Below, in pieces: positions 1-64,000 of a stretch of 64,000 nucleotides of DNA. The translations under genes were made by a program, and so were the position numbers. How positions within the stretch are numbered: the stretch's first letter is position 1; every line of letters begins with the position of its first letter. Under the pieces are notes generated by a model that was not told the origin of the DNA, did not search any database, and saw only the letters and a program-made list of their open reading frames with translations. The DNA comes from an uncultured Acidobacteriota bacterium (GTDB lineage: Bacteria; Acidobacteriota; Thermoanaerobaculia; Multivoradales; JAHEKO01), in the NCBI GenBank assembly GCA_963719055.1, contig CAVRAU010000023.1, forward strand, positions 71,790-135,789, written 5' to 3'.

Positions 1-64
1 CGGCCCACTTCCAGGCGGAAAAGATGCAGCAGCTCGCCGAACAGGCCCAGGGCTGACGGCAGGT

Positions 65-1439
65 CTACCGCGCCGAAGAATCCGGGACCAGCAAGAGAAG
101 CTGCAGGTCGGCGACGTTGGTCCCCGTCGCTCCTGTCACGAGGAGATCTGCGGCTGCGGCCAGCGCTACATAGCTGTTGTTGCGATCCAACTCGGCCGTC
201 GGGTCGAGTCCTGAGTGGCGAATCCGCTGCGGAGTGCCGGCATCGACCAGTCCTCCCGCGGCATCCGTGGGACCGTCACGACCATCGGTACCTCCACTCA
301 AGAAGGCCCAGCTTCCGGACAGCGGGTTCGCCTCGCACAGCAGCGAGAATGCCAAGGCCGTTTCCTGATTTCGGCCTCCCAGGCCCTCGCCACGCAGGGT
401 AACCGTGGTCTCGCCTCCGGCCAGGATCGCCATCCGACTGCTCACCGTCCCATTGCTGACGGCCGAACGCAAGAAGCTCGGCCGCGGCATCGCGGGCCTC
501 TCCCAGAAGCTCGCTCGAGGCGATGACTACCTCGAAACCCTGTTCTCTTGCCCAATCTCGGGCGGCTGAGAGACTCTGACGATTCGAACCCACCAGTCGG
601 TTCTCGACCCGAGAAAACACGGGATCCCCGGCGGTCGGGGTATCCGCGATCTGACCCGCAACACCCTGTTCGAATCGTCGTCGCACCGCCGCCGGAATCG
701 ACTCGCGCAGCTCGTAGCGCACCAAGATGTCCAGCGCATCCTGGAAGGATGTCGGATCGGGGGCGGTCGGACCACTGGCGATGCTGCTCAGGTCATCGCC
801 GATGACATCGGAGAGGATCAATGCCTCGATCCTGGCCGGGGACGCCAACCGAGCCAGTCCGCCTCCTTTCAGCGTTGACAGGTGCTTGCGTACACAGTTG
901 ACTTCCTGAATAGGCGCTCCACAGGCGAGCAGAAGACGTGTGGCTTCTATCTTGTCCTCCAGGCTGACCCCGGGAGCCGGTGACGGCAGCAGAGCCGAGC
1001 CACCACCGGAGATGAGGACCAGCAAGGCATCCAAATCATGGCTATTTGCCAGGTACGCCTCGACCGCGGCGCCAGCGGCCACTCCGATGGCATCTGGCAC
1101 TGGATGACTCGAGGCGAACACCTGAAATCGATCGAGCTCGGCGGCATTCTCCGGGTTGACGACCACGATTCCCGGACCGGCAAACTCTTCAGAGGAGAGA
1201 CTCTCCGCCGCCGCTCGAGCCATGGTCACGGCAGCCTTGCCAAAGGCCACGACACGTAGCTCCCCGTCCTCATGTAGTGCCTCTCGACCGATAATCGGCC
1301 GCCCCGTGGACGTTCGTCTGAGTCCATCCATGACCGCCCGCCGCGGGTCGGCGGCCCGGACTCCGGCCTCGAACACCGCCACCGCCTGGGCCCGCAGGGC
1401 CTCCACGGAGCCACCACCGCTGAATGCTTTGGCGCTCAC
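65..1439 (-). CDS. Glycerate kinase (MOFRL family). The N-terminal part sits in the minus-frame ORF ending at 276 and the C-terminal part in ORF 65..490, split by an apparent frameshift near 440-460.
   Basis: Glycerate-kinase motifs: VVAFGKAA, LISGGGSALL, ILAGGETTV and GLGGRNQE. The reading frame switches between ...AELLAFGRQQ and ...SRMAILAGGETTV. The 5' two-thirds of the 670-aa ORF 276..2288 is antisense to prmC and is not part of the gene. Start codon uncertain (no ATG; probably GTG near 1440). Confidence 0.7.
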
Positions 1440-1472
1440 GCCGGCCTCGATCGCATTGGATACACTGCCACT

Positions 1473-2318
1473 GTGAAGGCCATCATAAGCCAAACCCTGA
1501 CCGACGCTCGGCAGCGACTCTCCGAGGCGCCGTTTCAACCCGATACCCGTGAGGCCATTCTCTTGCTCGGCCACGTCCTGGAATGGACGGAGGCGCAGGT
1601 TCTCGCCCGGCAAGACGAGGCACTGGAACACGCTTCCGCCAGCCGTTTCGAAGAGGTCCTCGACCGACGGCTCGGCGGTGAGCCGATTGCCTATATCGTC
1701 GGGGTCAAGGAGTTCTACGGCCGGCCGTTCCAGGTCGACCGCCGGGTGCTCATCCCGCGACCCGAGACCGAGCACCTCATCGAATGGGTGCTCGAGCTGC
1801 CGCTGCCCCCATCGCCCTCGGTGCTCGATATCGGCACCGGTTCCGGCTGCCTCGCCTGCACCTTGGGCTTCGAGCTCCCGGCATCCCGGGTTGTCGCCAC
1901 CGACATCTCTGCCGGAGCCCTGGCTGTCGCTCTGCAGAATCTTCGCCGCCACGGGCTGGAGAACCGACTGCTGCTCGCGGCTTGCGACTTGGCTCGAGGT
2001 TTGGCCTTGCCCGGTTTCGATCTCGTCGTCAGCAATCCTCCGTATGTCGGCAGAAACGAGGCCGCCTCGTTGTCGGCTGAGATTCTCGACTTCGAGCCCG
2101 ACACGGCTCTCTTCGCCGGCGCCGAGGGCGACGCTCTCTACCCACGACTCTTCCAGCAGCTGTTCGGCTTGCGCCCCGGGACCTGGTTGATGGTGGAGAT
2201 CGGTGCCGGTCAGGAAGAATTGATCCGGCAACTGAGCGCCGGCTCTCCATTCCATCTCCTCGAGGTACGCCCCGACTATGCCGGACATCCTCGTATTGCA
2301 CTGCTGCAGCGCCGCTGA
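1473..2318 (+). CDS. prmC: Release factor glutamine N5-methyltransferase PrmC/HemK
   Basis: SAM-binding motif DIGTGSGCLA and catalytic VVSNPPYV (NPPY) motif. 281 aa. Immediately upstream of murA, as in many genomes. Confidence 0.9.
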   Translation: MKAIISQTLTDARQRLSEAPFQPDTREAILLLGHVLEWTEAQVLARQDEALEHASASRFEEVLDRRLGGEPIAYIVGVKEFYGRPFQVDRRVLIPRPETEHLIEWVLELPLPPSPSVLDIGTGSGCLACTLGFELPASRVVATDISAGALAVALQNLRRHGLENRLLLAACDLARGLALPGFDLVVSNPPYVGRNEAASLSAEILDFEPDTALFAGAEGDALYPRLFQQLFGLRPGTWLMVEIGAGQEELIRQLSAGSPFHLLEVRPDYAGHPRIALLQRR

Positions 2319-2349
2319 TCGTTCATAATCCGAGTCGGAGAAGCAGCCA

Positions 2350-3624
2350 GTGGATCGCTTTCACATCATCGGCCCCAATCGCCTCTCGGGGACCGTCCAG
2401 GCCGCCGGAGCCAAGAATGCCGCGTTGCCCGCCCTGGCCGCGAGTCTGCTCACCAGTGAGACCCTCGAGCTTTCCGGTCTGCCCCAGGTCCGGGACCTGC
2501 GCACCCTGAGATCCCTTCTTCAACATCTGGGTGTCGAGAGTGAGGGCGAAGGGGACTCGCTTCTTCTGCGTCACACCGAGTCGCCACAGCTCGATGACGC
2601 CCCCTACGAGCTGGTCAAGACCATGCGAGCCAGCGTGCTCGTCCTTGGACCCCTGGTCGCCCGGCACGGCTCGGCTCGAGTCTCCCTGCCGGGAGGGTGT
2701 GCCATCGGAGTCCGGCCCATCGATCAGCATCTGGCGGGTCTGGAGGCCCTGGGCGCCGAGGTCCGCCTCGCACACGGCTATGTCACGGCTACCGCTCGAC
2801 GGCTCCAGGGTGCCCGGTTCCGCTTTGCCGTCCCCACAGTCACCGGCACCGAGAATCTGCTCATGGCCGCTTGTCTCGCCAAGGGCACCACGGTGCTCGA
2901 GAACGTAGCTCGCGAACCCGAGATCATCGATCTGGCCTCGCTGCTCGGCAAGATGGGCGCCCGGATCCACGGGGCCGGCGAGGAGACCCTCGAGATCGAA
3001 GGGGTCGATCGCCTCGGCGGCGCCACTCACCGGGTGATCGCAGATCGCATCGAGGTCGGAACGTATCTCATGGCGGCCGCGATCACCCGCGGCGAGATCA
3101 CGATCGAGGGGGCACGAGCGAGGGACCTGGCTCCTCTCCTGGAGAAGCTCGCCGAGACCGGCTGCGACCTCGAATCGGACGACCAGGGGATCCGACTCCG
3201 CGGTGTCGAGGAGCTGAGGCCTCGGGACATGGTCACCGCCCCTCATCCCGGATTTCCCACCGATCTTCAGGCCCAGTACATGGCTCTCATGACCCAGGCC
3301 ACGGGTCCCTCGACGATTTGCGAGACGGTGTTCGAGAATCGTTTTCAGCATGTCCCCGAATTGGTCCGGATGGGTGCGGACATCCAGGTGGATGGCACCC
3401 TGGCGCGGGTCCGCGGTCCATCCCCCCTCTCCGCCGCCCGTGTCATGGCCACCGATCTGCGGGCCTCCGCAGGCCTGGTTCTGGCCGGCCTCGTAGCTTC
3501 CGGCGAGACGAGGGTCGACCGCATCTATCACCTCGACCGCGGGTACGAGCAGATGGAGGTGAAGCTGCGGGCCCTGGGTGCGCGAGTCGAGCGCGTGGCG
3601 GACAGGCCCGGGTCGCCACGGTGA
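2350..3624 (+). CDS. murA: UDP-N-acetylglucosamine 1-carboxyvinyltransferase
   Basis: N-terminus [27 protein letters not shown] and [12 protein letters not shown] loop typical of MurA/EPSP-synthase fold. 424 aa. Confidence 0.92.
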
Positions 3625-4874
3625 TGCGATTCCCGTCGATTCTCGGCTTGGCGCTCTTGATGGGCGGCGCCGCTGATCCCCGACCCGAGTTGGTCGAACT
3701 GCATCTGAGTGGCCGGTTCGACCAAGCCTTGCAGCAGACCCAGCGCGTCCTCGAGGTGGATCCGGAGCAGGCTCGGGAGTGGGGTCTCGACTATCTCCAG
3801 GGCCATCTGCAGGAGCGATTGCAGGCAGCCAAGGAGTCCCCGATCTCTTTCGCCGATGCCATGACCTCCACGCCGCCGCTCGCCAGCCACGCCAGGTACC
3901 GTCTGGCCATCGACCGCTATCGCTCCGGCCAGCCCGAGGCGGCAGCGGGTCTGCTGGCCACCCTCCTCGCCAATGCGCCGCCTCCTTCGCTGGTACCCAC
4001 GGCGGTGCGTTGGCTGACCGTCGCCCTCCACGAAGGCGGCGACTGCCAGCTTCTGAACAGGTGGCGAGACTGGCCTCTCGAGGCTGCCCAAGTCAGACAG
4101 CTGCAAGCTGTCATCATCGACTGCACCCTGGCAGCAGAGGAGACCGAGGAGGCGCTGGATCTGATGCGCTCTCTTCTGAATGAGAACCAAACCGACGAGA
4201 CTGCGCGACGGGCGGCTTTGGGTCTCGCGACTCTGTCGCCGGCCGCGATCGATCCCCGAACCACGTTGCTTATCGGTCTGACCTTCTTTCAACATCGAGA
4301 ATTCGAGCGCGCGATCCCGTTCCTGGTTGCCAGCCTCGAGGACTCCGAGGCCGCGACCCGAGATGTGCGCAAGGTGGATCGCGCCGACATTCTCTTCTCC
4401 CTGGCACGCAGCCACTACTGGCAAGGCCAGTTTGCGTCAGCGATACAGACCTTCACTCAAGCAGCGATGGAAGAGACCGAAAGCGACAAGACCGCTCGAG
4501 CCCTCTTCCAGCGGGGCCGGTCGCACGCCCTCCAAGGTGACTGGGACGCCGCGGTCGCGAGTTTCGCAGAAGCCGCCGCAGCGGCACCCAGGGATTCTTG
4601 GGCGGCGGCGGCACTGATTTCCGCCATGCGGCTCGAGTGGCGTCAGGGTCGTGAAGAGTCGGCTCTTGCCTTCTTCCAGCAGTTGCGTTCTCGCCGCAGC
4701 TGGCGGTCCACGCTGGAGCGCGCCTCCCTATTCCTCGCCGTCTCGGATCTCATCCGCGGTCGGGCCGATCGAGCTGGGGACTGGCTCGATGTCGCCCGCC
4801 AGGCCCGCCGCCGAGATGGGCCCGAGATCTGGTACTGGCGGGGCCGTCTGGCCGAGCTCCAGAAGCAAGCCTGA
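3624..4874 (+). CDS. Secreted alpha-helical repeat (TPR/superhelical-like) protein. Probably the N-terminal domain of an Slt70-like soluble lytic transglycosylase, separated from its catalytic domain by a frameshift.
   Basis: ATG at 3624 overlaps the murA stop (GTGATG). Signal peptide [19 protein letters not shown]. Helical repeat-rich. The protein-like sequence ...GPEIWYWRGRLAELQKQA stops at 4872-4874 exactly where the +1 frame picks up a protein-like sequence. The longer 2697..4874 ORF is an artefactual extension over murA. Confidence 0.55.
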   Translation: MRFPSILGLALLMGGAADPRPELVELHLSGRFDQALQQTQRVLEVDPEQAREWGLDYLQGHLQERLQAAKESPISFADAMTSTPPLASHARYRLAIDRYRSGQPEAAAGLLATLLANAPPPSLVPTAVRWLTVALHEGGDCQLLNRWRDWPLEAAQVRQLQAVIIDCTLAAEETEEALDLMRSLLNENQTDETARRAALGLATLSPAAIDPRTTLLIGLTFFQHREFERAIPFLVASLEDSEAATRDVRKVDRADILFSLARSHYWQGQFASAIQTFTQAAMEETESDKTARALFQRGRSHALQGDWDAAVASFAEAAAAAPRDSWAAAALISAMRLEWRQGREESALAFFQQLRSRRSWRSTLERASLFLAVSDLIRGRADRAGDWLDVARQARRRDGPEIWYWRGRLAELQKQA

Positions 4875-4875
4875 C

Positions 4876-5889
4876 GTTGCCGTTCGGCGCTACCTCGACC
4901 TCTTGACCAGCGATCCACTTCATCCACTCTCGCGGGCAGCACGTCGACGACTCGCGCAGCCGGAGTTGCGGCAGGCGGCAGAGGTCCGAGGGGCGGAGCT
5001 GTCTGCCTCGAACCGGACCACCGACCTTTTGCAGGCTTGGCTTCTTCTGGCTCGCGACAGCCCTGCTGCCGTCCAGATCCAACAGGATCTCCAAGATCGG
5101 TGGCGGCGCAGCCCGCGCACCCGGCCCTATCTCGAAATGGCAGCCCGCGATCCACAGCAGTGGACCCTCTGGCGACAACCCGTTCGCCAACCCGAGGAGA
5201 TCCTGCTCAACCTGGGGATCGCCGAGACCATGTCACCCGCCGTCCGCCGTGCCTTTCCCCTGGCTGAGACGGATCTCGCCTTGGCGGGCAGTCGACTCCT
5301 CTCCGCCAGCGGTCTCCACCAGAGATCCCTGTACATGGCCGAGGTCGTCAGTCGCCGCCTCCCCAGCGGCCTACCCGATCAGTTTTTGCCTGGACCGTAC
5401 CGTCGGCTGCTCTACCCCCGGCCCTACGAGTTCCACATCGAGCAACAGGCCAGTCGTTTCGGTGTCGACCCAGATCTGCTGACGGCGATCATTCGGGAGG
5501 AAAGTCGCTTCGACCCCATGGCCGTTTCCGGAGCCTCGGCCCGGGGGCTCTCCCAATTTGTCTGGTCGACAGCCCGACGCCTGGCGCGGAAGCTCGATTG
5601 GACGCAGATCGCGCCCACCGATCTGCACACACCGGAGGTCGCCATCACCTTGGGCGCCGCGTATCTTGCCGAGCTGTCACACCGCTTCGACGGCCGCACC
5701 GTCCAGGCTGTCGCCGCCTACAACGCCGGCGAGGATTTGGCGCGCCTCTGGCAGGCCTACTGTTTCAGCCAGGAACCGGAGGAGTACTTCAGCAAGGTCG
5801 GGTTTCGGCAGACACGAGGCTATCTGGAAAAGGTCCTCGAGAGCCGTGCCCACTATGCGGAGATTTACTCGCAGCAGTCCGGACCCTAG
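4876..5889 (+). CDS. Lytic transglycosylase, SLT catalytic domain. Likely a continuation of 3624..4874 in the +1 frame.
   Basis: SLT motifs ...REESRFDPMAVSGASARGLSQFVWSTA... and AAYNAGEDLARLWQ. There is no good start codon after 4874 (first candidate TTG at about 4903). The combined length of about 750 aa fits an Slt70-type enzyme. Confidence 0.7.
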   Translation, partial: VAVRRYLDLLTSDPLHPLSRAARRRLAQPELRQAAEVRGAELSASNRTTDLLQAWLLLARDSPAAVQIQQDLQDRWRRSPRTRPYLEMAARDPQQWTLWRQPVRQPEEILLNLGIAETMSPAVRRAFPLAETDLALAGSRLLSASGLHQRSLYMAEVVSRRLPSGLPDQFLPGPYRRLLYPRPYEFHIEQQASRFGVDPDLLTAIIREESRFDPMAVSGASARGLSQFVWSTARRLARKLDWTQIAPTDLHTPEVAITLGAAYLAELSHRFDGRTVQAVAAYNAGEDLARLWQAYCFSQEPEEYFSKVGFRQTRGYLEKVLESRAHYAEIYSQQSGP

Positions 5890-6605
5890 TCCGCGGCGGA
5901 CTCGACCGTATCGACCAAGGGAGGAAGCGAGTCGAAATTGCTGTCGAAGTAGTCTTCGATATCGGCTTGCTGCAGCAACTCCATCGTCCACCGCTCCAGC
6001 TCCTCGTTCATGCGCTGCTCGCGCAACAGAGTCCGAATGGCCTCGCGAACTTCCTCGACGGGGGGTACGGAGTCCCCTCTTTCTACCAGCTGCGGCACCA
6101 GGCTCTCGTCGTAGTACTTGCGGATATCGTCCAAGCCGACAAAGATCCGGGCTCCCAATCGCTCCTCCACATACACCCAGACCATCACCTGGCGGGCCAG
6201 AACCTGCCGGACACCCTGTTCGTCCAAGCCCAGCTCTTCAATCGCGACCGCGAACTGCTCGGCACCACCCAGACGTTGCTCGAGCTTGTCGAACTCCTCG
6301 TCCACGACCTCGACCGGCACTTCGGCGAACCCGAATCGGTCGACCTCGTGAAACCGGAGCCTCTCCTCGATCAGAAAATCGAGAGCTCGACGCCGCACCG
6401 CTCGGTTGTCCTCATCCGACTCCGGCTGGATGATCCCGAAAGACAGGATCTGATCCACTTCCGATGCCAGAATGGGGTCGTCATCGACAACGGCGAGGAT
6501 CCGGTCCACCGGATCGCGGTCCTGAGCAGGCAGGGAAGCCGTCACCGAAAGGCAGACAGCGGCGCCCAGGCTCAGTCGGGTAAGAAGGGACGGACGCAGC
6601 CTCAT
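5886..6605 (-). CDS. Periplasmic SurA N-terminal-domain-like chaperone (no PPIase domain)
   Basis: Signal peptide MRLRPSLLTRLSLGAAVCLSV. Segment ILAVVDDDPILASEVDQ resembles the SurA_N domain. 239 aa. Confidence 0.55.
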   Translation of the reverse strand: MRLRPSLLTRLSLGAAVCLSVTASLPAQDRDPVDRILAVVDDDPILASEVDQILSFGIIQPESDEDNRAVRRRALDFLIEERLRFHEVDRFGFAEVPVEVVDEEFDKLEQRLGGAEQFAVAIEELGLDEQGVRQVLARQVMVWVYVEERLGARIFVGLDDIRKYYDESLVPQLVERGDSVPPVEEVREAIRTLLREQRMNEELERWTMELLQQADIEDYFDSNFDSLPPLVDTVESAAD

Positions 6606-6648
6606 GGGAGCGGCATGCTAGCATAGCCCTCGACCGCGAAAGAGAACC

Positions 6649-7475
6649 ATGGCAACGCACCTGACCGTCGGCTTGGCGCAGATCGACTGCCGCCTCGGTG
6701 CGGTCGAAGCAAACCTGGAGCGCCACCTCGAGTGGATCGCCAAGGCTCGGGAGCGGCAGGTGGAGCTGCTACTCTTTCCCGAGCTCTCCCTGACCGGCTA
6801 CCGTCTTCTCCACCTGACCAGCCGGGTTGCCATGCGGCCCGACGAGTCGCCGATCATTCAGCGCCTGCTGGAGGCCGCCGGCGACATGTCGGTCGTGGTC
6901 GGCCTGGTCGAGGAAGGCCGCGAAGGCTTCCTCTACAACAGCGCGGTTCTCCTCCATCGAGGCGAGATCGCCCATGTCCACCGCAAGCTCTACCTGCCCA
7001 CCTACGGCATTTTTCAGGAGGGCCGGTTCTTTGGCCAGGGCGAGCGTCTCGATCTCGCCCCCGTCAATGGTCAAGTCCTGGGCTTGTTGATCTGCGAGGA
7101 TCTCTGGCATCCCCATCTCGCCCGGCGGCTGGCCATCGCCGGCGGCAAGCTGCTGGCCGTCTTGTCGGCCGGCCCGGGCCGAGTCGGGTCGGCGACAAGC
7201 TGGAGAGTCAGGACACGTGGGAGTGCCTCACCCGCTCGACCGCGCTGGTCAACACCTGCTGGCTGGTCTACTGCAATCGCGTCGGCTGGGAGGAGGGCTC
7301 CTTCTACACCGGCGGCAGCCACATCGTCCGCCCCGATGGCCAGATCCTGATGCGAGCCGCCTTCTTTGAAGAGGACCTGCTGGTCGCCCGGCTCGATCTG
7401 CGCGAAGTGGATCGTCTGCGCTGGCGCCTGCCGCTGCTGCAGTCGCACCGCCGGGATATCGAGGGGCTCAAATGA
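6649..7475 (+). CDS. Carbon-nitrogen hydrolase (nitrilase superfamily). Possibly the glutaminase partner of the adjacent NadE. Apparent frameshift near 7180-7195.
   Basis: N-terminal half in ORF 6649..7350 (LLLFPELSLTGY, catalytic-Cys region LGLLICEDLWHP). C-terminal half (WLVYCNRVGWEEGSFYTGGSHIVRPDGQIL) is in the frame of ORF 6732..7475. The stop overlaps the nadE start (ATGA). Confidence 0.75.
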
Positions 7476-8254
7476 GCGCCAAAGATCGGGTGCCGAGAGA
7501 AACTGCAGGCTCAACGCGCGAGCTGGCCGTCCAGGCTCTGGTGACCTTCATCAAGGACGCCGTCGAGACCACCCACTCGGAAGGCGTCGTCGTCGGACTG
7601 AGCGGCGGGGTCGATTCGGCCCTGTCGGCCGCTCTGGCGGTCGGCGCTCTGGGCCCCGAGCGCGTCCACGCCTTCATGCTGCCCCACCGGACCTCGAGTC
7701 CCGACTCCGTGACCGACGCGCGAGCCGTGGCCGACGGCTCTCGGTCTCGACGACCTACAGCATCGACATCTCGCCCATGGTCGACGCCTACTTCGACAAG
7801 TACGAGTCCGACGCGGATCAAGGTCCGTCTCGGCAACAAGATGGCCCGCGAGCGCATGTCCATTCTCTTCGATCAGGCGAAGAAGCTCCGCAGCCTGGTG
7901 CTCGGCACTTCGAACAAGACCGAGATCCTGCTCGGCTACTCGACGATCTTCGGCGACAACGCCAGCTCCATCAACCCGCTCGGCGACCTCTACAAGCAGC
8001 AGGTCTGGCAGCTGGCCACCTATCTGGATCTACCGGCTCGGATCGTGGACAAGAAGCCCTCCGCCGATCTCTGGCCGGGACAGACCGACGAAGACGAGCT
8101 CGGCTTCGACTACCCGACGGCCGATGAGGTGCTCTATCTGATGTTCAACTTCGGGCTCTCCGACGAGGAGGTCATCGCGCTGGACTACCCCGAAGACGGT
8201 GGTGCGCCGGATCGTCACGCCTCGAAGAGAACAACCGCTTCAAACGCCGACTGA
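7472..8254 (+). CDS. nadE: NH3-dependent NAD+ synthetase
   Basis: PP-loop GLSGGVDSA, NKMARERM, GTSNKTEILLGYSTIFGD and PSADLWPGQTDEDELG. Two nearby compensating frameshifts at about 7740 and 7815: the segment LSVSTTYSIDISPMVDAYFDKYESDAD reads in the +2 frame. Confidence 0.85.
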   Translation: MSAKDRVPRETAGSTRELAVQALVTFIKDAVETTHSEGVVVGLSGGVDSALSAALAVGALGPERVHAFMLPHRTSSPDSVTDARAVADGSRSRRPTASTSRPWSTPTSTSTSPTRIKVRLGNKMARERMSILFDQAKKLRSLVLGTSNKTEILLGYSTIFGDNASSINPLGDLYKQQVWQLATYLDLPARIVDKKPSADLWPGQTDEDELGFDYPTADEVLYLMFNFGLSDEEVIALDYPEDGGAPDRHASKRTTASNAD

Positions 8255-8322
8255 TGCTCATCGCCCGGCTCTCGGACAGCGCCATCAATCTGGACCGCGA
8301 GATCCCTCGCGACTGACCGGGA

Positions 8323-9009
8323 ATGCCCGGCAAACTCATCGTCGTCGCGACACCTATCGGCAACCTCGAGGACCTGTCCTCGAGGGCAGCGCAGACGCTT
8401 CGCGAAGTCGATCTGGTCGCCTGCGAGGACACGCGGCGGACCGGTCGGCTGCTGGCCCATCTGGGAACCAAGCGGCCGCTGCTCTCGCTCCACGAGCACA
8501 ACGAGCGCCAGCGGGTGCCCAAGCTGATCGAGGCCATGCAGGGCGGCAGCGATGTGGCCCTGGTCTCGGACGCGGGTACGCCCCTCCTCTCCGATCCCGG
8601 ATACGTTCTGATCCGGGAGTGCCTGGAACAGGGTCTGGAGGTTTGCCACCTTCCCGGGCCGTCGGCGGTGGTTACCGCCCTGGTTCAATCCGGGCTGCCA
8701 CCCTACCCGTTCACCTTCGCCGGGTTTCCCCCTCCCAAGAGCGGCAAGCGCCGTCGCTTCTTCGGTCGCTTCGCAGACCTCGACCACACCTTGATCCTGT
8801 TCGAGTCTCCGCACCGGATCCTGGCGAGCCTGGACGATCTGCTGGCAGTCCTCGGCGACCGACCCGCCGCAGTCGGCCGAGAGCTCACCAAGCTCCATGA
8901 GGAGACCCTGCGGGGTCGGCTCTCCGAGATCCGCCACGATCTTGGAGAGCGCACCGCGATCAAAGGCGAGCTCACCCTGGTCATCGGTGCCGCCGACCGA
9001 AAGGGCTGA
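8323..9009 (+). CDS. rsmI: 16S rRNA (cytidine1402-2'-O)-methyltransferase
   Basis: Tetrapyrrole-methylase-family N-terminus MPGKLIVVATPIGNLEDLSSRAAQTLREVDLVACEDTRRTGRLL. 228 aa. Confidence 0.88.
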   Translation: MPGKLIVVATPIGNLEDLSSRAAQTLREVDLVACEDTRRTGRLLAHLGTKRPLLSLHEHNERQRVPKLIEAMQGGSDVALVSDAGTPLLSDPGYVLIRECLEQGLEVCHLPGPSAVVTALVQSGLPPYPFTFAGFPPPKSGKRRRFFGRFADLDHTLILFESPHRILASLDDLLAVLGDRPAAVGRELTKLHEETLRGRLSEIRHDLGERTAIKGELTLVIGAADRKG

Positions 9010-9021
9010 CCCTCCGAACCC

Positions 9022-10039
9022 ATGACCGCCCCAGGCAGAGCCCTTTTCTGGACCTACGACGCCGAAGAGCCATCCTTCCGTCATCGGATGCTCACGACTC
9101 GCGATGTCCTGGCCAGTAGAGGCTGGCAGTGTGATGTCGAGACCCTCCCCAAAGGACACTACCTGAGACGCGTGCTGGCACGCCGCGACTCCCTGCGCTC
9201 GGCAGACGTCGTCCTTCTGCATCGCATAAAGCTGACCCCTGTCGAGTTCATTCCACTGCGACGGCTCTGCCGGTCCCTGGTTTTCGATGTGGACGATGCC
9301 ATCTACTACCGACGCCCGAGAAACCTCGGCGATCCACCGGACAAATCCTGGTTTCGCCAGTATAAATTCGCGCGCACGTGTGCCATCTCCGACCTGGTGA
9401 TGGCCGGCAATGAGTGTCTGGCTGAGCGGGCTCGCCGGTCGGCTCCCTGGGTGGAGATCGTCCCGACTCCAGTCGATCTCGAACCCTATGAGACCTTGAC
9501 GGCCACGAGAAACCCCGCCACCCTGGTCTGGATCGGTCTGCCGGAGAACCTCCCTTACCTCGAGCTGATCAGGGGTGTCGTGGCTCAGCTGGCAGCTGGC
9601 GGAGCCCGACCTGAAGCTCAGGATCGTCTCCGCCGAGTTTCCCGACTGGTCCGAGGTTCCCATCGAAAGAGTCCAGTGGTCGCTGGCGACGGAGGCCGCC
9701 AGCTTGAGCTCCGCCGGCATCGGCATCATGCCTCTCACCGACGACGAATGGACTCACGGCAAGTGTGCTTTCAAGTTGCTGCAATACATGGCTGCCCGAC
9801 TGCCCTGCGTCGGCTCGGCAGTCGGTGCCAATCTGGAGGTCGTCCAGCACGGGCAGACCGGCTTGCTCGCCTCCGACCCCACCGAATGGGCCAGCGCTCT
9901 GCGGGAGCTTCTGAGCGACCCCGGCAGGGCCTCTGAGATGGGGCGTGCCGGGAGGGAGCGGGTGCGTGAGCACTACGACATTCGCGTCGTCTCCGCCCAC
10001 GCTGCAGACCTCGTGGAAGAGCTGACGGGCCGTCTATAG
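9022..10039 (+). CDS. Glycosyltransferase, GT-B fold (family 4-like). Apparent frameshift near 9590.
   Basis: N-terminal part in ORF 9022..9936. C-terminal GT1/GT4 signature in ORF 9575..10039 (GKCAFKLLQYMAARLPCVGSAVGANLEVVQHGQTGLL). Confidence 0.72.
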
Positions 10040-11784
10040 CCTGTAGCCGGATTGAAGAAGCCAGCGGTCCAATGCCAGCAGCGTCCAGGACTGCTCGTTG
10101 GTGAAGTGCGCGAATCTCGGTTGGCGGACGATTCCTGCTTCGGCAAGACGATCCAGAGCCGCACTCAGCAGGTGGGGCTGCTGCCGCAGCCAGTCGCGAA
10201 TCGGTAGATTGAAGCCCCGTTTGGGTCGGTCGAACAAACCGCTGGGAATTCTGGGCTCCATCAAGCTCCGGACGATCAGCTTGCCACGTCCCCCCTGCAC
10301 GTCTCGCAGCAGGCTAGTGTCCAGGGAAAGGGCCCACTCCACCAGCTTGTGATCCAGCAGCGGCGGCCGGACCTCGAGAGAGTGGGCCATGCTGGCTCGA
10401 TCCACTTTGGTCAACAGGTCTCCAGGCAGATAAGTGTGGAGATCGGCCCACTGCAGGCGCTTCAAGGGCTCCAGATCCTCTCGCCAGTACCGCCGAAAGT
10501 GCCACAGATCGTCGTAGTCGACCTCGGCCAGGGCCGGGCCCAGGAGCAGGGCCTTCTGTTGCGGCGTAAAAGGACCCAGGAAAGAAGCGTACTTCTCGAG
10601 ACCGGTCGACGAGCGGCGTTGACTGGAGCGTCCCCCATCCGAGAAAGACGGCAGCGAATGGGCCAAGAACCGGTGAAAGAGGTTCGGCCTCAGCGTCAGC
10701 CACTTGCTGTACCACTGGTAACCGCAGAACAGCTCATCACCGCCTTCGCCGCTCAGGGCGACGACGGCGTGTTGGCGGGCCAGCCTCGAGACCAGATACG
10801 TCGCCCACGAGCTACTGTCTCCAAAGGGCTCATCGAAGACCCGCGGCACGACATCGAGAGCCTCATCGAGATCGATGGAGGCCGCGATCTCCTCGTGGTG
10901 CTCGGTACCGAAGTGCGTCGCCACCTGGCGAGCCACCGGGGCTTCGTCCCGGCGCTTGATGTCCGAGCCCAGAGTCACCGTGCGCGGTTTGTCCAGATGC
11001 GCCGCTACCGTAGTGGAGTCGATACCCCCGCTCAGGAAGACAGCCACCGGCACATCGGCCAGAGTATGCGCCGGCACGATCTCCTCGAGATGAGCCCCCA
11101 GGCCGGCCACGGCTTCATCGAAATCGGTCACCTCCACTCGCGTGGAAGGGCTCCAGTAGCGCTCGATCTCGAGCGAGCCATCCCAACGGAGCGTGTGACC
11201 CGGTGGCAGATTGTGGATTCCCGCTGAACGCGGTCTTGGGCTCGGGTACATACTTGTAGGTCAGATAGTCGCGCAGCGCCAGCCGGTCGATGCTGGGCCG
11301 GCCGAGCTCGAGTAGAGCCTTGATCTCTGATGCAAAGGCGATCCCATCGGGGATCTCCCGATAGTAGAAGGGCTTCATTCCCGACGCGGTCTCGGGCTGC
11401 GAAGAGCGTGCGCTTCTCGGAATCCCAGACGGCGAATGCAAACATCCCACGCAGCATCTCCAGACATCTTTCGCCATGCCTGGCATAGAGATGGAGCAGG
11501 ACCTCGGTATCGCCATCGGATCGAAAGGGTCCGGGAAGTTGCTCGCGAAGCTGGCGGAAATTGTAGATTTCGCCGTTGTAGGTGAGAGTGAGAGAGCCCA
11601 GGGTCATGGGCTGGTTGCCGGCGGCCGACAGGTCGAGAATCGCCAGCCGGGTGTGGCCGAGCTCGGCATCTCGAGATCGCCAGACATCGTGGAAGTCCGG
11701 TCCCCGGTGAGTCAGCGACCGCGTCATGCGCTCGATCGCGTCGGGCTCGGGAGGGGCCCCTATGATGCCGCAGATCCCGCACAT
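10034..11784 (-). CDS. asnB: Asparagine synthetase (glutamine-hydrolysing). Two apparent frameshifts (about 11380 and about 11230).
   Basis: N-terminal Ntn-amidotransferase MCGICGIIG...RLAILDLS. Middle KPFYYREIPDGIAFASEIKALL is in a second frame. Synthetase domain with PP-loop FLSGGIDSTTVAA and LSGEGGDELFCGY is in a third frame. All on the minus strand and contiguous. Confidence 0.85.
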
Positions 11785-12905
11785 GACGCTATCTCGAGTC
11801 CTCGTCTCGGCCGCCTGATCCAACAGCCGCCGAGCACCTGGGTTTGCTGATAGAAGACCGCCGCCTGCCCAGGCGTCACACCCAGCTGCGGGTTCTCGAA
11901 GTCCACTTCCACTCGACCGTTGTCGAGAGGTCGGATCCGGGACCTGACCCCTGCATGGCGGGAGCGGATCTTGACTGTCGCGGTCAGCTCACCGTCGGGT
12001 GGCTGGCCTATCCAGTGGGTCCTCTCTCCTGAGAGACCCCTGGCTTCCAGCTCCTTCTCGCTGCCGACGATTACCCGGTTCGCGGCCGGCTCGACACCCA
12101 GGACATAGAGCTTCTCCGGGGCCGCCAACCCCAAGCCGCGTCGTTGGCCGACCGTATAGCGATAGTAGGGCTGGCCTTCACCCAATTCGTGCCCCTCACG
12201 GTCGACGACCTGGCTGGCTACCGGGGGCGCATGTCGCGAGTACCGTTCGGGGAACTCCGCCAAGCGTTCCTCGACGAATTCACGCACGCCGGTGGAGACA
12301 AAACAGATCTCCATGCTTTCCGGCTTCTCACACACCACCAATGCGGCCTCTCGCGCCAGGTCTCGAACGGCTCCCTTGCTCATCTCTCCCAACGGAAACC
12401 GAGTCGCGGCCAGCTGCTTCTGGGTCAATTCAAAGAGGTAGTAGCTCTGGTCCTTGCTCTCATCCAGCGCCTTGTGGAGCTGCCAACCGTCGGCGCTCGA
12501 CACGATCCGAGCATAGTGACCGGTGGCCATCCGGTCGGCTCCGAGCTGCCGGGCTCGGTCGAGAAAGAGATCGAACTTGATCCACGAGTTACAGCGAATA
12601 CAGGGGCTGGGGGTCCGGCCCTGAAGATAGTCCTCGACAAACGGATCCACCACCTGTTGGGCAAACTCTTCGTCCATCCGCAGCGTGTAGTGGGGGATTC
12701 CGCATTGTTGCGCGACCCGTTTGGCATCGCCCAGATCGAGAGCGCCACAGCACCGGCCATGGGTCTCCTCCTGCGAACGATCCCACAGCAACATGGACAG
12801 CCCGATCACCGTCTCGCCGCGCTGGGCCAGAAGCCAGGCGGTGACGGATGAATCCAGGCCACCGCTCATGGCCACGGCCGTCATTTCGGGTGGATCCAGG
12901 CTCAT
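11760..12905 (-). CDS. mnmA: tRNA-specific 2-thiouridylase
   Basis: PP-loop AVAMSGGLDSS plus CIRCN, MATGHYAR and a VLGGCWI C-terminus. ATG at 12905 overlaps the iscS stop (ATGA). The 553-aa ORF extension upstream is an artefact. Confidence 0.88.
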   Translation of the reverse strand: MSLDPPEMTAVAMSGGLDSSVTAWLLAQRGETVIGLSMLLWDRSQEETHGRCCGALDLGDAKRVAQQCGIPHYTLRMDEEFAQQVVDPFVEDYLQGRTPSPCIRCNSWIKFDLFLDRARQLGADRMATGHYARIVSSADGWQLHKALDESKDQSYYLFELTQKQLAATRFPLGEMSKGAVRDLAREAALVVCEKPESMEICFVSTGVREFVEERLAEFPERYSRHAPPVASQVVDREGHELGEGQPYYRYTVGQRRGLGLAAPEKLYVLGVEPAANRVIVGSEKELEARGLSGERTHWIGQPPDGELTATVKIRSRHAGVRSRIRPLDNGRVEVDFENPQLGVTPGQAAVFYQQTQVLGGCWIRRPRRGLEIASCAGSAAS

Positions 12906-14053
12906 CGTGTGACCACCGCCAGTCGTCGTAACTCCTCCACCTGTTGGCGGAGTGCCACCAGGAACGAGTCGACCTCTGCCACCGAATTTGAAATGCCAAA
13001 GCTGACACGGATGGCTGACAGAGCTTCCTCGCGCGGCACATCCATAGCCAGAAGCGTACCGCTGGGCTCGACCGTACCCGAGGAACATGCGGCGCCGGCG
13101 GAGACTGCAAAACCAGCCAGATCGAGTCGAATCAACAGAGACTGATTGTCCACTCCGAGAAAGGCCACGTGGCTCGTATTGCCCAACCGCTGGGCCTTGG
13201 CGCCATGGATCACCACATCGGGGATCGTTCGCAACCCGCTCTCGAATCGTCGGCGCAGATCTTCGACGTGTCGCTGGCGATCCTGAAGCTCCAACCGGGC
13301 CAATTCCGCTGCCTTCCCCATCCCGACGATGGCCGGCACGTTCTCGGTCCCCGCTCGTCTTCGCCTCTCCTGCGAGCCACCCAGAAGCAGAGGGACCATT
13401 TCGGATCGTTTGGCGGTCCATAAGGCCGCCGCGCCCAACGGGCCGTAGAACTTGTGAGCCCCCAGGGTGAGATAGTCCACCCCGAGCTCATCCACATGGA
13501 CGGAAATCTTGCCCAGCGCCTGCACCGCATCGCACAACACCGGGACTCCGACCTGGCGACAGCCCGACGCCACCTCGGCCACCGGTTGCAGCGTGCCGAC
13601 GACGTTGTTGGCCAGGACCAGACACACCAGGCAGGTGTCTTCCCTGACCGCCGCCATCATCGCCTCCGCATCGATACAGCCCTGGCTGTCGGGCCGGATC
13701 CAGGAGACCTCCATCCCAGCCGCCTCGAGACCCCTGGCGGTCGCTTCCACCGAAGGGTGCTCCACGGCCGAGACCACCAGATGACCTCGAAAGCCTCGAG
13801 GCTCGGCGATGGCCCGGAGCACGGTGTTGTTGGCCTCGGTTCCAGAGGCCGTGAAGACGATCTCAGGGGGCGCCGCGTTCAGCAATCGCCCGACCTCCTC
13901 CCGCGCCCCCTCGACGGCTTCCCGGGCACGTTGGCCAAAGGCATGAATGGACGACGGATTCCCGTGATGCGGACCCAACCATACCGACATTTCCCGCGCG
14001 ACCCTCGGGTCCACGGGTGTCGTGGCGTTGTGATCGAAATAAGCAGCGACCAT
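12902..14053 (-). CDS. iscS: Cysteine desulfurase (IscS/NifS family)
   Basis: Class-V aminotransferase fold with PLP-lysine context LTLGAHKFYGP and the C-terminal catalytic-Cys loop SAGAACSSG. 383 aa. Confidence 0.88.
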   Translation of the reverse strand: MVAAYFDHNATTPVDPRVAREMSVWLGPHHGNPSSIHAFGQRAREAVEGAREEVGRLLNAAPPEIVFTASGTEANNTVLRAIAEPRGFRGHLVVSAVEHPSVEATARGLEAAGMEVSWIRPDSQGCIDAEAMMAAVREDTCLVCLVLANNVVGTLQPVAEVASGCRQVGVPVLCDAVQALGKISVHVDELGVDYLTLGAHKFYGPLGAAALWTAKRSEMVPLLLGGSQERRRRAGTENVPAIVGMGKAAELARLELQDRQRHVEDLRRRFESGLRTIPDVVIHGAKAQRLGNTSHVAFLGVDNQSLLIRLDLAGFAVSAGAACSSGTVEPSGTLLAMDVPREEALSAIRVSFGISNSVAEVDSFLVALRQQVEELRRLAVVTR

Positions 14054-14136
14054 GGGGCGTTGATTCTAACGCGGGGACGGCTTGCAACCTGTCCCCCGCC
14101 TTGTCGTAGACGTTCACGGAACATAGGATCGCCAGA

Positions 14137-16726
14137 ATGATCAGCCGCCGCCTGACTCTTCCACTCCTGACAGCCATTCTGGTATTCAGCTTCTGGCTGG
14201 GCACGCCCTCGCCCGGGCACGCTCAGTCCCAGGATGAAAAGCCCGCGCCACCCACCGACGTGGTCAAGGGTGGTAAGAAGCAGAAGAAGAAGGCAAAGAA
14301 GGCTCAGCTCGCCGCGCTACCGGAGAAGTATCAGTTCTGGCTAGCGTCGGTGGACATGATCATTTCGAAGGATGAGAGGGAGTCCTTCCTCGAGCTGCAG
14401 AAGGACTACCAGAGAGACGCCTTTATCGAACGCTTCTGGAAAGCTCGGGATCCCTATCCCACGACCCTGACCAACGAGTTTCGTCAGCGGTACGAGGAGG
14501 CGGTCAAGGTGGTGATGGAGCGCTTTGGCAGTTTCGACGAAGACCGCGCTCGGGTCTACCTGGTCAATGAGCCCCCGGACGTCATGATGCCCGTCGAGTG
14601 CGTGGAAATGTGGCCAGCGGAAGTCTGGTATTGGCAGAAGAACAAAAAGATCGGCGTGGGAGTGGGCATCCTCTTCTATCAATCAGGAGGAGGTGGCCGA
14701 TACAGGATCTGGTATCCCGACGACGGTATCAATGCGCTGGCGAAATTCCCGGGTTCGACACGCCGCAAACGACGTCATTGGATCCTGCAACATGCAGGCT
14801 CAGGAGGCCCTGGGATTCATCCTCGCACAGATGCGCAACCTGGGCACCATGGGCTTTATGTCGTTGATGGCCGACATCCAGGAGATCCCCGCGGTCCCCA
14901 AAGGCGAGTGGGTGGAGACGTTTCACGCCTACTCCACCGACCTCGATGCAGGAGCTCCGGAGTTTCCGGCCTGGTTGGAAATCGAGTACCCCGGGCGACA
15001 CCAAAGCCGCACGGTCGTGCAGGGAATCATCAAGATTCCACGAGACGAGGTGGCGACTTCCGAGCTGGCGGACTACGGACAGACCTTCAACATCATGCTC
15101 ACGGGAGAGGTCGTTCGCGATAACAAGCTCTTCGACACTTTTCGGTATCAGTTCAATTTCCCCGTCGAGCAGATTGTCGGTGAGGAGATCCCTCTGGTTT
15201 TCGACAGATATCTTCGCCCCGGGGAGTACGATCTGGTGCTCAAGTTGGAGGACTTGAATTCGGAGGCCGAGCACCGCGAAGTGGTCGAGCTCTCGGTACC
15301 CGAGAAGGACAAAGCCGTGCCCGTGACCCCCAGCGATCCCGAAACGGCGAGGATTCTCGAAGAGGCCAACGCCGCCATCTCGAGTGGGGATTCGACCATC
15401 AAGATCGTGCCCCCCCGCGGGCAGTATTCCACCGGCATGATGCGCGTCGACACGCTGACCACGGGCAGGGACATTACCGAGGTCGTCTTCGATCTGGACG
15501 GTGGACAGAAACTGTCCAAGACCAATCCCCCCTGGAGCGTCGAGCTCGACCTCGGTTCGCTGCCGCAGATGCGCACCCTGAGGGTCACGGCGCTGAATTC
15601 CGCCGGCCAGGTGGTCGCCCGTGACGAGGCCAATCTGAACGCCGGCTCGCACCGTTTCGATGTTCACCTCATCGAGCCCCAGCCCGGTCAGACCTACACC
15701 CGCAGCCTACGCGCCGAGGCGAGGGTCGACGTCCCCGAAGGCAGTGTAGTGGACAAGGTCGAGTTCTACCTCAACGAGACACTCAAGGCAACTCTCTTTC
15801 AGCCGCCCTGGACGCAGCCCATCCTGCTCAACAGCGACAACGAGCTGGCCTACATCCGAGTCGTCGCCTACCAGCCCGACGGCAATTTCATCGAGGACAC
15901 CGTCTGGGTGAATGCTCCGGACTACATGGAGAACCTCGAGATCCAGTTCGTCGAGCTCTTCATCACGGTACTGGACAAGGAGAAGCACCCCGTCATGGGT
16001 CTGAAGCTGGACGACTTCAAGATCTTCGAGGATGGCCGGGCCCAGGAACCGCGGCGCTTCGAGAAGGTCACCAATCTGCCAATCCACGCCGGCATCCTGC
16101 TGGATGTCTCGGCGTCCATGGAAGAGAAACTCGATACCGCCCTGAAGGCCGCGCTCGGCTTCCTCGAAGAGGCCGTGACGCCCATGGATCGGGCCACCAT
16201 CGTGACCTTCAACGACCACCCCAATCTGGCGGTCAAGTTCACCAATGACATGCCTGCCCTGGCGGGCGGATTGGCAGGACTGCGGGCCGAGCGGGGGACG
16301 GCACTCTACGACAGCATCATCTTCTCTCTTTACTACTTCAACGGCATCAAGGGCCAGAGAGCGGTGATTCTGTTGTCCGATGGCGACGACCAACACAGCC
16401 GCTTCCTCTGGGAGGACGCCATCGAGTACGCGCGCCGTGCAGGTGTCTCTATCTACTCGATCGGCCTGACTCTTGGTAAGAAGGGCGGCAACGCGAAGAA
16501 GAAACTGATCAAGCTGGCTGAGGAGACCGGGGGTCGCAGCTTCTTCATCAACGATGTCAACGAGCTGGCCGAGATCTACCGCATCATCCAGGAAGAGCTC
16601 CGCTCCCGCTACTTTGTCGCCTATCAGTCGACCAACACGGCCGACGATACGACGTTTCGCACTGTCGAAGTCGAGCTCGACAAACCCGGGCTGGAAGCCA
16701 AGACGCTCCGAGGGTACTATCCTTGA
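14137..16726 (+). CDS. Large secreted protein, paralog 1: GWxTD-like N-terminal domain and C-terminal VWA domain (VWFA-related acidobacterial-type). Apparent frameshift near 14700-14780.
   Basis: Signal peptide MISRRLTLPLLTAILVFSFWLGTPSPGHA. Lys-rich stretch. ERFWKARDP...FGSFDEDRARVYLVNEPPD resembles the GWxTD domain. C-terminal VWA with ...ILLDVSASMEEK...VILLSDGDDQHS... Ends RGYYP. Confidence 0.7.
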
Positions 16727-16730
16727 CGGC

Positions 16731-19221
16731 ATGCGACCGTGCCCAGACGGCGGACTGCCGCCCATTTCGAAGACGTTTCGTACAGCGGTTCTCGCTGCCC
16801 TGATCGTCATCCTGATTCCCACCCACGCCTCCTCATCCGAACTTTCCCCGAGCCATCAGGAGTGGCTCGAGCAAGTCGACTCCATCATCACCGACGAGGA
16901 ACGCCAGGCCTTCTCGAGCCTGCTACGGAACTATCAGAGAGAGGCCTTCATTGCCCGCTTCTGGCAGGAGCGCGACCCGCAGCCCGAGACGGGACAGAAC
17001 GAGTTTCTCGAGATCTGGCAGCGGAGGTCGAGCCTGGTGGCCGAGCAGTTCGGCGAATTCGACAGCGACCGGTCTCGAACCATGCTGTTGATCGGGCTCC
17101 CCGAGTTGATGTTGCCAAATCTGTGTCCCGAACTGCTGCGCCCTGTGGAAGCCTGGTACTACCGGGAGGCGGAGAGCTTTCCCGACGGCTTCTACCTGGT
17201 CTTCATCCCGGCTCCGGATGAGCCGGACTCTCCCATGGTGCATTGGTCTCCCGACAAGGGAACCGCCTCGCTGCTGCGTTCGGGAATCGATCTAGCTGGA
17301 TCCGACCCCCTCCCTCAACTGGCTCAGCGATGTACCCGCGGCAAAGAGGCTGAAAGGGCTCTCGCGCAGGCGGTGAGCTGGGAGGATCTGGACGACCAGG
17401 AGGGTCTTCTGCCACCGAATCCGGGATCCTGGGTCGACGAGTTTCTCGATCGCACCACCACGGTCGATCCGGACACCCCCGCCATTACAGCGTCCATGCA
17501 GCTGCAGTTTCCTGGTCATCTCCAAGAGAAGACCGTTGTCCAGGTCGAGATCACCATTCCCAGCGATGTGGCGACTCCGACCGAGCCCGCGGCGGGAGTC
17601 TTCAGTCTTCGAATCGACGGGGAGGTCCTGCGGAGAGAGACTCTCTTCGATCAGTTCCGCTACGACTTCGACCTGCCGGTCGTCGACATCATCGGCAACG
17701 AGATTCCCCTGGCCTTCCAGCGCAACCTGCTGCCAGGAGACTACACACTGGTCCTGCGCCTGGAGGATCAGACCTCGGGACACGCCTTTCGCAGTGAAGG
17801 TCCGTTGCACGTGCCGAAACCTGCCGATACCGGAGAACCGCCAGCAGCGACCCTGGCCGAAGCCAACGCCGTTCTCGGTGCCGGCGATCATATGGTCAAG
17901 ATCCAACCCTTGCCCGAGCAACTCCTCACCGGCCGCGTGCGCGTCGAAGCGCAAGCCCTGGGAGAGGGTATCGCCAAAGTCACCTTCGTCCTCAATGGCC
18001 ACCGGGTCATGAGCAAGACCCGGCCACCGTTCAGCCTGGAGATCGATCTGGGGCACGCGCCTCGTCTGCACTGGCTCGAGGCCGTCGCCTTGGACAGCGC
18101 CGGTCAAGAGTTGGCTCGGGATCGGGTTCCCATCAACGCCGGGCCCCATAGGTTCGCGGTGCGCCTGGTCGAGCCGCGTTCCGGGCAGCGCTACGTGAGC
18201 AGCCTGCGGGCTGCCGCAGAGGTTCATCTGCCCGCAGGTGAGGAGCTGGAGCGAGTCGACTTCTACCTCAACGAGAGCCGGCTGGCCAGTCTGTACCAAC
18301 CCCCCTTCGTGCAACCGTTGTCGCTTCCCCAGAGCCAGCGCATCAACTATGTCCGAGCCGTGGCGTATCTGGTCGATGGCAATGCCACCGAGGACCTGGT
18401 CTTCATCAACGCACCCCAGGAGATGGCCCATCTGCGGATCAACATGGTGGAGCTCTTCACCACGGTCAGCAATAAGAAGGGACTGCCGATCGAGGGCCTA
18501 TCCCCCGCGGATTTCACCATCCGTGAGGAGGGGCAGGAGCAGGAGCTGCGACGCTTCGAGCTCGTCCAGAATCTGTCGGTTCATGCCGCGGTGATTCTCG
18601 ACGCTTCCACATCCATGCAAGAGGAGCTCGGCCAGGCTATCGACGGGGCGTTGCAGTTCTTCGAGGCTGTCATCCAACCCAAGGATCGGGCCGCGGTCCT
18701 CATCTTCAACGATGAGCCGATTCTAAAGGTTCCCTTCACCAACCGTCTCGAAACGCTGTCCGCAGGGCCTGGAGAATGTGGAATCCGAGGGCGAGACCGC
18801 TCTATACGACACTCTGGTCTATGCCCTCCACTACTTCGCCGGTATCAGAGGCAAGCGCGCGCTGGTACTCCTCTCGGATGGCGAGGACTCCCGCAGCCGA
18901 TACACCTTCGCCGAGACCCTCGAGTTCGCGCAGCGGTCCGGTGTCGCCATCTACGCCATCGGCCTAGGTGTGGATCGCCGTCAGGCCGGGCCCAGAAGCG
19001 TCCTGCACCAGCTAGCGCGAGAGACGGGTGGACGATTCTTTTCCATCGCTTCGGCGCGCGAGCTCGAAGGCATCTACGCCCGAATCGAACAGGAGCTGCG
19101 ATCACAGTACCTGCTCGCCTATCAATCCACCCATGAGGTGGGCGGAGACTTCCGGCGTGTGGAGGTCGAAGTCGGGCATCAGGGTTTGAAGGCCAAGACC
19201 ATCCCCGGTTACTATCCGTAG
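16731..19221 (+). CDS. Large secreted protein, paralog 2 of 14137..16726 (GWxTD-like + VWA). Apparent frameshift near 18770-18790.
   Basis: Collinear similarity to paralog 1 along its whole length (ARFWQERDP / [15 protein letters not shown]; [25 protein letters not shown]; VWA region). The C-terminus is in ORF 18778..19221 and ends IPGYYP like paralog 1. Confidence 0.7.
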
Positions 19222-19226
19222 CAGCC

Positions 19227-19830
19227 GTGAAAGAGATTCCAACACTCGTCCTGGCGTCAGGATCGCCACGGCGCCGAGAGCTTCTCCAGGGTCTGGGGGT
19301 CGATTTCTCCGTCCGTCCCGCGGATCTGGATGAATCTCTGCTGCCCGGCGAGAGTCCCGACCTGCATGTGCAACGTCTCGCTCAGGAAAAGGCCAGGGCC
19401 GGGGCTGCGGCAGGGGAATGGGTTTTGGCCGCCGACACAGTCGTGGTCATCGACGGCGAGATCCTGGGCAAGCCAGGCGATGCCGATGAGGCACGGGCCA
19501 TGCTCGAGCGACTGGCAGGACGGCGGCATACGGTCCTCAGCGGCGTCGCCTTGATCGACGGAAGTCACCGGACGCTCGGCTCACGGAATGGCGCGTACCG
19601 AGGTCCGCATCGCTGCCATGACCGCGGCGGAGATCGCCTGGTATGTGGCTACGGGAGAGCCCATGGACAAGGCCGGCGCCTACGCCATTCAGGGCCTGGG
19701 GGCGCTTTTTGTCGAAGAGGTCGAAGGCAACTACACCAATGTCGTCGGGCTGCCCATTCCCTTGACACGATCCTTGTTTCGCGACCTGGGGCTCGACCTG
19801 CGCGAGCTCTGTCAGCCAGGAGGAGATTGA
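19227..19830 (+). CDS. maf: Maf-like nucleoside triphosphate pyrophosphatase. Apparent frameshift near 19575-19600.
   Basis: N-terminus [15 protein letters not shown]-terminal [10 protein letters not shown]...NVVGLPI is in the second frame (ORF 19588..19830). The frame junction was verified by hand translation. Confidence 0.8.
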
Positions 19831-20159
19831 GTGTCGTCGGACTCGTCGTCGCCGCTGTACTTGATGGGGGCACCGAGCTCGTCGAGTGAGAAATTCGCCA
19901 TGATCTGGTGCCCGTTGAAATCCAGAACCCGGATGTCCTCGACGCTCTCCAGATCCTCGACGATAGACTCGAACGATTGCTGGTAGCGACTCCGCACGGC
20001 TTCGCTGTCCACTTCATAGGCAATGAACTTGTTGATGCCCTTGTAGCGGAGCTTGCGCAGCAGTCGATCATCGGTCAGCGCGGGATACGTCGAGAGAACC
20101 AGAATCGGTCCGGTGCCAGTGAAGATGAGATACGAGCTGGGAATATTTTCGTCGGTCAT
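19812..20159 (-). CDS. Hypothetical small acidic protein (115 aa)
   Basis: Protein-like composition. Locally lower GC (about 58%). No family recognised from sequence. Confidence 0.4.
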
Positions 20160-20209
20160 GGTACCCCTTTCGTGCCCAAGGTAATCTTGCCGCTCGTGGG
20201 TGTCAAGTC

Positions 20210-20941
20210 ATGATTCCAAGCCCCTTTGTTCCCGCCGTCGTGCTGGTCGAGCCACGCGAGGAAGGCAACATCGGAGCCGCCGCCCGGGCGATGGCCAACA
20301 TGGGCCTGGCAGAGCTCGTGCTGGTAAACCCGGAGGCCGAGATCGGCCGGATCGCCAGGGCCTTCGCGGTGGGCGCCGGACACATTCTCGAAACAGCCCG
20401 GCACACCGAGTCCCTGGCAGAGGCTCTGGAGCCCTACCAGCGGATCATCGGCACGACTTCAGCGCGCGCACGGGATCTGCCCATGCCGCCCTTGCTCCCA
20501 TCAGCGCTGCCGGCAGCTTTGCAGGAAGAGGCTCCCGACACCTCGACAGCGTTGGTCTTTGGCCCTGAGGTGTCCGGTCTGGATAACGATCAGCTGGCTC
20601 TCTGTGGTTTCCTGGTCCGTGTTCCCTGCGCCCCGGTCCAGCCCACCCTGAACCTGGCACAGGCCGTTCTTGTCGTCGCCTACGAGCTCTACATGGCCAG
20701 GCTCACTCAGATGGACGCTGCAGGTGAGCAACCACCGCCGGTCCCCTCGGGGGAGCTCGAGGGTCTCTTTGGCCAGCTGGAACCGTTGCTCGCGGAAATC
20801 GGTTTTCAACGCGATGACACCTTCGGTGGCGTCGTCAGGGACCTGCGCCGTCTGGCTGCACGGGCCGGGGTTACGGACAGGGAGGTCAGTATCTTGCGCG
20901 GTATCTGTCGCCGGGCTCAACGGGCTCTCGAGCGGCGGTAG
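20210..20941 (+). CDS. SpoU/TrmH-family RNA 2'-O-methyltransferase (TrmJ-like)
   Basis: N-terminus VVLVEPREEGNIGAAARAMANMGL typical of TrmJ/SpoU group. 243 aa. Confidence 0.78.
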   Translation: MIPSPFVPAVVLVEPREEGNIGAAARAMANMGLAELVLVNPEAEIGRIARAFAVGAGHILETARHTESLAEALEPYQRIIGTTSARARDLPMPPLLPSALPAALQEEAPDTSTALVFGPEVSGLDNDQLALCGFLVRVPCAPVQPTLNLAQAVLVVAYELYMARLTQMDAAGEQPPPVPSGELEGLFGQLEPLLAEIGFQRDDTFGGVVRDLRRLAARAGVTDREVSILRGICRRAQRALERR

Positions 20942-21000
20942 ACAGTTCTCACATCGAGGAGCTGTGAGATACACTGCTGCGCCCACCGGAGGATCGGAGA

Positions 21001-22069
21001 ATGTCGGAGAACACGGATCGGACACGCGTCGCCAGCAGCCTCGCAAAGGCGCCCATCATCGGTGTGGTGCGCACGGATTCCAAACAGGAGGCGGCGCGAC
21101 AAGCCCGTCTCTTCATCGCCGGTGGCCTGCAGCTGATCGAAATCACTTTCTCCGTGCCCGAAGCGACCACGTTGGTTCGCGAGCTTCTCGACGAGCGCGG
21201 CGATGCCGGACCCCCATGGATCGGCATGGGCACGGTCACCGACGCCGCCAGGGCCACGGCCGCGGTGGAGGCTGGAACAGAGTTCATCGTGTCGCCGAAC
21301 ACCAGCCCGGAGCGTCGCCCAGGTGGCCCGTCAAGCCGAGATCTACCTGGTCTTGGGAGCCCTGACCTGTACCGAGATCGTTGAAGCCCGCGATCTGGGA
21401 GCTCAGATCGTCAAGGTCTACCCGTTGCCTCCTGTCGGGGGCGCCCGATACCTGGCTACGGTTCGCCAACCCCTGGCCGACATCCCCATGCTTGCCGCCG
21501 GCGGTTTCACTGTCGAAGAGATTCCCGACTATCGAGCTGTCGGGGCGTCCGCCTTCGGGATAGGCTCTCCATTGTTGGCCGCGGACGACGACGAAACCGC
21601 TCAGCGCATCCAACGAGCGCTGTCGCATGGCACGCGGTCTGGAGACCTGATGCAGCCCCCAGTTGCCCCACGGCAAGTCATTTTCGACCCCACGCCGGAG
21701 ATCTTCGCTACCGACAGTGGCGGCAGTTTCACCTTTGCCCTGAGCCTGGATGGCGAGAGCTACCTCAGCACCGGTCAATACGATGAGGCGCGCCTTCTGG
21801 TGTCGCTGTGGCATCCATCGACCCAGCGCCACATCGACCTGGACCGAGCCTATGTCGAGGTCAAGGGATGCTTCGATACCACCGACGAGCACTGGGTGCG
21901 GCTGGCGGAGATCGAGCCCGTCGTGCCACCCTACAACTCGGGTGAGACTTTCGATGGTTGGGTGGTGCTGCCGGTCATGGCCACTGCCAGCGCCTTCTCC
22001 TTGGCGGGAGGGGGCTTCCAACCCCGAGCCCGATTGCAGATCCGCGCGAGTGTCTATCTCGTCGCCTGA
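21001..22069 (+). CDS. eda: KDPG/KHG aldolase (Eda) with an uninterrupted C-terminal extension of about 140 aa. Apparent frameshift near 21300.
   Basis: IIGVVRTDS...GGLQLIEITFSVPEA...GMGTV...AGTEFIVSP, then in the second frame TEIVEARDLGAQIVKVYPLPPVGG...GGF. There is no stop after the aldolase domain until 22069. Confidence 0.72.
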
Positions 22070-22117
22070 CCCAAGATCGTCATCGACCTCGCCATCATCC
22101 GATTCTGGAGGGAATTC

Positions 22118-23335
22118 ATGGACCATCAGCAATTGCTAGCCCGTCTGGCACACACCAACAACTCTCGTCTCGTCTTGCTGGTCCTCGATGGAGTGGGGGA
22201 TCTGCGGACCGCCGAACAGCCTGAGACAGCTCTCGACGCCGCCAACCTGCCCAATCTGGACGCCCTGGCTCGTCGCTCCGCCCTCGGGCGGGTCGTACCC
22301 GTAGCCACCGGCGTGACTCCCGGGAGCGGCCCTGGACACCTCTCCCTGTTCGGCTACGACCCCACCACACCGGCAGCGGATATCGGTCGGGGGGTCCTCG
22401 AAGCCCTCGGGCTGGGGCTCGAGGTCGAGCCCGGAGATGTGGCGGTGCGCTGCAACTTTGCCACCGCCGACAGCCAAGGCAATCTCACCGATCGTCGAGC
22501 CGGGAGGATTCCCAGCTCCGAGTGCCGACGTCTCTGCGACAAGATCCGGCAAGACCTGGTCGAGTTCACCGATCTGAAAGTGCAGGTCCAGGCCGGTGAA
22601 GAGCATCGCTTCGTTTTGATCCTCAGCGGCGACGCCCTGTCCCACGAGATCGCCGACACCGACCCCCAGGAAACGGGTGTGCCACCGTTGCCTCCCAGAC
22701 CCCAGACGCCTTCAGCGGCCGACAGTGCTGCTCGGGTCGCCTCGTTGATCGATGCCATGGAGCAAGCCATCGCCGATGAACCCCAGGCCAACCGGGTGCT
22801 GCTACGGGGCTTCTCCGTGCTTCCCGACTTGCCCTCGCTCACCGACCTCCACGGGATCCGTGGCGGTGCCTTCGCCGGGTATCCGCTCTACAACGGCGTC
22901 GCGGCAGCCTGCGGCATGGAGGTGGTTCCCTGCGGCAAGGACCTGGCTGAGATCCTGACAACCGTCGAGGAGAACTGGGAGCGGTTCGACTACTTCTTTC
23001 TGCACGTCAAGCAGACAGACAAAGCGGGCGAGGACGGGGACCTGGCCAAGAAGATCCAGGTACTCGAGCATGTCGACGCGGAATTGCCCCGCCTGCTGGA
23101 CCTCGAGCCGACGGTGCTGGCCATCACCGGCGACCACTCCACCCCGGCACCCATGGCCGCACACAGCTGGCACCCGGTACCGCTGCTCGTGCACGGCCCC
23201 AACTGCTTTGTGGATGACTGCCAGGAATTCACCGAGACCGCCGCAGTGGCAGGTCACATCGGGCTGATACCGGCGCGTGATTTGATGGGTTTGATGCTGG
23301 CCAACGCCGGACGGTTGGCCAAGTTCGGTGCTTGA
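22118..23335 (+). CDS. apgM: 2,3-bisphosphoglycerate-independent phosphoglycerate mutase, archaeal-type (ApgM)
   Basis: 405 aa. Metalloenzyme-superfamily motifs LVLLVLDGVGD and ITGDHSTP. Confidence 0.85.
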   Translation: MDHQQLLARLAHTNNSRLVLLVLDGVGDLRTAEQPETALDAANLPNLDALARRSALGRVVPVATGVTPGSGPGHLSLFGYDPTTPAADIGRGVLEALGLGLEVEPGDVAVRCNFATADSQGNLTDRRAGRIPSSECRRLCDKIRQDLVEFTDLKVQVQAGEEHRFVLILSGDALSHEIADTDPQETGVPPLPPRPQTPSAADSAARVASLIDAMEQAIADEPQANRVLLRGFSVLPDLPSLTDLHGIRGGAFAGYPLYNGVAAACGMEVVPCGKDLAEILTTVEENWERFDYFFLHVKQTDKAGEDGDLAKKIQVLEHVDAELPRLLDLEPTVLAITGDHSTPAPMAAHSWHPVPLLVHGPNCFVDDCQEFTETAAVAGHIGLIPARDLMGLMLANAGRLAKFGA

Positions 23336-23345
23336 ACGGGTTCGG

Positions 23346-23933
23346 TTAGCGGAAGCCCCTGCGCAGCTCCTGCCGAAAGGTGGAGAACGTCTCCTTGTCG
23401 AACAAGCAGACCACCACCCGGTCGAGCTTGGTCCCACCCTGCATATAGCGGTGGATCTCGGTCAGGGTCACCCGGGCACAGCGATTGACCGGAAAACCGA
23501 AGTTGCCAGTCGAGATGGCCGGCACGGCCACCGATCCCAGGCCATGGCGATCGGCCAAAGCCAACGAAGATCGCACCGCCGCGGCCAACTTACGATCCTC
23601 GTCGCCGTCACCCATCTTCGGACCGACAGCGTGAATCACGTGCTTGTGGGGTAGGTCGCCGGCACCGGTGATCACGGCTGTTCCCACCGGAGTGCCACCA
23701 ATCCGATTGCACTCCTTCTGGATCGACGGACCGCCCTTCTCACGGATCGCCCCAGCGACACCTTCCCCCATCTTCAGGTTCTCGTTCGCCGGATTGACAA
23801 TAGCGTCCACATCGAGCTCGGTGATGTCTCCCTCGACGAGCTCCAGCTGAGTCTCGTTGAGCCTGATGGCGACGCGATTGCTCTTTCTCTGCTTGACCAT
23901 ACTGCGTTTTCCCCCTCGCAAGCTACAGGACAC
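23346..23933 (-). CDS. Macro-domain protein (ADP-ribose binding / O-acetyl-ADP-ribose deacetylase-like)
   Basis: EGDITELDVDAIVNPANENLKMGEGVAGAI and AISTGNFGFP macro-domain motifs. The true start may be the internal ATG about 33 nt downstream. Confidence 0.8.
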   Translation of the reverse strand: MSCSLRGGKRSMVKQRKSNRVAIRLNETQLELVEGDITELDVDAIVNPANENLKMGEGVAGAIREKGGPSIQKECNRIGGTPVGTAVITGAGDLPHKHVIHAVGPKMGDGDEDRKLAAAVRSSLALADRHGLGSVAVPAISTGNFGFPVNRCARVTLTEIHRYMQGGTKLDRVVVCLFDKETFSTFRQELRRGFR

Positions 23934-24031
23934 CCAATCATATCAAGCTCCGGTCCGACTTCAGTACCCTGGCGAAATCCACCTGGAAATCCGGAAGAGA
24001 TGAGAAACGCGTGGTATAGACTCCGCTGACC

Positions 24032-25957
24032 ATGTTGAGCGGGCTGAAGACCGAGCTGTCGCAGCGAGTAGCGGCAAGAATCCAGGCGGTATTCGACGTC
24101 GAGCACGACCCGATCGTCGAGGTTCCCCCGCGTCGGGAGCTCGGCGACCTGGCGTTTCCGGCCGCTCTGCATCTCGCTCGAGAGTTGCGGCGCTCACCCC
24201 GCGACATTGCCAACGAATTGGCGGCCGGTCTCGAGCTGCCACCGAGCGTCCGACGGGTAACGGTGGAGGGGGCGGGCTATCTCAACTTCTTCCTCGACCG
24301 CAGCGCCTTCGCCGCACAGTTGATGGCCAGCCCACTGCAGTCAGGGGAGCCGCAGGACTCTCAGAAGATCATCGTGGAGCACACCAACATCAACCCCAAC
24401 AAGGCGGCGCATATCGGGCACCTGCGCAACTCCGTCCTGGGAGACACCTTGGTACGGGTACTGAAGTCTCTAGGTTACGCGGTGGAGACCCAGAACTACA
24501 TCGACGACACCGGTGTACAGCTTGCCGATGTCGTCGTCGGATTTGTGGATCTGCGACAGATGAGTCTGGTGGAGGTGACACAGCTACCGGAGCCCTTCGA
24601 CTACTACTGTTGGGACCTCTACAGCGAAGTGGGCCAATGGTACGGCGACGACCCAGAGCGCCAGGAGCTTCGTCGTCAGACGCTCCATCAGCTCGAACAC
24701 GGTGAAGGAGAGAGGGCCGAAATAGGTCGCCTGGTGTCCCGCCGCGTGGTTCGTCGCCACCTCGCCACCATGGCTCGACTGGACGTGACCTACGATCTTC
24801 TCACCCACGAAGCCGCGATTCTCGGCTTGGATTTCTTCTCCCAGGCCTTCGAGCTGCTCGAGAAGGAAAAGGCCATTCACCTCGAAGCCGAGGGCAAGAA
24901 CGCCGGCTGCTGGGTCATGCCCCTGGCGGGGAGCGAGGAGTTTGCCGGTCTCGAGGACCCGGACAAGGTCATTGTCCGGTCCGATGGCACCGTCACCTAT
25001 GTCGGCAAGGACATCGCCTATCAGCTCTGGAAGTTCGGCTTGCTGGGCAAGGACTTCGAGTATCGGTTCTGGGACGAGGAGGACGTCTGGGAGACGACCA
25101 CCCGAGGCGTGGCGGAGCACCCGGCCTTTGGCAATGCGGATCGGGTCATCAATGTCATCGATGCCCGGCAGAGCTATCTGCAGAAGATCGTGCGCGCCGG
25201 ACTCGAAGCCCTGCACTTTCCGGCGCAGGCCGAGCAGTCGATTCACTTCGCCTACGAGATGGTCACCCTCTCCCCCGCCACCGCCCGGGCTCTGGGGTAC
25301 CTGGCAGACGACGAGGCCGACGACGCCCGCAACCTGGACATGTCCGGTCGCAAGGGGATCGGCGTCAAGGCAGACGATCTGATGGATGAGCTGGAGTCCA
25401 AGAGCCGTGAGGAGATCGCCTCGCGCAATCGCGATCTGCCGACCGCGGAGTTGGAGCTGCTCGCTAGCCAGATCGCCATCGCGGCCCTGCGGTTCTTCAT
25501 GGTGAAGGCCACCACCAATCGAGTCATCGCCTTCGATCTGGACGAAGCCTTGAACTTCGAAGGAGATTCGGGACCCTACTTGCAGTATTCCGCCGTCCGG
25601 GCACTGAATATCAAGCGGCGATTGCTGGAAGCGGGCCTGCCGACCGAAGTCGATCTGCAGGCTCTGGCGGCTCTCCCCGCCGAAGTGTGGGCCGACGATC
25701 TCTGGGATCTGATCCTGACCGTGGCGCTGATTCCCCAGAAGGTCGAGATGGCGGGCGAGACCCTCGAGCTTTCGATTCTCGCTCGGCACGCCCTCGAGCT
25801 GGCGCAACAATTCCACGCCATCTATCACCGCCACCCCATCCTCCAAGAGACCGACGAAGATCTGCGCGCCGCCCGCCTGGCCACGACCCCGATCTTTATC
25901 CGCGGATTGGAAGACCTCACCGCGTTACTGGGCATCCCTCTGCCCGCCAAGATGTAA
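24032..25957 (+). CDS. argS: Arginine--tRNA ligase
   Basis: Class-I HIGH motif NPNKAAHIGHLRN. ArgS anticodon-binding C-terminus ending ...PLPAKM. 641 aa. Confidence 0.92.
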   Translation: MLSGLKTELSQRVAARIQAVFDVEHDPIVEVPPRRELGDLAFPAALHLARELRRSPRDIANELAAGLELPPSVRRVTVEGAGYLNFFLDRSAFAAQLMASPLQSGEPQDSQKIIVEHTNINPNKAAHIGHLRNSVLGDTLVRVLKSLGYAVETQNYIDDTGVQLADVVVGFVDLRQMSLVEVTQLPEPFDYYCWDLYSEVGQWYGDDPERQELRRQTLHQLEHGEGERAEIGRLVSRRVVRRHLATMARLDVTYDLLTHEAAILGLDFFSQAFELLEKEKAIHLEAEGKNAGCWVMPLAGSEEFAGLEDPDKVIVRSDGTVTYVGKDIAYQLWKFGLLGKDFEYRFWDEEDVWETTTRGVAEHPAFGNADRVINVIDARQSYLQKIVRAGLEALHFPAQAEQSIHFAYEMVTLSPATARALGYLADDEADDARNLDMSGRKGIGVKADDLMDELESKSREEIASRNRDLPTAELELLASQIAIAALRFFMVKATTNRVIAFDLDEALNFEGDSGPYLQYSAVRALNIKRRLLEAGLPTEVDLQALAALPAEVWADDLWDLILTVALIPQKVEMAGETLELSILARHALELAQQFHAIYHRHPILQETDEDLRAARLATTPIFIRGLEDLTALLGIPLPAKM

Positions 25958-26572
25958 GGATCTCGCATCGGACGATGCAAACAGGCCGTCTTGGCCGTGC
26001 CTCTGTGCCAGTGAACAGCTCGGGCTGAGCTCGGGCATCAGAGGCCGGCGCTCGCCCGCAACTCCACGCCATCGGATCTGGCGATCATGGTCCGAATGGC
26101 GGCTTCCAGCGCGCTACTGTCCGTGCGACCCAGCATGACGCTGTCGAGAGCGCCTGTCGGCACCGCATAGGATCGAGTCCGCGCCCACCAGTCCCCTGAT
26201 GCGGAGGACTCGGACCGGCTACGGTCTGAGTCGCCTGCAGTCAGCCGCTGCGCAGCACCGATGGTACCATCGCCGGTCCAGAGGCGTCGGATCCAGCGAC
26301 CCGAACGCTGGATGGGTCCTCTACAAGGATGGGACGAGGAACGACACCGATCTTGCTGCGTGCCGACAGAGCGTCCTGGAGACCTGCCTCTATAATCGCA
26401 GCGGAGCCAGCGCGGTTCGGACGGAAGCGGGACGATCGCATCCGCCGAACGCAGGTTAGTCACCGGAGAAAGGCGAATGCCTCGGACCTCAATCGTTCCT
26501 GATCACACTGCCAGATTCAGACCTCTTAGGCAGAGGACCCAAGACGGCCTCTCGAGTCACTCCGAAGCGAGA

Positions 26573-27854
26573 TCACCAGATGTAGTCGCGGGCGATGTCG
26601 CGTTTGTCCTTGCCGGCCAGGATGTGCATGACGCGGATCTTCTTGAGGGTCACGGGAGACAGCGCCGCCAGGGGGATGTGGGTGATCTGCTTGCCCTGGA
26701 CGGCGGCATAGCGGCGCATGCGATCCGCAGGAGGATCGGCGGCGACGTGGACGACAATCTTCTCCAGGCTGTAGTCGATGGCCGCCATCAGCAGGACCTC
26801 GGCCTTGTCCTGGGCGAACCGATAGTCTCGGTCCTCCCAGACATCAAACAGTCGCCCTCGTGGAAGTGTCAGCATGAATCCGCCATAGGTAGCGCGCATG
26901 ATTCCCGGACCGACGACCTGCTCGGCCGGGCTGGTGGCGTAGAAGGCCATATCCGATTCCTGATCGTGCTCTCCCAGCCAGGTCATCGAAAAGGGGAACT
27001 GCAGCGTTCTCTGGATCCCGGTCGAAGATCACGACCACAGAGCCGGCCTCTCCAGGAGCCCTACCCTTCTCTTCCACGAAAATCCGTTCCTCGTGTAGAT
27101 GGCGGAGGGTCTCGCGAATATCGATGCCGTCCAGCATGCTGGTGGAAAAGGGCTCCGTTCTCTTGCGCTCCGCGGCGAGGATCGACACCGCCCGGTGCTG
27201 CAGAAAACGGCCGTAGTCCTCGATCACGAGATCCTCGGGCGGATAGGAACACAGACCGGTGGAATCGAAAGCGCTCAGCCAGTCCTCTGGGCTGCTGGGC
27301 TGTGGTCGCTCGCGCACCGGCACGGCGATGGGTCGACTCTTGACCCTGAGAAACCGGCGACGAAACCGCACCTTGCGAGTCCCCAGATCGAGCTCGGAGC
27401 CGTCGATGGAGACACTGGGAATCTCCGCCGACTCCTCCTGCCACGGATACGCCCGCGACGCATCGAAGACCTCCCAGGCCAGATTGTCGTCACCCACACC
27501 GCGGGCGGCGATGACCCATTCGTAGAGGCCCGGCACCAGCATCCCCTGTACCCGCGCGCATCGCCGGGCGTAGTCGAGAAACAGCCGCTGCTGCCACGGT
27601 CCGGTGTCTTCACCAGTCTGCTCCTTGTAGGAGCCCGCCCCGACCTTCCACACCACCGTCCCGAGAGCGCGCCGATCAGGAAAACCCTTGCAGCCGGCCA
27701 ATTCCCCCAGAGCTTGATGACAGGCGAAGTCCACGATCCGCCCCTTTCGCTGGTTTTCGCTCTCTCCCTTCTCTCCATGAATCACCCGCAGACCAAAACG
27801 GACCACCGAGACCTTGCGTGACAGCGCGGCAGTCAACTCGGCCGACTCCGGCAT
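26573..27854 (-). CDS. Hypothetical protein of about 427 aa, last gene of the eight-gene operon. Apparent frameshift near 26900-26990.
   Basis: Start ATG immediately after the stop of 27856..28593 (TGAGATG). Protein-like sequence across ORFs 26844..27902 and 26573..26986. No recognisable family. Confidence 0.5.
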
Positions 27855-27855
27855 C

Positions 27856-28593
27856 TCACCGCCTGCGGACACGCTCCCAGACGGCGTGCGCGAGTGGCGC
27901 ATCCGGGAGCAATCCCGTCAGGCTGTGGGGATCCAAATGCCGAATCTCCGTGTGAGACCTTCTGACGCGAGCCAACGGGTGGGCTTGAGGCTGCTGGAGA
28001 CTCGCGACCACCCCATCGACATGGGCCGCCCCGACGAGGGCCAGAATCTCCCCGTCGGGCATCTCGTCCCGGGCCTGGGCGAGATGAAAGGCCATACCTC
28101 TCTCCCGTCGAGCGTCCTCATCGGTGGCGGGAGAGCTGCGATACCGCTCCCGCAGCAGATCCAGATACCGACCGCCGCCCAGGCTCCACACCGAGTAGGG
28201 ATCCGGCACCGGATCGCGGTGCTGCTCCGCGTACGGCAGATCGGGATCGATGAACAGAATCGGCCGTTGCTGTTCCAAGGCCCATCGGGCAGCTTCCACG
28301 AGAGGGTCTCCCGGCGCCACCACCCAGACGAGAGCGTCTTCTCCAGGCTCCTCAGAGATCAAGAGCGAGATTCTCGGTAGACGCCGAACCGCTCGCAGGG
28401 TCTCGCTCTCCAGAGTCGTCGGCAACTCGAGGGCGAGCGCCGCGGGATCGACCTGGTTCAATGCGGCCCGCACCAGGGCCGTGATCTCGAGGCGCTCGTG
28501 AACGATCGGCAGGACCCGAATGCCCGGGCACGCCGACGGCGCCAGACGGTCCAGGTCTCGAGGATCAGGTGAGATCGAAATCGGTGAATTCAT
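27856..28593 (-). CDS. Putative Tiki/TraB/GumN-superfamily metallohydrolase-like protein
   Basis: N-terminal PIVHERLE...LALELP and C-terminal ILALVGAAHVDGVV match the paired His-containing motifs of the TraB/GumN/Tiki superfamily. Assignment by motif only. Overlaps the upstream AAA gene by 28 nt. Confidence 0.5.
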   Translation of the reverse strand: MNSPISISPDPRDLDRLAPSACPGIRVLPIVHERLEITALVRAALNQVDPAALALELPTTLESETLRAVRRLPRISLLISEEPGEDALVWVVAPGDPLVEAARWALEQQRPILFIDPDLPYAEQHRDPVPDPYSVWSLGGGRYLDLLRERYRSSPATDEDARRERGMAFHLAQARDEMPDGEILALVGAAHVDGVVASLQQPQAHPLARVRRSHTEIRHLDPHSLTGLLPDAPLAHAVWERVRRR

Positions 28594-29401
28594 CGTCGCT
28601 CAAGGACAGGCGCATGGCCCGCTCCACCGCTTCGCCGGCATTCTCCGCTTCACCTCGCCGCAAGACCTTCATCGCGTAGCGAACCAGATTGATGCCATCC
28701 CGCACGGTGTAGCGAAGATCCCGATCATGAGCCACACGAAGAAAGGACAGCACGTAGTCCAATACTTCTTGTTCGGCGAAAGGTACCTGCGCCTGCAGAA
28801 TCGAACGCTCTTCGTCTTCTTCGGGGAAATCGACATAGATCTGCGGCATGAGACGCGAGTGGATGTACTCGGGGATCTCGTAGGTGGAGGCGTCTTCGTT
28901 CATCGTGGTGACAAAGCGAAAGTCGGGATGGGCCGAGATGCGGATTCCGGCCACGATGCTCTCCACGTAGCGACGATGGTCCAGAAGGGGTGCCAACGAC
29001 GCCCACGACTTCTCGCTCATCCGGTTGCCTTCATCCAGAATCAGGGCACCGCCACGAATCATGGCGGTGACCAGGGACGACGCCATATAGCGCACGCCTC
29101 CGTCTGGGGACAGCACCGGCGAGACGACGAGATCCTCTGGCCGCGTGTCCATGGTCGCCTGGGCCATGTAGATGTCCAAATCGAGCTCGCGGGCTGCCGC
29201 ACAGGCGAGAGTGGTTTTGCCCACCCCAGGTTTGCCCAGCAGGCGTGGATTGAGCGGTAGGTCCGCATCCTCGATCCTGGCCCACGCAGCCAACAATTGG
29301 ATCAGAACTTCCCGCTGGCCGATCCAAGGGGGCGTCTCCTTGACCGGCGTGCCCAGATGAAGAGTCACCCCGTCGATGACAACGGTGTCTTGTGCACTCA
29401 T
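28565..29401 (-). CDS. AAA+ ATPase, AAA_5 / MoxR-CbbQ-like
   Basis: Walker A LLGKPGVGKTTLA and Walker B GALILDEGNRMSEK. About 278 aa. Confidence 0.75.
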   Translation of the reverse strand: MSAQDTVVIDGVTLHLGTPVKETPPWIGQREVLIQLLAAWARIEDADLPLNPRLLGKPGVGKTTLACAAARELDLDIYMAQATMDTRPEDLVVSPVLSPDGGVRYMASSLVTAMIRGGALILDEGNRMSEKSWASLAPLLDHRRYVESIVAGIRISAHPDFRFVTTMNEDASTYEIPEYIHSRLMPQIYVDFPEEDEERSILQAQVPFAEQEVLDYVLSFLRVAHDRDLRYTVRDGINLVRYAMKVLRRGEAENAGEAVERAMRLSLSDDEFTDFDLT

Positions 29402-29429
29402 AGAGCGGCGAGTCTACGCGAAAAGTCGA

Positions 29430-30044
29430 CTACAGCGGGATCTCGAAGATGACATCCTTGGCCCGCTTGCCATGACGGACAAAGGGGATCCCCAGGAGCC
29501 TCTCGGGGCCAAACACGATTTCATATCGGAGCTGTTTCAGGGTATCGGGCTTGCTCACCTCGGAGGCAACCAGGCAGTAGTGCGCCAGTTTCTGCGCGTC
29601 AGCCACACCGTAGCAGCCGCCCACCAAGCGCTCTCCCAGCTTCTCCCCCAAGCTCGGCAAGACCTCGGTGTATCGTCGGGCCAGCTCCGTCACCGCCTGC
29701 AGGGGCGCGTGGAAGGCCGGAATGGCGAAGGTCCCTTCTCCACCGGGCTCGTCCTCCTCGCCACCCAGAAAGAACCGCATCAGACCCTTGAACGATTTCC
29801 CGGCGGCGGTGCGTTCAGTGATCGTCACGGTCGCCGGAAGCAACCAGAACGGCAAATAGAAATCGACATTCTTGTCGGACAGGGCCACGAAGGCCACCTC
29901 GACGGGCTCCAGGCTGTGGGTTTCCTGCTCGAACCGATAGCCATTGCGGCAGGCCGTGCAGTAGTAGACGACATCCTGGCCATCGGCTCGGATTCCCGCA
30001 CCGCAGCTTGGGCAGTCCAGGGGCACCAGAGAGAATTCACCCAT
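29430..30044 (-). CDS. Zinc-ribbon protein X3, the soluble member of the paralog family X1-X3
   Basis: CPSCG...x16...CTACRNGY zinc ribbon. Shared DFYLPFWLLP motif. ATG overlaps the stop of X2 (TGATG). Confidence 0.6.
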   Translation of the reverse strand: MGEFSLVPLDCPSCGAGIRADGQDVVYYCTACRNGYRFEQETHSLEPVEVAFVALSDKNVDFYLPFWLLPATVTITERTAAGKSFKGLMRFFLGGEEDEPGGEGTFAIPAFHAPLQAVTELARRYTEVLPSLGEKLGERLVGGCYGVADAQKLAHYCLVASEVSKPDTLKQLRYEIVFGPERLLGIPFVRHGKRAKDVIFEIPL

Positions 30045-31126
30045 CACGACCACGACCCCCATCGCGGAGATCGACCCTGCATGAGATCGCCCACCATCTC
30101 GCCGAGATCATCCTTCATCTCGAACCCGGCAAGAAGCTGGGGACCCGAATCCTCGTGTCCGACACCGGTGCCTTCGACCACCACACCGCCGTGTCGGAAT
30201 TTCTTCCATCCCCACCACAACGCACCCAGGACCACGGCTCCCATGGCTGCCAGCCCCCCCAGATTGACACCGATGAAACGCACGATCGTGGTCGCGATGA
30301 AGAGCGCTGCCGCCTGGGACAGCACCATCGCCAGAGCCCGGTACAGGTCGTTGCCCGGCGCCTTGCCGTAGACCAGGCTGCCGTCCTCGGCATCGACGAG
30401 AATCTGATACGACCGGTTCTCGAAGCGATAGCGGATGATCCAGAGCGGATAGTAGATCAAGCTGAAGCGTTCCCGTAGAGTCTCGAGAAACTTGAACCGG
30501 ACCTGCGTGAGACCACGGCCGGGATCGGCGCTGGAGACGATCTGTCGACGGGCCGCGTCCTTGACTTCGGCTTCGGATCCCGTGGGGGGAAAGACCATAC
30601 CGAGCCGCTTGAGACCTTCCGGATCGAAGGGAACCAGGGGATCGTCTTGCAGATCGATCTTCTGGACACCCCACTCGGCCACATCCAGAGCTGGATAGGT
30701 GTGATCGTAGCTCTTCTCCACCGAGCGCTCGACGTCGACCTCGTAGGTCTGCGTTCGTCGGTGCTTGCCCGAGCCGACGGTCCGCCGCCGCGTCTCGGTG
30801 CCCAGAGCAAACCCCATGGCATCTGCTTGCATGCGAAAGAAGGGTAGAAATGCCAGTAGGGCCTCACCCTGCACCGCGTCACGGCGCAGCCGCCGGTCGC
30901 GACTCCAGCCTGTGGACAACCAACGCCGAGCGACCTCTTTCGCCCTTGACGCGTCCAACTTCGGAGCTACCGACCATCGGCGGATGCCGACTTCGCTGAC
31001 CGCCAGAAGAGGGGTTTCGCAGTATGGACAATCGACAACTCGCAACCCGGCGACGACATCCAAAGCCCCACCGCAGCTCGGACAGGTCAGACCCTGAACG
31101 CTCGACTCCCGGGGCTCCACAGTCAT
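30044..31126 (-). CDS. Zinc-ribbon membrane protein X2
   Basis: N-terminal CPSCGG...CPYCETP zinc ribbon, EVARRWLSTGW, LAFLPFFRMQ, C-terminal SLIYYPLWIIRYRFENRSYQILVDAEDGSLVYGKAPGN followed by two hydrophobic helices. 360 aa. Confidence 0.62.
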   Translation of the reverse strand: MTVEPRESSVQGLTCPSCGGALDVVAGLRVVDCPYCETPLLAVSEVGIRRWSVAPKLDASRAKEVARRWLSTGWSRDRRLRRDAVQGEALLAFLPFFRMQADAMGFALGTETRRRTVGSGKHRRTQTYEVDVERSVEKSYDHTYPALDVAEWGVQKIDLQDDPLVPFDPEGLKRLGMVFPPTGSEAEVKDAARRQIVSSADPGRGLTQVRFKFLETLRERFSLIYYPLWIIRYRFENRSYQILVDAEDGSLVYGKAPGNDLYRALAMVLSQAAALFIATTIVRFIGVNLGGLAAMGAVVLGALWWGWKKFRHGGVVVEGTGVGHEDSGPQLLAGFEMKDDLGEMVGDLMQGRSPRWGSWS

Positions 31127-31887
31127 ACTTTTCGTGCCACCCAGTAGGCCAGCAGGTGAGTGGAATCGCGGTGATGGCGTAGGCCACGAACTTGGCGAAG
31201 AGATTGCCGATCACCAGACCCTCGATCCCAAAGAGGATCAAACCGAGCACCGCGACCAGGACAAAGGGACTCTCGGCCTTCTCCGGGTAGACACTCGCCA
31301 ACACCTGGCCTGTCGAGGCATCGACCGCCGCATGAAAGGTCTTGCCCTCGAATGTGTAGCGACACTTCCAGAAGGGCACCCTCACCAGTGCGGTCTCGTG
31401 GATTTCTCCAACCTGCCGTTGCTCCAGCCAACCCACGGCCGTCTCCAGGGGTACCTGGACGTCGATGACCTGCATGTCGTCCTCTTCAGGCCGATAGGGT
31501 TCCAGACGACCCGCAGGGATCGACAGCTCCGTCACCTGGGGAATCGGAGTCGGTGCCGCGGGCTCGAAGAACACCCGTCTCCGCTCCGGATTCGGAGGTG
31601 CGAAACAACCAGACAGGGAAGGAGACGGCCTCGAGACCCTCGATGTGCGGCCTTGCGATCCAGATCCTTGACGGTGTCGTTCCCCGCCATCCAGCGCCGC
31701 AGTGCCGCGGTCGCCTCCTCCTCGGCCAGCAGAGGAGGCAGTCGGTAGTGGAAGACGACCTGGGCTCGATCGACAAACAGGGTGGTGTCGCAGAAGACAC
31801 AGGTCACGAACCGGTGACCCGTGGGCACCTCGTTCTTGCCCCCACACTGGGAACAGAGAACGGAGGAACCGCTCTCCTCCGGACGAC
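31115..31887 (-). CDS. Zinc-ribbon membrane protein X1 (paralog of X2/X3). At least two frameshifts at about 31590-31650. The 3' end is uncertain (possibly about 31120, or as far as 30879).
   Basis: Probable GTG start 20 nt after the SPFH stop. CSQCGG...CVFCDT zinc ribbon, ATAALRRWMAG, VSFPVWLFR (in a third frame), LVRVPFWKCRYTFEGKTFHAAVDASTGQVLASVYPEKA, then a TM helix FVLVAVLGLILFGIEGLVIGNLFAKFVAYAI. Confidence 0.45.
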
Positions 31888-31903
31888 TGGAGTCCACCTC
31901 GAA

Positions 31904-32961
31904 CCCCGTCTGTCTAGCCGCCCACCTTCGTACCGCAGGCAGGGCAGAATTTCGCCGCTTCCGGCAGCTTGCCACCACACTGATGACAGAACGCCGCACC
32001 AGCAGCGGCGGCCGCCGCACGGCAGCAGCGGCGCCACTACCGGAGTCCTGCGCCGGAGGAGCAGCTGGCGATTCGCCGCCACCGCCCGCCGGCGCCGGCT
32101 GACCGCCCTGGTCCTGCATGGCTTCCTTCATCATCTGCGGCAGCATCATCCCCATGCCGGCCCCCATGCCCACTCCCAGACCGGCCCCGACACCACCGCC
32201 GGTCTCGCCACCGGTGTTTTGTGCCGCATCGCCCATGGCCTTGGCGGCCTTGAACTTCATGTAGGCGTTCATATCGCCTACGGCAGCCATGCCAGCGCGC
32301 TCGTCGATGAGCTTCTGGACCTCGTTCGGCGGCGTGATGGCGCCCAGATACATATCCACCAGCTCGATACCGTACTTGCTGAAGTCGTCGGCAACCCTGG
32401 ACTTGAGCGCCATTCCCAACTCATCGTAGACCTTGGGCAAGTCGAAAATCGACTGCAGATTCTCGCCCAAGTACGTCGGTCAGACGAGCCACGATCACAT
32501 CTTTGTAGTACGACTCCACACCATCGGTGGTGTACACATCGTTGGTCCCGACAATCGTGTTGACGAACAGCTGGGAATTCGTGATGCGGACCGCGAACTT
32601 GCCGAAGGCCCGCAGACGGACCATCGCCAGCTCGCTGTCTCGATACGCCACCGGCTCCTTGGTTCCCCATTTGAGATCCAGAAAGGTCTTGGTGGAGACG
32701 AAGACAACAGCTGCCTGGAACGGCGACTTGCCCTCGAAGGGGATACCTAGCAGCTTGGTCAGGAAAGGCAGGTTCTGTGTTGCCAGGGTATGGCGTCCCG
32801 GGCCGAAGGTGTCGAGGGCCTTGCCATCCCGAAAAAAGACCGCCTGCTGGCTCTCTTCGACGACCAACTGACTGCCTAGTCTTGATGGCCGCGGTCCCCT
32901 GCCGCGGCACCCGGGCCACCATGGTCTGACCCGTGGGGTCGACGTATTGAATCACTTTCAT
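31904..32961 (-). CDS. SPFH/band-7 (flotillin-like) protein with C-terminal zinc ribbon. Three apparent frameshifts (about 32870, about 32450, about 32015).
   Basis: AAGGAG RBS 7 nt before ATG (MKVIQYVDPTGQTMVARVP...). SPFH core VVEESQQAVFFRDGKALDTFGPGRHTLATQNLPFL...VRLRAFGKFAVRI, then Gly/Met-rich linker. By hand translation, a zinc ribbon AFCHQCGGKLPEAAKFCPACGTKVGG-stop sits in a fourth frame. Pieces lie in ORFs 32278..33060, 32421..32867 and 31532..32470. Confidence 0.68.
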
Positions 32962-32992
32962 GATGAGTTCTCCTTGTCGGTACGCTGATCGC

Positions 32993-33520
32993 TCAACGGG
33001 AGGTCTTGACGATGTTGTTGATGATGGTTCCGCGTCCGGACCACCGCTCTTCCAGGTCACTCAGCTTCTGCAGTGCGGCTTCGACACCCGCCTCCGGATC
33101 ACCCTGTCCCGGGGTCGGAATGGCTGACAGCGAACCCGTCAGATCCTCGATCTCTCCGAGCAGCGACAGATCGAATTCATAGACCTTCTCCAACTCCACT
33201 TCGCCGATCTTCTCGACGTCGAAGAATCCCGTCACTCCATAGTCGCTGAACCGAATCGCCTGCGACAAGCCATCGAGCCGGCGATCGAGACGATCGAACA
33301 GGTGCAGAGAGCCGATCTGCGCGGCATCGGTGTAGGCTCGAGCTCGATCCCTCACGACCCCCTTGAGGTCGGCGATCGACCCCGCCAGATATTCCCGCTG
33401 CATCTTGTCGACTTCCCGCCGTAGCTCCCGGTCTTGAAAGCCACGAAATCCGGGAATCTTCTCTCCCAGGCGCTCCAGCCAGTTGCGTTGCGCCTTGGCT
33501 TCGTCAAATCCATTGGTCAT
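32993..33520 (-). CDS. Hypothetical helical protein (175 aa), first gene of the operon
   Basis: GGAGAA RBS before ATG. Charged helical sequence. Lower-GC putative promoter region upstream (33521-33613). No family recognised. Confidence 0.5.
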   Translation of the reverse strand: MTNGFDEAKAQRNWLERLGEKIPGFRGFQDRELRREVDKMQREYLAGSIADLKGVVRDRARAYTDAAQIGSLHLFDRLDRRLDGLSQAIRFSDYGVTGFFDVEKIGEVELEKVYEFDLSLLGEIEDLTGSLSAIPTPGQGDPEAGVEAALQKLSDLEERWSGRGTIINNIVKTSR

Positions 33521-33613
33521 CGGTTTTGTTCTCCAGTTGAGTTGGACTGTGCAGACATGCTAGCAAAGGGCCTCTTCTCTGGCTTCACTGCAGACTACGT
33601 TCGTGAAGGCACC

Positions 33614-34189
33614 CTATTCACGCTGCCTCGCCCAATCCATCAGCTTGACGGAGGCCACGCTGATCAGGGCGGCGACGGCGTTGAAGGTCACATCCCGAAC
33701 ATCGTAGACCCGATTGGGCAAGATGGCCTGGATCCCTTCGTCGAGCCAGCCGATGATGCCGGTACTAACGACAGCGGTCGCAAACGGCTGTAGGCGAGCG
33801 ACTCGATCCCCGACATCGATGCCGGTTTCGACCAGCCTGGCTCGGCGCTCGCAGAGAGCCAGATAGATCAGGGCCGCTACCACCCCATACTCCAGAAAAT
33901 GCAGCCGTTCCTCCGGCATCATGGGAATCGCCGTCAGCAGTGCGAGATAGCCCGCCCCGATGACACCTGTGGTGACCAAGGCCCGCCACCCCGCACGGAT
34001 CGCGAAAAGACGCCAGGTAACCAGACTCCCTGCCGCGAGAAAAGACAGCGCCACCGCCAGACGGAGAAGATTCCGTTCCCGGAGCAGCTCCGCTGCGGGC
34101 CGCGCGATGTAGAGAGACGAGTAGATCAACAACGTGCAGAGGCCGGCCGCGAACCAGAGGCGTTTCTCACGCCTGGAAGCAAAGACCAT
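33614..34189 (-). CDS. VanZ-like membrane protein
   Basis: Four hydrophobic helices and a VanZ-like WLDEGIQAILPNRVYDVRDVTFNAVAALI segment. Directly downstream of ftsZ. Confidence 0.6.
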   Translation of the reverse strand: MVFASRREKRLWFAAGLCTLLIYSSLYIARPAAELLRERNLLRLAVALSFLAAGSLVTWRLFAIRAGWRALVTTGVIGAGYLALLTAIPMMPEERLHFLEYGVVAALIYLALCERRARLVETGIDVGDRVARLQPFATAVVSTGIIGWLDEGIQAILPNRVYDVRDVTFNAVAALISVASVKLMDWARQRE

Positions 34190-34247
34190 CTGGCCAGCGA
34201 CCGACCCCTGCGGAGCACGGAAGAAGGAGGTTTACGCGCAATCGGCT

Positions 34248-35522
34248 CTAGTCCATCTGCTTGCGAAGCACCGTGGGGATATCGAAATCGTCCACGTTTG
34301 ACCAGTTTGGACCGTAACCGTTCGGATCATCGTTCTGAGCTTGAGCGATGACCTTGCGATAGAAGGGAATGTCCTCCCCCTCCTCTTCCGCCATCACAGC
34401 TGGCTCGGGCAGCGGCTCGTCGTAGACCGGCCCGCTTTCAGCCTCGAAAGACTGCTGGACGGGGCGCGCTGGCAGACGGGCCCCGGTTTGCTCGCCGCCA
34501 AATCCGGTGGCGATGACCGTCACCTTCATGTTCTCGTCCATGTCCTCGCGCACGACCAGACCCGAGATGATGTTGGCTGTCGGATCGACCGCCTCGGCGA
34601 TGACCCGCGCCGCCTCGTCCACCTCGTGCAGGCTGAGATCCATGCCGCCGGAGATATTCAGCAGCACTCCCTTCGCACCCTCGATGGAGGTCTCCTCCAA
34701 CAAGGGCGACGAGATCGCTCGCTGGGCGGCCTCGAGGGCCCGATTCTCGCCCTTGGCGATGCCCGTTCCCATCAGCGCCATGCCCATGCCGGTCATGATC
34801 GTTTTGACATCGGCGAAATCCACATTCACCTCGCCCGGAACCGTGATCAGATCGCTGATGCCCTGCACGGCCTGCCGCAGAACGTCGTCGGCGATCCGAA
34901 AGGCCTCGGTCAGCGGCGTACCCCGTTCGACAAAGCTGAGAAGGCGCTCGTTGGGAATGGTGATGAGGGTATCTACCGCCTCCCGCAACTCCTCGACACC
35001 GCGCTCCGCCAGTTCCTGACGCCGGCGTCCTTCGAAAGAGAAGGGCTTGGTGACGACGGCCACCGTCAAGGCTCCCAGCTCAGAAGCCAGGGAGGCAAAG
35101 ATGGGCAGAGCACCCGTCCCGGTGCCGCCTCCGAGTCCAGCCGTCAGAAATACCATGTCGGCGCCGTCGAGAAGCTCGAGAATGCGCTCGGTATCCTCCA
35201 GAGCCGACTTGCGACCGATCTCCGGATCGCCTCCGGCTCCCAGTCCCCGGGTCAGGGAGGAACCGAGTTGCACCTTGACCGGCGCCCGGCCACCTCGCAA
35301 GGCCTGCAGATCGGTGTTGCCGGCAATGAACTCGATGCCTCTCATCTTGCAGTCGATCATCCGGTTGACGGCGTTGCCACCGCCACCGCCAACCCCTACC
35401 ACTTTGATTCTCGCGGGGACGCTCTCGGCCTCTTCGATGGTAATGGACAGGCCGGGCTCCATCTCCTGGTCGTCGAATAAGATCATTTCGCTGTTCTCCT
35501 TCCGTGCTCCGTTGACGCTCAT
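34248..35522 (-). CDS. ftsZ: Cell division GTPase FtsZ
   Basis: Tubulin signature [15 protein letters not shown] plus NTDLQAL and [11 protein letters not shown]. Start could be the internal ATG at about 35489. Confidence 0.93.
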
Positions 35523-36769
35523 AAAAGATCAGAAAACATGCCGCGGATGCTGGTCATCATGCCGCGCATGGTGAATCCGGTTGTTCCCACTCGCCGCATA
35601 CGGTCGGCAGAGGCCTGGGCATACTGCAGCAGCCCTGAGGCGGCGGACCAGGTCGGGCAACTGATCACATCCACCAAGCCACCCAGTCCCTGGGGCAGTC
35701 CGTAGCGAACCGTACAATTGAAGATCTGCTCGGTCATCTCGAGCAGACCGTCCAGTTGGGCCCCTCCTCCCGTCAGAATGAGGCCACCACGCAGCGTCTC
35801 GTCCGCACCGTTCTTGATCAAGTCTTCACGGACGAGAGTGAGAATCTCTTCGGCTCGGGGTTGCAGGATGCCGCAAAGCTCGCGCTTGGGAACCACCCTG
35901 GCGAGGCCGCCGGCCACTGTGGGAACCGAGATGCCCTCTTCTTCGCTCACCAGCCCTTCGAGGCAACAGCCGTGGCGCGTTTTGATGTTCTCGGCCTCGG
36001 CGAAGGGAGTGCGCAGAACCATGGCCAGGTCGTTGGTGAAGTGTCCGGCTCCGATCGGCAGCACAGCGCTATGCTGAACCTCGCCTTCCGAATAGTTGGC
36101 GTATTCGGTCGTACCGCAGCCGATATCCACGAGCAGCGCGCCGAGCTCGCGCTCGTCATGCGTGAGCACCGCCTCGGCCGTGGCCAAGGGCTCGAAGACC
36201 AGCTCGGCGACCTCGATGCCGGCGCGGTTGACGCAGGTCATCAGGGTCTTGCGCCGCGTGATGTTGCCGGTCACCAGATGGACGGCCACCTCGAGACGGC
36301 TGCCGAGCATTCCCAGAGGATCGTTGATGCCACCCTGCTCATCGACGATGAACTCCTGGGGAATGGCGTGGATGATCTCCCGGTCCGACGGCAACGCCGC
36401 CGACTGGGCGGCCTCCAGAACTCTGGCGATATCCTGTTGGGTGATCTCCCGATCCTGGTCCTTTCTGGCCACGGAAACCATGCCGCGAGAGTTGATACTC
36501 CGCACATCGGTTCCGGCAACGCCGACAAACGCCCTGGAGACTTCGATGCCGGCCATCACCTCCGCTTCCTCTGAAGCTTGCTTCAGGGCTTCCATCGTCG
36601 ATTCCACGTTGACGATGTTGCCTTTCCGGGTTCCTCGGTTAGGGGCCTGACCCTTGCCCACCACCTCGAGCTCGCCCTGGTCGTCTCGTTGACCGATCAG
36701 AACGCCGATCTTCGAGGATCCGATATCGATGGCTACCAAGTACGGGTCCACTTTCGGCATCAACCTCAC
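35519..36769 (-). CDS. ftsA: Cell division protein FtsA
   Basis: Actin-like ATPase: [26 protein letters not shown]. 416 aa. Confidence 0.9.
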
Positions 36770-37573
36770 CCCTCCTGACTGCGCGGATCGCCCGCGGGTT
36801 GGATAACTATCTGACGAGAGAATCGAAGATCCACTGCCTCGACCGAGGCGAATCGCCGGGAGATCTCTGGCAGCAGTGCAACGAGCTTGTCGATTTGTTC
36901 TGCCACGTCCCCAGCACTGACAAGGATCGGAAAATCCAGACCTGCGGTGTAGATTCGATAGTCACCCAGGCCCATCACCTCGATTTCCGAGAGCCCCCGG
37001 CTGATCTCGGGAGCCAGTCGCTCCAGACTGGCTGCCATCTCCAGAGCCGGCGCCACCTCCAGAGCTGCCCCAGGTGCCACACTCAGAAGAACGAGATCGA
37101 CTGGACCCTCGAGATCGTAGGCGCCAATGACGAAGCCATCGCCGTCGACATAGAAGAGCTCACCGTCGCTGACGCAACAGCGCTACCGGCAATCGTTCCT
37201 CGATCTGCACTACCAATCCGTCTGGAAGCTCTTTGCGAATCGCTGCGCTCTTGACCCAGGGATTCCCGGTCAGCCTGCCCTCGACGTCCTCCAGAGAAAG
37301 GCTCAGAAGATGCCGACCACGCAATGGCGTCAGAGCCGCTGCGACCTCCTCGGTGGATATGTGGACCGTGGTGCCGATTTTCACCTGCTGGAGAAGAAAT
37401 CTCGGAGAGGTATAGATCCACAGGGCGGCCGCCAACGGCAGTCCAACCACAAGTACGGCCAGGAGAAAGGGCTTCAGCAGCATCAGAGTCCGGCTGCGCC
37501 GGCGGTGCGGCACGACGAATCGACGACGGCGGAAGGCACTCGAACGCTCGATGGTGAGTCGCTGCGTCGTCAT
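36766..37573 (-). CDS. ftsQ: Cell division protein FtsQ. Single frameshift at about 37165.
   Basis: TM helix plus POTRA domain in ORF 37160..37573. By hand translation, ...IEERLPVALLRQRR ends at a TGA while the -1 frame continues SDGELFYVDGDGFVIGAYDLEG... into ORF 36766..37080. Confidence 0.75.
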
Positions 37574-38961
37574 GCTGCGCCCTCCGCAGCCAGATCCTCG
37601 GCCAGCCGGTAGATGTCGCCCGCTCCCAGGGTCAACACCACATCCCCTTCGCCGACTTCGTCGACCAGCATCTCGCGAGCCTGATGCCAGTCGGCGCAGA
37701 GTTCCACGTGCCGATGCCCACTTCGACGCGCCGCATCCACCACCAACATCGAGTCGACCTCAGCGATCGGTTGCTCCCGCGACGGGTAGATGTCGGTCAC
37801 CAGCACAAAGTTGGCACCCAGTAGCGCCTTGCCGAACTCGCCGGCCAGATCGCGAGTGCGGGAGAACAGATGCGGCTGGAAGACCGCCACGATGCGAGCT
37901 TGGGGGAACGCCTGGCGAGCCGCCTCGAGGGTGGCCGCCACTTCCGTCGGATGGTGGGCATAGTCATCCACCACCAGTGCACCGCGCCAGGTTCCCCGAT
38001 GCTCGAAGCGCCGGTGGACCCCTGAGAAGCCCGCCAAGGCTCCGGCGATGGTCTGGAACTCGATCCCCAGGGACAGCCCCACCGCAATGGCAGCCAGGGA
38101 ATTGCGCACGTTGTGGTCACCATGCATGGGTAGCACCACGTCTCCCAGGTCGCCTTGCCCGTTGTTGCGCACCGTAAATCGGGAACCTTCTGAGGTGGGC
38201 TCCGGATCGATGGCTCTGAGATTGGCTTGTGGCGACAGGCCGTAGGTCACGACTCGACGCCCGGCGAGCCGCGGCAACATCTCCTGGATGTTGGGGTCGT
38301 CCAAACAGAGAATCGCCTGGCCAAAGAAAGGAACCTTGCTAGTGAACTCCAGAAAGGCCTTCTTGATGGCGCCGAGGTTGCCGTAGGTATCCAGATGATC
38401 CTGATCGATGGAGGTGACCACGCCGATGATGGGCTGCAGCCGCAGGAAGCTGCGATCGTATTCGTCAGCCTCGGCCACCAGATACTCGCTTTTGCCAAGA
38501 CGGGCCCCGGTTCCCGATACGCGCAAGCGCCCGCCGACGATGACGGTGGGATCGAGTCCCGCTTCCGTCAGCACCGCCCCGACGAGCGAGGTCGTGGTGG
38601 TCTTGCCATGGGTCCCCGCAACGGCGACCCCGTACTTGAGCCGCATCAACTCGCCCAGCATCTCCGCCCGCCGCACGATGGTGATATTCCGCTTCTCCGC
38701 TGCCTGGATCTCGGGGTTGTCTTGCGAGACGGCCGAAGAGATCACCACCAGATCCACATCCTCCAAGTGATCCTCCGAATGACCCACATGAACCGTCGCT
38801 CCCAGTTTCGCGAGTCGATCGGTGGTCTCGCTGGCAACCATGTCGCAGCCGCTGACCTCCAGGTCGTAGTCCAGCAGCACCTCCGCGATACCGCTCATAC
38901 CGGCACCACCGATACCGACAAAATGAACCTTGGAGAGATTGGCGAACTGGCGAAACATCAT
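37570..38961 (-). CDS. murC: UDP-N-acetylmuramate--L-alanine ligase
   Basis: VHFVGIGGAGMSGIAEVL and GTHGKTTTTSLV motifs. 463 aa. Confidence 0.9.
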   Translation of the reverse strand: MMFRQFANLSKVHFVGIGGAGMSGIAEVLLDYDLEVSGCDMVASETTDRLAKLGATVHVGHSEDHLEDVDLVVISSAVSQDNPEIQAAEKRNITIVRRAEMLGELMRLKYGVAVAGTHGKTTTTSLVGAVLTEAGLDPTVIVGGRLRVSGTGARLGKSEYLVAEADEYDRSFLRLQPIIGVVTSIDQDHLDTYGNLGAIKKAFLEFTSKVPFFGQAILCLDDPNIQEMLPRLAGRRVVTYGLSPQANLRAIDPEPTSEGSRFTVRNNGQGDLGDVVLPMHGDHNVRNSLAAIAVGLSLGIEFQTIAGALAGFSGVHRRFEHRGTWRGALVVDDYAHHPTEVAATLEAARQAFPQARIVAVFQPHLFSRTRDLAGEFGKALLGANFVLVTDIYPSREQPIAEVDSMLVVDAARRSGHRHVELCADWHQAREMLVDEVGEGDVVLTLGAGDIYRLAEDLAAEGAA

Positions 38962-40040
38962 TCGGCTCCCGCCACCTCGGCCAGAAGATCTGCGATATCG
39001 GCCGCCGCCTCGCGGCGGTAGAGCGACCGGCTGGCGTTCCCCATCTGCGTCAGGCCTTCGCGACTGGCAAGCAGCTCACCCACGACAGCAGCCACCTCTG
39101 GTGCTGTTGTCTGGCCGGAGAACATCCTGGCGCCACCCGTTGAGACCATGCGCCGAGCGTTGGCTACCTGGTGAGAACCGGCCAATCCCAACGGCAACAG
39201 CAGCGCGGCACGGCCGACCGCGCAGATCTCGGCCAGGGTGATCGCCCCGCCGCGAGAGATCACCAGGTGCGCGGCGCTCATCGCCCCGGCCATGTCTTTC
39301 AAAAACGGCACGATCCGGACATCCAGATCTGCAAGTGTGGGCTCTGCATAGGCCCGCTGCGCCTCTTCGACATGAGCCTCTCCCACCTGATGCGTCACCT
39401 CGAGATCGGGGTAGGCGGGAGCGATTTCGGCCAACGCCTCGGGCAGCAGCTCATTCAACTGTCTCGCTCCTTGGCTCCCCCCCAAAATCAGAATCCGCAG
39501 GGGACCCGTCTGGGCCGGGGGTTCGAAGGGGCCTTGGAATTCGCTCCGCACCGGGACACCGATCGCCTCGACACGGCATTTGAGATCTCGAGCTTCCTCC
39601 AGGCTGACAACCGCGGCGGCCGTTGCCCATCGGGACAACCATCGATTGGCGGTGCCGGTTGTCGCGTTGGGCTCCAAGAGGACCGCCGGCCGGCCCGCCA
39701 GCCTGGCGCCGAGCACCCCTGGAGCCGAGGCGTAGCCGCCCGTTCCCAGAACCACCTCGATACCCTGCCGGCGGATCAAGCTCCTCGCCTGCACCGCCGA
39801 GAGTGCCGTCCGACCCAGGGCCAAGACCCGCTGGGGCAACCCGCGGCCCACTACCGCCGCGGCCGGCAAGCCGTAGTAGGGCATCCCGTGATCTGTCACC
39901 AAGCTCTTCTCCATGCCCCGGACTCGTCCCAACCAACTCACCTGGCAATCCCTTTCCGCCAGCTCGCGCACCACGGCCAGCGCGGGGAAAACGTGTCCCC
40001 CGCTACCGCCCCCTGCCACCAGCACATGCCCGAGACCCAT
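38958..40040 (-). CDS. murG: Undecaprenyldiphospho-muramoylpentapeptide beta-N-acetylglucosaminyltransferase
   Basis: VLVAGGGSGGHVFPALAV N-terminus. 360 aa. Confidence 0.9.
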   Translation of the reverse strand: MGLGHVLVAGGGSGGHVFPALAVVRELAERDCQVSWLGRVRGMEKSLVTDHGMPYYGLPAAAVVGRGLPQRVLALGRTALSAVQARSLIRRQGIEVVLGTGGYASAPGVLGARLAGRPAVLLEPNATTGTANRWLSRWATAAAVVSLEEARDLKCRVEAIGVPVRSEFQGPFEPPAQTGPLRILILGGSQGARQLNELLPEALAEIAPAYPDLEVTHQVGEAHVEEAQRAYAEPTLADLDVRIVPFLKDMAGAMSAAHLVISRGGAITLAEICAVGRAALLLPLGLAGSHQVANARRMVSTGGARMFSGQTTAPEVAAVVGELLASREGLTQMGNASRSLYRREAAADIADLLAEVAGAE

Positions 40041-40074
40041 ACACTCCTAACCATTCGAAATTTTCGACTCGCTC

Positions 40075-41157
40075 TCATCCGTGTTGCGAGATATTCAACA
40101 AGACTCCACATGCCGCCAAGCTCACCACCAGCGACGAGCCGCCGTAGGAGAGGAACGGCAATGGAATTCCCTTTGTCGGCATGAGAGCCAGGGCGACGCT
40201 CATATGAATCAGCGCCTGGAGGACCAAAACCCCCGTCAGCCCCCATGCCAGATAGCGACCAAACACATCGGGTGCCCGCCAACCGGTGCGCAGACCCCGC
40301 CAAGTAAAGACACCGAAAAGACCCAATACCCCTACCCCGCCGACCAGCCCCAATTCCTCGCCCACAATGGAATAGACGAAGTCGGAATGGGGGTGGGGCA
40401 GAAAATAGAGCTTTTGCAAGCTCTCCCCCAGACCCCGTCCCAGGACGCCTCCCGAGCCGATGGCGATCAGGGATTGACGTGCCTGATAGCCGGAGCGCAG
40501 AGGCTCGAGATCGGGATCGAGAAACGACATCAATCGCTGCCGGCGATAGGGCACCGAATAGATCAGAAACCACAGAGCGGGCAACAGGGCGACAAAGGCT
40601 CCAGCGAAGTACCGCCACTCGACTCCGGCGAGAAAGAGCATGAGAATCGTGGTGCCACAGATCAAAACCGCGGTGCCGAGATCGGGTTGCAGGAGGATCA
40701 AGGCCGCCACCACACCCAACAGCAGGCCACAGGGAAGGATCAGATCGCGTGTCTCTCGATGCTCCTTCGATTGGATCTGATAGGCCACAAAGGCCACCAC
40801 CGCGAGCTTTGCCAGCTCCGATGGCTGGATCGAGACACCCCCGAGAAATAGCCAGCGACGGGTATTGTTGAGCTCTGGCGCAAAGAGAACCGCGACCAAC
40901 AAGACCAACACTCCACCCACCAGGGCGTACAACACCCGAGGCCGAAACAGGTGTCGGTAGTCGATGTGCATGGCCACCCACATCACCACCAGACCCAGAA
41001 GCGCCGCCAGCCCCTGTTTGACCAGGTACAGATTGAAACGATGCGACTGATCCCGCGCGAACGCGGCGCTGGCCGAGAAGACCGCGGTCAGACCTATGGC
41101 CACCAGAATCAGAATGGTGGTGAAGAGAACCTTGTCGAAGGCCAGTTTCTTAGCCAT
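40075..41157 (-). CDS. ftsW: Peptidoglycan glycosyltransferase FtsW (SEDS family)
   Basis: Polytopic SEDS-family membrane protein in the conserved dcw position. 360 aa. Confidence 0.85.
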   Translation of the reverse strand: MAKKLAFDKVLFTTILILVAIGLTAVFSASAAFARDQSHRFNLYLVKQGLAALLGLVVMWVAMHIDYRHLFRPRVLYALVGGVLVLLVAVLFAPELNNTRRWLFLGGVSIQPSELAKLAVVAFVAYQIQSKEHRETRDLILPCGLLLGVVAALILLQPDLGTAVLICGTTILMLFLAGVEWRYFAGAFVALLPALWFLIYSVPYRRQRLMSFLDPDLEPLRSGYQARQSLIAIGSGGVLGRGLGESLQKLYFLPHPHSDFVYSIVGEELGLVGGVGVLGLFGVFTWRGLRTGWRAPDVFGRYLAWGLTGVLVLQALIHMSVALALMPTKGIPLPFLSYGGSSLVVSLAACGVLLNISQHG

Positions 41158-42511
41158 TCAGGTTCCTCACCAGGTCTTGGAAGTGACGCCCACGTTCGGC
41201 AAAGTTTCGATATTGGTCGAAGCTGGCACAGGCAGGCGACAACAGCACTGTCTCACCCCGCTCGACCCCGCGTTGTGCGGAGTCCACCGCCGACTGTAGG
41301 GTGCCGGCCATCACGACCTCGACCACACCCCCCAGCACCGGCTCGATCTCGGCCGCCGCTTCGCCGACCAGATAGATTCGTCGAACCTTGCGGGCGACGA
41401 CCTCCGCCAACTCGGCCGGGTCACCGCCCTTGTTGCGACCCCCGAGAATCAGATGCACCGAGCCACTATCGAAGCCGTCCAGCGATCTTGCGGTGGCAGC
41501 GAAATTCGTCGCCTTGGAGTCGTCGTACCAGGCCACACCGCGTCGTTCGAGAACCAATTCCAGTCGATGGGGCAGGCCGCGAAATCGCGCCAGGGCTTCG
41601 GGAATCACCTCGGGATCCGCACCGACCGCCAGCGAGAGAAGGGCCGCGGCCATGGCGTTCTCGAGGTTGTGCGGACCCGGCAGAGACACATCGGTGCGCT
41701 TGAACAGGGGCTGCCGACCGCTTTCGGGGTCCACTTCCACGACAATGTCGCCATCCAGATAGCAGCCGTCCTGCACCGCGGCCCGGCTGGAAAAGAACCG
41801 GCGCCGGGCCTCGACCGCGACATTCGACACGGCCTCGTCGTCGGCGTTCAGCACGGCTATATCGCTCGGATGCTGATTTCTGAACAGGTTCTTCTTGGCG
41901 GCAAAGTAGCTCTTGGCATCTCCATGCCAATCGAGATGATCCGCGGAGAGATTGAGCAGCGCCGCCGCCCGGGGATGAAAGGTGTCCACCGAGTCCAGCT
42001 GGAAGCTCGAGAGCTCGGTGACAAACGTGCGCCGCGGTGCGCCGTCGATTCTGGAGCTCAGGGGGACACCGATATTGCCGCAGATTTCCACGGCCATACC
42101 GTTGGCTTTGAGAAGCTCTCCGGTCATCAGTGTCGTGGTGCTCTTGCCGTTGCTGCCGGTGATGCCAATGACGTCTCCATCCAGAAACGGGTACGCCAAC
42201 TCCACCTCGGCCACGAGCGGCAGACCCGCCCGGCGAGCCGCAAGCACGAGCGGTCTGTCCGGTGGCACCCCTGGACTCAGCACCACGCCATCGATCCCCG
42301 GCGGCAACTCCTCGAGTTCCTCGCCCAGGATCCACTCGACGCCGGTGTCCTCTCCAAGATCGCTCAAATCGAGCTGCTCCGCGGCTTTTCTATCGATAGC
42401 CAACACTTCAACCCCTCGCGACCTCAGGAAACGGGTCGCGGCCATTCCTGAGGCCCCCAGGCCGTAGACGACCACCCGTTTCCACTCCGACTGTGTCCAT
42501 GGAACCTTCAT
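41150..42511 (-). CDS. murD: UDP-N-acetylmuramoylalanine--D-glutamate ligase
   Basis: VVVYGLGASGMAATRFL Rossmann N-terminus and Mur ligase motif ITGSNGKSTTT. Confidence 0.9.
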   Translation of the reverse strand: MKVPWTQSEWKRVVVYGLGASGMAATRFLRSRGVEVLAIDRKAAEQLDLSDLGEDTGVEWILGEELEELPPGIDGVVLSPGVPPDRPLVLAARRAGLPLVAEVELAYPFLDGDVIGITGSNGKSTTTLMTGELLKANGMAVEICGNIGVPLSSRIDGAPRRTFVTELSSFQLDSVDTFHPRAAALLNLSADHLDWHGDAKSYFAAKKNLFRNQHPSDIAVLNADDEAVSNVAVEARRRFFSSRAAVQDGCYLDGDIVVEVDPESGRQPLFKRTDVSLPGPHNLENAMAAALLSLAVGADPEVIPEALARFRGLPHRLELVLERRGVAWYDDSKATNFAATARSLDGFDSGSVHLILGGRNKGGDPAELAEVVARKVRRIYLVGEAAAEIEPVLGGVVEVVMAGTLQSAVDSAQRGVERGETVLLSPACASFDQYRNFAERGRHFQDLVRNLNG

Positions 42512-43596
42512 CTCAGTTTCAGAGTCCCCAGACCCATGAGGGCGAACATGATGGACAGAATCCAGAAACGCACGATGATCTTCGGCTCGGCCCAGCCGCT
42601 GAGCTCGAAATGGTGATGCAGCGGCGCCATGCGAAACACTCGCTTGCCGCCCGTCGCCTTGAAGAACCCCACCTGGATGATCACCGACATTGCCTCGATG
42701 ACGAACAGCCCGCCGACCAACAAGAGAACGACTTCCTGCTTGGAGAGGATGGCCACCATGCCGATCGCCCCGCCGATGGCCAACGAGCCCACATCCCCCA
42801 TGAAGACCTCTGCCGGGTGGGAGTTGAACCAGAGAAATCCGAGACTGGCCCCCACCAGGGCGCCGCAGAATACCGAGACCTCACCCACGCCACGCACATA
42901 GGGCACTTGAAGGTATCCGGCCACAACCGAGTTTCCTGCCACGTACGTAAAGATGGCGTAGGTCGCGGCCGCGACGAGCGTGGCGCCGATGGCCAACCCA
43001 TCGAGACCGTCGGTCAGGTTGACCGCATGGGAAGAGCCCACCAAGACCACGGCCAGGAACGGCACGTAGAGCACTCCGAGCGACACCACAGCCCGCTTGA
43101 AGAACGGAAAGGCGACGGTGGGCTCGAACGAGTAGCCGTTGGGCAAGGAAAGGAGGATGATCCCTGCCGCAACGGCCACTACGATCGAGAGCAGCATTTT
43201 GGTCCGGGCGCTGAGGCCCAGATTCTGGTGTCGCCGGACCTTCAGATAGTCATCGGCGAAGCCGATGGCTCCGAAGCTGGCGGTGATGCCCACGGCCAAC
43301 CAGACGTAAGGGTTGAGGAGGTCCGCCCACAGGAGCGTCGGCACAATGACCGAGAACAGGATGAGCAGGCCACCCATCGTCGGTGTGCCAGCCTTGACCT
43401 GGTGACGGTCCGGGCCGACATCGCGGATGTTCTGGCCAATCGACAGCCGCCTGAGCATACGGATAAACGCCGGACCGAGAAGAAGAGACAGCAGCAGGGC
43501 TGTCACCACGGCACTGGCTGCCCGAAATGTGATGTAGCGGAAGACATTGAAGGCAGCGATCTGGTCGCTCAGCGAATAGAGGAGGTGATACAGCAT
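42508..43596 (-). CDS. mraY: Phospho-N-acetylmuramoyl-pentapeptide transferase
   Basis: KAGTPTMGG and DDYLKV motifs. 362 aa polytopic. Confidence 0.92.
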   Translation of the reverse strand: MLYHLLYSLSDQIAAFNVFRYITFRAASAVVTALLLSLLLGPAFIRMLRRLSIGQNIRDVGPDRHQVKAGTPTMGGLLILFSVIVPTLLWADLLNPYVWLAVGITASFGAIGFADDYLKVRRHQNLGLSARTKMLLSIVVAVAAGIILLSLPNGYSFEPTVAFPFFKRAVVSLGVLYVPFLAVVLVGSSHAVNLTDGLDGLAIGATLVAAATYAIFTYVAGNSVVAGYLQVPYVRGVGEVSVFCGALVGASLGFLWFNSHPAEVFMGDVGSLAIGGAIGMVAILSKQEVVLLLVGGLFVIEAMSVIIQVGFFKATGGKRVFRMAPLHHHFELSGWAEPKIIVRFWILSIMFALMGLGTLKLR

Positions 43597-44945
43597 CAGG
43601 CCTCCACCTCCGCCGCCGCCAGGAGCGACTCGACCACGACTTCAAGACCCACGCCGCGCGAGCCCTTGACCAGCAGCACATCACCGGCACGCAGCTCGGT
43701 ACCGACCGCCTCGGCGGCCTTCTTGGCGGACTCGAACCACTGGGTGTCTGCACCGGCCTCGGCAGCACCGGCGATCAGATCGCGGCTCAGCTGGCCGACG
43801 CCCGCGATGGGTGAGAACCCCATCTTGGCTGCTTCCCGTCCGGCCTGACGATGCAGTTCCGGAGCCGCTTCCCCGAGCTCCAGCATGTCACCCAGAATCG
43901 CCCAGTGGCGCTGCCCGGTCACGCCCCGCGCACTCCGCAGAGCCTGTCTGAGGGCTTCTGGATTGGAGTTGTAGCAATCGTCGATGACCACGGTGTCCTC
44001 GGCGACCTGGTGAAAAACACCCCGCATCGGTTGACTCTGGACCTCAGTAGCCGCGTCGGCGATATCGGCCAGAGAAACTCCTAGCGCGTGTGCGCAAGCG
44101 GCGGCGGCCAGAAAGTTTTCGACGTTGTAGAGCCCGTGCAATGGCAGCTCGATGGCCTGCTCTTCAGGGCCAGCCACAAGACGGAAGCAGGATCCGACAC
44201 CCTCGGGATGAGGCCGAATATCCGCCACGCCATAGTCGGCCTCCGTGTGCATGGCGAACCAGATCACGGGGCCCTGGTGTCGCCCCACGAAACGGACGAT
44301 CTCGGGATCATCGCGGTTGGCTACCACTGTGCCCTCCGCGGCCAGCCCCTCGAGCAACTCCGCCTTGGCCTCGGCGATCGCTCTCAGGGAGCCAAAGGCC
44401 TCCAGGTGAGCCGGTCTGACGTTGGTGAACACTGCCATATCGGGTCGCCCGAGCCGGCTGACCCGACCCAACTCACCGGGCGTGGACATACCCATCTCGG
44501 CCACCATCCATTCGGTGTCATCGGGAATCCCCAGCAAGGCCACCGGGAAACCATAGAGGTTGTTCAAGCTGCCGGGATTGCGGGCCACCTTGTACCTTCT
44601 TCCCAGCAAAGTGGCCAGAATCTCCTTGGTGGTGGTCTTGCCGACCGAACCGGTGACCGCCACCAGCTGTTGGGGAACGCGGCACCGGATCTGGCGGGTC
44701 AGGCGATGAAGAGCTTCAAAGGTGTCGTCCACCTCGATCAACCCCGCCTCCATCGGTGCCTCGACCGGCTGACTGACAATGGCGGCGCTGGCCCCTCTCT
44801 CCAGGGCTTGCGAGACGAATTGGTGGCCATCGGTACGATCACCGGCGAGGGCAAAGAAGAGCTCACCGCCCCGTATCTTTCTGGAGTCCAGGGCGGCCCC
44901 TTCCCAGACGGACTCGGCGCGACCCGAAATCACCTTGCCCTCCAT
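43596..44945 (-). CDS. murF: UDP-N-acetylmuramoyl-tripeptide--D-alanyl-D-alanine ligase
   Basis: LDSRKIRGGELFFALAGDRTDGH and TGSVGKTTTKE. Start chosen at MEGKVISGRAE by alignment to MurF N-termini. Confidence 0.85.
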   Translation of the reverse strand: MEGKVISGRAESVWEGAALDSRKIRGGELFFALAGDRTDGHQFVSQALERGASAAIVSQPVEAPMEAGLIEVDDTFEALHRLTRQIRCRVPQQLVAVTGSVGKTTTKEILATLLGRRYKVARNPGSLNNLYGFPVALLGIPDDTEWMVAEMGMSTPGELGRVSRLGRPDMAVFTNVRPAHLEAFGSLRAIAEAKAELLEGLAAEGTVVANRDDPEIVRFVGRHQGPVIWFAMHTEADYGVADIRPHPEGVGSCFRLVAGPEEQAIELPLHGLYNVENFLAAAACAHALGVSLADIADAATEVQSQPMRGVFHQVAEDTVVIDDCYNSNPEALRQALRSARGVTGQRHWAILGDMLELGEAAPELHRQAGREAAKMGFSPIAGVGQLSRDLIAGAAEAGADTQWFESAKKAAEAVGTELRAGDVLLVKGSRGVGLEVVVESLLAAAEVEA

Positions 44946-44958
44946 GATGGCTGCCGCC

Positions 44959-46426
44959 TCATCGACCTGTCCGCGTACCAAGCTTCTCCTCCAACGCCCG
45001 CTCGACTTCCTGTCGATCGGAAAAGGTGGACCTCTTCTCGCCCACGATCTGATACTCCTCGTGCCCCTTGCCGGCAATGAGCACCACCCATTCCTCGTCC
45101 GCCTGCGCTATCGCCCGACGAATCGCTTCCCGGCGGTCCGGGAGAATCCTGTAGTTCTGATTGCCGCTCTCCTTGATGCCTTCTTCCACCGCCGCGATGA
45201 TGGCCAGCGGATCCTCCCGTCGGGGATTGTCGGTGGTGATGATGGACAGATCGGCCAGCTCACCCGCCACCCGGCCCATCAGCGCTCTCTTGCCCGTATC
45301 CCGATCCCCGCCGCAGCCAAAGACCAGCAGAATCTTGTGGTTCGAGAACGACCGCAGAGCCTTGAGCGAAGCCTCCAATGCCGCGCCGGTATGCGCATAG
45401 TCGATCAGGACCGGGAAGGACTGGCCGCATTCCACGGGCTCCAGTCGGCCTGTCAGCGGTCGCTGGCCCGCAATCCCCCTGGCGATCGCGTCGTGGGGCA
45501 GATCCAGGGCCTCGGCGGTCGCCGCCGCGGTCACGATGTTGCTCAGGTTGTAGGTTCCGAGAAGAGGCGACTCGAACGGCAGCTCGCCTCTGGGAGTCAC
45601 CAGGACCCCGCGAATCCCGGTCGGGCTGAACTCCACCGTCCTTGCTGCTGACCTCTCCCTCTCGACCATAGGTCCTCACCCGAGGCAGCTCATCAGCCAG
45701 GCGACGACCAAACGGGTCGTCCAGATTGACGACCGCCTGTCCCTCTGGTTTGAGCTGCTCGAACAGACGCCGTTTGGCCTGGAAGTAGTCTTCAAAGTCC
45801 CTGTGGAAGTCGAAATGATCTCGCGTCAGGTTGGTGAACACACCCAGATCGAAGCTGAGGCCCTCGACACGCCCCAGAGCCAAACCCTGGGATGAGATCT
45901 CCGCGCTGATGGCCTTCGCCCCCGAGTCCCGCATGCGCGCCAGCAAGCGGTTCAAGTGCGAGGCTTCCGGGGTCGTGCGATCGGTACCCAGCATCTCGCC
46001 CCCGAACTGGTGACCCAGACTGCCGATCGTGCCGGTGGGGAGGCCTGCGGCTTCCAGGATTCCCACCATCAGATATGACACCGTCGACTTGCCGTTCGTG
46101 CCGGTGATCCCGATCATGAGCATGTCGCGGTCGGGGTGGTCGTGGATTCTGCCCGCCATGGGACCGATGAGCCAGCGTGGATCCCTGGCGCTCAGCCAAA
46201 CCCGGTCGTAACCGGGGGGTGGCGGACCGGACGACAACACTCCCACGGCTCCACGTTCGAGGGCATCGGGGATGAAGGCCCGGCCGTCGAATGTCTTGCC
46301 GACGAGCGCCACGAACAGGTACCCCTCCTTGACGAATCGCGAATCCTGGCTGATGCCCGTGACATCCGGGTCGCCACCTCTCGAGATCTCGATCGGTAGC
46401 CCGGCGATGACCTCGGAGACCCTCAT
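44959..46426 (-). CDS. murE: UDP-N-acetylmuramoyl-L-alanyl-D-glutamate--2,6-diaminopimelate ligase. Frameshift at about 45640-45670.
   Basis: N-terminal part in ORF 45260..46717 (ISQDSRFVKEGYLFVAL, GITGTNGKSTV). C-terminal part in ORF 44959..45669 (DYAHTGAALEASL, LLVFGCGGDRDTGKR, DNPRREDP). Confidence 0.85.
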
Positions 46427-48402
46427 CGTCCGGTCTCCGCCGGGGCGACGCCCAACCAGAGTTGCATGCCATCGCCGACTTCCCCGACAGCGGTTCCCGG
46501 TGCTGGGGTCTGGCGACTCACCATACCGCTGCCGTGCAGCGTCGCCTTGAGACCCAACTCGGCCGAACGCACCACTGCCTGTCTGGCTGTCAATCCGGAG
46601 AAGTCCGGCACGCCGCCCGCCACGGCAATCGGCTCGACCCGCTGAGCCTCCGCCTGCCCCAATCCGCTCTCTACCGCACCGCGATCGCCGCCCGAGGCCA
46701 GCCGCTCTCCTGGCCATGGCCCCGGCTCCTGATCGTCGGGAGGGACACCGAGATACAAAAGGGCCGGGCCCACCACAGCGGCAAAGACCGGGGCGGCCAC
46801 GTCTCCCCCGTGATATCCAAGAGAGGGTTCGGGTTCGTCGATGGCGATCATGCCGACGATGGCCGGTCGGCGCGCGGGTGCGAAGCCCACGAAACTGGCC
46901 ACGAACTTGCGCGCCGCATAGCCTCCATCGGGCGACGCCTTTTGCGCCGTGCCCGTCTTACCCGCCACTCGGAAGCCTGGAATCGCGGCCTTTTTCCCGG
47001 TGCCGTCAGTGACCACCGATTCCAGGAGCCGCTCGAGAGTCCGCGCCGTGCTCGCACTGACGGGATTGCCCACTCGATGCGGTCTGTACCGCCGCTCGAC
47101 GATCTCGCCGTTTTTCCGCACACCGGTCACCACATAGGGCGACAACAGAGTGCCCCCGTTGGCCACAGCGGCAAAAGCACTGGCCATCTGGAGCGAGGTA
47201 ACCGAGAGATTCTGACCGAAGGAAATGTAAGCGGTGGCCCGTTTTGGCCAACGCTCGGCGGATCGCAGGATTCCCGGACTCTCCCCGGGAAGATCGATCC
47301 CAGTCAGGCGGCCGAACCCGAACTCGGAGATTTGCTGATACAGATCCAGCTTGCCCACCATCAGGCCCGTCTTGATGGCTCCGACATTGCTCGATTTAGC
47401 GAGGACCTCGCGGAAAGTCAAACGCCCAAAAGACTTGTGATCGTGGATTCTGACACCCTGCACGACGATGCTGCCGTGCTCGCAATCGAAGATGTCCTCA
47501 GGATCGACCAGGTTTCCCTCCAGGGCCGCAGCAGCCGTGACCATCTTGAACGTCGAGCCCGGCTCGAAGGCATCCATGACAGCCCGATTCCGCCAGCTCT
47601 CGCGCGAGGACCGGGAGAAGTGGTTCGGATCGAAGGTCGGCAGCGAGGCCATGGCCAGAATCGCACCGGTGTTGGGATCGAGAAGCACGGCCGAAGCGCT
47701 CTTGGCGCGGGTACTTCGAACCGCCGCCGCCAGCTCGCGCTCCAACAGATGTTGGATCCAGGTGTCGATGGTGAGATGCAGATCCCGTCCTGGCCGGGCC
47801 TCACCAAACGAGGTATCCGGCAGCAGAACAGTGCCTCGTCGGGCGTCACGCAGCACCTTGCGCTCAGCGGCCTCGCCGGCGATCACATCGTTGTAGGCCT
47901 GCTCCAAGCCCTCCAGGCCCTGGTTATCGCGCCCGGCAAATCCCAGCACCTGGGCAGCCAGCTCACGCATCGGGTAGTACCGCTTGCTCTCCTTCAAGAA
48001 CCCCACGCCCTCGAGCTCCAGTTGCCGCACCTCGTCGGCCTGCGGTCGATCCAGCTGACGGGCGACCCAGACGAACTCGCGATCGCTGCTCAGCGACTCT
48101 GCCAACTTGCGGGCGTCGAGATCCAGAACCCCGGCCAGGGCTCGGGCGATGCTGCCGGGATCCTCGATCTGCGAGGGATCGGCCCACACCGAGTCGACTT
48201 CCACCGACAACGCCAACTCCCGTCCACGGGCATCGTAGATCGTGCCGCGGGGGGGCTCCAGGACGACTCGCCTGTGATGCTGTCCCTCCGCTCGCTGCCG
48301 ATAGATCTCGTGATCGACGATCTGCAGTTGGCAGAGGCGAGCGACAATGCCTGTCGCCCAGAGGGCCATGATCAGCGTGAACAGAATCAAACGGCTCTTC
48401 AT
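46423..48402 (-). CDS. ftsI: Peptidoglycan D,D-transpeptidase FtsI (class B PBP)
   Basis: N-terminal TM helix, PBP dimerisation domain and transpeptidase motifs STFK, SSN, KTG. 659 aa. Confidence 0.88.
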   Translation of the reverse strand: MKSRLILFTLIMALWATGIVARLCQLQIVDHEIYRQRAEGQHHRRVVLEPPRGTIYDARGRELALSVEVDSVWADPSQIEDPGSIARALAGVLDLDARKLAESLSSDREFVWVARQLDRPQADEVRQLELEGVGFLKESKRYYPMRELAAQVLGFAGRDNQGLEGLEQAYNDVIAGEAAERKVLRDARRGTVLLPDTSFGEARPGRDLHLTIDTWIQHLLERELAAAVRSTRAKSASAVLLDPNTGAILAMASLPTFDPNHFSRSSRESWRNRAVMDAFEPGSTFKMVTAAAALEGNLVDPEDIFDCEHGSIVVQGVRIHDHKSFGRLTFREVLAKSSNVGAIKTGLMVGKLDLYQQISEFGFGRLTGIDLPGESPGILRSAERWPKRATAYISFGQNLSVTSLQMASAFAAVANGGTLLSPYVVTGVRKNGEIVERRYRPHRVGNPVSASTARTLERLLESVVTDGTGKKAAIPGFRVAGKTGTAQKASPDGGYAARKFVASFVGFAPARRPAIVGMIAIDEPEPSLGYHGGDVAAPVFAAVVGPALLYLGVPPDDQEPGPWPGERLASGGDRGAVESGLGQAEAQRVEPIAVAGGVPDFSGLTARQAVVRSAELGLKATLHGSGMVSRQTPAPGTAVGEVGDGMQLWLGVAPAETGR

Positions 48403-48728
48403 GGTGTGTCCTCGACAAACACCATGCGATCCAGATCCGCCTCCACCAGCCCGAGTTTCCGGTGGGCTTCCTCACGGATCCGCTCAGGGCTCGAAAGGTA
48501 AGCAGCCTCTACCCAGAGCTCTCGTTCTCTCCGTTCTTCGAGTTTCAGGGTCCGCTCCAGGCGATCGACCTCGTAGCCGATGTGCACCAGGCGCAGATTG
48601 AGCCAGACATAACCGAGCATGCCGCCGGCAACCGGTACCAGAGCCAGAAACACCGCCGCCAGCTCACGGCGGCGACGGCGATCTCGCTGCCGTACCAGAA
48701 AGCTGTTGTCGACTTGTCGTTTGACGAC
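48399..48728 (-). CDS. ftsL: Cell division protein FtsL-like
   Basis: Small bitopic protein with a coiled-coil after a TM helix (AAVFLALVPVAGGMLGYVWL), positioned between rsmH and ftsI. Start uncertain. Confidence 0.55.
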   Translation of the reverse strand, partial: VVKRQVDNSFLVRQRDRRRRRELAAVFLALVPVAGGMLGYVWLNLRLVHIGYEVDRLERTLKLEERRERELWVEAAYLSSPERIREEAHRKLGLVEADLDRMVFVEDTP

Positions 48729-48747
48729 ATACTCACCGCGCAAAGAC

Positions 48748-49671
48748 TCAGATCCTCCTGGCCGCCCGTAGCCTCCCCGACCGGGATCGGGGGTTGAATG
48801 CCACCTCTTCCGCACCGGGACGCACCGGTCGTTTGGTCAGCACCTCGATGACCTGGGTCTCGGAACGGGGTCTACCGGTTACCTGATCCACCTCTCCACG
48901 GGCCAGATCCCGCAACCGGTTCTTGACGATGCGGTCCTCGAGGCTGTGATAGGAGATCACCACCAACCGACCGTCGCGATTCATCATGCGGACCGCTTGA
49001 TCGAGAAAGGTGTCGAGACCGACAAGCTCCCGATTGACCTCGATCCGGATCGCCTGGAACACCCGCGTCGCCGGATCGATCCGACCCCGAGGCCGGCCGC
49101 CACCGCGGCGCAGCGCTCCCGCCACGATGTCGCGCAGCTCGGTAGTCGTCTCGATGCGTTTTTGGCGCCGTTCCGCCGTCACAGCCCTGGCGATACGTCT
49201 TGCTCGTCGCTCCTCACCGTAGTCTCTGAAGATCTTCTCCAATTGCGCCTCCGAGTAGTGGTTGACAACCTCGTCTGCGGTCAACTCTCCGGGTCCCATC
49301 CGCATATCCAGGGGTCCCTGGCGGCGAAAACTGAAGCCCCGCGACCCCTTGTCAAGCTGCAAGGACGACACACCCAGATCCGCCAGGATGCCGTCGACGG
49401 CTTCGATGTGAAGCCCATGCAGCAGCGTCGTCAGCTCGGCGAAATCGCCCGGCACCAGACGTACACGCTTGCCGAAGGGAAGCAGAAGCTCCCTGGCAAG
49501 CTCGAGGGCCTCCGGGTCCCGATCGATACCAATCAATCGGATCTCCGGGTACGCCTCCAGAAGTGCCGAGGCGTGGCCACCCAAGCCCAGCGTGCAGTCC
49601 ACGAAAAGCCCTCCCCGCTCAGGTAGCAGGAAACCGATGGTTTCCTCGAGCAGAACAGGTATGTGCCGCAC
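48748..49671 (-). CDS. rsmH: 16S rRNA (cytosine1402-N4)-methyltransferase RsmH/MraW
   Basis: MRHIPVLLEE...VDCTLGLGGHS...GIDRD motifs. 307 aa. Confidence 0.9.
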   Translation of the reverse strand: MRHIPVLLEETIGFLLPERGGLFVDCTLGLGGHASALLEAYPEIRLIGIDRDPEALELARELLLPFGKRVRLVPGDFAELTTLLHGLHIEAVDGILADLGVSSLQLDKGSRGFSFRRQGPLDMRMGPGELTADEVVNHYSEAQLEKIFRDYGEERRARRIARAVTAERRQKRIETTTELRDIVAGALRRGGGRPRGRIDPATRVFQAIRIEVNRELVGLDTFLDQAVRMMNRDGRLVVISYHSLEDRIVKNRLRDLARGEVDQVTGRPRSETQVIEVLTKRPVRPGAEEVAFNPRSRSGRLRAARRI

Positions 49672-49725
49672 GTCCGCCGAATCAATGAACTGCTGTCGAG
49701 CGTTCAGAGTCCGAGTTCCTCAGAC

Positions 49726-50166
49726 TCAAATACCCTTCTCGCTCAGATAAGAAAAGTCTTCGTCTGTAAACGGCTGCTCGGAGAAGCGGGCCTCGAGACG
49801 CTGGCGATTCCAGATCTCCATATGGTCGAGGCGAGTACTGACCACCACATCGCCGACCATCGCTGCGCTTTCGCGCAGCAGAGGCGGTATGACGACACGC
49901 CCCTGCCCGTCCAATTTCCCCTGCTGTCCGTAATAGCCAACTCGTTCGAGAAAGCGCTGCTTGGTTCGATCCGTCGACGGTAGAGCGGCCAGCCGGTCCT
50001 CGATTTCCTCCCAGACCGACAGCGGATACAGGAGAACGGAATCGCCGAGAATCGAGGTGATGAAGACCTCACGGCCATACCGCTCTTCCAGCTGCCGCCG
50101 AAAGCCCGTCGGTACTTTCAACCGACCCTTGTCGTCGATCTTTGTCGGTGCGCTTCCACGAAACAT
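49726..50166 (-). CDS. mraZ: Transcriptional regulator MraZ
   Basis: MFRGSAPTKIDDKGRLKVP...; two MraZ repeats. Start set at the conserved MFRG. Confidence 0.88.
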   Translation of the reverse strand: MFRGSAPTKIDDKGRLKVPTGFRRQLEERYGREVFITSILGDSVLLYPLSVWEEIEDRLAALPSTDRTKQRFLERVGYYGQQGKLDGQGRVVIPPLLRESAAMVGDVVVSTRLDHMEIWNRQRLEARFSEQPFTDEDFSYLSEKGI

Positions 50167-50292
50167 TCTTCCCGTCCATTTCACGGGTAATTTCGGTGCG
50201 CAGTGTAGCACCGCGCTCCACTTTTGTCCATTTTAGTCCACCATCGAGAGCAACAGTGGAAGAGCCTCTATTCCAGGCTTTTTCAGGGGGTG

Positions 50293-51492
50293 TTATCGGG
50301 AACGGTGGTCTTGGTCGAGAGGCGGTTCGTCTGGATCTTCCTTCGACTCGGGCTTGCCTACCTCCGGCAGAAGGTTGAAGGGCTCTTCGGTGGACTCTTC
50401 CGGCACTTCTTCCATCGCCTCCTCCGCCATCTCCTTGGTGATGAGGGGAGCGGTCAAGGCCATCTCCAGATCGTCGCTATCGGAGGCCATCTGCAACGAG
50501 GCACGAAATCCCACGGCGTCGGGTGGGGCATTGACCAACACGTAGGCGGCGGTCTCCAACTCTTCCAGGTACTCCTGCATCTCGGAAGCCAGCAGCCGCT
50601 CGCCTTCCGTTGCACGGATCTCCTGCTCCACGTCGGCAAACGGACGGAGGCGCGCCTCTTGGCGCTCCGTGACGACCAGAATGTGCAACCCACCCCGGCC
50701 ATCTACCGGCACACTCACTCCGCCAGCCTCCAGGTCCCATACCGCCTTCTCGAGATCCACGTCGAGGTCCCCGATCTCCACCCAACCCAGATCCACGGCG
50801 TTCGAAGTCACGCCGCTCTCGACAAAGGGCTCCACTACCTGCCCGAGATCTTCTCCGCTTGCGACCTGCTGCCGGATTTCTTGAGCCCTCTGCTCCAATT
50901 CCTCGCCGGTGCGCTCGCTGGAAGATAGAACCACGACCTCCTGTAGCTGCAGACGCTCAGGCTCCTGGTAGTCCTCCAGATGGTTCTGGTAAAAGCGCCG
51001 CAGATCCTCCTCCTCCAGGGTGATCCGCGGATGGACCTCCTGGCCCATGAGTTTCTGGACCAGCAGCGTCTTGCTCATGGTCTCGCGGTACTGCTCCAGG
51101 GTCATGCCGGACGATCGTAGCGCCTGCTCGAACTCCTCATCGGTTTCGATACCGAAGTTTTGTCGCGTGCCGGCAATCGCACGGTCCAAATCGGCGTCGG
51201 TGACCCTGATCCCCAACTGGTCGGCGCGCGAGAGCATCAGCATCTCCTCGAAGATGTCGTCCATCGTCGACACGCCCACATTGGCCAGCAGCCGTTGGCG
51301 CTGCTGGTCGGGAAGCGATTCGGCACCCTGGATCATGCGAATCTTCTCGGCTCGACGGCGCTGGTAGTCCCAGGTTGTCGAAATCCGCTCGTTGACCCGC
51401 AAGACGATTTCGTACGAATCCTGGGCGATCAGAAACGCCGGCAGGAGTATCAGGAATCCGAGGATGCCGCTAAGAGTTCTCATGAGTCTCAT
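50293..51492 (-). CDS. Periplasmic chaperone, SurA/PpiD-like (SurA_N domain plus degenerate PPIase-like region, acidic C-tail)
   Basis: Signal peptide MRLMRTLSGILGFLILLPAFLIAQ and SurA_N-like helical N-domain. Confidence 0.55.
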   Translation of the reverse strand: MRLMRTLSGILGFLILLPAFLIAQDSYEIVLRVNERISTTWDYQRRRAEKIRMIQGAESLPDQQRQRLLANVGVSTMDDIFEEMLMLSRADQLGIRVTDADLDRAIAGTRQNFGIETDEEFEQALRSSGMTLEQYRETMSKTLLVQKLMGQEVHPRITLEEEDLRRFYQNHLEDYQEPERLQLQEVVVLSSSERTGEELEQRAQEIRQQVASGEDLGQVVEPFVESGVTSNAVDLGWVEIGDLDVDLEKAVWDLEAGGVSVPVDGRGGLHILVVTERQEARLRPFADVEQEIRATEGERLLASEMQEYLEELETAAYVLVNAPPDAVGFRASLQMASDSDDLEMALTAPLITKEMAEEAMEEVPEESTEEPFNLLPEVGKPESKEDPDEPPLDQDHRSR

Positions 51493-52327
51493 TCGATCTG
51501 TAGCTACCACGATAGTTGAACGGAAGATTCCGCTCGAAAACTCGCACATTGTAGCGCTCGCGCGCCTCAGCGGCCAGCTGGATCAAGAACTCCTCGCGCT
51601 GACGCATCACCAGGTCTTCGCGAAGGCTCTCGGACACCTCCTCGAACGGGACGACGCCGGCGTCCAGGTGACGCACGACCTGGAACACGTGGAAGCCATA
51701 GTCGACAGGCATCACCTCGCTGACCTCGCCCTCCTGCAGGTCGAACAGGACCTCGGCAAAAACCGGGGGCAACTCCTGGCGCGAGAACTCCCCCTCTTCG
51801 CCGACATGGGCCGCAGGGTCGTCGGAGAGCTCCGCTGCGATGGACTCGTACGGCGTGCCCACCGACCAGAGATCCCTGACCCGATCAGCCGTGACGCGAT
51901 CGGTAAACAGGAGCTGACGTAGGAGGACCCTCTCGGGCAGATCGAAACGCGGCAGGTTCTGTCGATAGTAGCTGGCAACCGCCGCCGCGTCGAGCGCCGG
52001 GCTGTCGGCTGCCAGCAGCGCCTCGGCCGCCGCCAAGGCATCTGTCTTTTCGGCCAGCCCCAGTCGATCGACAGCCAGCCGAGCCAGCAACTGTTCATCC
52101 AGAAACTGATCGAGCAATGAGCTCAGCACGTCGCTACCCAGCCCACCAGCGCCAGCCACCGAATTGCGCTGCAAGAACTCCTCGAAGGCCTGATATGAAA
52201 GCGCCTGACCGTCGATCTCCGCAACCCGATCCGGTGGGGGTACCGAAGATCCGCAATCGGTGATCCACAGCGACATCACTACCAACAGACCAAGGGTCGC
52301 GACAGGAGAATCTGCGCACCCGCTCAA
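51470..52327 (-). CDS. Parvulin-type peptidyl-prolyl isomerase (SurA/PrsA-like)
   Basis: Rotamase-like ...MPVDYGFHVFQV... motif. N-terminal signal/lipobox-like region. Confidence 0.55.
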   Translation of the reverse strand: MSGCADSPVATLGLLVVMSLWITDCGSSVPPPDRVAEIDGQALSYQAFEEFLQRNSVAGAGGLGSDVLSSLLDQFLDEQLLARLAVDRLGLAEKTDALAAAEALLAADSPALDAAAVASYYRQNLPRFDLPERVLLRQLLFTDRVTADRVRDLWSVGTPYESIAAELSDDPAAHVGEEGEFSRQELPPVFAEVLFDLQEGEVSEVMPVDYGFHVFQVVRHLDAGVVPFEEVSESLREDLVMRQREEFLIQLAAEARERYNVRVFERNLPFNYRGSYRSNETHENS

Positions 52328-55300
52328 GGGTCGGCTTCCTGTGGCACCTGCAGCTGCTGCAGGACATCCTGCGCCTGCTCGCCGACCGGACGGTCCGCTT
52401 GGCGATCCACCGACAGGACCCCCGATGGGCTGAAACTCATGCCCGATCTCTCAGAGACGATCCTCACCAGATGGTCCACGTCGACCCGAGCATCGCGTCG
52501 CAATCGGAACTGCAGCTGGGTTCCGCTGAGCGAGATCGACTGGACTCTCAGCGCCTCTGCCTGCCGCTTGAGCGCCGCCATATTCAAGAGCTGATAGACC
52601 TGGGGCGGTGGCGGCCCGAATCGATCTCGCAGCTCGGCGATCATCTCCTCGTCGGCGACCTCGCCGGCACCGATGCGGCGATAGAGCTCCATGCGAAGAT
52701 TGGCGTCGCCCAGATACTCTTCGGGTATGGCCGTGGGCAGCGGCAGATCGATAGCCACGGCAGGGGCTTCTTCGACGGTCTCTCCCCGCAGCTCTCGGAC
52801 CGTGTCTTCAAGCATCCTGAGATAGGTCTCGATACCGACGGCCGCGATATGCCCGCTCTGCTCGGGACCCAGCAGATTGCCGGCACCCCGGATCTCCAGA
52901 TCTCGCGCCGCGACCCTGAATCCGGCTCCCAGCTCCGTGAACTCCCGCAGGGCCCGCAGCCGTTTGCTGGCCTCCTCCGAGAGTACCCGATCGGTCGGTA
53001 CCACCAGATAACAGTAAGCCAGCTGATTGCTGCGTCCGACTCTGCCGCGCAGCTGATAGAGCTGTGCCAAACCGAAGCGCTCGGCACGGTACACGATAAT
53101 CGTATTGACATTGGGGATGTCGATCCCGTTCTCGATGATGGTGGTCGCCAGAAGTAGATCGAACTCCTTGTTCTTGAAGGCGTGCATCCGGGCGGCCAGC
53201 TCGTTTTCATCGAGCTGCCCATGGCCGATCGTCAGCTTGAGATCCGGCACGACCTCCTGCAGATAGGCCGCGAACTGCTCGATACCCTCGACCCGGTTGT
53301 AGACAAAGAAGACCTGTCCCTGCCGCTCGCGCTCGAACTCGATCGCCTCCCGCAGGAGCTCGGCCGTGAGAGGAACAATCGCGGTCTCCACCGCCATGCG
53401 ATCGCGAGGTGGAGTCTCGATCACCGACAGGTCCCGGACTCCGGCCAGCGACAGCTGCAAGGTGCGCGGCACTGGCGTGGCCGACATCGCCAAGACGTGG
53501 ACGTTCTTCTTGAGCTCGCGCAACCTCTCCTTCTGGGCGACACCGAATCGTTGCTCCTCGTCGACGATGAGCAGCGCCAGATTCGGGATCTTCATGTCTC
53601 GACTCAGCAGCCGGTGGGTGCCGATGAGGATGTCCACCTTTGCCCGCCTCCAGCGCCTCCCTGATCTCGCGCACCTCGCGGGCGAGCGCCGCCGGGAGAC
53701 CATTTCGATCCGCACGGGATGCCCGGCGAATCGACGCTGAAAGGTCTCCAGATGTTGATCCGCGAGAATGGTCGTGGGCGCCAGGACCGCCACCTGGAAA
53801 CCGCTCTCCACCACCTTGAAGGCGGCCCGCATGGCCACCTCGGTCTTGCCGAAACCCACATCGCCACAGAGCAGGCGATCCATGGGACGTTCCGATTCCA
53901 GATCCTCCTTGATCGCCTGGATGACGGTCAGCTGATCCTCCGTCTCTTCGAAATCGAACGCGGCCTCGAACTGAGCCAGCAGATCGCTCTCGGGGCCCAT
54001 GGAAGGGGCGGAGGCCAACTGCCTCTCGGCGTAGAGCCGCACCAGGTCGCTGGCGAGCTTCTGCATGCTCCGCTTGACCTTCTCTTTGGTGCGCACCCAG
54101 GAGCTGCCACCCAGACGATCCAACCGGGGTGAGACACCTTCGATCCCGCTGTAGCGTTGAATCTGATCGATGCGACTCAGGGGCAGCAACAGACGGCGGC
54201 CATCCGAATAGGCGACCTCCATGACCTCCACATCCGTGGGTCCCCCGGCGACGCGCAGCGCGTCCAGGGAGGGAGGCAACTCGCCTTCCGGGCTGCCGTC
54301 GCCGCCGACCGCTCGCAAGCCCACGAACTGACCGATTCCATGATCGGCATGGACGATGAAATCGCCGAGACGCAGATCCCGCAGATCGGAAACAAACGGC
54401 CCGAATCGCCGACGCGACGGCTCGGGGCCGACCCGGCGTCACCCGGGGAAACAGCTGACGCTCGCCAAACACCACGACGCCGGCAGACGGCAGGCGAAAT
54501 CCGCGTCTGAGCTCGCCATCGACCAACTCCACACCGCCACTGCCGAGGGGGATCTTCTGCTGCTGGCACCATTGCTCGAGCCGCGGCCAGTGCTCGCTGG
54601 GGCTGACCAGCAGCAGGCGCTCACCACGAGCCCTGGCGGTTTCGATCTCGCGCGGAAAGCGGGGCAGCTGACCGTGAAACAGATCCGTCAACCGGGCGCC
54701 AAAATCCACGCTGCTCCTCGACCCGTCGCTCACCCCATCGACCAGCCGGATCGGCGCCTCGCTCAAGATGCCGTCGACCACCTCGCCGGTTTGCTCCAGA
54801 TGTTCCGGCGACACGGTCAACATTCCACGCGCCATCTGACCCTCGAAGTCCATATCGAGCTGGTGCAGATGGTGCTTCCTCTCCGTCTCCAGGACGACGG
54901 GTGACACCGCGACCACGAGGGCTCCCTCGAGCCAGTCTCCGAGACCCACGGTCCGCGAGGCCAGCAGAGGAAGATAGTTCTCCCAGCCAGGGAATCTGCC
55001 CCGCTGCCGCAGAGACTCCAGGGCATCGGCGCCAAGGGCCCCGCCAGCTCCTCCCTTCTCGACCAGAAGATCGGCGAGCTCCAGGGCCTCGGTTTCACCG
55101 GCGGGGAACAGTGACAGGGGCATCACGGTCAGCCGCTCCAGCGCCGCCAGGGATCGCTGATCCACCGGATCAAATTCACGAATGGATTCCACCGTATCGC
55201 CGAACAGGTCCAACCGTACGGGTCCGCCGAGACCCGGTGTGAAGAGATCGAAGATCCCTCCGCGGACTGCGAAGTCGCCCGTCTCGCTGACCAAATCGGT

Positions 55301-55780
55301 GCGGTGATAGCCAAAGCGGGTCAGATGGTCCACCAGACCTTCCACGGTGACCTCATCTCCCGACTCGATCTCCAGGAGCGCCGACCGGAAGATCTCCGGT
55401 GCAGGTAGCCGTCGGAAGAGCGCCCGCGGGGTGCAGACCATCGTCTGCAGATCCTGGGTCAGCAGCTGGTGGAGGGCCACCGACTCCACGGCGCGAACCT
55501 GCAGGGAAAGGTCGGTTTCCTGATAGGGGCTCAGGGAGGGCGACGAGAAATACGCCGCCGAGGCCCCCATCAACTCCGCGGACTCGACCCAGGCCAGTCC
55601 ATCCGCTTCATGCGGTACGACAATCAACAGGGTTCGATCCAGCTCGGCGGCGAGAGCCTCGCACACCCAGGCCGCAGCTGGGATTGGCAGCCCCTCCATG
55701 GCCCCCAGGTCGGCCTTCAGGGCCTGCATCTGAGGGCTGGAAGACAGCACCCGAAGCGCATCTGCGAGAGGCGGAGCCAT
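52324..55780 (-). CDS. mfd: Transcription-repair coupling factor. Frameshift at about 54410-54425.
   Basis: N-terminal UvrB-homology region in ORF 53207..55978. Hand translation shows ...VVVFGERQLFPR in one frame and SRRRFGPFVSDLRDLRLGDFIVHADHGIGQFVGL (Mfd signature) in the other. Helicase motifs CGDVGFGKTEVAMRAA and DEEQRFGV are in ORF 52324..54324. Start approximate. Confidence 0.85.
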
Positions 55781-57267
55781 TTTCACGGCACCCAGTCTAC
55801 CCTCCACGATCCCGAGATCGGCAGCTCCCTGCTGCCAGGTGTTTTCTTGCCCGATGGGTCTTGGTAGGATGAGCCAATTCTCCATGAAGACACTCCTATC
55901 CATCGCTCTATTGATCGCCGTTGCCGGTCTCCTCTTGCCCATGTGGGCCGCTGGCAGTGAAAGCTCCACCGAGGCCACGGAACCGGCACATGCGTCGACA
56001 GATGAGCCGGGTGCCCAAGAGGAAGGTCACGGGGGCGGTGGACACGCGAGTCCGGTGACGCCCGTTCTCCTGGGTCTCGTCATCATCATGATCGCCGCCA
56101 AGGTCGGTGGCGAGATCGCCGAGCGCCTCAGCCAACCCGCGGTGTTGGGGGAGTTGGTGGCGGGGGTGATCCTGGGCAATCTGGTGTTGTTGGGCTACCA
56201 CGGACTCGACTTCCTGGCGACCAACGAAGGTATCGCCATCATCGCCGAGATCGGTGTGGTGCTGTTGCTCTTCGAGGTCGGCCTCGAGTCCAACGTTCGA
56301 GAGATGATGTCGGTGGGCACGTCGAGCCTCCTGGTGGCTATCCTCGGTGTGGTCGCCCCGTTCTTCCTCGGCTGGGGCGTGTCCGCCTGGATGCTCCCCA
56401 ACGAGGACATCCTCGTCCACATCTTCATCGGTGCGACCCTCTGCGCTACGAGCGTCGGCATCACGGCCCGGGTCCTCACCGATCTGGGCAAGGTCACCAC
56501 CCGCGAAGCGAAGATCATCCTGGGTGCTGCCGTCATCGACGATGTCCTGGGGCTGGTGATCCTGGCCGTGGTCTCGGGGGTGATCAGCGCTGCCAACACC
56601 GGTGGTCAACTGGCCAGCACCGACGTGCTCATCATCGTGGGCAAGGCGGCGGGCTTTCTGGTGGCCGCCATCGCCATCGGCTCCTGGCTTTCGCCACGCA
56701 TGTTCCTGTTGTGCAGCAAGCTCAAGATCCGTGGCATGCTCTTGACGGTATCCTTGGCGTTCTGCTTCTTCCTGGCCTACTTGGCCAACTCCATCGATCT
56801 AGCTCCCATCGTCGGCGCCTTTGCTGCCGGTCTGGTTCTCGATGAGGCTCACTACAGAAATCATCGCGAGTTGGGAGAGCATGGTCTCGAAGAGCTGATC
56901 CACCCCATAGCCGTGTTCCTGGTACCCGTTTTCTTCGTCCTCATGGGTATCAAGGTCGATCTCTCCACCTTCGGCCAAAAGGGTGTGCTCGGCTTCGCCG
57001 CAGCCCTGTCCGTCGTTGCCATCATCGGCAAGATGATCTGCGCTCTCGGGGTGGTGGAAAAAGGTCTCGATCGAATCTCGGTAGCCGTTGGCATGGTGCC
57101 GAGAGGGGAAGTAGGGCTGATCTTCGCCGGTATCGGTGCCGCGCTCATCCTGCGCGGTGAACCCGTGATATCCGTTCCCGTGTTCTCGGCCGTGGTGATC
57201 ATGGTGATCGTCACCACCCTGATGACGCCACCAGTGTTGAAGATCACCCTGGCCAGGGGCGAGAAGA

Positions 57268-58958
<1,691 letters not shown>

Positions 58959-59087
58959 TCATCGTCGCCAAGGGTACCGACAATCGGGGCTCGCCTCAAT
59001 ACTCGGATCCGGCCGAGTTCGAATTTGCTCTATCGAAAAATGAGTTTGACTTGACTTTGTCCCTATGCCAAGATCTGTTCTCTTTGG

Positions 59088-59165
<78 letters not shown>

Positions 59166-59261
59166 GTTTCCTACGAAGCCGCGCCAGCCGCGGCTTCTTT
59201 CTTTCCTGCCACGAGCCTGGCGACGCCTCGCGGCTCGAATCCACGCTAAGATGGAGGCAGC

Positions 59262-59861
59262 ATGACCGACTCGGCACCCGATCTCCAGGCGCCGGTGCTC
59301 CTCTTGGCGATGCCCCAGGTTCTGGACCCGTTCTTTCATCGCAGCGTGGTTCTGCTGCTCCATCACACCGAGGAAGGGAGCTTCGGTTTCGTCGTCAATC
59401 GACCCACCGAGCTTCGACTGGCCGAAATCCTGGCAGGGATGGAGATCGCCTGGCACGGCATCGACGACGCCTTGGCCTTTTTCGGCGGCCCGGTGCAGTC
59501 GCAGATGGGCACGGTCATGTTCAGCCTTTCGGTGGGTGAGAGATTCGATCTCGACTCGTTGGAAGGGCTGACCGAAGTGGGGCCGGGGATTCTCATCAGC
59601 CAGCAATCGGACGATCTCGGACGCCTGGCGGCCAAGCCGCCCCTGTGTCTGCGTCTCTTTCTCGGCTACGCGGGTTGGGGTGCCGGTCAACTGGTCGAGG
59701 AGATCGTTCGCAACGACTGGCTCACCGCCCCGGTGACCAACGAGTTGCTGTTTTCCGACCAACCCGAGAAGGTCTGGGAAGAGGCGCTCCGATCCGTTGG
59801 AGTCGACCCTTCGACGTTGCCCGCCTGGACACCTCCGGCGGAGAAAGAGGAGACCAATTGA
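59262..59861 (+). CDS. YqgE/AlgH family protein (UPF0301)
   Basis: VLLLAMPQVLDPFFHRSVVLLLHH...GFVVNRP motifs of the YqgE/AlgH family. 199 aa. Confidence 0.8.
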   Translation: MTDSAPDLQAPVLLLAMPQVLDPFFHRSVVLLLHHTEEGSFGFVVNRPTELRLAEILAGMEIAWHGIDDALAFFGGPVQSQMGTVMFSLSVGERFDLDSLEGLTEVGPGILISQQSDDLGRLAAKPPLCLRLFLGYAGWGAGQLVEEIVRNDWLTAPVTNELLFSDQPEKVWEEALRSVGVDPSTLPAWTPPAEKEETN

Positions 59862-60199
59862 GAGCCATCATTCAGATTCTGCTCAACGGACTCGCCATAC
59901 TTCTGGTCGCCCGGGTCGTGCCTGGGATCCACTATGAAGGCGACTGGATCTACCTGCTGTTGACCGGCGTGGTGTTCGGTCTCCTCAATCTGACCGTAAA
60001 GCCACTGGTGACAGTGCTTTCCCTGCCCGTTGTCGTCCTTTCGCTGGGGCTGTTCTTCATCGTCATCAACGGGTTCATTCTCTATGTGGCGTCCTGGCTT
60101 CTTGACGGGCTCACCATCGATGGTTGTGGTGCTGCGCTGCTGGGAGGCCTGGTTATCGCGTTGTTCAACTGGGTCGTTCGGGCTTTCGACAAGGAATGA
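59857..60199 (+). CDS. Small 4-TM membrane protein, phage-holin-family-4-like (PF04020-type)
   Basis: Probable TTG start overlapping the yqgE stop. About 114 aa of four hydrophobic helices (ILLNGLAILLVARVV...). Its stop overlaps the nth start (ATGA). Confidence 0.5.
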
Positions 60200-60897
60200 G
60201 CCCCGGCCTCAACAAGGTGGCAACTCCGCGGCTGACCCCGGCCGGGGCGAAGCGGGAGTCCAAGGCACGCAAGCGTCAGCGGACAGAGGAAATCCTCACG
60301 CGCCTGACCGAGGAGTACCCAGGTGCCGACTGCGCCTTGATCCACGAGAACCCTTTCGAGCTGCTGGTGGCAACGATTCTGTCGGCGCAGTGCACCGACA
60401 AGAGAGTCAACATGGTGACACCGGCTCTCTTCGAGCGCTTCCCCACCCCCGCCGCCATGGCCGCGGCCGACCTGGGCGAGCTCGAAGAGCTCATTCGCAC
60501 GACGGGGTTCTTTCGCAACAAGGCCCGCTCGCTCAAGGGTGTTGGACAGGCCTTGGTTGCCGACCACGGAGGCCAGGTTCCAAGCACCATGGCAGAGCTC
60601 CATGCTCTTCCGGGCGTCGGTCGCAAAACGGCCAACGTCGTGCTTGGCAATGCCTTCGGTATCGATGAAGGGGTCGTGGTGGACACCCATGTCCAGCGAC
60701 TTTCAGGTCTCCTGGGGCTGACTCTCCAGAAGACCCCTGAGAAGATCGAGGTCGATCTGATGGACCTGGTGCCCAGCGATCACTGGACCCTCTGGTCCCA
60801 TCTATTGATTCTGCACGGCCGCAGTGTATGCAAGGCTCGGCGCCCACTCTGTGATCAATGTGTGCTGCTGGATCTCTGCCCATCGGCCACAACGTGA
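60196..60897 (+). CDS. nth: Endonuclease III
   Basis: HhH-GPD motif LPGVGRKTANVVL and FeS cluster loop CKARRPLCDQCVLLDLC. Conserved LVATILSAQCTD. Confidence 0.9.
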   Translation: MSPGLNKVATPRLTPAGAKRESKARKRQRTEEILTRLTEEYPGADCALIHENPFELLVATILSAQCTDKRVNMVTPALFERFPTPAAMAAADLGELEELIRTTGFFRNKARSLKGVGQALVADHGGQVPSTMAELHALPGVGRKTANVVLGNAFGIDEGVVVDTHVQRLSGLLGLTLQKTPEKIEVDLMDLVPSDHWTLWSHLLILHGRSVCKARRPLCDQCVLLDLCPSATT

Positions 60898-60913
60898 GGT
60901 ACCGAGAACAGCC

Positions 60914-61658
60914 ATGACTGAAAAGAGAATCGCCGTCGTTACAGGTGCCAGCGCGGGTATCGGTGCCGCTACCGCGGTGGCGCTGTCGCGGGCAGGGATT
61001 CCAGACCGTGATTGGAGCCCGTCGCGAGGAGAAGCTGCAGCAAGTCGCCGAGGTCGCGGGAGGTCGGTACCATCGTCTCGATGTGACGGATCCGTCCAGC
61101 GTGGAAGAGTTTGTCGCCGCTCTGGATCGAGTCGACGTGCTGGTCAACAACGCCGGCGGCGCCTTGGGGTTGGATCGAGTTCAGGACGCACCCGAAGAGC
61201 ACTGGCAGCGGATGTGGGAGCTCAATTTCATGAGCACGGTGCGACTGACAAAAGCCTTGCTACCCAAACTCCTGGCATCCGGCAACGCTCAGATCATCAA
61301 CGTCGGCTCCACTGCTGGCTTCGAAACCTATCCGGGAGGCGGCGGGTACACGGGTGTCAAGCACGCCGTGCGAGCCCTGACCCGGACCCTGCGGATCGAA
61401 CTCCTCGGTCAACCGGTCCGAGTCACCGAGATCTCCCCCGGTTTGGTCGAGACCGAGTTCTCGATGGTGCGATTCGATCATGACGAGACCAAGGCCAAGG
61501 CGGTCTACCAGGGCATGACGCCGTTGACAGCGGAGGATATCGCCCAAGCCATCGCCTGGGTGGCCACCCGGCCCTCTCACGTCAACATCGACGAGATGGT
61601 CATACGACCCCGGGATCAAGCGACTTCGACTCAAGTGTTTCGCGGAGGAACAGACTGA
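60914..61658 (+). CDS. Short-chain dehydrogenase/reductase (SDR). Frameshift at about 61000.
   Basis: N-terminus MTEKRIAVVTGASAGIGAATA in ORF 60824..61483. The rest (NAGG, catalytic YTGVKHAV, PGLVETEF) in ORF 60945..61658. Confidence 0.75.
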
Positions 61659-61876
61659 TGGACAGCAAACGATTTCATGAGGCCTTCGAGCGCCTGCAGG
61701 CGTTGGACGACATCTACATCTACAAGGTGCGGCCCCGAGCGGGTGCCATGCGGCGACCCGATATCGATGACATCGCCGAGCAACACAAGAACCTCGCCGA
61801 ATACACCATCGGCTTGAAGGAAGTCCTCCACGAGCTCTTCGAGTCCATCGCCACTCCGACCAAGACTGAAACGTAG
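61658..61876 (+). CDS. Hypothetical small protein (72 aa)
   Basis: ATG overlaps the SDR stop. Protein-like composition. No family recognised. Confidence 0.4.
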   Translation: MDSKRFHEAFERLQALDDIYIYKVRPRAGAMRRPDIDDIAEQHKNLAEYTIGLKEVLHELFESIATPTKTET

Positions 61877-62586
61877 CTTCGAACCGGCCCCTCCTTCCTG
61901 CCGACCGTTGTCTGCCGGATCTGTGGGAGACGGAATAGAGACCCTTGGCAGGGCCTGCCTGAGGACCGCCTCGCGCGAGTGAATGTTTGAGGGGTGGCGC
62001 TCGTCTCCGCATCCGTCGCCTCGGATCCTGGTGGGTCTTCTATGGTTCTCCTGGCGGCTCCTCCTGAGGCCCTCTGGCAGACCCTCCCAAGGGTCGTGGG
62101 TGCCCCCACCCACCCGAGTGATCTTGTCAGGCGTGCCTCCTGCGAGACATCCTCTGGAGCCTCTTCCGCTGCTCCGTCGTCATCTCCCCTCCCGTCCCTT
62201 CTGTAGATCAGTCGAGATCAAAAGCGTCTTCCCGGACGTTCTGGGTACTCGGATAGGGGGCCTCGAGGCGAGCGCTTGGCTCCCACTTGGGCAAATAGAC
62301 GCCGATGCGGCGCGAAGGCTCGCGGAGACGAGTGTCCTACCCCCAAATTCCCATCTACACGAGGCGGTCCCCTGCAGAGTACCCAGGACGTCCTCTACAG
62401 ACGCTGGCCTCAGGGCACCTTGTGCGGTCGCACGGCCAGCACGGAGGCACGGCCGCTTCAGTCACGCCCATGCGAGACACAGGAGTCAGTGCGCGGAAAC
62501 CGATCCGCACCGCACCCATGGTCCTCCGCCATTGCGTCACGATCAACGGCCGGCACAGAGGCCGGCCGCTTCAAGATCGAGGAGCC

Positions 62587-62618
62587 ACAAAAAAGGGGAC
62601 CGCTTGCGCGGTCCCCTG
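62587..62618 (-). terminator. Rho-independent terminator of the TonB-dependent receptor gene
   Basis: On the minus strand, GGGGACCGC-GCAA-GCGGTCCCC (perfect 9-bp stem) followed by TTTTTTG, about 25 nt after the stop at 62644. Confidence 0.75.
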
Positions 62619-62643
62619 AAGCTCCTCATGGAGCGAGCGGAAA

Positions 62644-64000
62644 CTAGAAGGTCCAGCGGAGTCCGATTTGCATTCTCCAGCGTGACCGGGTGTTGCTGAT
62701 CTCGAACTTGTCGTTGTTGTCGGGATCGGTGATGACGTTGGACAGAGCGTAGATCGGCTTGCCCTCGTCATTCGTGCCCTCGTAGTTGATCTCGGACAGG
62801 GTGTTGAAGTTGGCGTACCGCACGCTGCCGCTATCCCGGTCGAGGAGGTTGAAGAAGTTGAAGAGATCGAAGGTCAGCTGTAGGTGGGTCCGCTTGATCG
62901 GCAGGTCCTGAGCCACTCGGATATCAAACGACTGGAACCAGGGGCTGTCGCAGGTGTTGCGCTCGATGATGCCGCCGCGGGCATCGCTGAGACACTTCTC
63001 ACCCGACACAAAGGCATCCCACTCTTCCCAGGTGCCCCGGCTGAACTCCACATCTCCCTCGTTAGCCGGCACATACAGCAGATCGTTGCTGTAGAAGTTC
63101 TCCGTGTTGATGCTCAGAAATGGCTGTCGACCGTATACCCAGCTGTAGGGCCGACCGGACTGGAGGTTGTAGAAGCCCGATAGGGTCGTCGGCCAACGGC
63201 TCTCGCCGTTGAAACGGTACGAGAGCGAGAAGTTGAACCGATGCTCCACCGAGAAGTCCGAACGGCTCTCGGGTGGATTATTGGGATCCAACGCCTCATT
63301 GAACTGCCAGTTGGAAACCGCACGGCTCGAGGTGCCGTCATTGATGACGTTCGAGTCGCCATAGGCGTAGGAGAGGTAGCCCCACACTCCGCGGCGATAC
63401 GGCCGTTCCACCTTGACGGCGAAGTTGGTCGCATTCCCCTTGTCGCTGTTGGTCAGCTGATAGGCACCCGAGAAATCTGTGTCCACGGTGCTCGAACAGC
63501 GGACGTCCGTCGAAGCCGAGGTTCTCTCCGGTCCGCTGAATATTGATGTTCGGAAGGCGACATCTTCGACGGTCTCACCGATGAGAAGCTCAGCAGTACC
63601 GATGAGGTTCCACCAGGGTAGCTCCCGATCGTAGGCCAGGTTGACACGCCACAGACTCGGCATCTTGAAGCTCGGGTCGATGAAGTTGAACTCACCGGAG
63701 CTTCCGGCTGCATCGGCTGGCACCTCTTGGCCAAATGGATCGGGGTTGAAGTCCACCGAATCGAACAGCCGGAAGAAGGTCTGCTCGATACCTGTGCGAG
63801 CGTACTGATTCGAGATCCAGACGTAGGGGGTGCGACCGGCAAAGATGCCAACACCACCCCGCAGCTGCTGCTTGCCGTCACCATTCATGTCCCAGTTGAA
63901 GCCGATCCGCGGCTGCCAGAGCTGCTCGCCACTCGGCATTTCGCTGGTATCGACTCCGTAGATGGCCTGTGCTTCGGGGTTGAAGCTCGGCTTGTCGGGG
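62644..64000 (-). CDS. TonB-dependent receptor / outer-membrane beta-barrel protein, C-terminal portion (5' end beyond the window)
   Basis: Alternating amphipathic beta-strand pattern rich in Y/N/G/S/T. C-terminal ...IGLRWTF with terminal Phe. ORF is open to the window edge. Confidence 0.7.
   Translation of the reverse strand, partial: PDKPSFNPEAQAIYGVDTSEMPSGEQLWQPRIGFNWDMNGDGKQQLRGGVGIFAGRTPYVWISNQYARTGIEQTFFRLFDSVDFNPDPFGQEVPADAAGSSGEFNFIDPSFKMPSLWRVNLAYDRELPWWNLIGTAELLIGETVEDVAFRTSIFSGPERTSASTDVRCSSTVDTDFSGAYQLTNSDKGNATNFAVKVERPYRRGVWGYLSYAYGDSNVINDGTSSRAVSNWQFNEALDPNNPPESRSDFSVEHRFNFSLSYRFNGESRWPTTLSGFYNLQSGRPYSWVYGRQPFLSINTENFYSNDLLYVPANEGDVEFSRGTWEEWDAFVSGEKCLSDARGGIIERNTCDSPWFQSFDIRVAQDLPIKRTHLQLTFDLFNFFNLLDRDSGSVRYANFNTLSEINYEGTNDEGKPIYALSNVITDPDNNDKFEISNTRSRWRMQIGLRWTF

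Follow-up and report, generated by a model that had tools for sequence, protein, structure and literature searches.

Organisation of the locus

The window (the whole stretch of 64,000 nucleotides that was analysed) contains a head-to-tail row of minus-strand genes at positions 26573-33520, flanked by argS (24032-25957, plus strand) and by ftsZ, ftsA, ftsQ, murC, murG and ftsW (34248 onward, minus strand), the placement between argS and the dcw cluster that an initial annotation had already given. That annotation had described an operon of eight genes. The row is genuine but spans seven genes, because the 245-aa "Tiki-like" protein and the 430-aa product of the "last gene" are encoded by a single ORF in every intact relative; the other listed products stood, namely a 175-aa helical protein, an SPFH protein with a zinc ribbon, three zinc-ribbon paralogs (two of them membrane-anchored) and an AAA_5 ATPase.

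The first gene, geneA (32993-33520, minus strand), encodes a soluble all-helical protein and is always located directly upstream of the SPFH gene (31914-32961, minus strand; coordinates mapped from the related locus L004). It is followed, on the same strand, by X1 (31123-31897; frame broken in the window), X2 (30044-31126; ORF intact), X3 (29430-30062), the AAA_5 ATPase gene (28565-29401) and a large gene (26573-28593). The X1 stop and the X2 start overlap by 4 nt, and an alternative X3 start at 30044 produces the TGATG overlap with the X2 stop that had been annotated. X3 and the AAA gene are separated by 28 nt, where no terminator was predicted, and the AAA gene overlaps the next one by 29 nt (28 nt according to the annotation). 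TGAGATG, previously taken as a further gene junction, is the product of a 1-nt insertion at about 27865. The seven co-oriented genes are probably co-transcribed.

A promoter region of lower GC content had been proposed at the head of the row; GC falls there only mildly, to 0.58 upstream of geneA. This region contains a conserved extended -10 promoter-like motif, TGCTAGCAT (TGnTAnnnT; 33557-33565, minus strand), 37-45 nt upstream of the geneA ATG, and a GGAG ribosome-binding site ahead of geneA at 33531-33534. Of 21 high-GC relatives, 12 have the motif 33-45 nt ahead of geneA, compared with a frequency of 0.5% in random 64-nt windows taken from these loci. A simple sigma-70 scan detected no consensus -35/-10 pair, and simple sigma-70 and terminator scans of the locus gave nothing informative.

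The five-gene cassette and its Bacillus counterpart

In the SPFH protein, a low-complexity linker rich in Gly and Met joins a Band_7_1 domain (PF13421; Pfam E 5e-59) to a C-terminal CxxC...CxxC zinc ribbon (Zn_Ribbon_1), in agreement with the earlier domain call, and no membrane segment was found in it. It shares the SPFH fold family with the classical bacterial flotillins and stomatins (FloA/FloT, HflK/C and stomatin-NfeD) and gives a weaker Pfam Band_7 match (E 9e-12); however, it differs from these proteins in its Pfam family (Band_7_1) and in having neither a membrane anchor of its own, nor an NfeD partner, nor the flotillin coiled-coil domain. Its homologue in B. subtilis is YdjI/SamI, as shown by hhalign (99.9%, E 3e-31) and by BLASTP over the full length (3e-26).

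X1 (257 aa) has a beta-rich domain, preceded by an N-terminal zinc ribbon and followed by a two-helix membrane hairpin at the C-terminus; in the intact orthologue from locus L002 the hydrophobic stretch comprises residues 209-254, and residues 15 and 33 mark the CxxC motifs. X2 (360 aa; AF2 model with pLDDT 76.6) has the same plan with a larger beta-rich domain, its C15, C18, C33 and C36 are invariant in the family alignment A1, and its profile search recovered 1614 clusters at 50% identity. X3 (210 aa) has the zinc ribbon together with the N-terminal portion of the X/YdjG domain, and a search for hydrophobic segments in it was negative. The annotated paralogy is confirmed by hhalign (X1 with X2, 99.6%, E 2e-24; X1 with X3, 94%, E 1e-7), as are the membrane segments at the C-termini of X1 and X2. 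X3 also forms a separate orthologous group in archaea (E 1e-28 to 1e-34). The three proteins are taken to be non-redundant. By their predicted topology, X1 and X2 are anchored by the C-terminal hairpin and X3 is soluble.

All three paralogs are related to YdjG/SamG: X1 with hhalign 97.6% and E 4e-12, X2 with 96.3% and E 2e-9 (84% and E 8e-6 using alignment A1), and X3 with 92.4% and E 5e-7 over 75 columns. The similarity is remote (20-25% identity), and direct BLASTP matches of YdjG to representatives of the X2 family reach E 6e-11. No solved structural relative was found for X2 or for the soluble domain of the X proteins, and no recognisable relative, nor any of known function, was detected for the helical-bundle protein encoded by geneA. 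The statement that these genes lack a recognised counterpart must consequently be abandoned: as judged from sequence homology, the first five genes are a five-gene relative of the B. subtilis YdjG/YdjI (SamG/SamI) membrane-stress system.

The Bacillus system, pspA-ydjGHI or samGHI, has been studied experimentally (PMC8581546; bioRxiv 10.64898/2026.02.06.704340; PMC11237479) and is a sigma-W envelope-stress operon (PMC8581546). There, YdjG and YdjH bring the soluble YdjI to the membrane; YdjI in turn organises PspA and keeps stress signalling in check (PMC8581546; bioRxiv 10.64898/2026.02.06.704340). The two systems share tight linkage of the genes within one operon and a soluble Band_7_1 protein with a Gly/Met-rich linker and, at its C-terminus, a zinc ribbon; X1 and X2, like YdjG, possess a zinc ribbon and a C-terminal membrane anchor in addition to an uncharacterised beta-rich domain (PMC8581546; PMC11237479). 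Nevertheless, several differences are evident. The cassette has three distinct YdjG-type paralogs with one zinc ribbon each, where Bacillus has a single protein with two, its X1 and X2 carry a two-helix hairpin whereas YdjG has a single membrane helix, and the SPFH gene precedes the anchor genes instead of following them. The promoter is of the extended -10 and not of the sigma-W type, the hosts are Acidobacteriota, Ignavibacteria and Methanomicrobiales, and the first position, that of pspA in Bacillus, is occupied by geneA, which encodes an unrelated 175-aa helical protein. Besides, the cassette has neither PspA nor the TPM-domain protein YdjH/SamH, the effector and the main signalling partner in Bacillus; these were not found in it or within 10 kb by hhalign and tblastn, the latter being of low sensitivity with Bacillus queries. 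Because of this, the analogy may fail to carry over to function.

The AAA ATPase and its large partner

The sixth gene encodes a 278-aa ATPase of the NorQ/CbbQ/MoxR class (Pfam AAA_5, E 7e-16, as annotated), with the Walker A motif GKPGVGKT and the Walker B motif LILDE (ALVLDE in the L002 orthologue). Its best PDB sequence matches are midasin AAA modules, NorQ and CbbQ, the last two being the best full-length solved relatives. Wherever it was found (14 loci), the gene is followed immediately by the large gene or by the end of the contig.

Relatives have the large gene as a single ORF of 661-695 aa; for the intact ones (L001, L002, L005, L006 and another 11 loci) the size was put at 663-672 aa. 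Three ORFs make up the gene in the window, and a tblastn search with the L002 protein matched residues 1-672 across three frames, which corresponds to a product of about 672 aa. The Tiki/TraB-like assignment holds for the N-terminus and weakly: in 6 of 11 homologs the first 80-120 residues align with the beginning of the DUF5682 model (best E 1.4e-5), and 2 of the 11 give a TraB_PrgY_gumN match (E 0.028), all these matches being under the curated thresholds (21 bits versus 26), and the motifs PxVHE..E, VELP and GAAH resemble by eye the TraB/Tiki pattern. The other ~550 residues match nothing, and the protein has no PDB relative by sequence. An AAA_5 ATPase gene always followed by one large partner gene recalls the NorQ/NorD, CbbQ/CbbO and MoxR-VWA pairs, but here no VWA/MIDAS domain was detected in the partner using Pfam, and a weak DUF5682/TraB-like N-terminus is present instead. 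The ATPase and its partner of about 670 aa are probably a chaperone-like remodelling pair.

Conservation and gene neighbourhood

The five-gene cassette is conserved from Acidobacteria to methanogenic archaea. From 208 species hits, 58 species-level loci long enough for five genes were obtained in Thermoanaerobaculia, Holophagae and Ignavibacteria, and 54 of them contain geneA, the SPFH gene, X1, X2 and X3. In Methanomicrobiales the same five orthologous groups are clustered in the permuted order X1-X2-X3-(small membrane protein)-A-SPFH, and therefore the linkage has survived rearrangement. No other family is common to more than 17 of 80 loci.

Co-occurrence of the X family with the SPFH gene was found, whereas that with the AAA_5 gene was not general. 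Among 51 informative loci, the AAA gene and the large gene adjoin the cassette in only 8, lie 2.4-8.4 kb away in 6, and are absent within at least 8 kb in 37, so that the row is not a single evolutionary unit. The pair is absent from all the Ignavibacteria and Holophagae loci and from four archaeal loci, and its adjacency is limited to the closest clade of the window. In the explanation that we favour as a whole, and hold to be rather probable, the seven genes are two evolutionary modules, the five-gene cassette (33520-29430) and the AAA pair (29401-26573), juxtaposed only in the window's own Thermoanaerobaculia subclade, the pair not being a general component of the cassette.

It is considerably less likely that the seven genes work as a single functional machine in this lineage, with the AAA+ ATPase and its TraB/DUF5682-like partner remodelling or disassembling the SPFH/zinc-ribbon assembly. 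The genes share one strand with just the short interval after X3, in which no terminator is predicted; the pair directly adjoins the cassette in 8 related species, and another 6 have it on that strand no more than 10 kb downstream. Recurrent links of PSP/SPFH systems with AAA+ ATPases are, moreover, described from elsewhere (PMC11237479). The restricted distribution described above speaks against this reading, as does locus L001, where three unrelated genes, two on the other strand, separate the pair from the cassette. Such remodelling would resemble the action of Vps4 on ESCRT-III, and this proposal is close to the reading of the initial annotation. Within the two-module explanation, the AAA pair may still work with the cassette in this lineage, because of the 28-nt gap after X3 and the lack of a predicted terminator.

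Integrity of the reading frames

Nine uncompensated 1-nt indels affect the SPFH gene, X1 and the large gene within 7 kb. Relative to a 97.6%-identical contig, the SPFH gene carries four insertions (32881, 32472, 32019 and 32016) and X1 two insertions and one deletion (at 31646, 31577 and 31156); in the large gene, insertions are located at about 27865 and about 27005. They are probably assembly or sequence errors, since outside the locus ftsQ and an aldolase gene are likewise frameshifted, and the codon differences from L004 are mostly synonymous (44 synonymous and 2 non-synonymous in the SPFH gene, 19 and 8 in X1).

There is little probability that the indels are real and that the locus is a decaying pseudogene cluster with the SPFH gene, X1 and the large gene inactive. 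None of the nine indels lies in a homopolymer and their density exceeds that of the flanks (2 in about 20 kb), which would fit decay; nevertheless, the frameshift in ftsQ, an essential gene, argues for error, the corrected SPFH and X1 frames bear the mark of strong purifying selection and contain no new stop codons with respect to L004, and the frames are intact in the 97.6%-identical contig and in all other relatives.

Proposed function

Gene order, homology, paralogy, predicted topology and phyletic conservation are the observations on which a model may be built. By analogy with Bacillus, the cassette is most likely a cytoplasmic-face membrane scaffold that senses membrane stress, and the membrane stress-sensing role guessed in the initial annotation agrees with the YdjG/YdjI homology. 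X1 and X2, together with X3, would assemble into a hetero-oligomeric anchor at the cytoplasmic membrane face and recruit an SPFH oligomer, while protein A, encoded in pspA's position, would be a soluble partner or effector of the SPFH protein; the whole assembly would serve to detect or buffer stress on the membrane. That the promoter resembles a housekeeping extended -10 element rather than an ECF-type stress promoter counts against the stress reading.

A principal role in the control of cell division or peptidoglycan synthesis, instead of general membrane stress, appears improbable. It is suggested by the 17 of 80 loci in which the cassette comes right after ftsZ on the ftsZ strand, whether or not a VanZ-like gene is present, and by the mislocalised peptidoglycan synthesis of B. 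subtilis ydjG and ydjH mutants under alkali stress (PMC8581546). However, only one Thermoanaerobaculia clade shows the dcw linkage, which is absent in Ignavibacteria, Holophagae and archaea. To our knowledge, moreover, Methanomicrobiales have no murein.

The anti-phage or conflict system also put forward, with a membrane-associated sensor and an ATPase/hydrolase effector, is hardly credible: the zinc ribbons, AAA ATPase and putative hydrolase are superficially defence-like, but PADLOC found no specific defence-system signature at the locus, where only the generic AAA domain matches any model (weakly, IetA and TRIP13), no recurrent mobile-element or defence genes lie nearby, and the stable place beside ftsZ and VanZ in those 17 loci, the housekeeping surroundings, the species-level conservation across whole classes, unlike that of patchy defence islands, and the sigma-W envelope-stress nature of the homologous Bacillus operon all speak against it.

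Gene organisation

ORF listing and translation confirm the row of minus-strand genes that the initial annotation had described between argS (24032-25957, plus strand) and the dcw genes, with a coding region spanning 33520 to 26573. The first part of this row (33520-29430), here called the cassette, comprises geneA, the gene of an SPFH protein and the genes of three paralogous zinc-ribbon proteins (X1, X2 and X3), and it is followed by the genes of an AAA_5 ATPase and of a large protein. Eight genes had been counted, but the "Tiki-like" ORF and the "430-aa unknown" ORF at the end of the row constitute a single gene of 661-695 aa, located directly after the AAA gene, in every intact relative, so the gene model has to be corrected from eight to seven genes. 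The "TGAGATG" junction that had been read between both ORFs is an artefact of an insertion at about 27865.

Compared with a metagenomic contig that is 97.6% identical (L004), the window shows seven 1-nt indels, six of them insertions (32881, 32472, 32019, 32016, 31646 and 31577) and one a deletion (31156). All lie in the interval from 32881 to 31156, outside homopolymers. They disrupt the SPFH gene (31914-32961, minus strand) and X1 (31123-31897, minus strand), and the large gene is disrupted by two further insertions (about 27865 and about 27005). Single-base indels are not confined to the locus, since tblastn with the flanking genes of a relative (L002) located frame changes against the L002 orthologs in ftsQ (~37158-37184) and in an aldolase gene (~21312) too; a GC3 frame plot across the window was too noisy at this GC content. 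The frameshift in ftsQ, which is an essential gene, points to an assembly error. Once the frames are corrected, the differences from L004 consist of 44 synonymous and 2 non-synonymous codons in the SPFH gene and of 19 and 8, respectively, in X1, with no new stop codons in either. Because ftsQ and the aldolase gene are also frameshifted and the corrected differences are overwhelmingly synonymous, the indels of the locus are probably sequence errors. The synonymous divergence of the SPFH gene from L004 (44/347 codons) is several-fold above that of ftsZ (11/412) and geneA (4/175), and it may reflect a recombination tract.

Homology with the YdjG and YdjI proteins of Bacillus subtilis

SPFH proteins are universal membrane organisers. 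To our knowledge, the route to the membrane and the targets of the bacterial SPFH proteins lacking an anchor (YdjI/SamI type) are known from one Bacillus operon only. The pspA-ydjGHI locus of B. subtilis was obtained via a published ydjG primer, and profiles were then compared. The SPFH protein, product of the second gene, belongs to Pfam PF13421 (Band_7_1, E 5e-59) with a C-terminal Zn_Ribbon_1, and it aligns with YdjI both in hhalign (99.9%, E 3e-31) and in BLASTP (3e-26), over the full length and including the zinc ribbon. It has no hydrophobic or membrane segment and contains a Gly/Met-rich low-complexity linker and a CxxC...CxxC ribbon, as does the YdjI/SamI type, in which a soluble Band_7_1 protein carries a low-complexity linker and ends in a zinc ribbon. 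The search of PDB sequences with this protein gave no match.

The zinc-ribbon paralogs are related to YdjG: hhalign aligns it with X1 (97.6%, E 4e-12), X2 (96.3%, E 2e-9) and the N-terminal part of X3 (92.4%, E 5e-7), and BLASTP with YdjG matches representatives of the X2 family directly, down to E 6e-11. By the same hhalign comparison, X1 aligns with X2 (99.6%, E 2e-24) and with X3 (94%, E 1e-7). In X1 and X2, a ribbon at the N-terminus, with CxxC at positions 15 and 33, precedes a beta-rich domain, and both proteins end in a hydrophobic hairpin; X3 has the ribbon and lacks the membrane segment. The predicted model of X2 (pLDDT 77) combines the zinc ribbon with beta hairpins of great length and a pair of helices at the C-terminus; no PDB structure is a significant neighbour of this model, and the X2 profile found nothing among PDB sequences. 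Like the Bacillus operon, the cassette encodes a membrane protein of the YdjG/SamG type, with ribbon, uncharacterised domain and anchor. The architectures predicted here for SPFH and X1/X2 agree with those of YdjI and YdjG (PMC8581546; PMC11237479). The row had been described as having no recognised counterpart, and this fails in view of the SPFH/YdjI and X/YdjG matches and of the agreeing architectures.

Two components of the Bacillus operon distinguish it from the cassette. The TPM-domain protein YdjH/SamH was not found in the cassette, and tblastn, whose sensitivity is low here, detected none in the window or in 80 related loci with 10-kb flanks. X3 was considered as the YdjH equivalent and rejected; hhalign aligned none of the cassette proteins with YdjH (probability <=0.3%). 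PspA/IM30 (ESCRT-III-like) is part of the Bacillus operon and was not found in the cassette. The product of geneA (32993-33520, minus strand) is confidently predicted (pLDDT 82) as a five-helix bundle whose structural neighbours are only designed or generic bundles; hhalign gave no match with PspA, and the idea that geneA is analogous to PspA in sequence or fold is rejected.

No Pfam family above threshold was found for geneA, X1, X2, X3 or the large gene. What NCBIfam adds for the row is a sub-threshold match of geneA (E 1e-9) to NF047596, the Leptospira-named LIMLP_15305 family, and nothing else; Spirochaetes may therefore contain geneA too, if not the whole cassette. The literature on DUF5682, Band_7_1 and LIMLP_15305 offered nothing past a locus-tag listing, and the five-gene form is absent from the papers that could be searched.

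Conservation of the cassette in Bacteria and Archaea

Close homologs of X2 are counted by the hundreds, mostly in Thermoanaerobaculia MAGs, and all of them are annotated as hypothetical. The best homologs of X2 and geneA (at least 120) were all close relatives, distant members not being among the matches listed; distant X2 relatives were found via a profile search of representatives and a further query that started from an archaeal sequence. When the X2 alignment was scanned against one genome per species, 208 species gave matches. The 80 best loci belong to Thermoanaerobaculia, Holophagae and Ignavibacteria, and the seven proteins were searched in them by tblastn. Of the 58 loci whose length allows a decision, 54 contain all five genes in the order A-SPFH-X1-X2-X3, and the other four, all from Ignavibacteria, miss only a detectable geneA. 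Clustering of the flanking ORFs of the 80 loci revealed no further family common to more than 17 loci; linkage to ftsZ is restricted to 17 loci, all of the window's own clade.

The profile search of 1.84 billion representatives yielded 1614 X2-related clusters (363 at E <=1e-10, 64 at <=1e-30), one of which is from Methanocalculus. Four Methanomicrobiales loci contain separate orthologs of X1, X2 and X3 in the same order, with hmmsearch E values around 1e-50, from 1e-51 to 1e-63 and from 1e-28 to 1e-34, respectively. At two of them X3 is followed, on a single strand, by the genes of a small membrane protein, of protein A (E 1e-24 to 1e-32) and of an SPFH protein with Band_7_1 and zinc ribbon (E about 1e-60 to 1e-66); at the third the A-SPFH pair lies 4.6 kb off on the opposite strand, and the 8 kb around the fourth do not contain it. 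These archaeal arrangements indicate that each of the five components is an old orthologous group in its own right and that their linkage has outlasted rearrangement; A-SPFH and X1-X2-X3 behave as sub-blocks. The YdjG/YdjI core belongs to a far wider and strictly conserved five-gene cassette, present without PspA in Acidobacteriota, Ignavibacteria and methanogenic archaea, which suggests that the PspA link in Firmicutes is secondary.

The additional protein in the archaeal gap between X3 and geneA (L092:11637-11981 and L093:11605-11928) has 107-114 aa and is predicted to be a multi-pass membrane protein; bacterial cassettes have no counterpart of it. In Methanocalculus sp. MSAO_Arc1, X2 occurs as two paralogs (P0320 and P0401) that have diverged to about 40% identity, and each belongs to an X1-X2-X3 set of its own (L090 and L092).

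The AAA_5 ATPase and the large protein

The initial annotation took the whole row as one unit, and this is not borne out by related loci. The pair formed by the ATPase gene (28565-29401) and the large gene (26573-28593), both on the minus strand, directly adjoins the cassette in 8 of 51 informative loci, is found 2.4-8.4 kb downstream in 6 and, in 37, is absent from at least the nearest 8 kb. In one complete 5.1-Mb genome (L001), X3 and the pair are parted by three unrelated genes. Gene order across these loci shows a NorQ-like AAA+/DUF5682-like pair that appears to evolve separately from the cassette and is adjacent to it only in this clade; it is set apart here, as it would otherwise be wrongly counted into the SPFH system.

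The ATPase, sixth in the row, matches AAA_5 (Pfam, E 7e-16), its Walker A (GKPGVGKT) and Walker B (hhhhDE) motifs are intact, and its closest full-length solved relatives in PDB are NorQ and CbbQ. In MoxR/NorQ/CbbQ pairs the ATPase has a VWA partner, whereas here the Pfam matches at E <=1 include no VWA/MIDAS domain in any of 11 large-protein homologs. The description of this protein as "Tiki/TraB-like" stands weakly, and for the N-terminus only: DUF5682 is matched by 6 of the 11 homologs (best E 1.4e-5, restricted to model positions 1-81 of 727), with a best score of 21 bits, below the Pfam gathering threshold of 26, and TraB_PrgY_gumN by 2 of them, also sub-threshold (E 0.028). The alignment of the homologs contains invariant H32, E36, E56 and G188-A-A-H191, compatible with the TraB/PrgY/GumN/Tiki superfamily; the profile of the large protein found nothing among PDB sequences.

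Possible function of the cassette

In Bacillus, the soluble YdjI is brought to the membrane by YdjG and YdjH, PspA foci require YdjI, and YdjI restrains the signalling of the membrane components (PMC8581546; bioRxiv 10.64898/2026.02.06.704340). Homology and modularity follow from the comparisons of sequences, and the mechanism we infer from Bacillus: the cassette is probably a conserved SPFH scaffold of the YdjG/YdjI type at the cytoplasmic face of the membrane, which would sense or buffer membrane stress without an operon-encoded PspA. This provides a defined and testable set of partners, namely the three anchor paralogs together with a new helical protein.

A joint reading can be put forward tentatively, as a possibility that we would not favour at present. 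A-SPFH-X1-X2-X3 would be an ancient, PspA-independent, five-component membrane-surveillance complex of Bacteria and Archaea, in which three non-redundant zinc-ribbon anchors hold an SPFH oligomer to the cytoplasmic side of the membrane and the helical bundle acts as effector. Bacillus YdjG/YdjI would be a reduced derivative that acquired PspA and YdjH later, and in one Thermoanaerobaculia clade the NorQ-like AAA+/TraB-like pair would have been recruited as a remodeller dedicated to the complex.

A conflict (anti-phage) module, as had been proposed, is unlikely, and a defence system is rejected. PADLOC-DB v2 returned no defence-specific match: the ATPase gave weak generic AAA matches only (TRIP13, IetA; E 6e-5 or weaker) and the other products none.

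Promoter and neighbouring regions

Scans for consensus sigma-70 promoters and terminators were uninformative. In 12 of 21 high-GC relatives, an extended -10 element (TGnTAnnnT) precedes geneA by 33-45 nt, against a frequency of 0.5% in random windows. The copy in the window, TGCTAGCAT (33557-33565, minus strand), is followed by a GGAG ribosome-binding site. The conservation of this element speaks for a promoter ahead of geneA, which resembles a housekeeping promoter more than one of the ECF type; as regards a stress promoter (sigma-W/ECF), this element is all that was seen at the cassette.

The gene of a VanZ-like membrane protein (33614-34189, minus strand) is located between ftsZ and the cassette, and the flank beyond it contains ftsZ, ftsA, ftsQ, murC, murG and ftsW. 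According to tblastn, a VanZ-like gene is upstream of geneA in about 20 related Thermoanaerobaculia loci; two others (L010 and L011) lack it, and there geneA begins 59 nt after ftsZ. At the opposite end of the row, Rfam recognised no RNA family in 25800-34300, including the stretch of about 400 bp between the large gene and argS (26104-26497). The position of this stretch is occupied in L002 by a gene for a 262-aa methyltransferase, absent from the window, and in two other relatives (L005 and L006) the stretch itself is found inverted, with 72.7% identity.

Follow-up and report, generated by a model that had tools for sequence, protein, structure and literature searches.

A three-gene variant of the YdjG/SamG membrane-stress module encoded beside an SPFH gene in Acidobacteriota

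On the evidence of profile comparisons, the proteins X1 and X2 are divergent, membrane-anchored members of the YdjG/SamG superfamily. They are encoded together with X3 by three co-directional minus-strand genes in the window, the whole 64-kb (64,000-nucleotide) stretch of DNA that was analysed. These genes are real and strongly conserved, and each has hundreds of orthologues, predominantly in Thermoanaerobaculia (Acidobacteriota) metagenome-assembled genomes (MAGs). The locus represents a membrane-stress module of a known kind in a new, three-gene form, and not an undescribed family, as an earlier note had proposed; what stands of that proposal is that Pfam and NCBIfam have no model, and the PDB no structure, for the core domain. 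YdjG (SamG) belongs to the Bacillus subtilis pspA-ydjGHI (pspA-samGHI) operon; genetic work on it has been published (PMC8581546; bioRxiv 10.64898/2026.02.06.704340), and a computational study covers its architecture (PMC11237479).

The relationship to YdjG was analysed by profile and single-sequence searches. The X1 profile matched YdjG with a probability of 96-97.5 % (E 4e-9 to 5e-12), and the X2-superfamily profile, which was built without YdjG, matched it with a probability of 99.1 % (E 5e-19, 258 columns). With the ribbons removed from both sides the X2-superfamily match stayed at 97.5 % (E 9e-12, 214 columns), and the X1 profile with ribbons removed gave 90 % (E 1.4e-6). The reversed-sequence control for the ribbon-less X2 superfamily gave 0.2 %, and all the controls were at or below 0.6 %. 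In phmmer, YdjG alone as query scored 27-37 bits for X1 and X2 family members, and tblastn of YdjG against the window matches X2. The identity of X1/X2 with YdjG is about 20 % only. The ribbon-less core of X3 gave a probability of 8 % against YdjG, which does not indicate homology. The core domain has a wide distribution, with matches at E <= 1e-3 in 1632 clusters (50 % identity). Searches of X1-X3 in Pfam, NCBIfam and PADLOC returned sub-threshold zinc-ribbon matches only and no defence-system match, and for 65 diverse members the 25 most-matched Pfam families were all of zinc-finger or zinc-ribbon type.

X1 and X2 have in common with YdjG an N-terminal C4 ribbon and a homologous core, in which an RxW helix and an I/L-P-F-W hairpin are followed by a second L-P-V/L-W hairpin and then xDxxxGxv. 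A C-terminal membrane anchor is also shared, and in both cases the gene adjoins that of a Band_7_1 SPFH protein that lacks a TM helix and has a zinc ribbon at its C-terminus. The systems differ in that YdjG has two ribbons and one TM helix, whereas X1 and X2 have one ribbon and a two-helix hairpin; double-ribbon forms occur among distant relatives. B. subtilis has one YdjG gene, compared to three tandem genes here (X1, X2 and the soluble X3), and the SPFH gene stands before the anchor genes here but after them in B. subtilis. The B. subtilis operon partners PspA and the TPM-domain protein YdjH were not found in the window, nor was TelA (tblastn with Bacillus PspA and YdjH, a search of limited sensitivity), and Pfam detects neither a PspA nor a TPM domain in the cassette genes.

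The three genes are in tandem on the minus strand as the earlier note had placed them, with X2 at 31126-30044 (360 aa, intact); X1 (257 aa) runs from a GTG at 31897 to 31123, rather than from 31887 to 31115. X3 ends at 29430 and starts either at 30044 (204 aa) or at an ATG at 30062 (210 aa). Start and stop codons overlap at both the X1/X2 (ATGA) and the X2/X3 junctions, and a promoter and terminator scan of the locus gave no usable operon boundaries. In X1 the zinc ribbon lies at about 31855-31790 and the C-terminal TM hairpin at about 31265-31135. X2 carries its ribbon at 31084-31019, RRW at 30928-30920, LPFF at 30847-30836, YYPLW at 30454-30440 and the TM hairpin at 30349-30197, followed by a tail. 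X3 consists of a ribbon (30014-29949), an LPFW hairpin (29855-29844) and an alpha/beta domain.

The motifs quoted earlier are all present and conserved in family alignments of 38-39 sequences. The RRW motif corresponds to R68/W69 in X1 and W69 in X2, and the Pro-aromatic strand to F93-P94-W96 in X1, P95-F96 in X2 and P65-F66-W67 in X3. The second copy of the latter (P174/W176 in X1; Y225-Y226-P227-W229 in X2) is a real internal duplication, as had been suspected. The spacing of 30-40 residues between ribbon and Pro-aromatic motif applies to X3 only; in X1 and X2 the motif lies about 58 residues past the last Cys. The four ribbon Cys are invariant in X1, X2, X3 and the 65 diverse members, YdjG included. 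X2 has many invariant charged residues in the family alignment and a conserved, predicted cytoplasmic tail, WGWxxFRxGGVVxEGTG.

The zinc ribbons raise the question of nucleic acid binding, in which case the proteins would be membrane-tethered transcription regulators or anti-sigma-like factors. This is highly improbable, even though the YdjG ribbon matches a TFIIB-type Pfam model, a regulatory role was speculated by Popp et al. (PMC9239133), and some members are automatically named 'RNA polymerase subunit RPC12/RpoP'. These names reflect the generic ribbon only. An HTH domain and a zf-HC2 anti-sigma signature are both lacking, the cassette does not encode a sigma factor, and conservation peaks outside the ribbon, in the core and the TM-proximal tail.

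The similarity among the three proteins themselves was also compared. X1 and X2 are clear paralogs (blastp E 4e-10; hhalign probability 99 %, E 6.7e-18, and E 4.5e-39 with diverse profiles), but the claim of tandem paralogy does not extend with the same certainty to X3, for which significance is confined to the zinc ribbon, the only part that default hhalign aligns. Greedy full-length hhalign of X3 with X1/X2 gave E 3e-10 against 1.5e-5 for a ribbon-only control, and with the ribbon removed the probabilities were 31 % and 2 %. Judged by this control and the ribbon-deleted test, the greedy-alignment signal appears to come mostly from the ribbon. X3 has the ribbon and a similar layout in common with X1 and X2, and may be a full paralog of them.

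The membrane anchors described earlier were found again: X1 and X2 each have two C-terminal hydrophobic helices, and X3 has none (maximum 19-residue hydropathy 0.89, no TM helix). The soluble domains of X1 and X2 and both ends of their anchors are predicted to face the cytoplasm, on the basis of the flanking basic residues and the architecture of fusion proteins, and the predicted periplasmic loops of the hairpins have only a few residues. In Anaerolineae and other contigs X3 is fused to the C-terminus of X2. The TM helices of these fusions are even in number, so X3 would lie in the cytoplasm together with the X2 domain.

A reversed topology, with the beta-rich domain outside the cytoplasm as a PepSY/YpeB-like periplasmic or a pore-forming domain, is extremely improbable. 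It draws on the C-terminal motif xYxF..x6..VDAxxGxv, which resembles the last hairpin of PepSY domains; PepSY/YpeB-like modules have a similar unit of a helix and then a beta-hairpin ending in a VDAxxG-like turn. The core of YdjG has also been called related to YpeB, with an NTF2-like fold (Ravi et al., PMC11237479). Beta-pore-forming toxins are among the weak top Foldseek matches, a likeness that was rejected as noise (E >= 0.07, TM-score < 0.13). However, X1-X3 have no PepSY (PF03413) match at E up to 1, and PepSY is outside the 25 most-matched Pfam families of the 65 members. C4 zinc ribbons are cytoplasmic modules, and the proteins have neither a signal peptide nor an N-terminal TM helix. 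Each TM helix has basic residues at its cytoplasmic end, only a short loop connects the two, and the even TM count of the X2-X3 fusions also argues against reversal. PepSY domains are usually extracytoplasmic, unlike the domain of X1 and X2, for which a cytoplasmic location is predicted.

AF2 modelled X2 with only moderate confidence (pLDDT 79). In fold searches of the PDB with the whole model, the TM hairpin governed the results or the matches failed to reach significance, with no PepSY-like fold match and no structural neighbour that supports a fold assignment, and Foldseek against the PDB gave zero matches at E <= 0.001. Profile searches of the PDB with the alignments of X1, X2, X3 and cc175, the neighbouring 175-aa protein, returned ribbon proteins or noise only.

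The key context of the locus, which had been overlooked in the earlier reading, is a YdjI/SamI-type SPFH gene directly upstream of X1 (31914-32961, minus strand), with 16 nt between its end and the start of X1. In the encoded protein a Band_7_1 domain (E 3.2e-56) is joined by a low-complexity linker to a zinc ribbon (Zn_Ribbon_1) at the C-terminus; the protein lacks a TM helix and shows 27 % identity with Bacillus YdjI over 344 aa (E 3e-28). Of 13 distinct loci examined, 12 have a YdjI-type SPFH gene linked to one or more YdjG-like genes. The remaining locus (L012; Anaerolineae, Chloroflexota) has X1 and X2-X3 genes with no SPFH gene in view, and its contig ends 0.8 kb upstream. The pair of SPFH and YdjG-like genes was seen in Bacillota, Alphaproteobacteria and several unclassified metagenome or MAG contigs, including Pseudorhodobacter and one gut contig, and the cassette cc175-SPFH-X1-X2(-X3) is kept in Thermoanaerobaculia-type and distant contigs. 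X3 is a cassette-specific partner.

The first gene of the conserved cassette is cc175 (32993-33520, minus strand), which encodes a soluble protein without assigned function and adjoins the SPFH gene in seven loci (L001, L003, L004, L006, L013, L014 and L016). Its match to NCBIfam LIMLP_15305 is weak and sub-threshold (E 1.1e-9, 38 bits against a cut-off of 210), and a relationship to PspA or TelA was rejected (probability < 1 %). The slot of cc175 is the position taken elsewhere by PspA (Bacillus) or TelA (Pseudorhodobacter). Among the loci with examinable neighbours PspA occurs in the Bacillus locus only, which together with the SPFH adjacency in 12 of 13 loci suggests that SPFH and YdjG-like proteins form a conserved core, with PspA, TelA and cc175 as interchangeable accessories.

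From the comparison with B. subtilis, X1 and X2, perhaps with X3, probably act as a cytoplasm-facing, membrane-anchored platform for the SPFH protein, which they would recruit or regulate. Each anchor protein would present its N-terminal C4 ribbon and then a cytoplasmic domain of two strand-helix-beta-hairpin units (RxW helix and hydrophobic-Pro-Phe/Trp hairpin) ahead of the two-helix membrane hairpin. X1, X2 and soluble X3 would assemble into a hetero-oligomeric platform at the inner face of the membrane. The SPFH protein of the upstream gene, which has no TM helix, would be recruited and/or regulated by this platform and would then oligomerise at the membrane, giving an envelope-stress or membrane-organisation module. 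The idea of a hetero-oligomer or adaptor, as read from gene arrangement, fits with the 4-nt overlaps, the strict co-occurrence of the genes and the X2-X3 fusions. In B. subtilis, YdjG and YdjH are needed for the membrane localisation of soluble YdjI and PspA, and in the two-hybrid network YdjG binds YdjH, which in turn binds YdjI and PspA (PMC8581546; 10.64898/2026.02.06.704340). From these data we infer that the proteins of the present locus interact physically, that the SPFH protein is recruited and that the module has a part in stress response.

A similar logic is seen with NfeD-type partners (QmcA-YbbJ and stomatin/NfeD operons), in which an SPFH gene is paired and translationally coupled with that of a small membrane partner protein (10.64898/2026.02.06.704340). 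The fold of NfeD proteins is another one (TM helices and an OB-fold), and the SPFH proteins that they partner are themselves membrane-anchored, unlike here; no NfeD Pfam match was found in X1-X3 or among the most-matched families of the 65 members.

Several observations count against the platform model. X1 and X2 differ from YdjG in ribbon and TM number, X3 is tied in only by its ribbon, synteny and the fusions, and the Anaerolineae locus with X1 and X2-X3 shows no SPFH gene in its stretch. The moderate X2 model, without a supporting structural neighbour, also weighs against it. The direct YdjI contact reported in B. subtilis is that of TPM-domain YdjH and not of YdjG (PMC8581546; 10.64898/2026.02.06.704340), and no TPM protein, PspA or TelA was detected here. 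YdjH (SamH), the B. subtilis co-anchor, possibly shares a role in the SPFH membrane platform, and X2 or X3 might fill its slot. YdjH matches Pfam TPM_phosphatase and X1-X3 do not, so these proteins are not homologous. X3 was tried as an analogue of YdjH by sequence and the blastp result was not significant.

Instead of a passive anchor, X1 and X2 (with or without X3) may form an envelope-stress sensor or signalling complex on which the SPFH protein acts as a brake, as in the SamGH/SamI model. This is unlikely, though it has a basis in B. subtilis, where loss of SamI leads to SamH-dependent constitutive stress signalling (10.64898/2026.02.06.704340). The conserved X2 tail and the invariant charged residues suggest more than anchoring, and the diversification of the X1/X2 paralogs agrees with a sensor/adaptor specialisation. 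However, TPM-domain SamH, the driver of the Bacillus phenotype, was not found here, the cassette has no output domain or regulator, and periplasmic loops of a few residues leave little surface to sense outside the membrane.

Taken with the platform model, the data can be read jointly as an ancient, multi-phylum, PspA-independent module of SPFH (Band_7_1) and YdjG-like proteins. Under such a reading the three-subunit X1/X2/X3 platform at the cytoplasmic face would be an expansion in Thermoanaerobaculia and several other lineages, X3 would have a fold without a solved relative, cc175 as a new effector would replace PspA or TelA, and in the present lineage the module would be attached to a division/cell-wall gene cluster. 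As a whole this combination is tentative and somewhat doubtful; if true, the attachment to division and cell-wall genes would link SPFH microdomains to the divisome. YdjG/SamG has hitherto been seen as a Bacillus/Firmicutes curiosity of the PspA operon, its core unmodelled in domain databases, and the present locus shows that the core domain is widespread and that, in 12 of the 13 loci with examinable neighbours and in several lineages, it stands beside a YdjI-type SPFH gene. With a Pfam-style model for the duplicated RxW/PFW unit, thousands of proteins would gain an annotation that are at present called 'hypothetical' or wrongly named as zinc-ribbon proteins of the ribosome or RNA polymerase. 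From the X1/X2/X3 triad and the X2-X3 fusions follow concrete, testable hypotheses on the subunit composition of the platform.

In the window X1 and the SPFH gene are interrupted by frameshifts. Compared to an intact 257-aa orthologue on a contig of about 97-97.5 % identity, X1 has +1 at 31646, +1 at 31577 and -1 at 31156, and the SPFH gene has four inserted bases at 32881, 32472, 32019 and 32016. The indels of X1 look like assembly errors, as this 97 % relative is intact and the codon differences are mostly synonymous (19 synonymous to 8 non-synonymous against an intact relative, similar to 23:11 for intact X2). It is very unlikely that the frameshifts are real and that X1 and the SPFH gene are pseudogenes here, leaving only X2 and X3 functional, because the differences of the SPFH gene from L004 are also overwhelmingly synonymous (44 against 2). 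The clustering of the indels speaks for pseudogenes, seven of nine relative to L004 lying in the 1.8 kb that contains the SPFH gene and X1, with zero in cc175, X2, X3, ftsZ and VanZ. Against this, all X1 orthologues listed are full or near-full length, and an unrelated gene encoding a 672-aa protein (26576-28593, minus strand) is frameshifted too, at about 27864 and about 27000, as in a generally error-prone assembly.

The 672-aa protein is the partner of a MoxR-type AAA_5 ATPase (28565-29401, minus strand; AAA_5 E 6.7e-16), and its match to DUF5682 is weak and sub-threshold (E 1.2e-4, 21 bits against a cut-off of 26). The ATPase gene adjoins the cassette in L001, L005 and L006, lies ~4 kb off in L003 and is absent in distant loci. 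It is a neighbour in this lineage and possibly not part of the cassette.

The genes relevant to the cassette are all carried on the minus strand of the window. A complete dcw cluster, ordered as ftsI-type PBP, Mur ligases, mraY, ftsW, murG, murC, ftsA and ftsZ (35486-34248), and the VanZ-like gene that follows it (34189-33614) occupy 33614-49700, directly upstream of the cassette and co-directional with it. The cassette consists of cc175, which encodes a 175-aa protein (33520-32993), a Band_7_1 SPFH gene (32961-31914) and the three zinc-ribbon genes X1 (31897-31123), X2 (31126-30044) and X3 (30062 or 30044 to 29430). Four bases, ATGA, contain both the X1 stop and the X2 start, and the X3 start overlaps the X2 stop by 1 nt or by 19 nt according to the ATG chosen. 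A MoxR-type AAA_5 ATPase gene (29401-28565) and an overlapping gene for a 672-aa protein (28593-26576), whose weak DUF5682 match scores 21 bits and stays below the cut-off of 26, come next. This pair is adjacent in close relatives only and lies about 4 kb away in the complete genome L003, so it was treated as a neighbour outside the cassette. The position downstream of the dcw cluster was also seen in the close relatives L001, L004 and L006, and not in distant lineages.

The metagenomic contig L004 (97.45 % identical to the window over 5.66 kb) has all these genes intact. Compared with it, the window has single-base insertions in the SPFH gene at 32881, 32472, 32019 and 32016, insertions in X1 at 31646 and 31577 with a deletion at 31156, and, at 31472/31470, a pair of indels that compensate each other; two further frameshifts affect the 672-aa gene (about 27000-27864). 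Nine single-base indels were counted against close relatives (31156-32881 and about 27000-27864), none of them in a homopolymer run. The codon differences from L004 were mostly synonymous (synonymous to non-synonymous 44:2 for SPFH, 19:8 for X1 and 23:11 for the intact X2), which points to purifying selection, and the indels are most simply assembly or sequencing errors. Seven of the nine fall within the 1.8 kb of the SPFH gene and X1, while the flanking 2.5-kb blocks have none, and the SPFH gene is the most diverged at synonymous sites (46/348 codons versus 4/176 in cc175). Such clustering and divergence suggest that this stretch was assembled from mixed strains or at low coverage. The family work on X1 was based on the intact L004 protein (257 aa).

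All motifs quoted in the earlier note were present, and family alignments of 38-39 orthologues each showed them to be conserved, the four ribbon cysteines in X1, X2 and X3 included. The RRW motif is represented by R68-W69-M70 in X1 and W69-L70 in X2, the first Pro-aromatic strand by F93-P94-x-W96 in X1, P95-F96 in X2 and P65-F66-W67 in X3, and its second copy by P174-x-W176...Y180 in X1 and Y225-Y226-P227-x-W229...R232-Y233...D245 in X2. The spacing of 30-40 residues given between ribbon and motif holds for X3 only, the distance being about 58 residues in X1 and X2. The proposed membrane anchors were found as two hydrophobic helices at the C-terminal end of both X1 and X2, and X3 has none. Orthologue matches numbered 247 or more for X1, with 547 for X2 and 321 for X3, the best 120 of each having 54-99 % identity. 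Among the matches listed, annotations were hypothetical or generic zinc-ribbon names throughout, and the taxa, where given, were Thermoanaerobaculia/Acidobacteriota MAGs.

The three genes had been described as tandem paralogs, with significant pairwise similarity set beforehand as the test. For X1 and X2 this similarity was significant at every level, by full-length blastp (E 4e-10), by hhalign (Prob 99 %, E 6.7e-18) and with more diverse profiles (E 4.5e-39), so that their paralogy is judged real from sequence comparison, well above chance. For X3, only the ribbon aligned with X1 and X2 in blastp and in hhalign with close-family profiles, and a 65-member diverse profile at default settings gave 37 ribbon columns only (Prob 90 %). 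Greedy alignment of diverse profiles (mact 0.1) produced full-length, colinear matches of X3 to the X2 superfamily (Prob 96.7 %, E 3.3e-10), and to X1 (95 %, E 2.5e-8). The unrelated ribbon of the SPFH C-terminus already reached E 1.5e-5 in the same comparison, and with the ribbons removed X3 gave Prob 31 % against the X2 superfamily, in a different register, and 2 % against X1. Because these ribbon controls temper the greedy alignment, core paralogy of X3 with X1 and X2 is unproven beyond the ribbon. The order of elements in X3 (ribbon, PFW hairpin, helices, second P-F hairpin; AF2 pLDDT 87, pTM 0.85) resembles that of X1 and X2, and X3 is a genuine conserved member of the cassette.

The AF2 model of X2 (pLDDT 79) predicted a ribbon, a strand, the RRW-bearing helix and very long beta-hairpins from LPFF on, followed by a second helix, a second hairpin set from YYPLW on, TM helices at 260-285 and 289-310, and a short strand within the conserved tail. 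The superfamily profile aligned unit 46-150 with unit 176-262 (Prob 90.8 %, E 1.2e-6; reversed control 6 %), and the second C-terminal motif copy noticed in X1 and X2 is therefore a true internal duplication of a strand-helix-hairpin unit. Ribbon, core and tail of both proteins are predicted to be cytoplasmic, because the TM helices have basic residues at their cytoplasmic ends and a short, uncharged loop between them, no signal peptide is present, and zinc ribbons are modules of the cytoplasm.

X1-X3 matched no Pfam or NCBIfam family at threshold, searches of PDB sequence profiles and folds gave nothing significant, and PADLOC gave no match. The 25 Pfam families matching most of 65 diverse superfamily members were all of zinc-finger or zinc-ribbon type. 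When 1.84 billion cluster representatives were searched exhaustively with a profile, 1632 proteins matched at E <= 1e-3, of which 371 reached <= 1e-10 and 64 <= 1e-30. Of the 149 retrieved, most share a layout of one or two N-terminal ribbons, then about 220 residues, and finally one or two predicted TM helices, occasionally three; shorter entries without ribbon or helices look like fragments. The source organisms range in composition from very GC-rich to AT-rich. In one superfamily member, P0387 (558 aa), the X2-like part is preceded by 235 N-terminal residues that match a protein kinase domain at its end and an AAA_16 domain at its start; this could be a genuine signalling fusion or an artefact of gene calling.

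The SPFH protein encoded upstream of X1 has the very architecture of B. subtilis YdjI/SamI: it is TM-less, and its Band_7_1 domain is followed by a low-complexity linker and then a C-terminal ribbon. Over 344 residues the two proteins are 27 % identical (E 3e-28). In B. subtilis, soluble YdjI, and PspA through YdjI, need the membrane proteins YdjG and YdjH to reach the membrane (PMC8581546; bioRxiv 10.64898/2026.02.06.704340). According to Ravi et al. (PMC11237479), YdjG combines two zinc ribbons with a TM segment and an uncharacterised domain related to YpeB; in the present comparison it matched no Pfam model apart from the ribbon. The ydjG locus was taken from B. subtilis-group genomes via a published primer sequence. 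YdjG was matched by the X1 profile (Prob 96 %, E 4e-9), the X2 profile (Prob 84 %, E 8e-6) and the X2-superfamily profile from which YdjG had been left out (Prob 99.1 %, E 5.2e-19, 258 columns). The last match persisted when the ribbons were deleted on both sides (Prob 97.5 %, E 8.9e-12, 214 columns), and reversed-sequence controls gave Prob 0.2-0.6 %. As sole phmmer query, YdjG scored 27-37 bits to dozens of X1 and X2 orthologues. The motifs correspond one to one: FRKW of YdjG aligns with RRW, YIPFWMF with LPFF/FPVW, and LLPVWMVSYDY...NGQTGKV with YYPLWIIRYRF...DAEDGSL. Matches, controls and motifs together identify X1 and X2 as remote members of the YdjG/SamG superfamily; for X3 membership was not demonstrable by profile comparison with YdjG. 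The family had been called undescribed, which is right in that it is missing from domain databases, but its superfamily is already known and genetically characterised in B. subtilis.

The surroundings of distant superfamily members were surveyed with a local HMM for each cassette protein. Of the 13 distinct loci examined, 12 have an SPFH gene beside the YdjG-like gene or genes. L014 has cc175-SPFH-X1-X2-X3 followed by a second X2-X3 fusion gene, L015 (an unclassified bacterial MAG) SPFH-X1-X2-X3, L013 X2 (double ribbon)-X3-cc175-SPFH, and L016 cc175-SPFH, three other genes and X1-X2 without X3. The Anaerolineae MAG contig L012 has two tandem modules of X1 and an X2-X3 fusion, with no SPFH gene within the available stretch. 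These natural fusions (L012:1613-3427, L012:5861-7681, L014:8001-9698; 565-606 aa) join an X2-like part to an X3-like domain through TM helices, of which there are two or four in the fusion proteins P0397, P0418 and P0459; the even number places X3 on the side of the X2 soluble domain. P0397 was found in independent assemblies. cc175 adjoins the SPFH gene in several lineages and has the invariant motifs RNWxERL, IPGFxGxQ, IRFxDYG and YxFDLSL. It showed no similarity to PspA or TelA, and matched NCBIfam LIMLP_15305, a Leptospira family of unknown function, below threshold only.

Pseudorhodobacter turbinis NZ_CP039965.1 (L017:3477-7888) has TelA, DUF2927, Band_7_1 with a GYF_2 domain and a double-ribbon YdjG-like gene in a row, another accessory set around the SPFH and YdjG-like pair; the replicon, recorded as a 1.58-Mb 'plasmid', is probably a chromid. 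The low-GC gut contig MT838724.1 (L018, 4939 bp) has Band_7_1 with ribbons next to a YdjG-like gene. It was deposited as unverified 'Bacteriophage sp.' from human faeces and its large ORFs include a UPF0236-family protein; no phage hallmark gene was found in the three ORFs scanned, and it may therefore be bacterial.

A mechanism is proposed by analogy with B. subtilis, against a background of YdjG homology in X1 and X2, the YdjI-type architecture of the SPFH neighbour, the tight and translationally coupled gene order, the recurrence across phyla, the X2-X3 fusions and the predicted cytoplasmic orientation. In this proposal X1 and X2, which probably assemble into a hetero-oligomer together with X3, would form a platform on the cytoplasmic membrane face; the platform would recruit and/or regulate the otherwise soluble SPFH protein, and this protein would then oligomerise on the membrane. 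cc175 may take the accessory or effector position held elsewhere by PspA or TelA. The direct YdjI contact in B. subtilis is the TPM-domain protein YdjH (PMC8581546; bioRxiv 10.64898/2026.02.06.704340), whose absence here counts against simple transfer of that model. Also against it, the search of the 64-kb window detected no homologue of PspA, TPM or TelA. The platform could be an active stress sensor restrained by SPFH, as in the SamGH/SamI model, or a passive anchor. More broadly, the SPFH and YdjG-like pair would be the conserved core. What is new compared with pspA-ydjGHI is the tandem arrangement of three ribbon proteins, of which two have TM hairpins and one is soluble and sometimes fused, together with the different accessory protein, the lack of PspA and YdjH, and the position of the cassette at the dcw cluster end. 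The sole RNA family match in the window was a single tRNA-Met (CAT) gene at 59088-59164.
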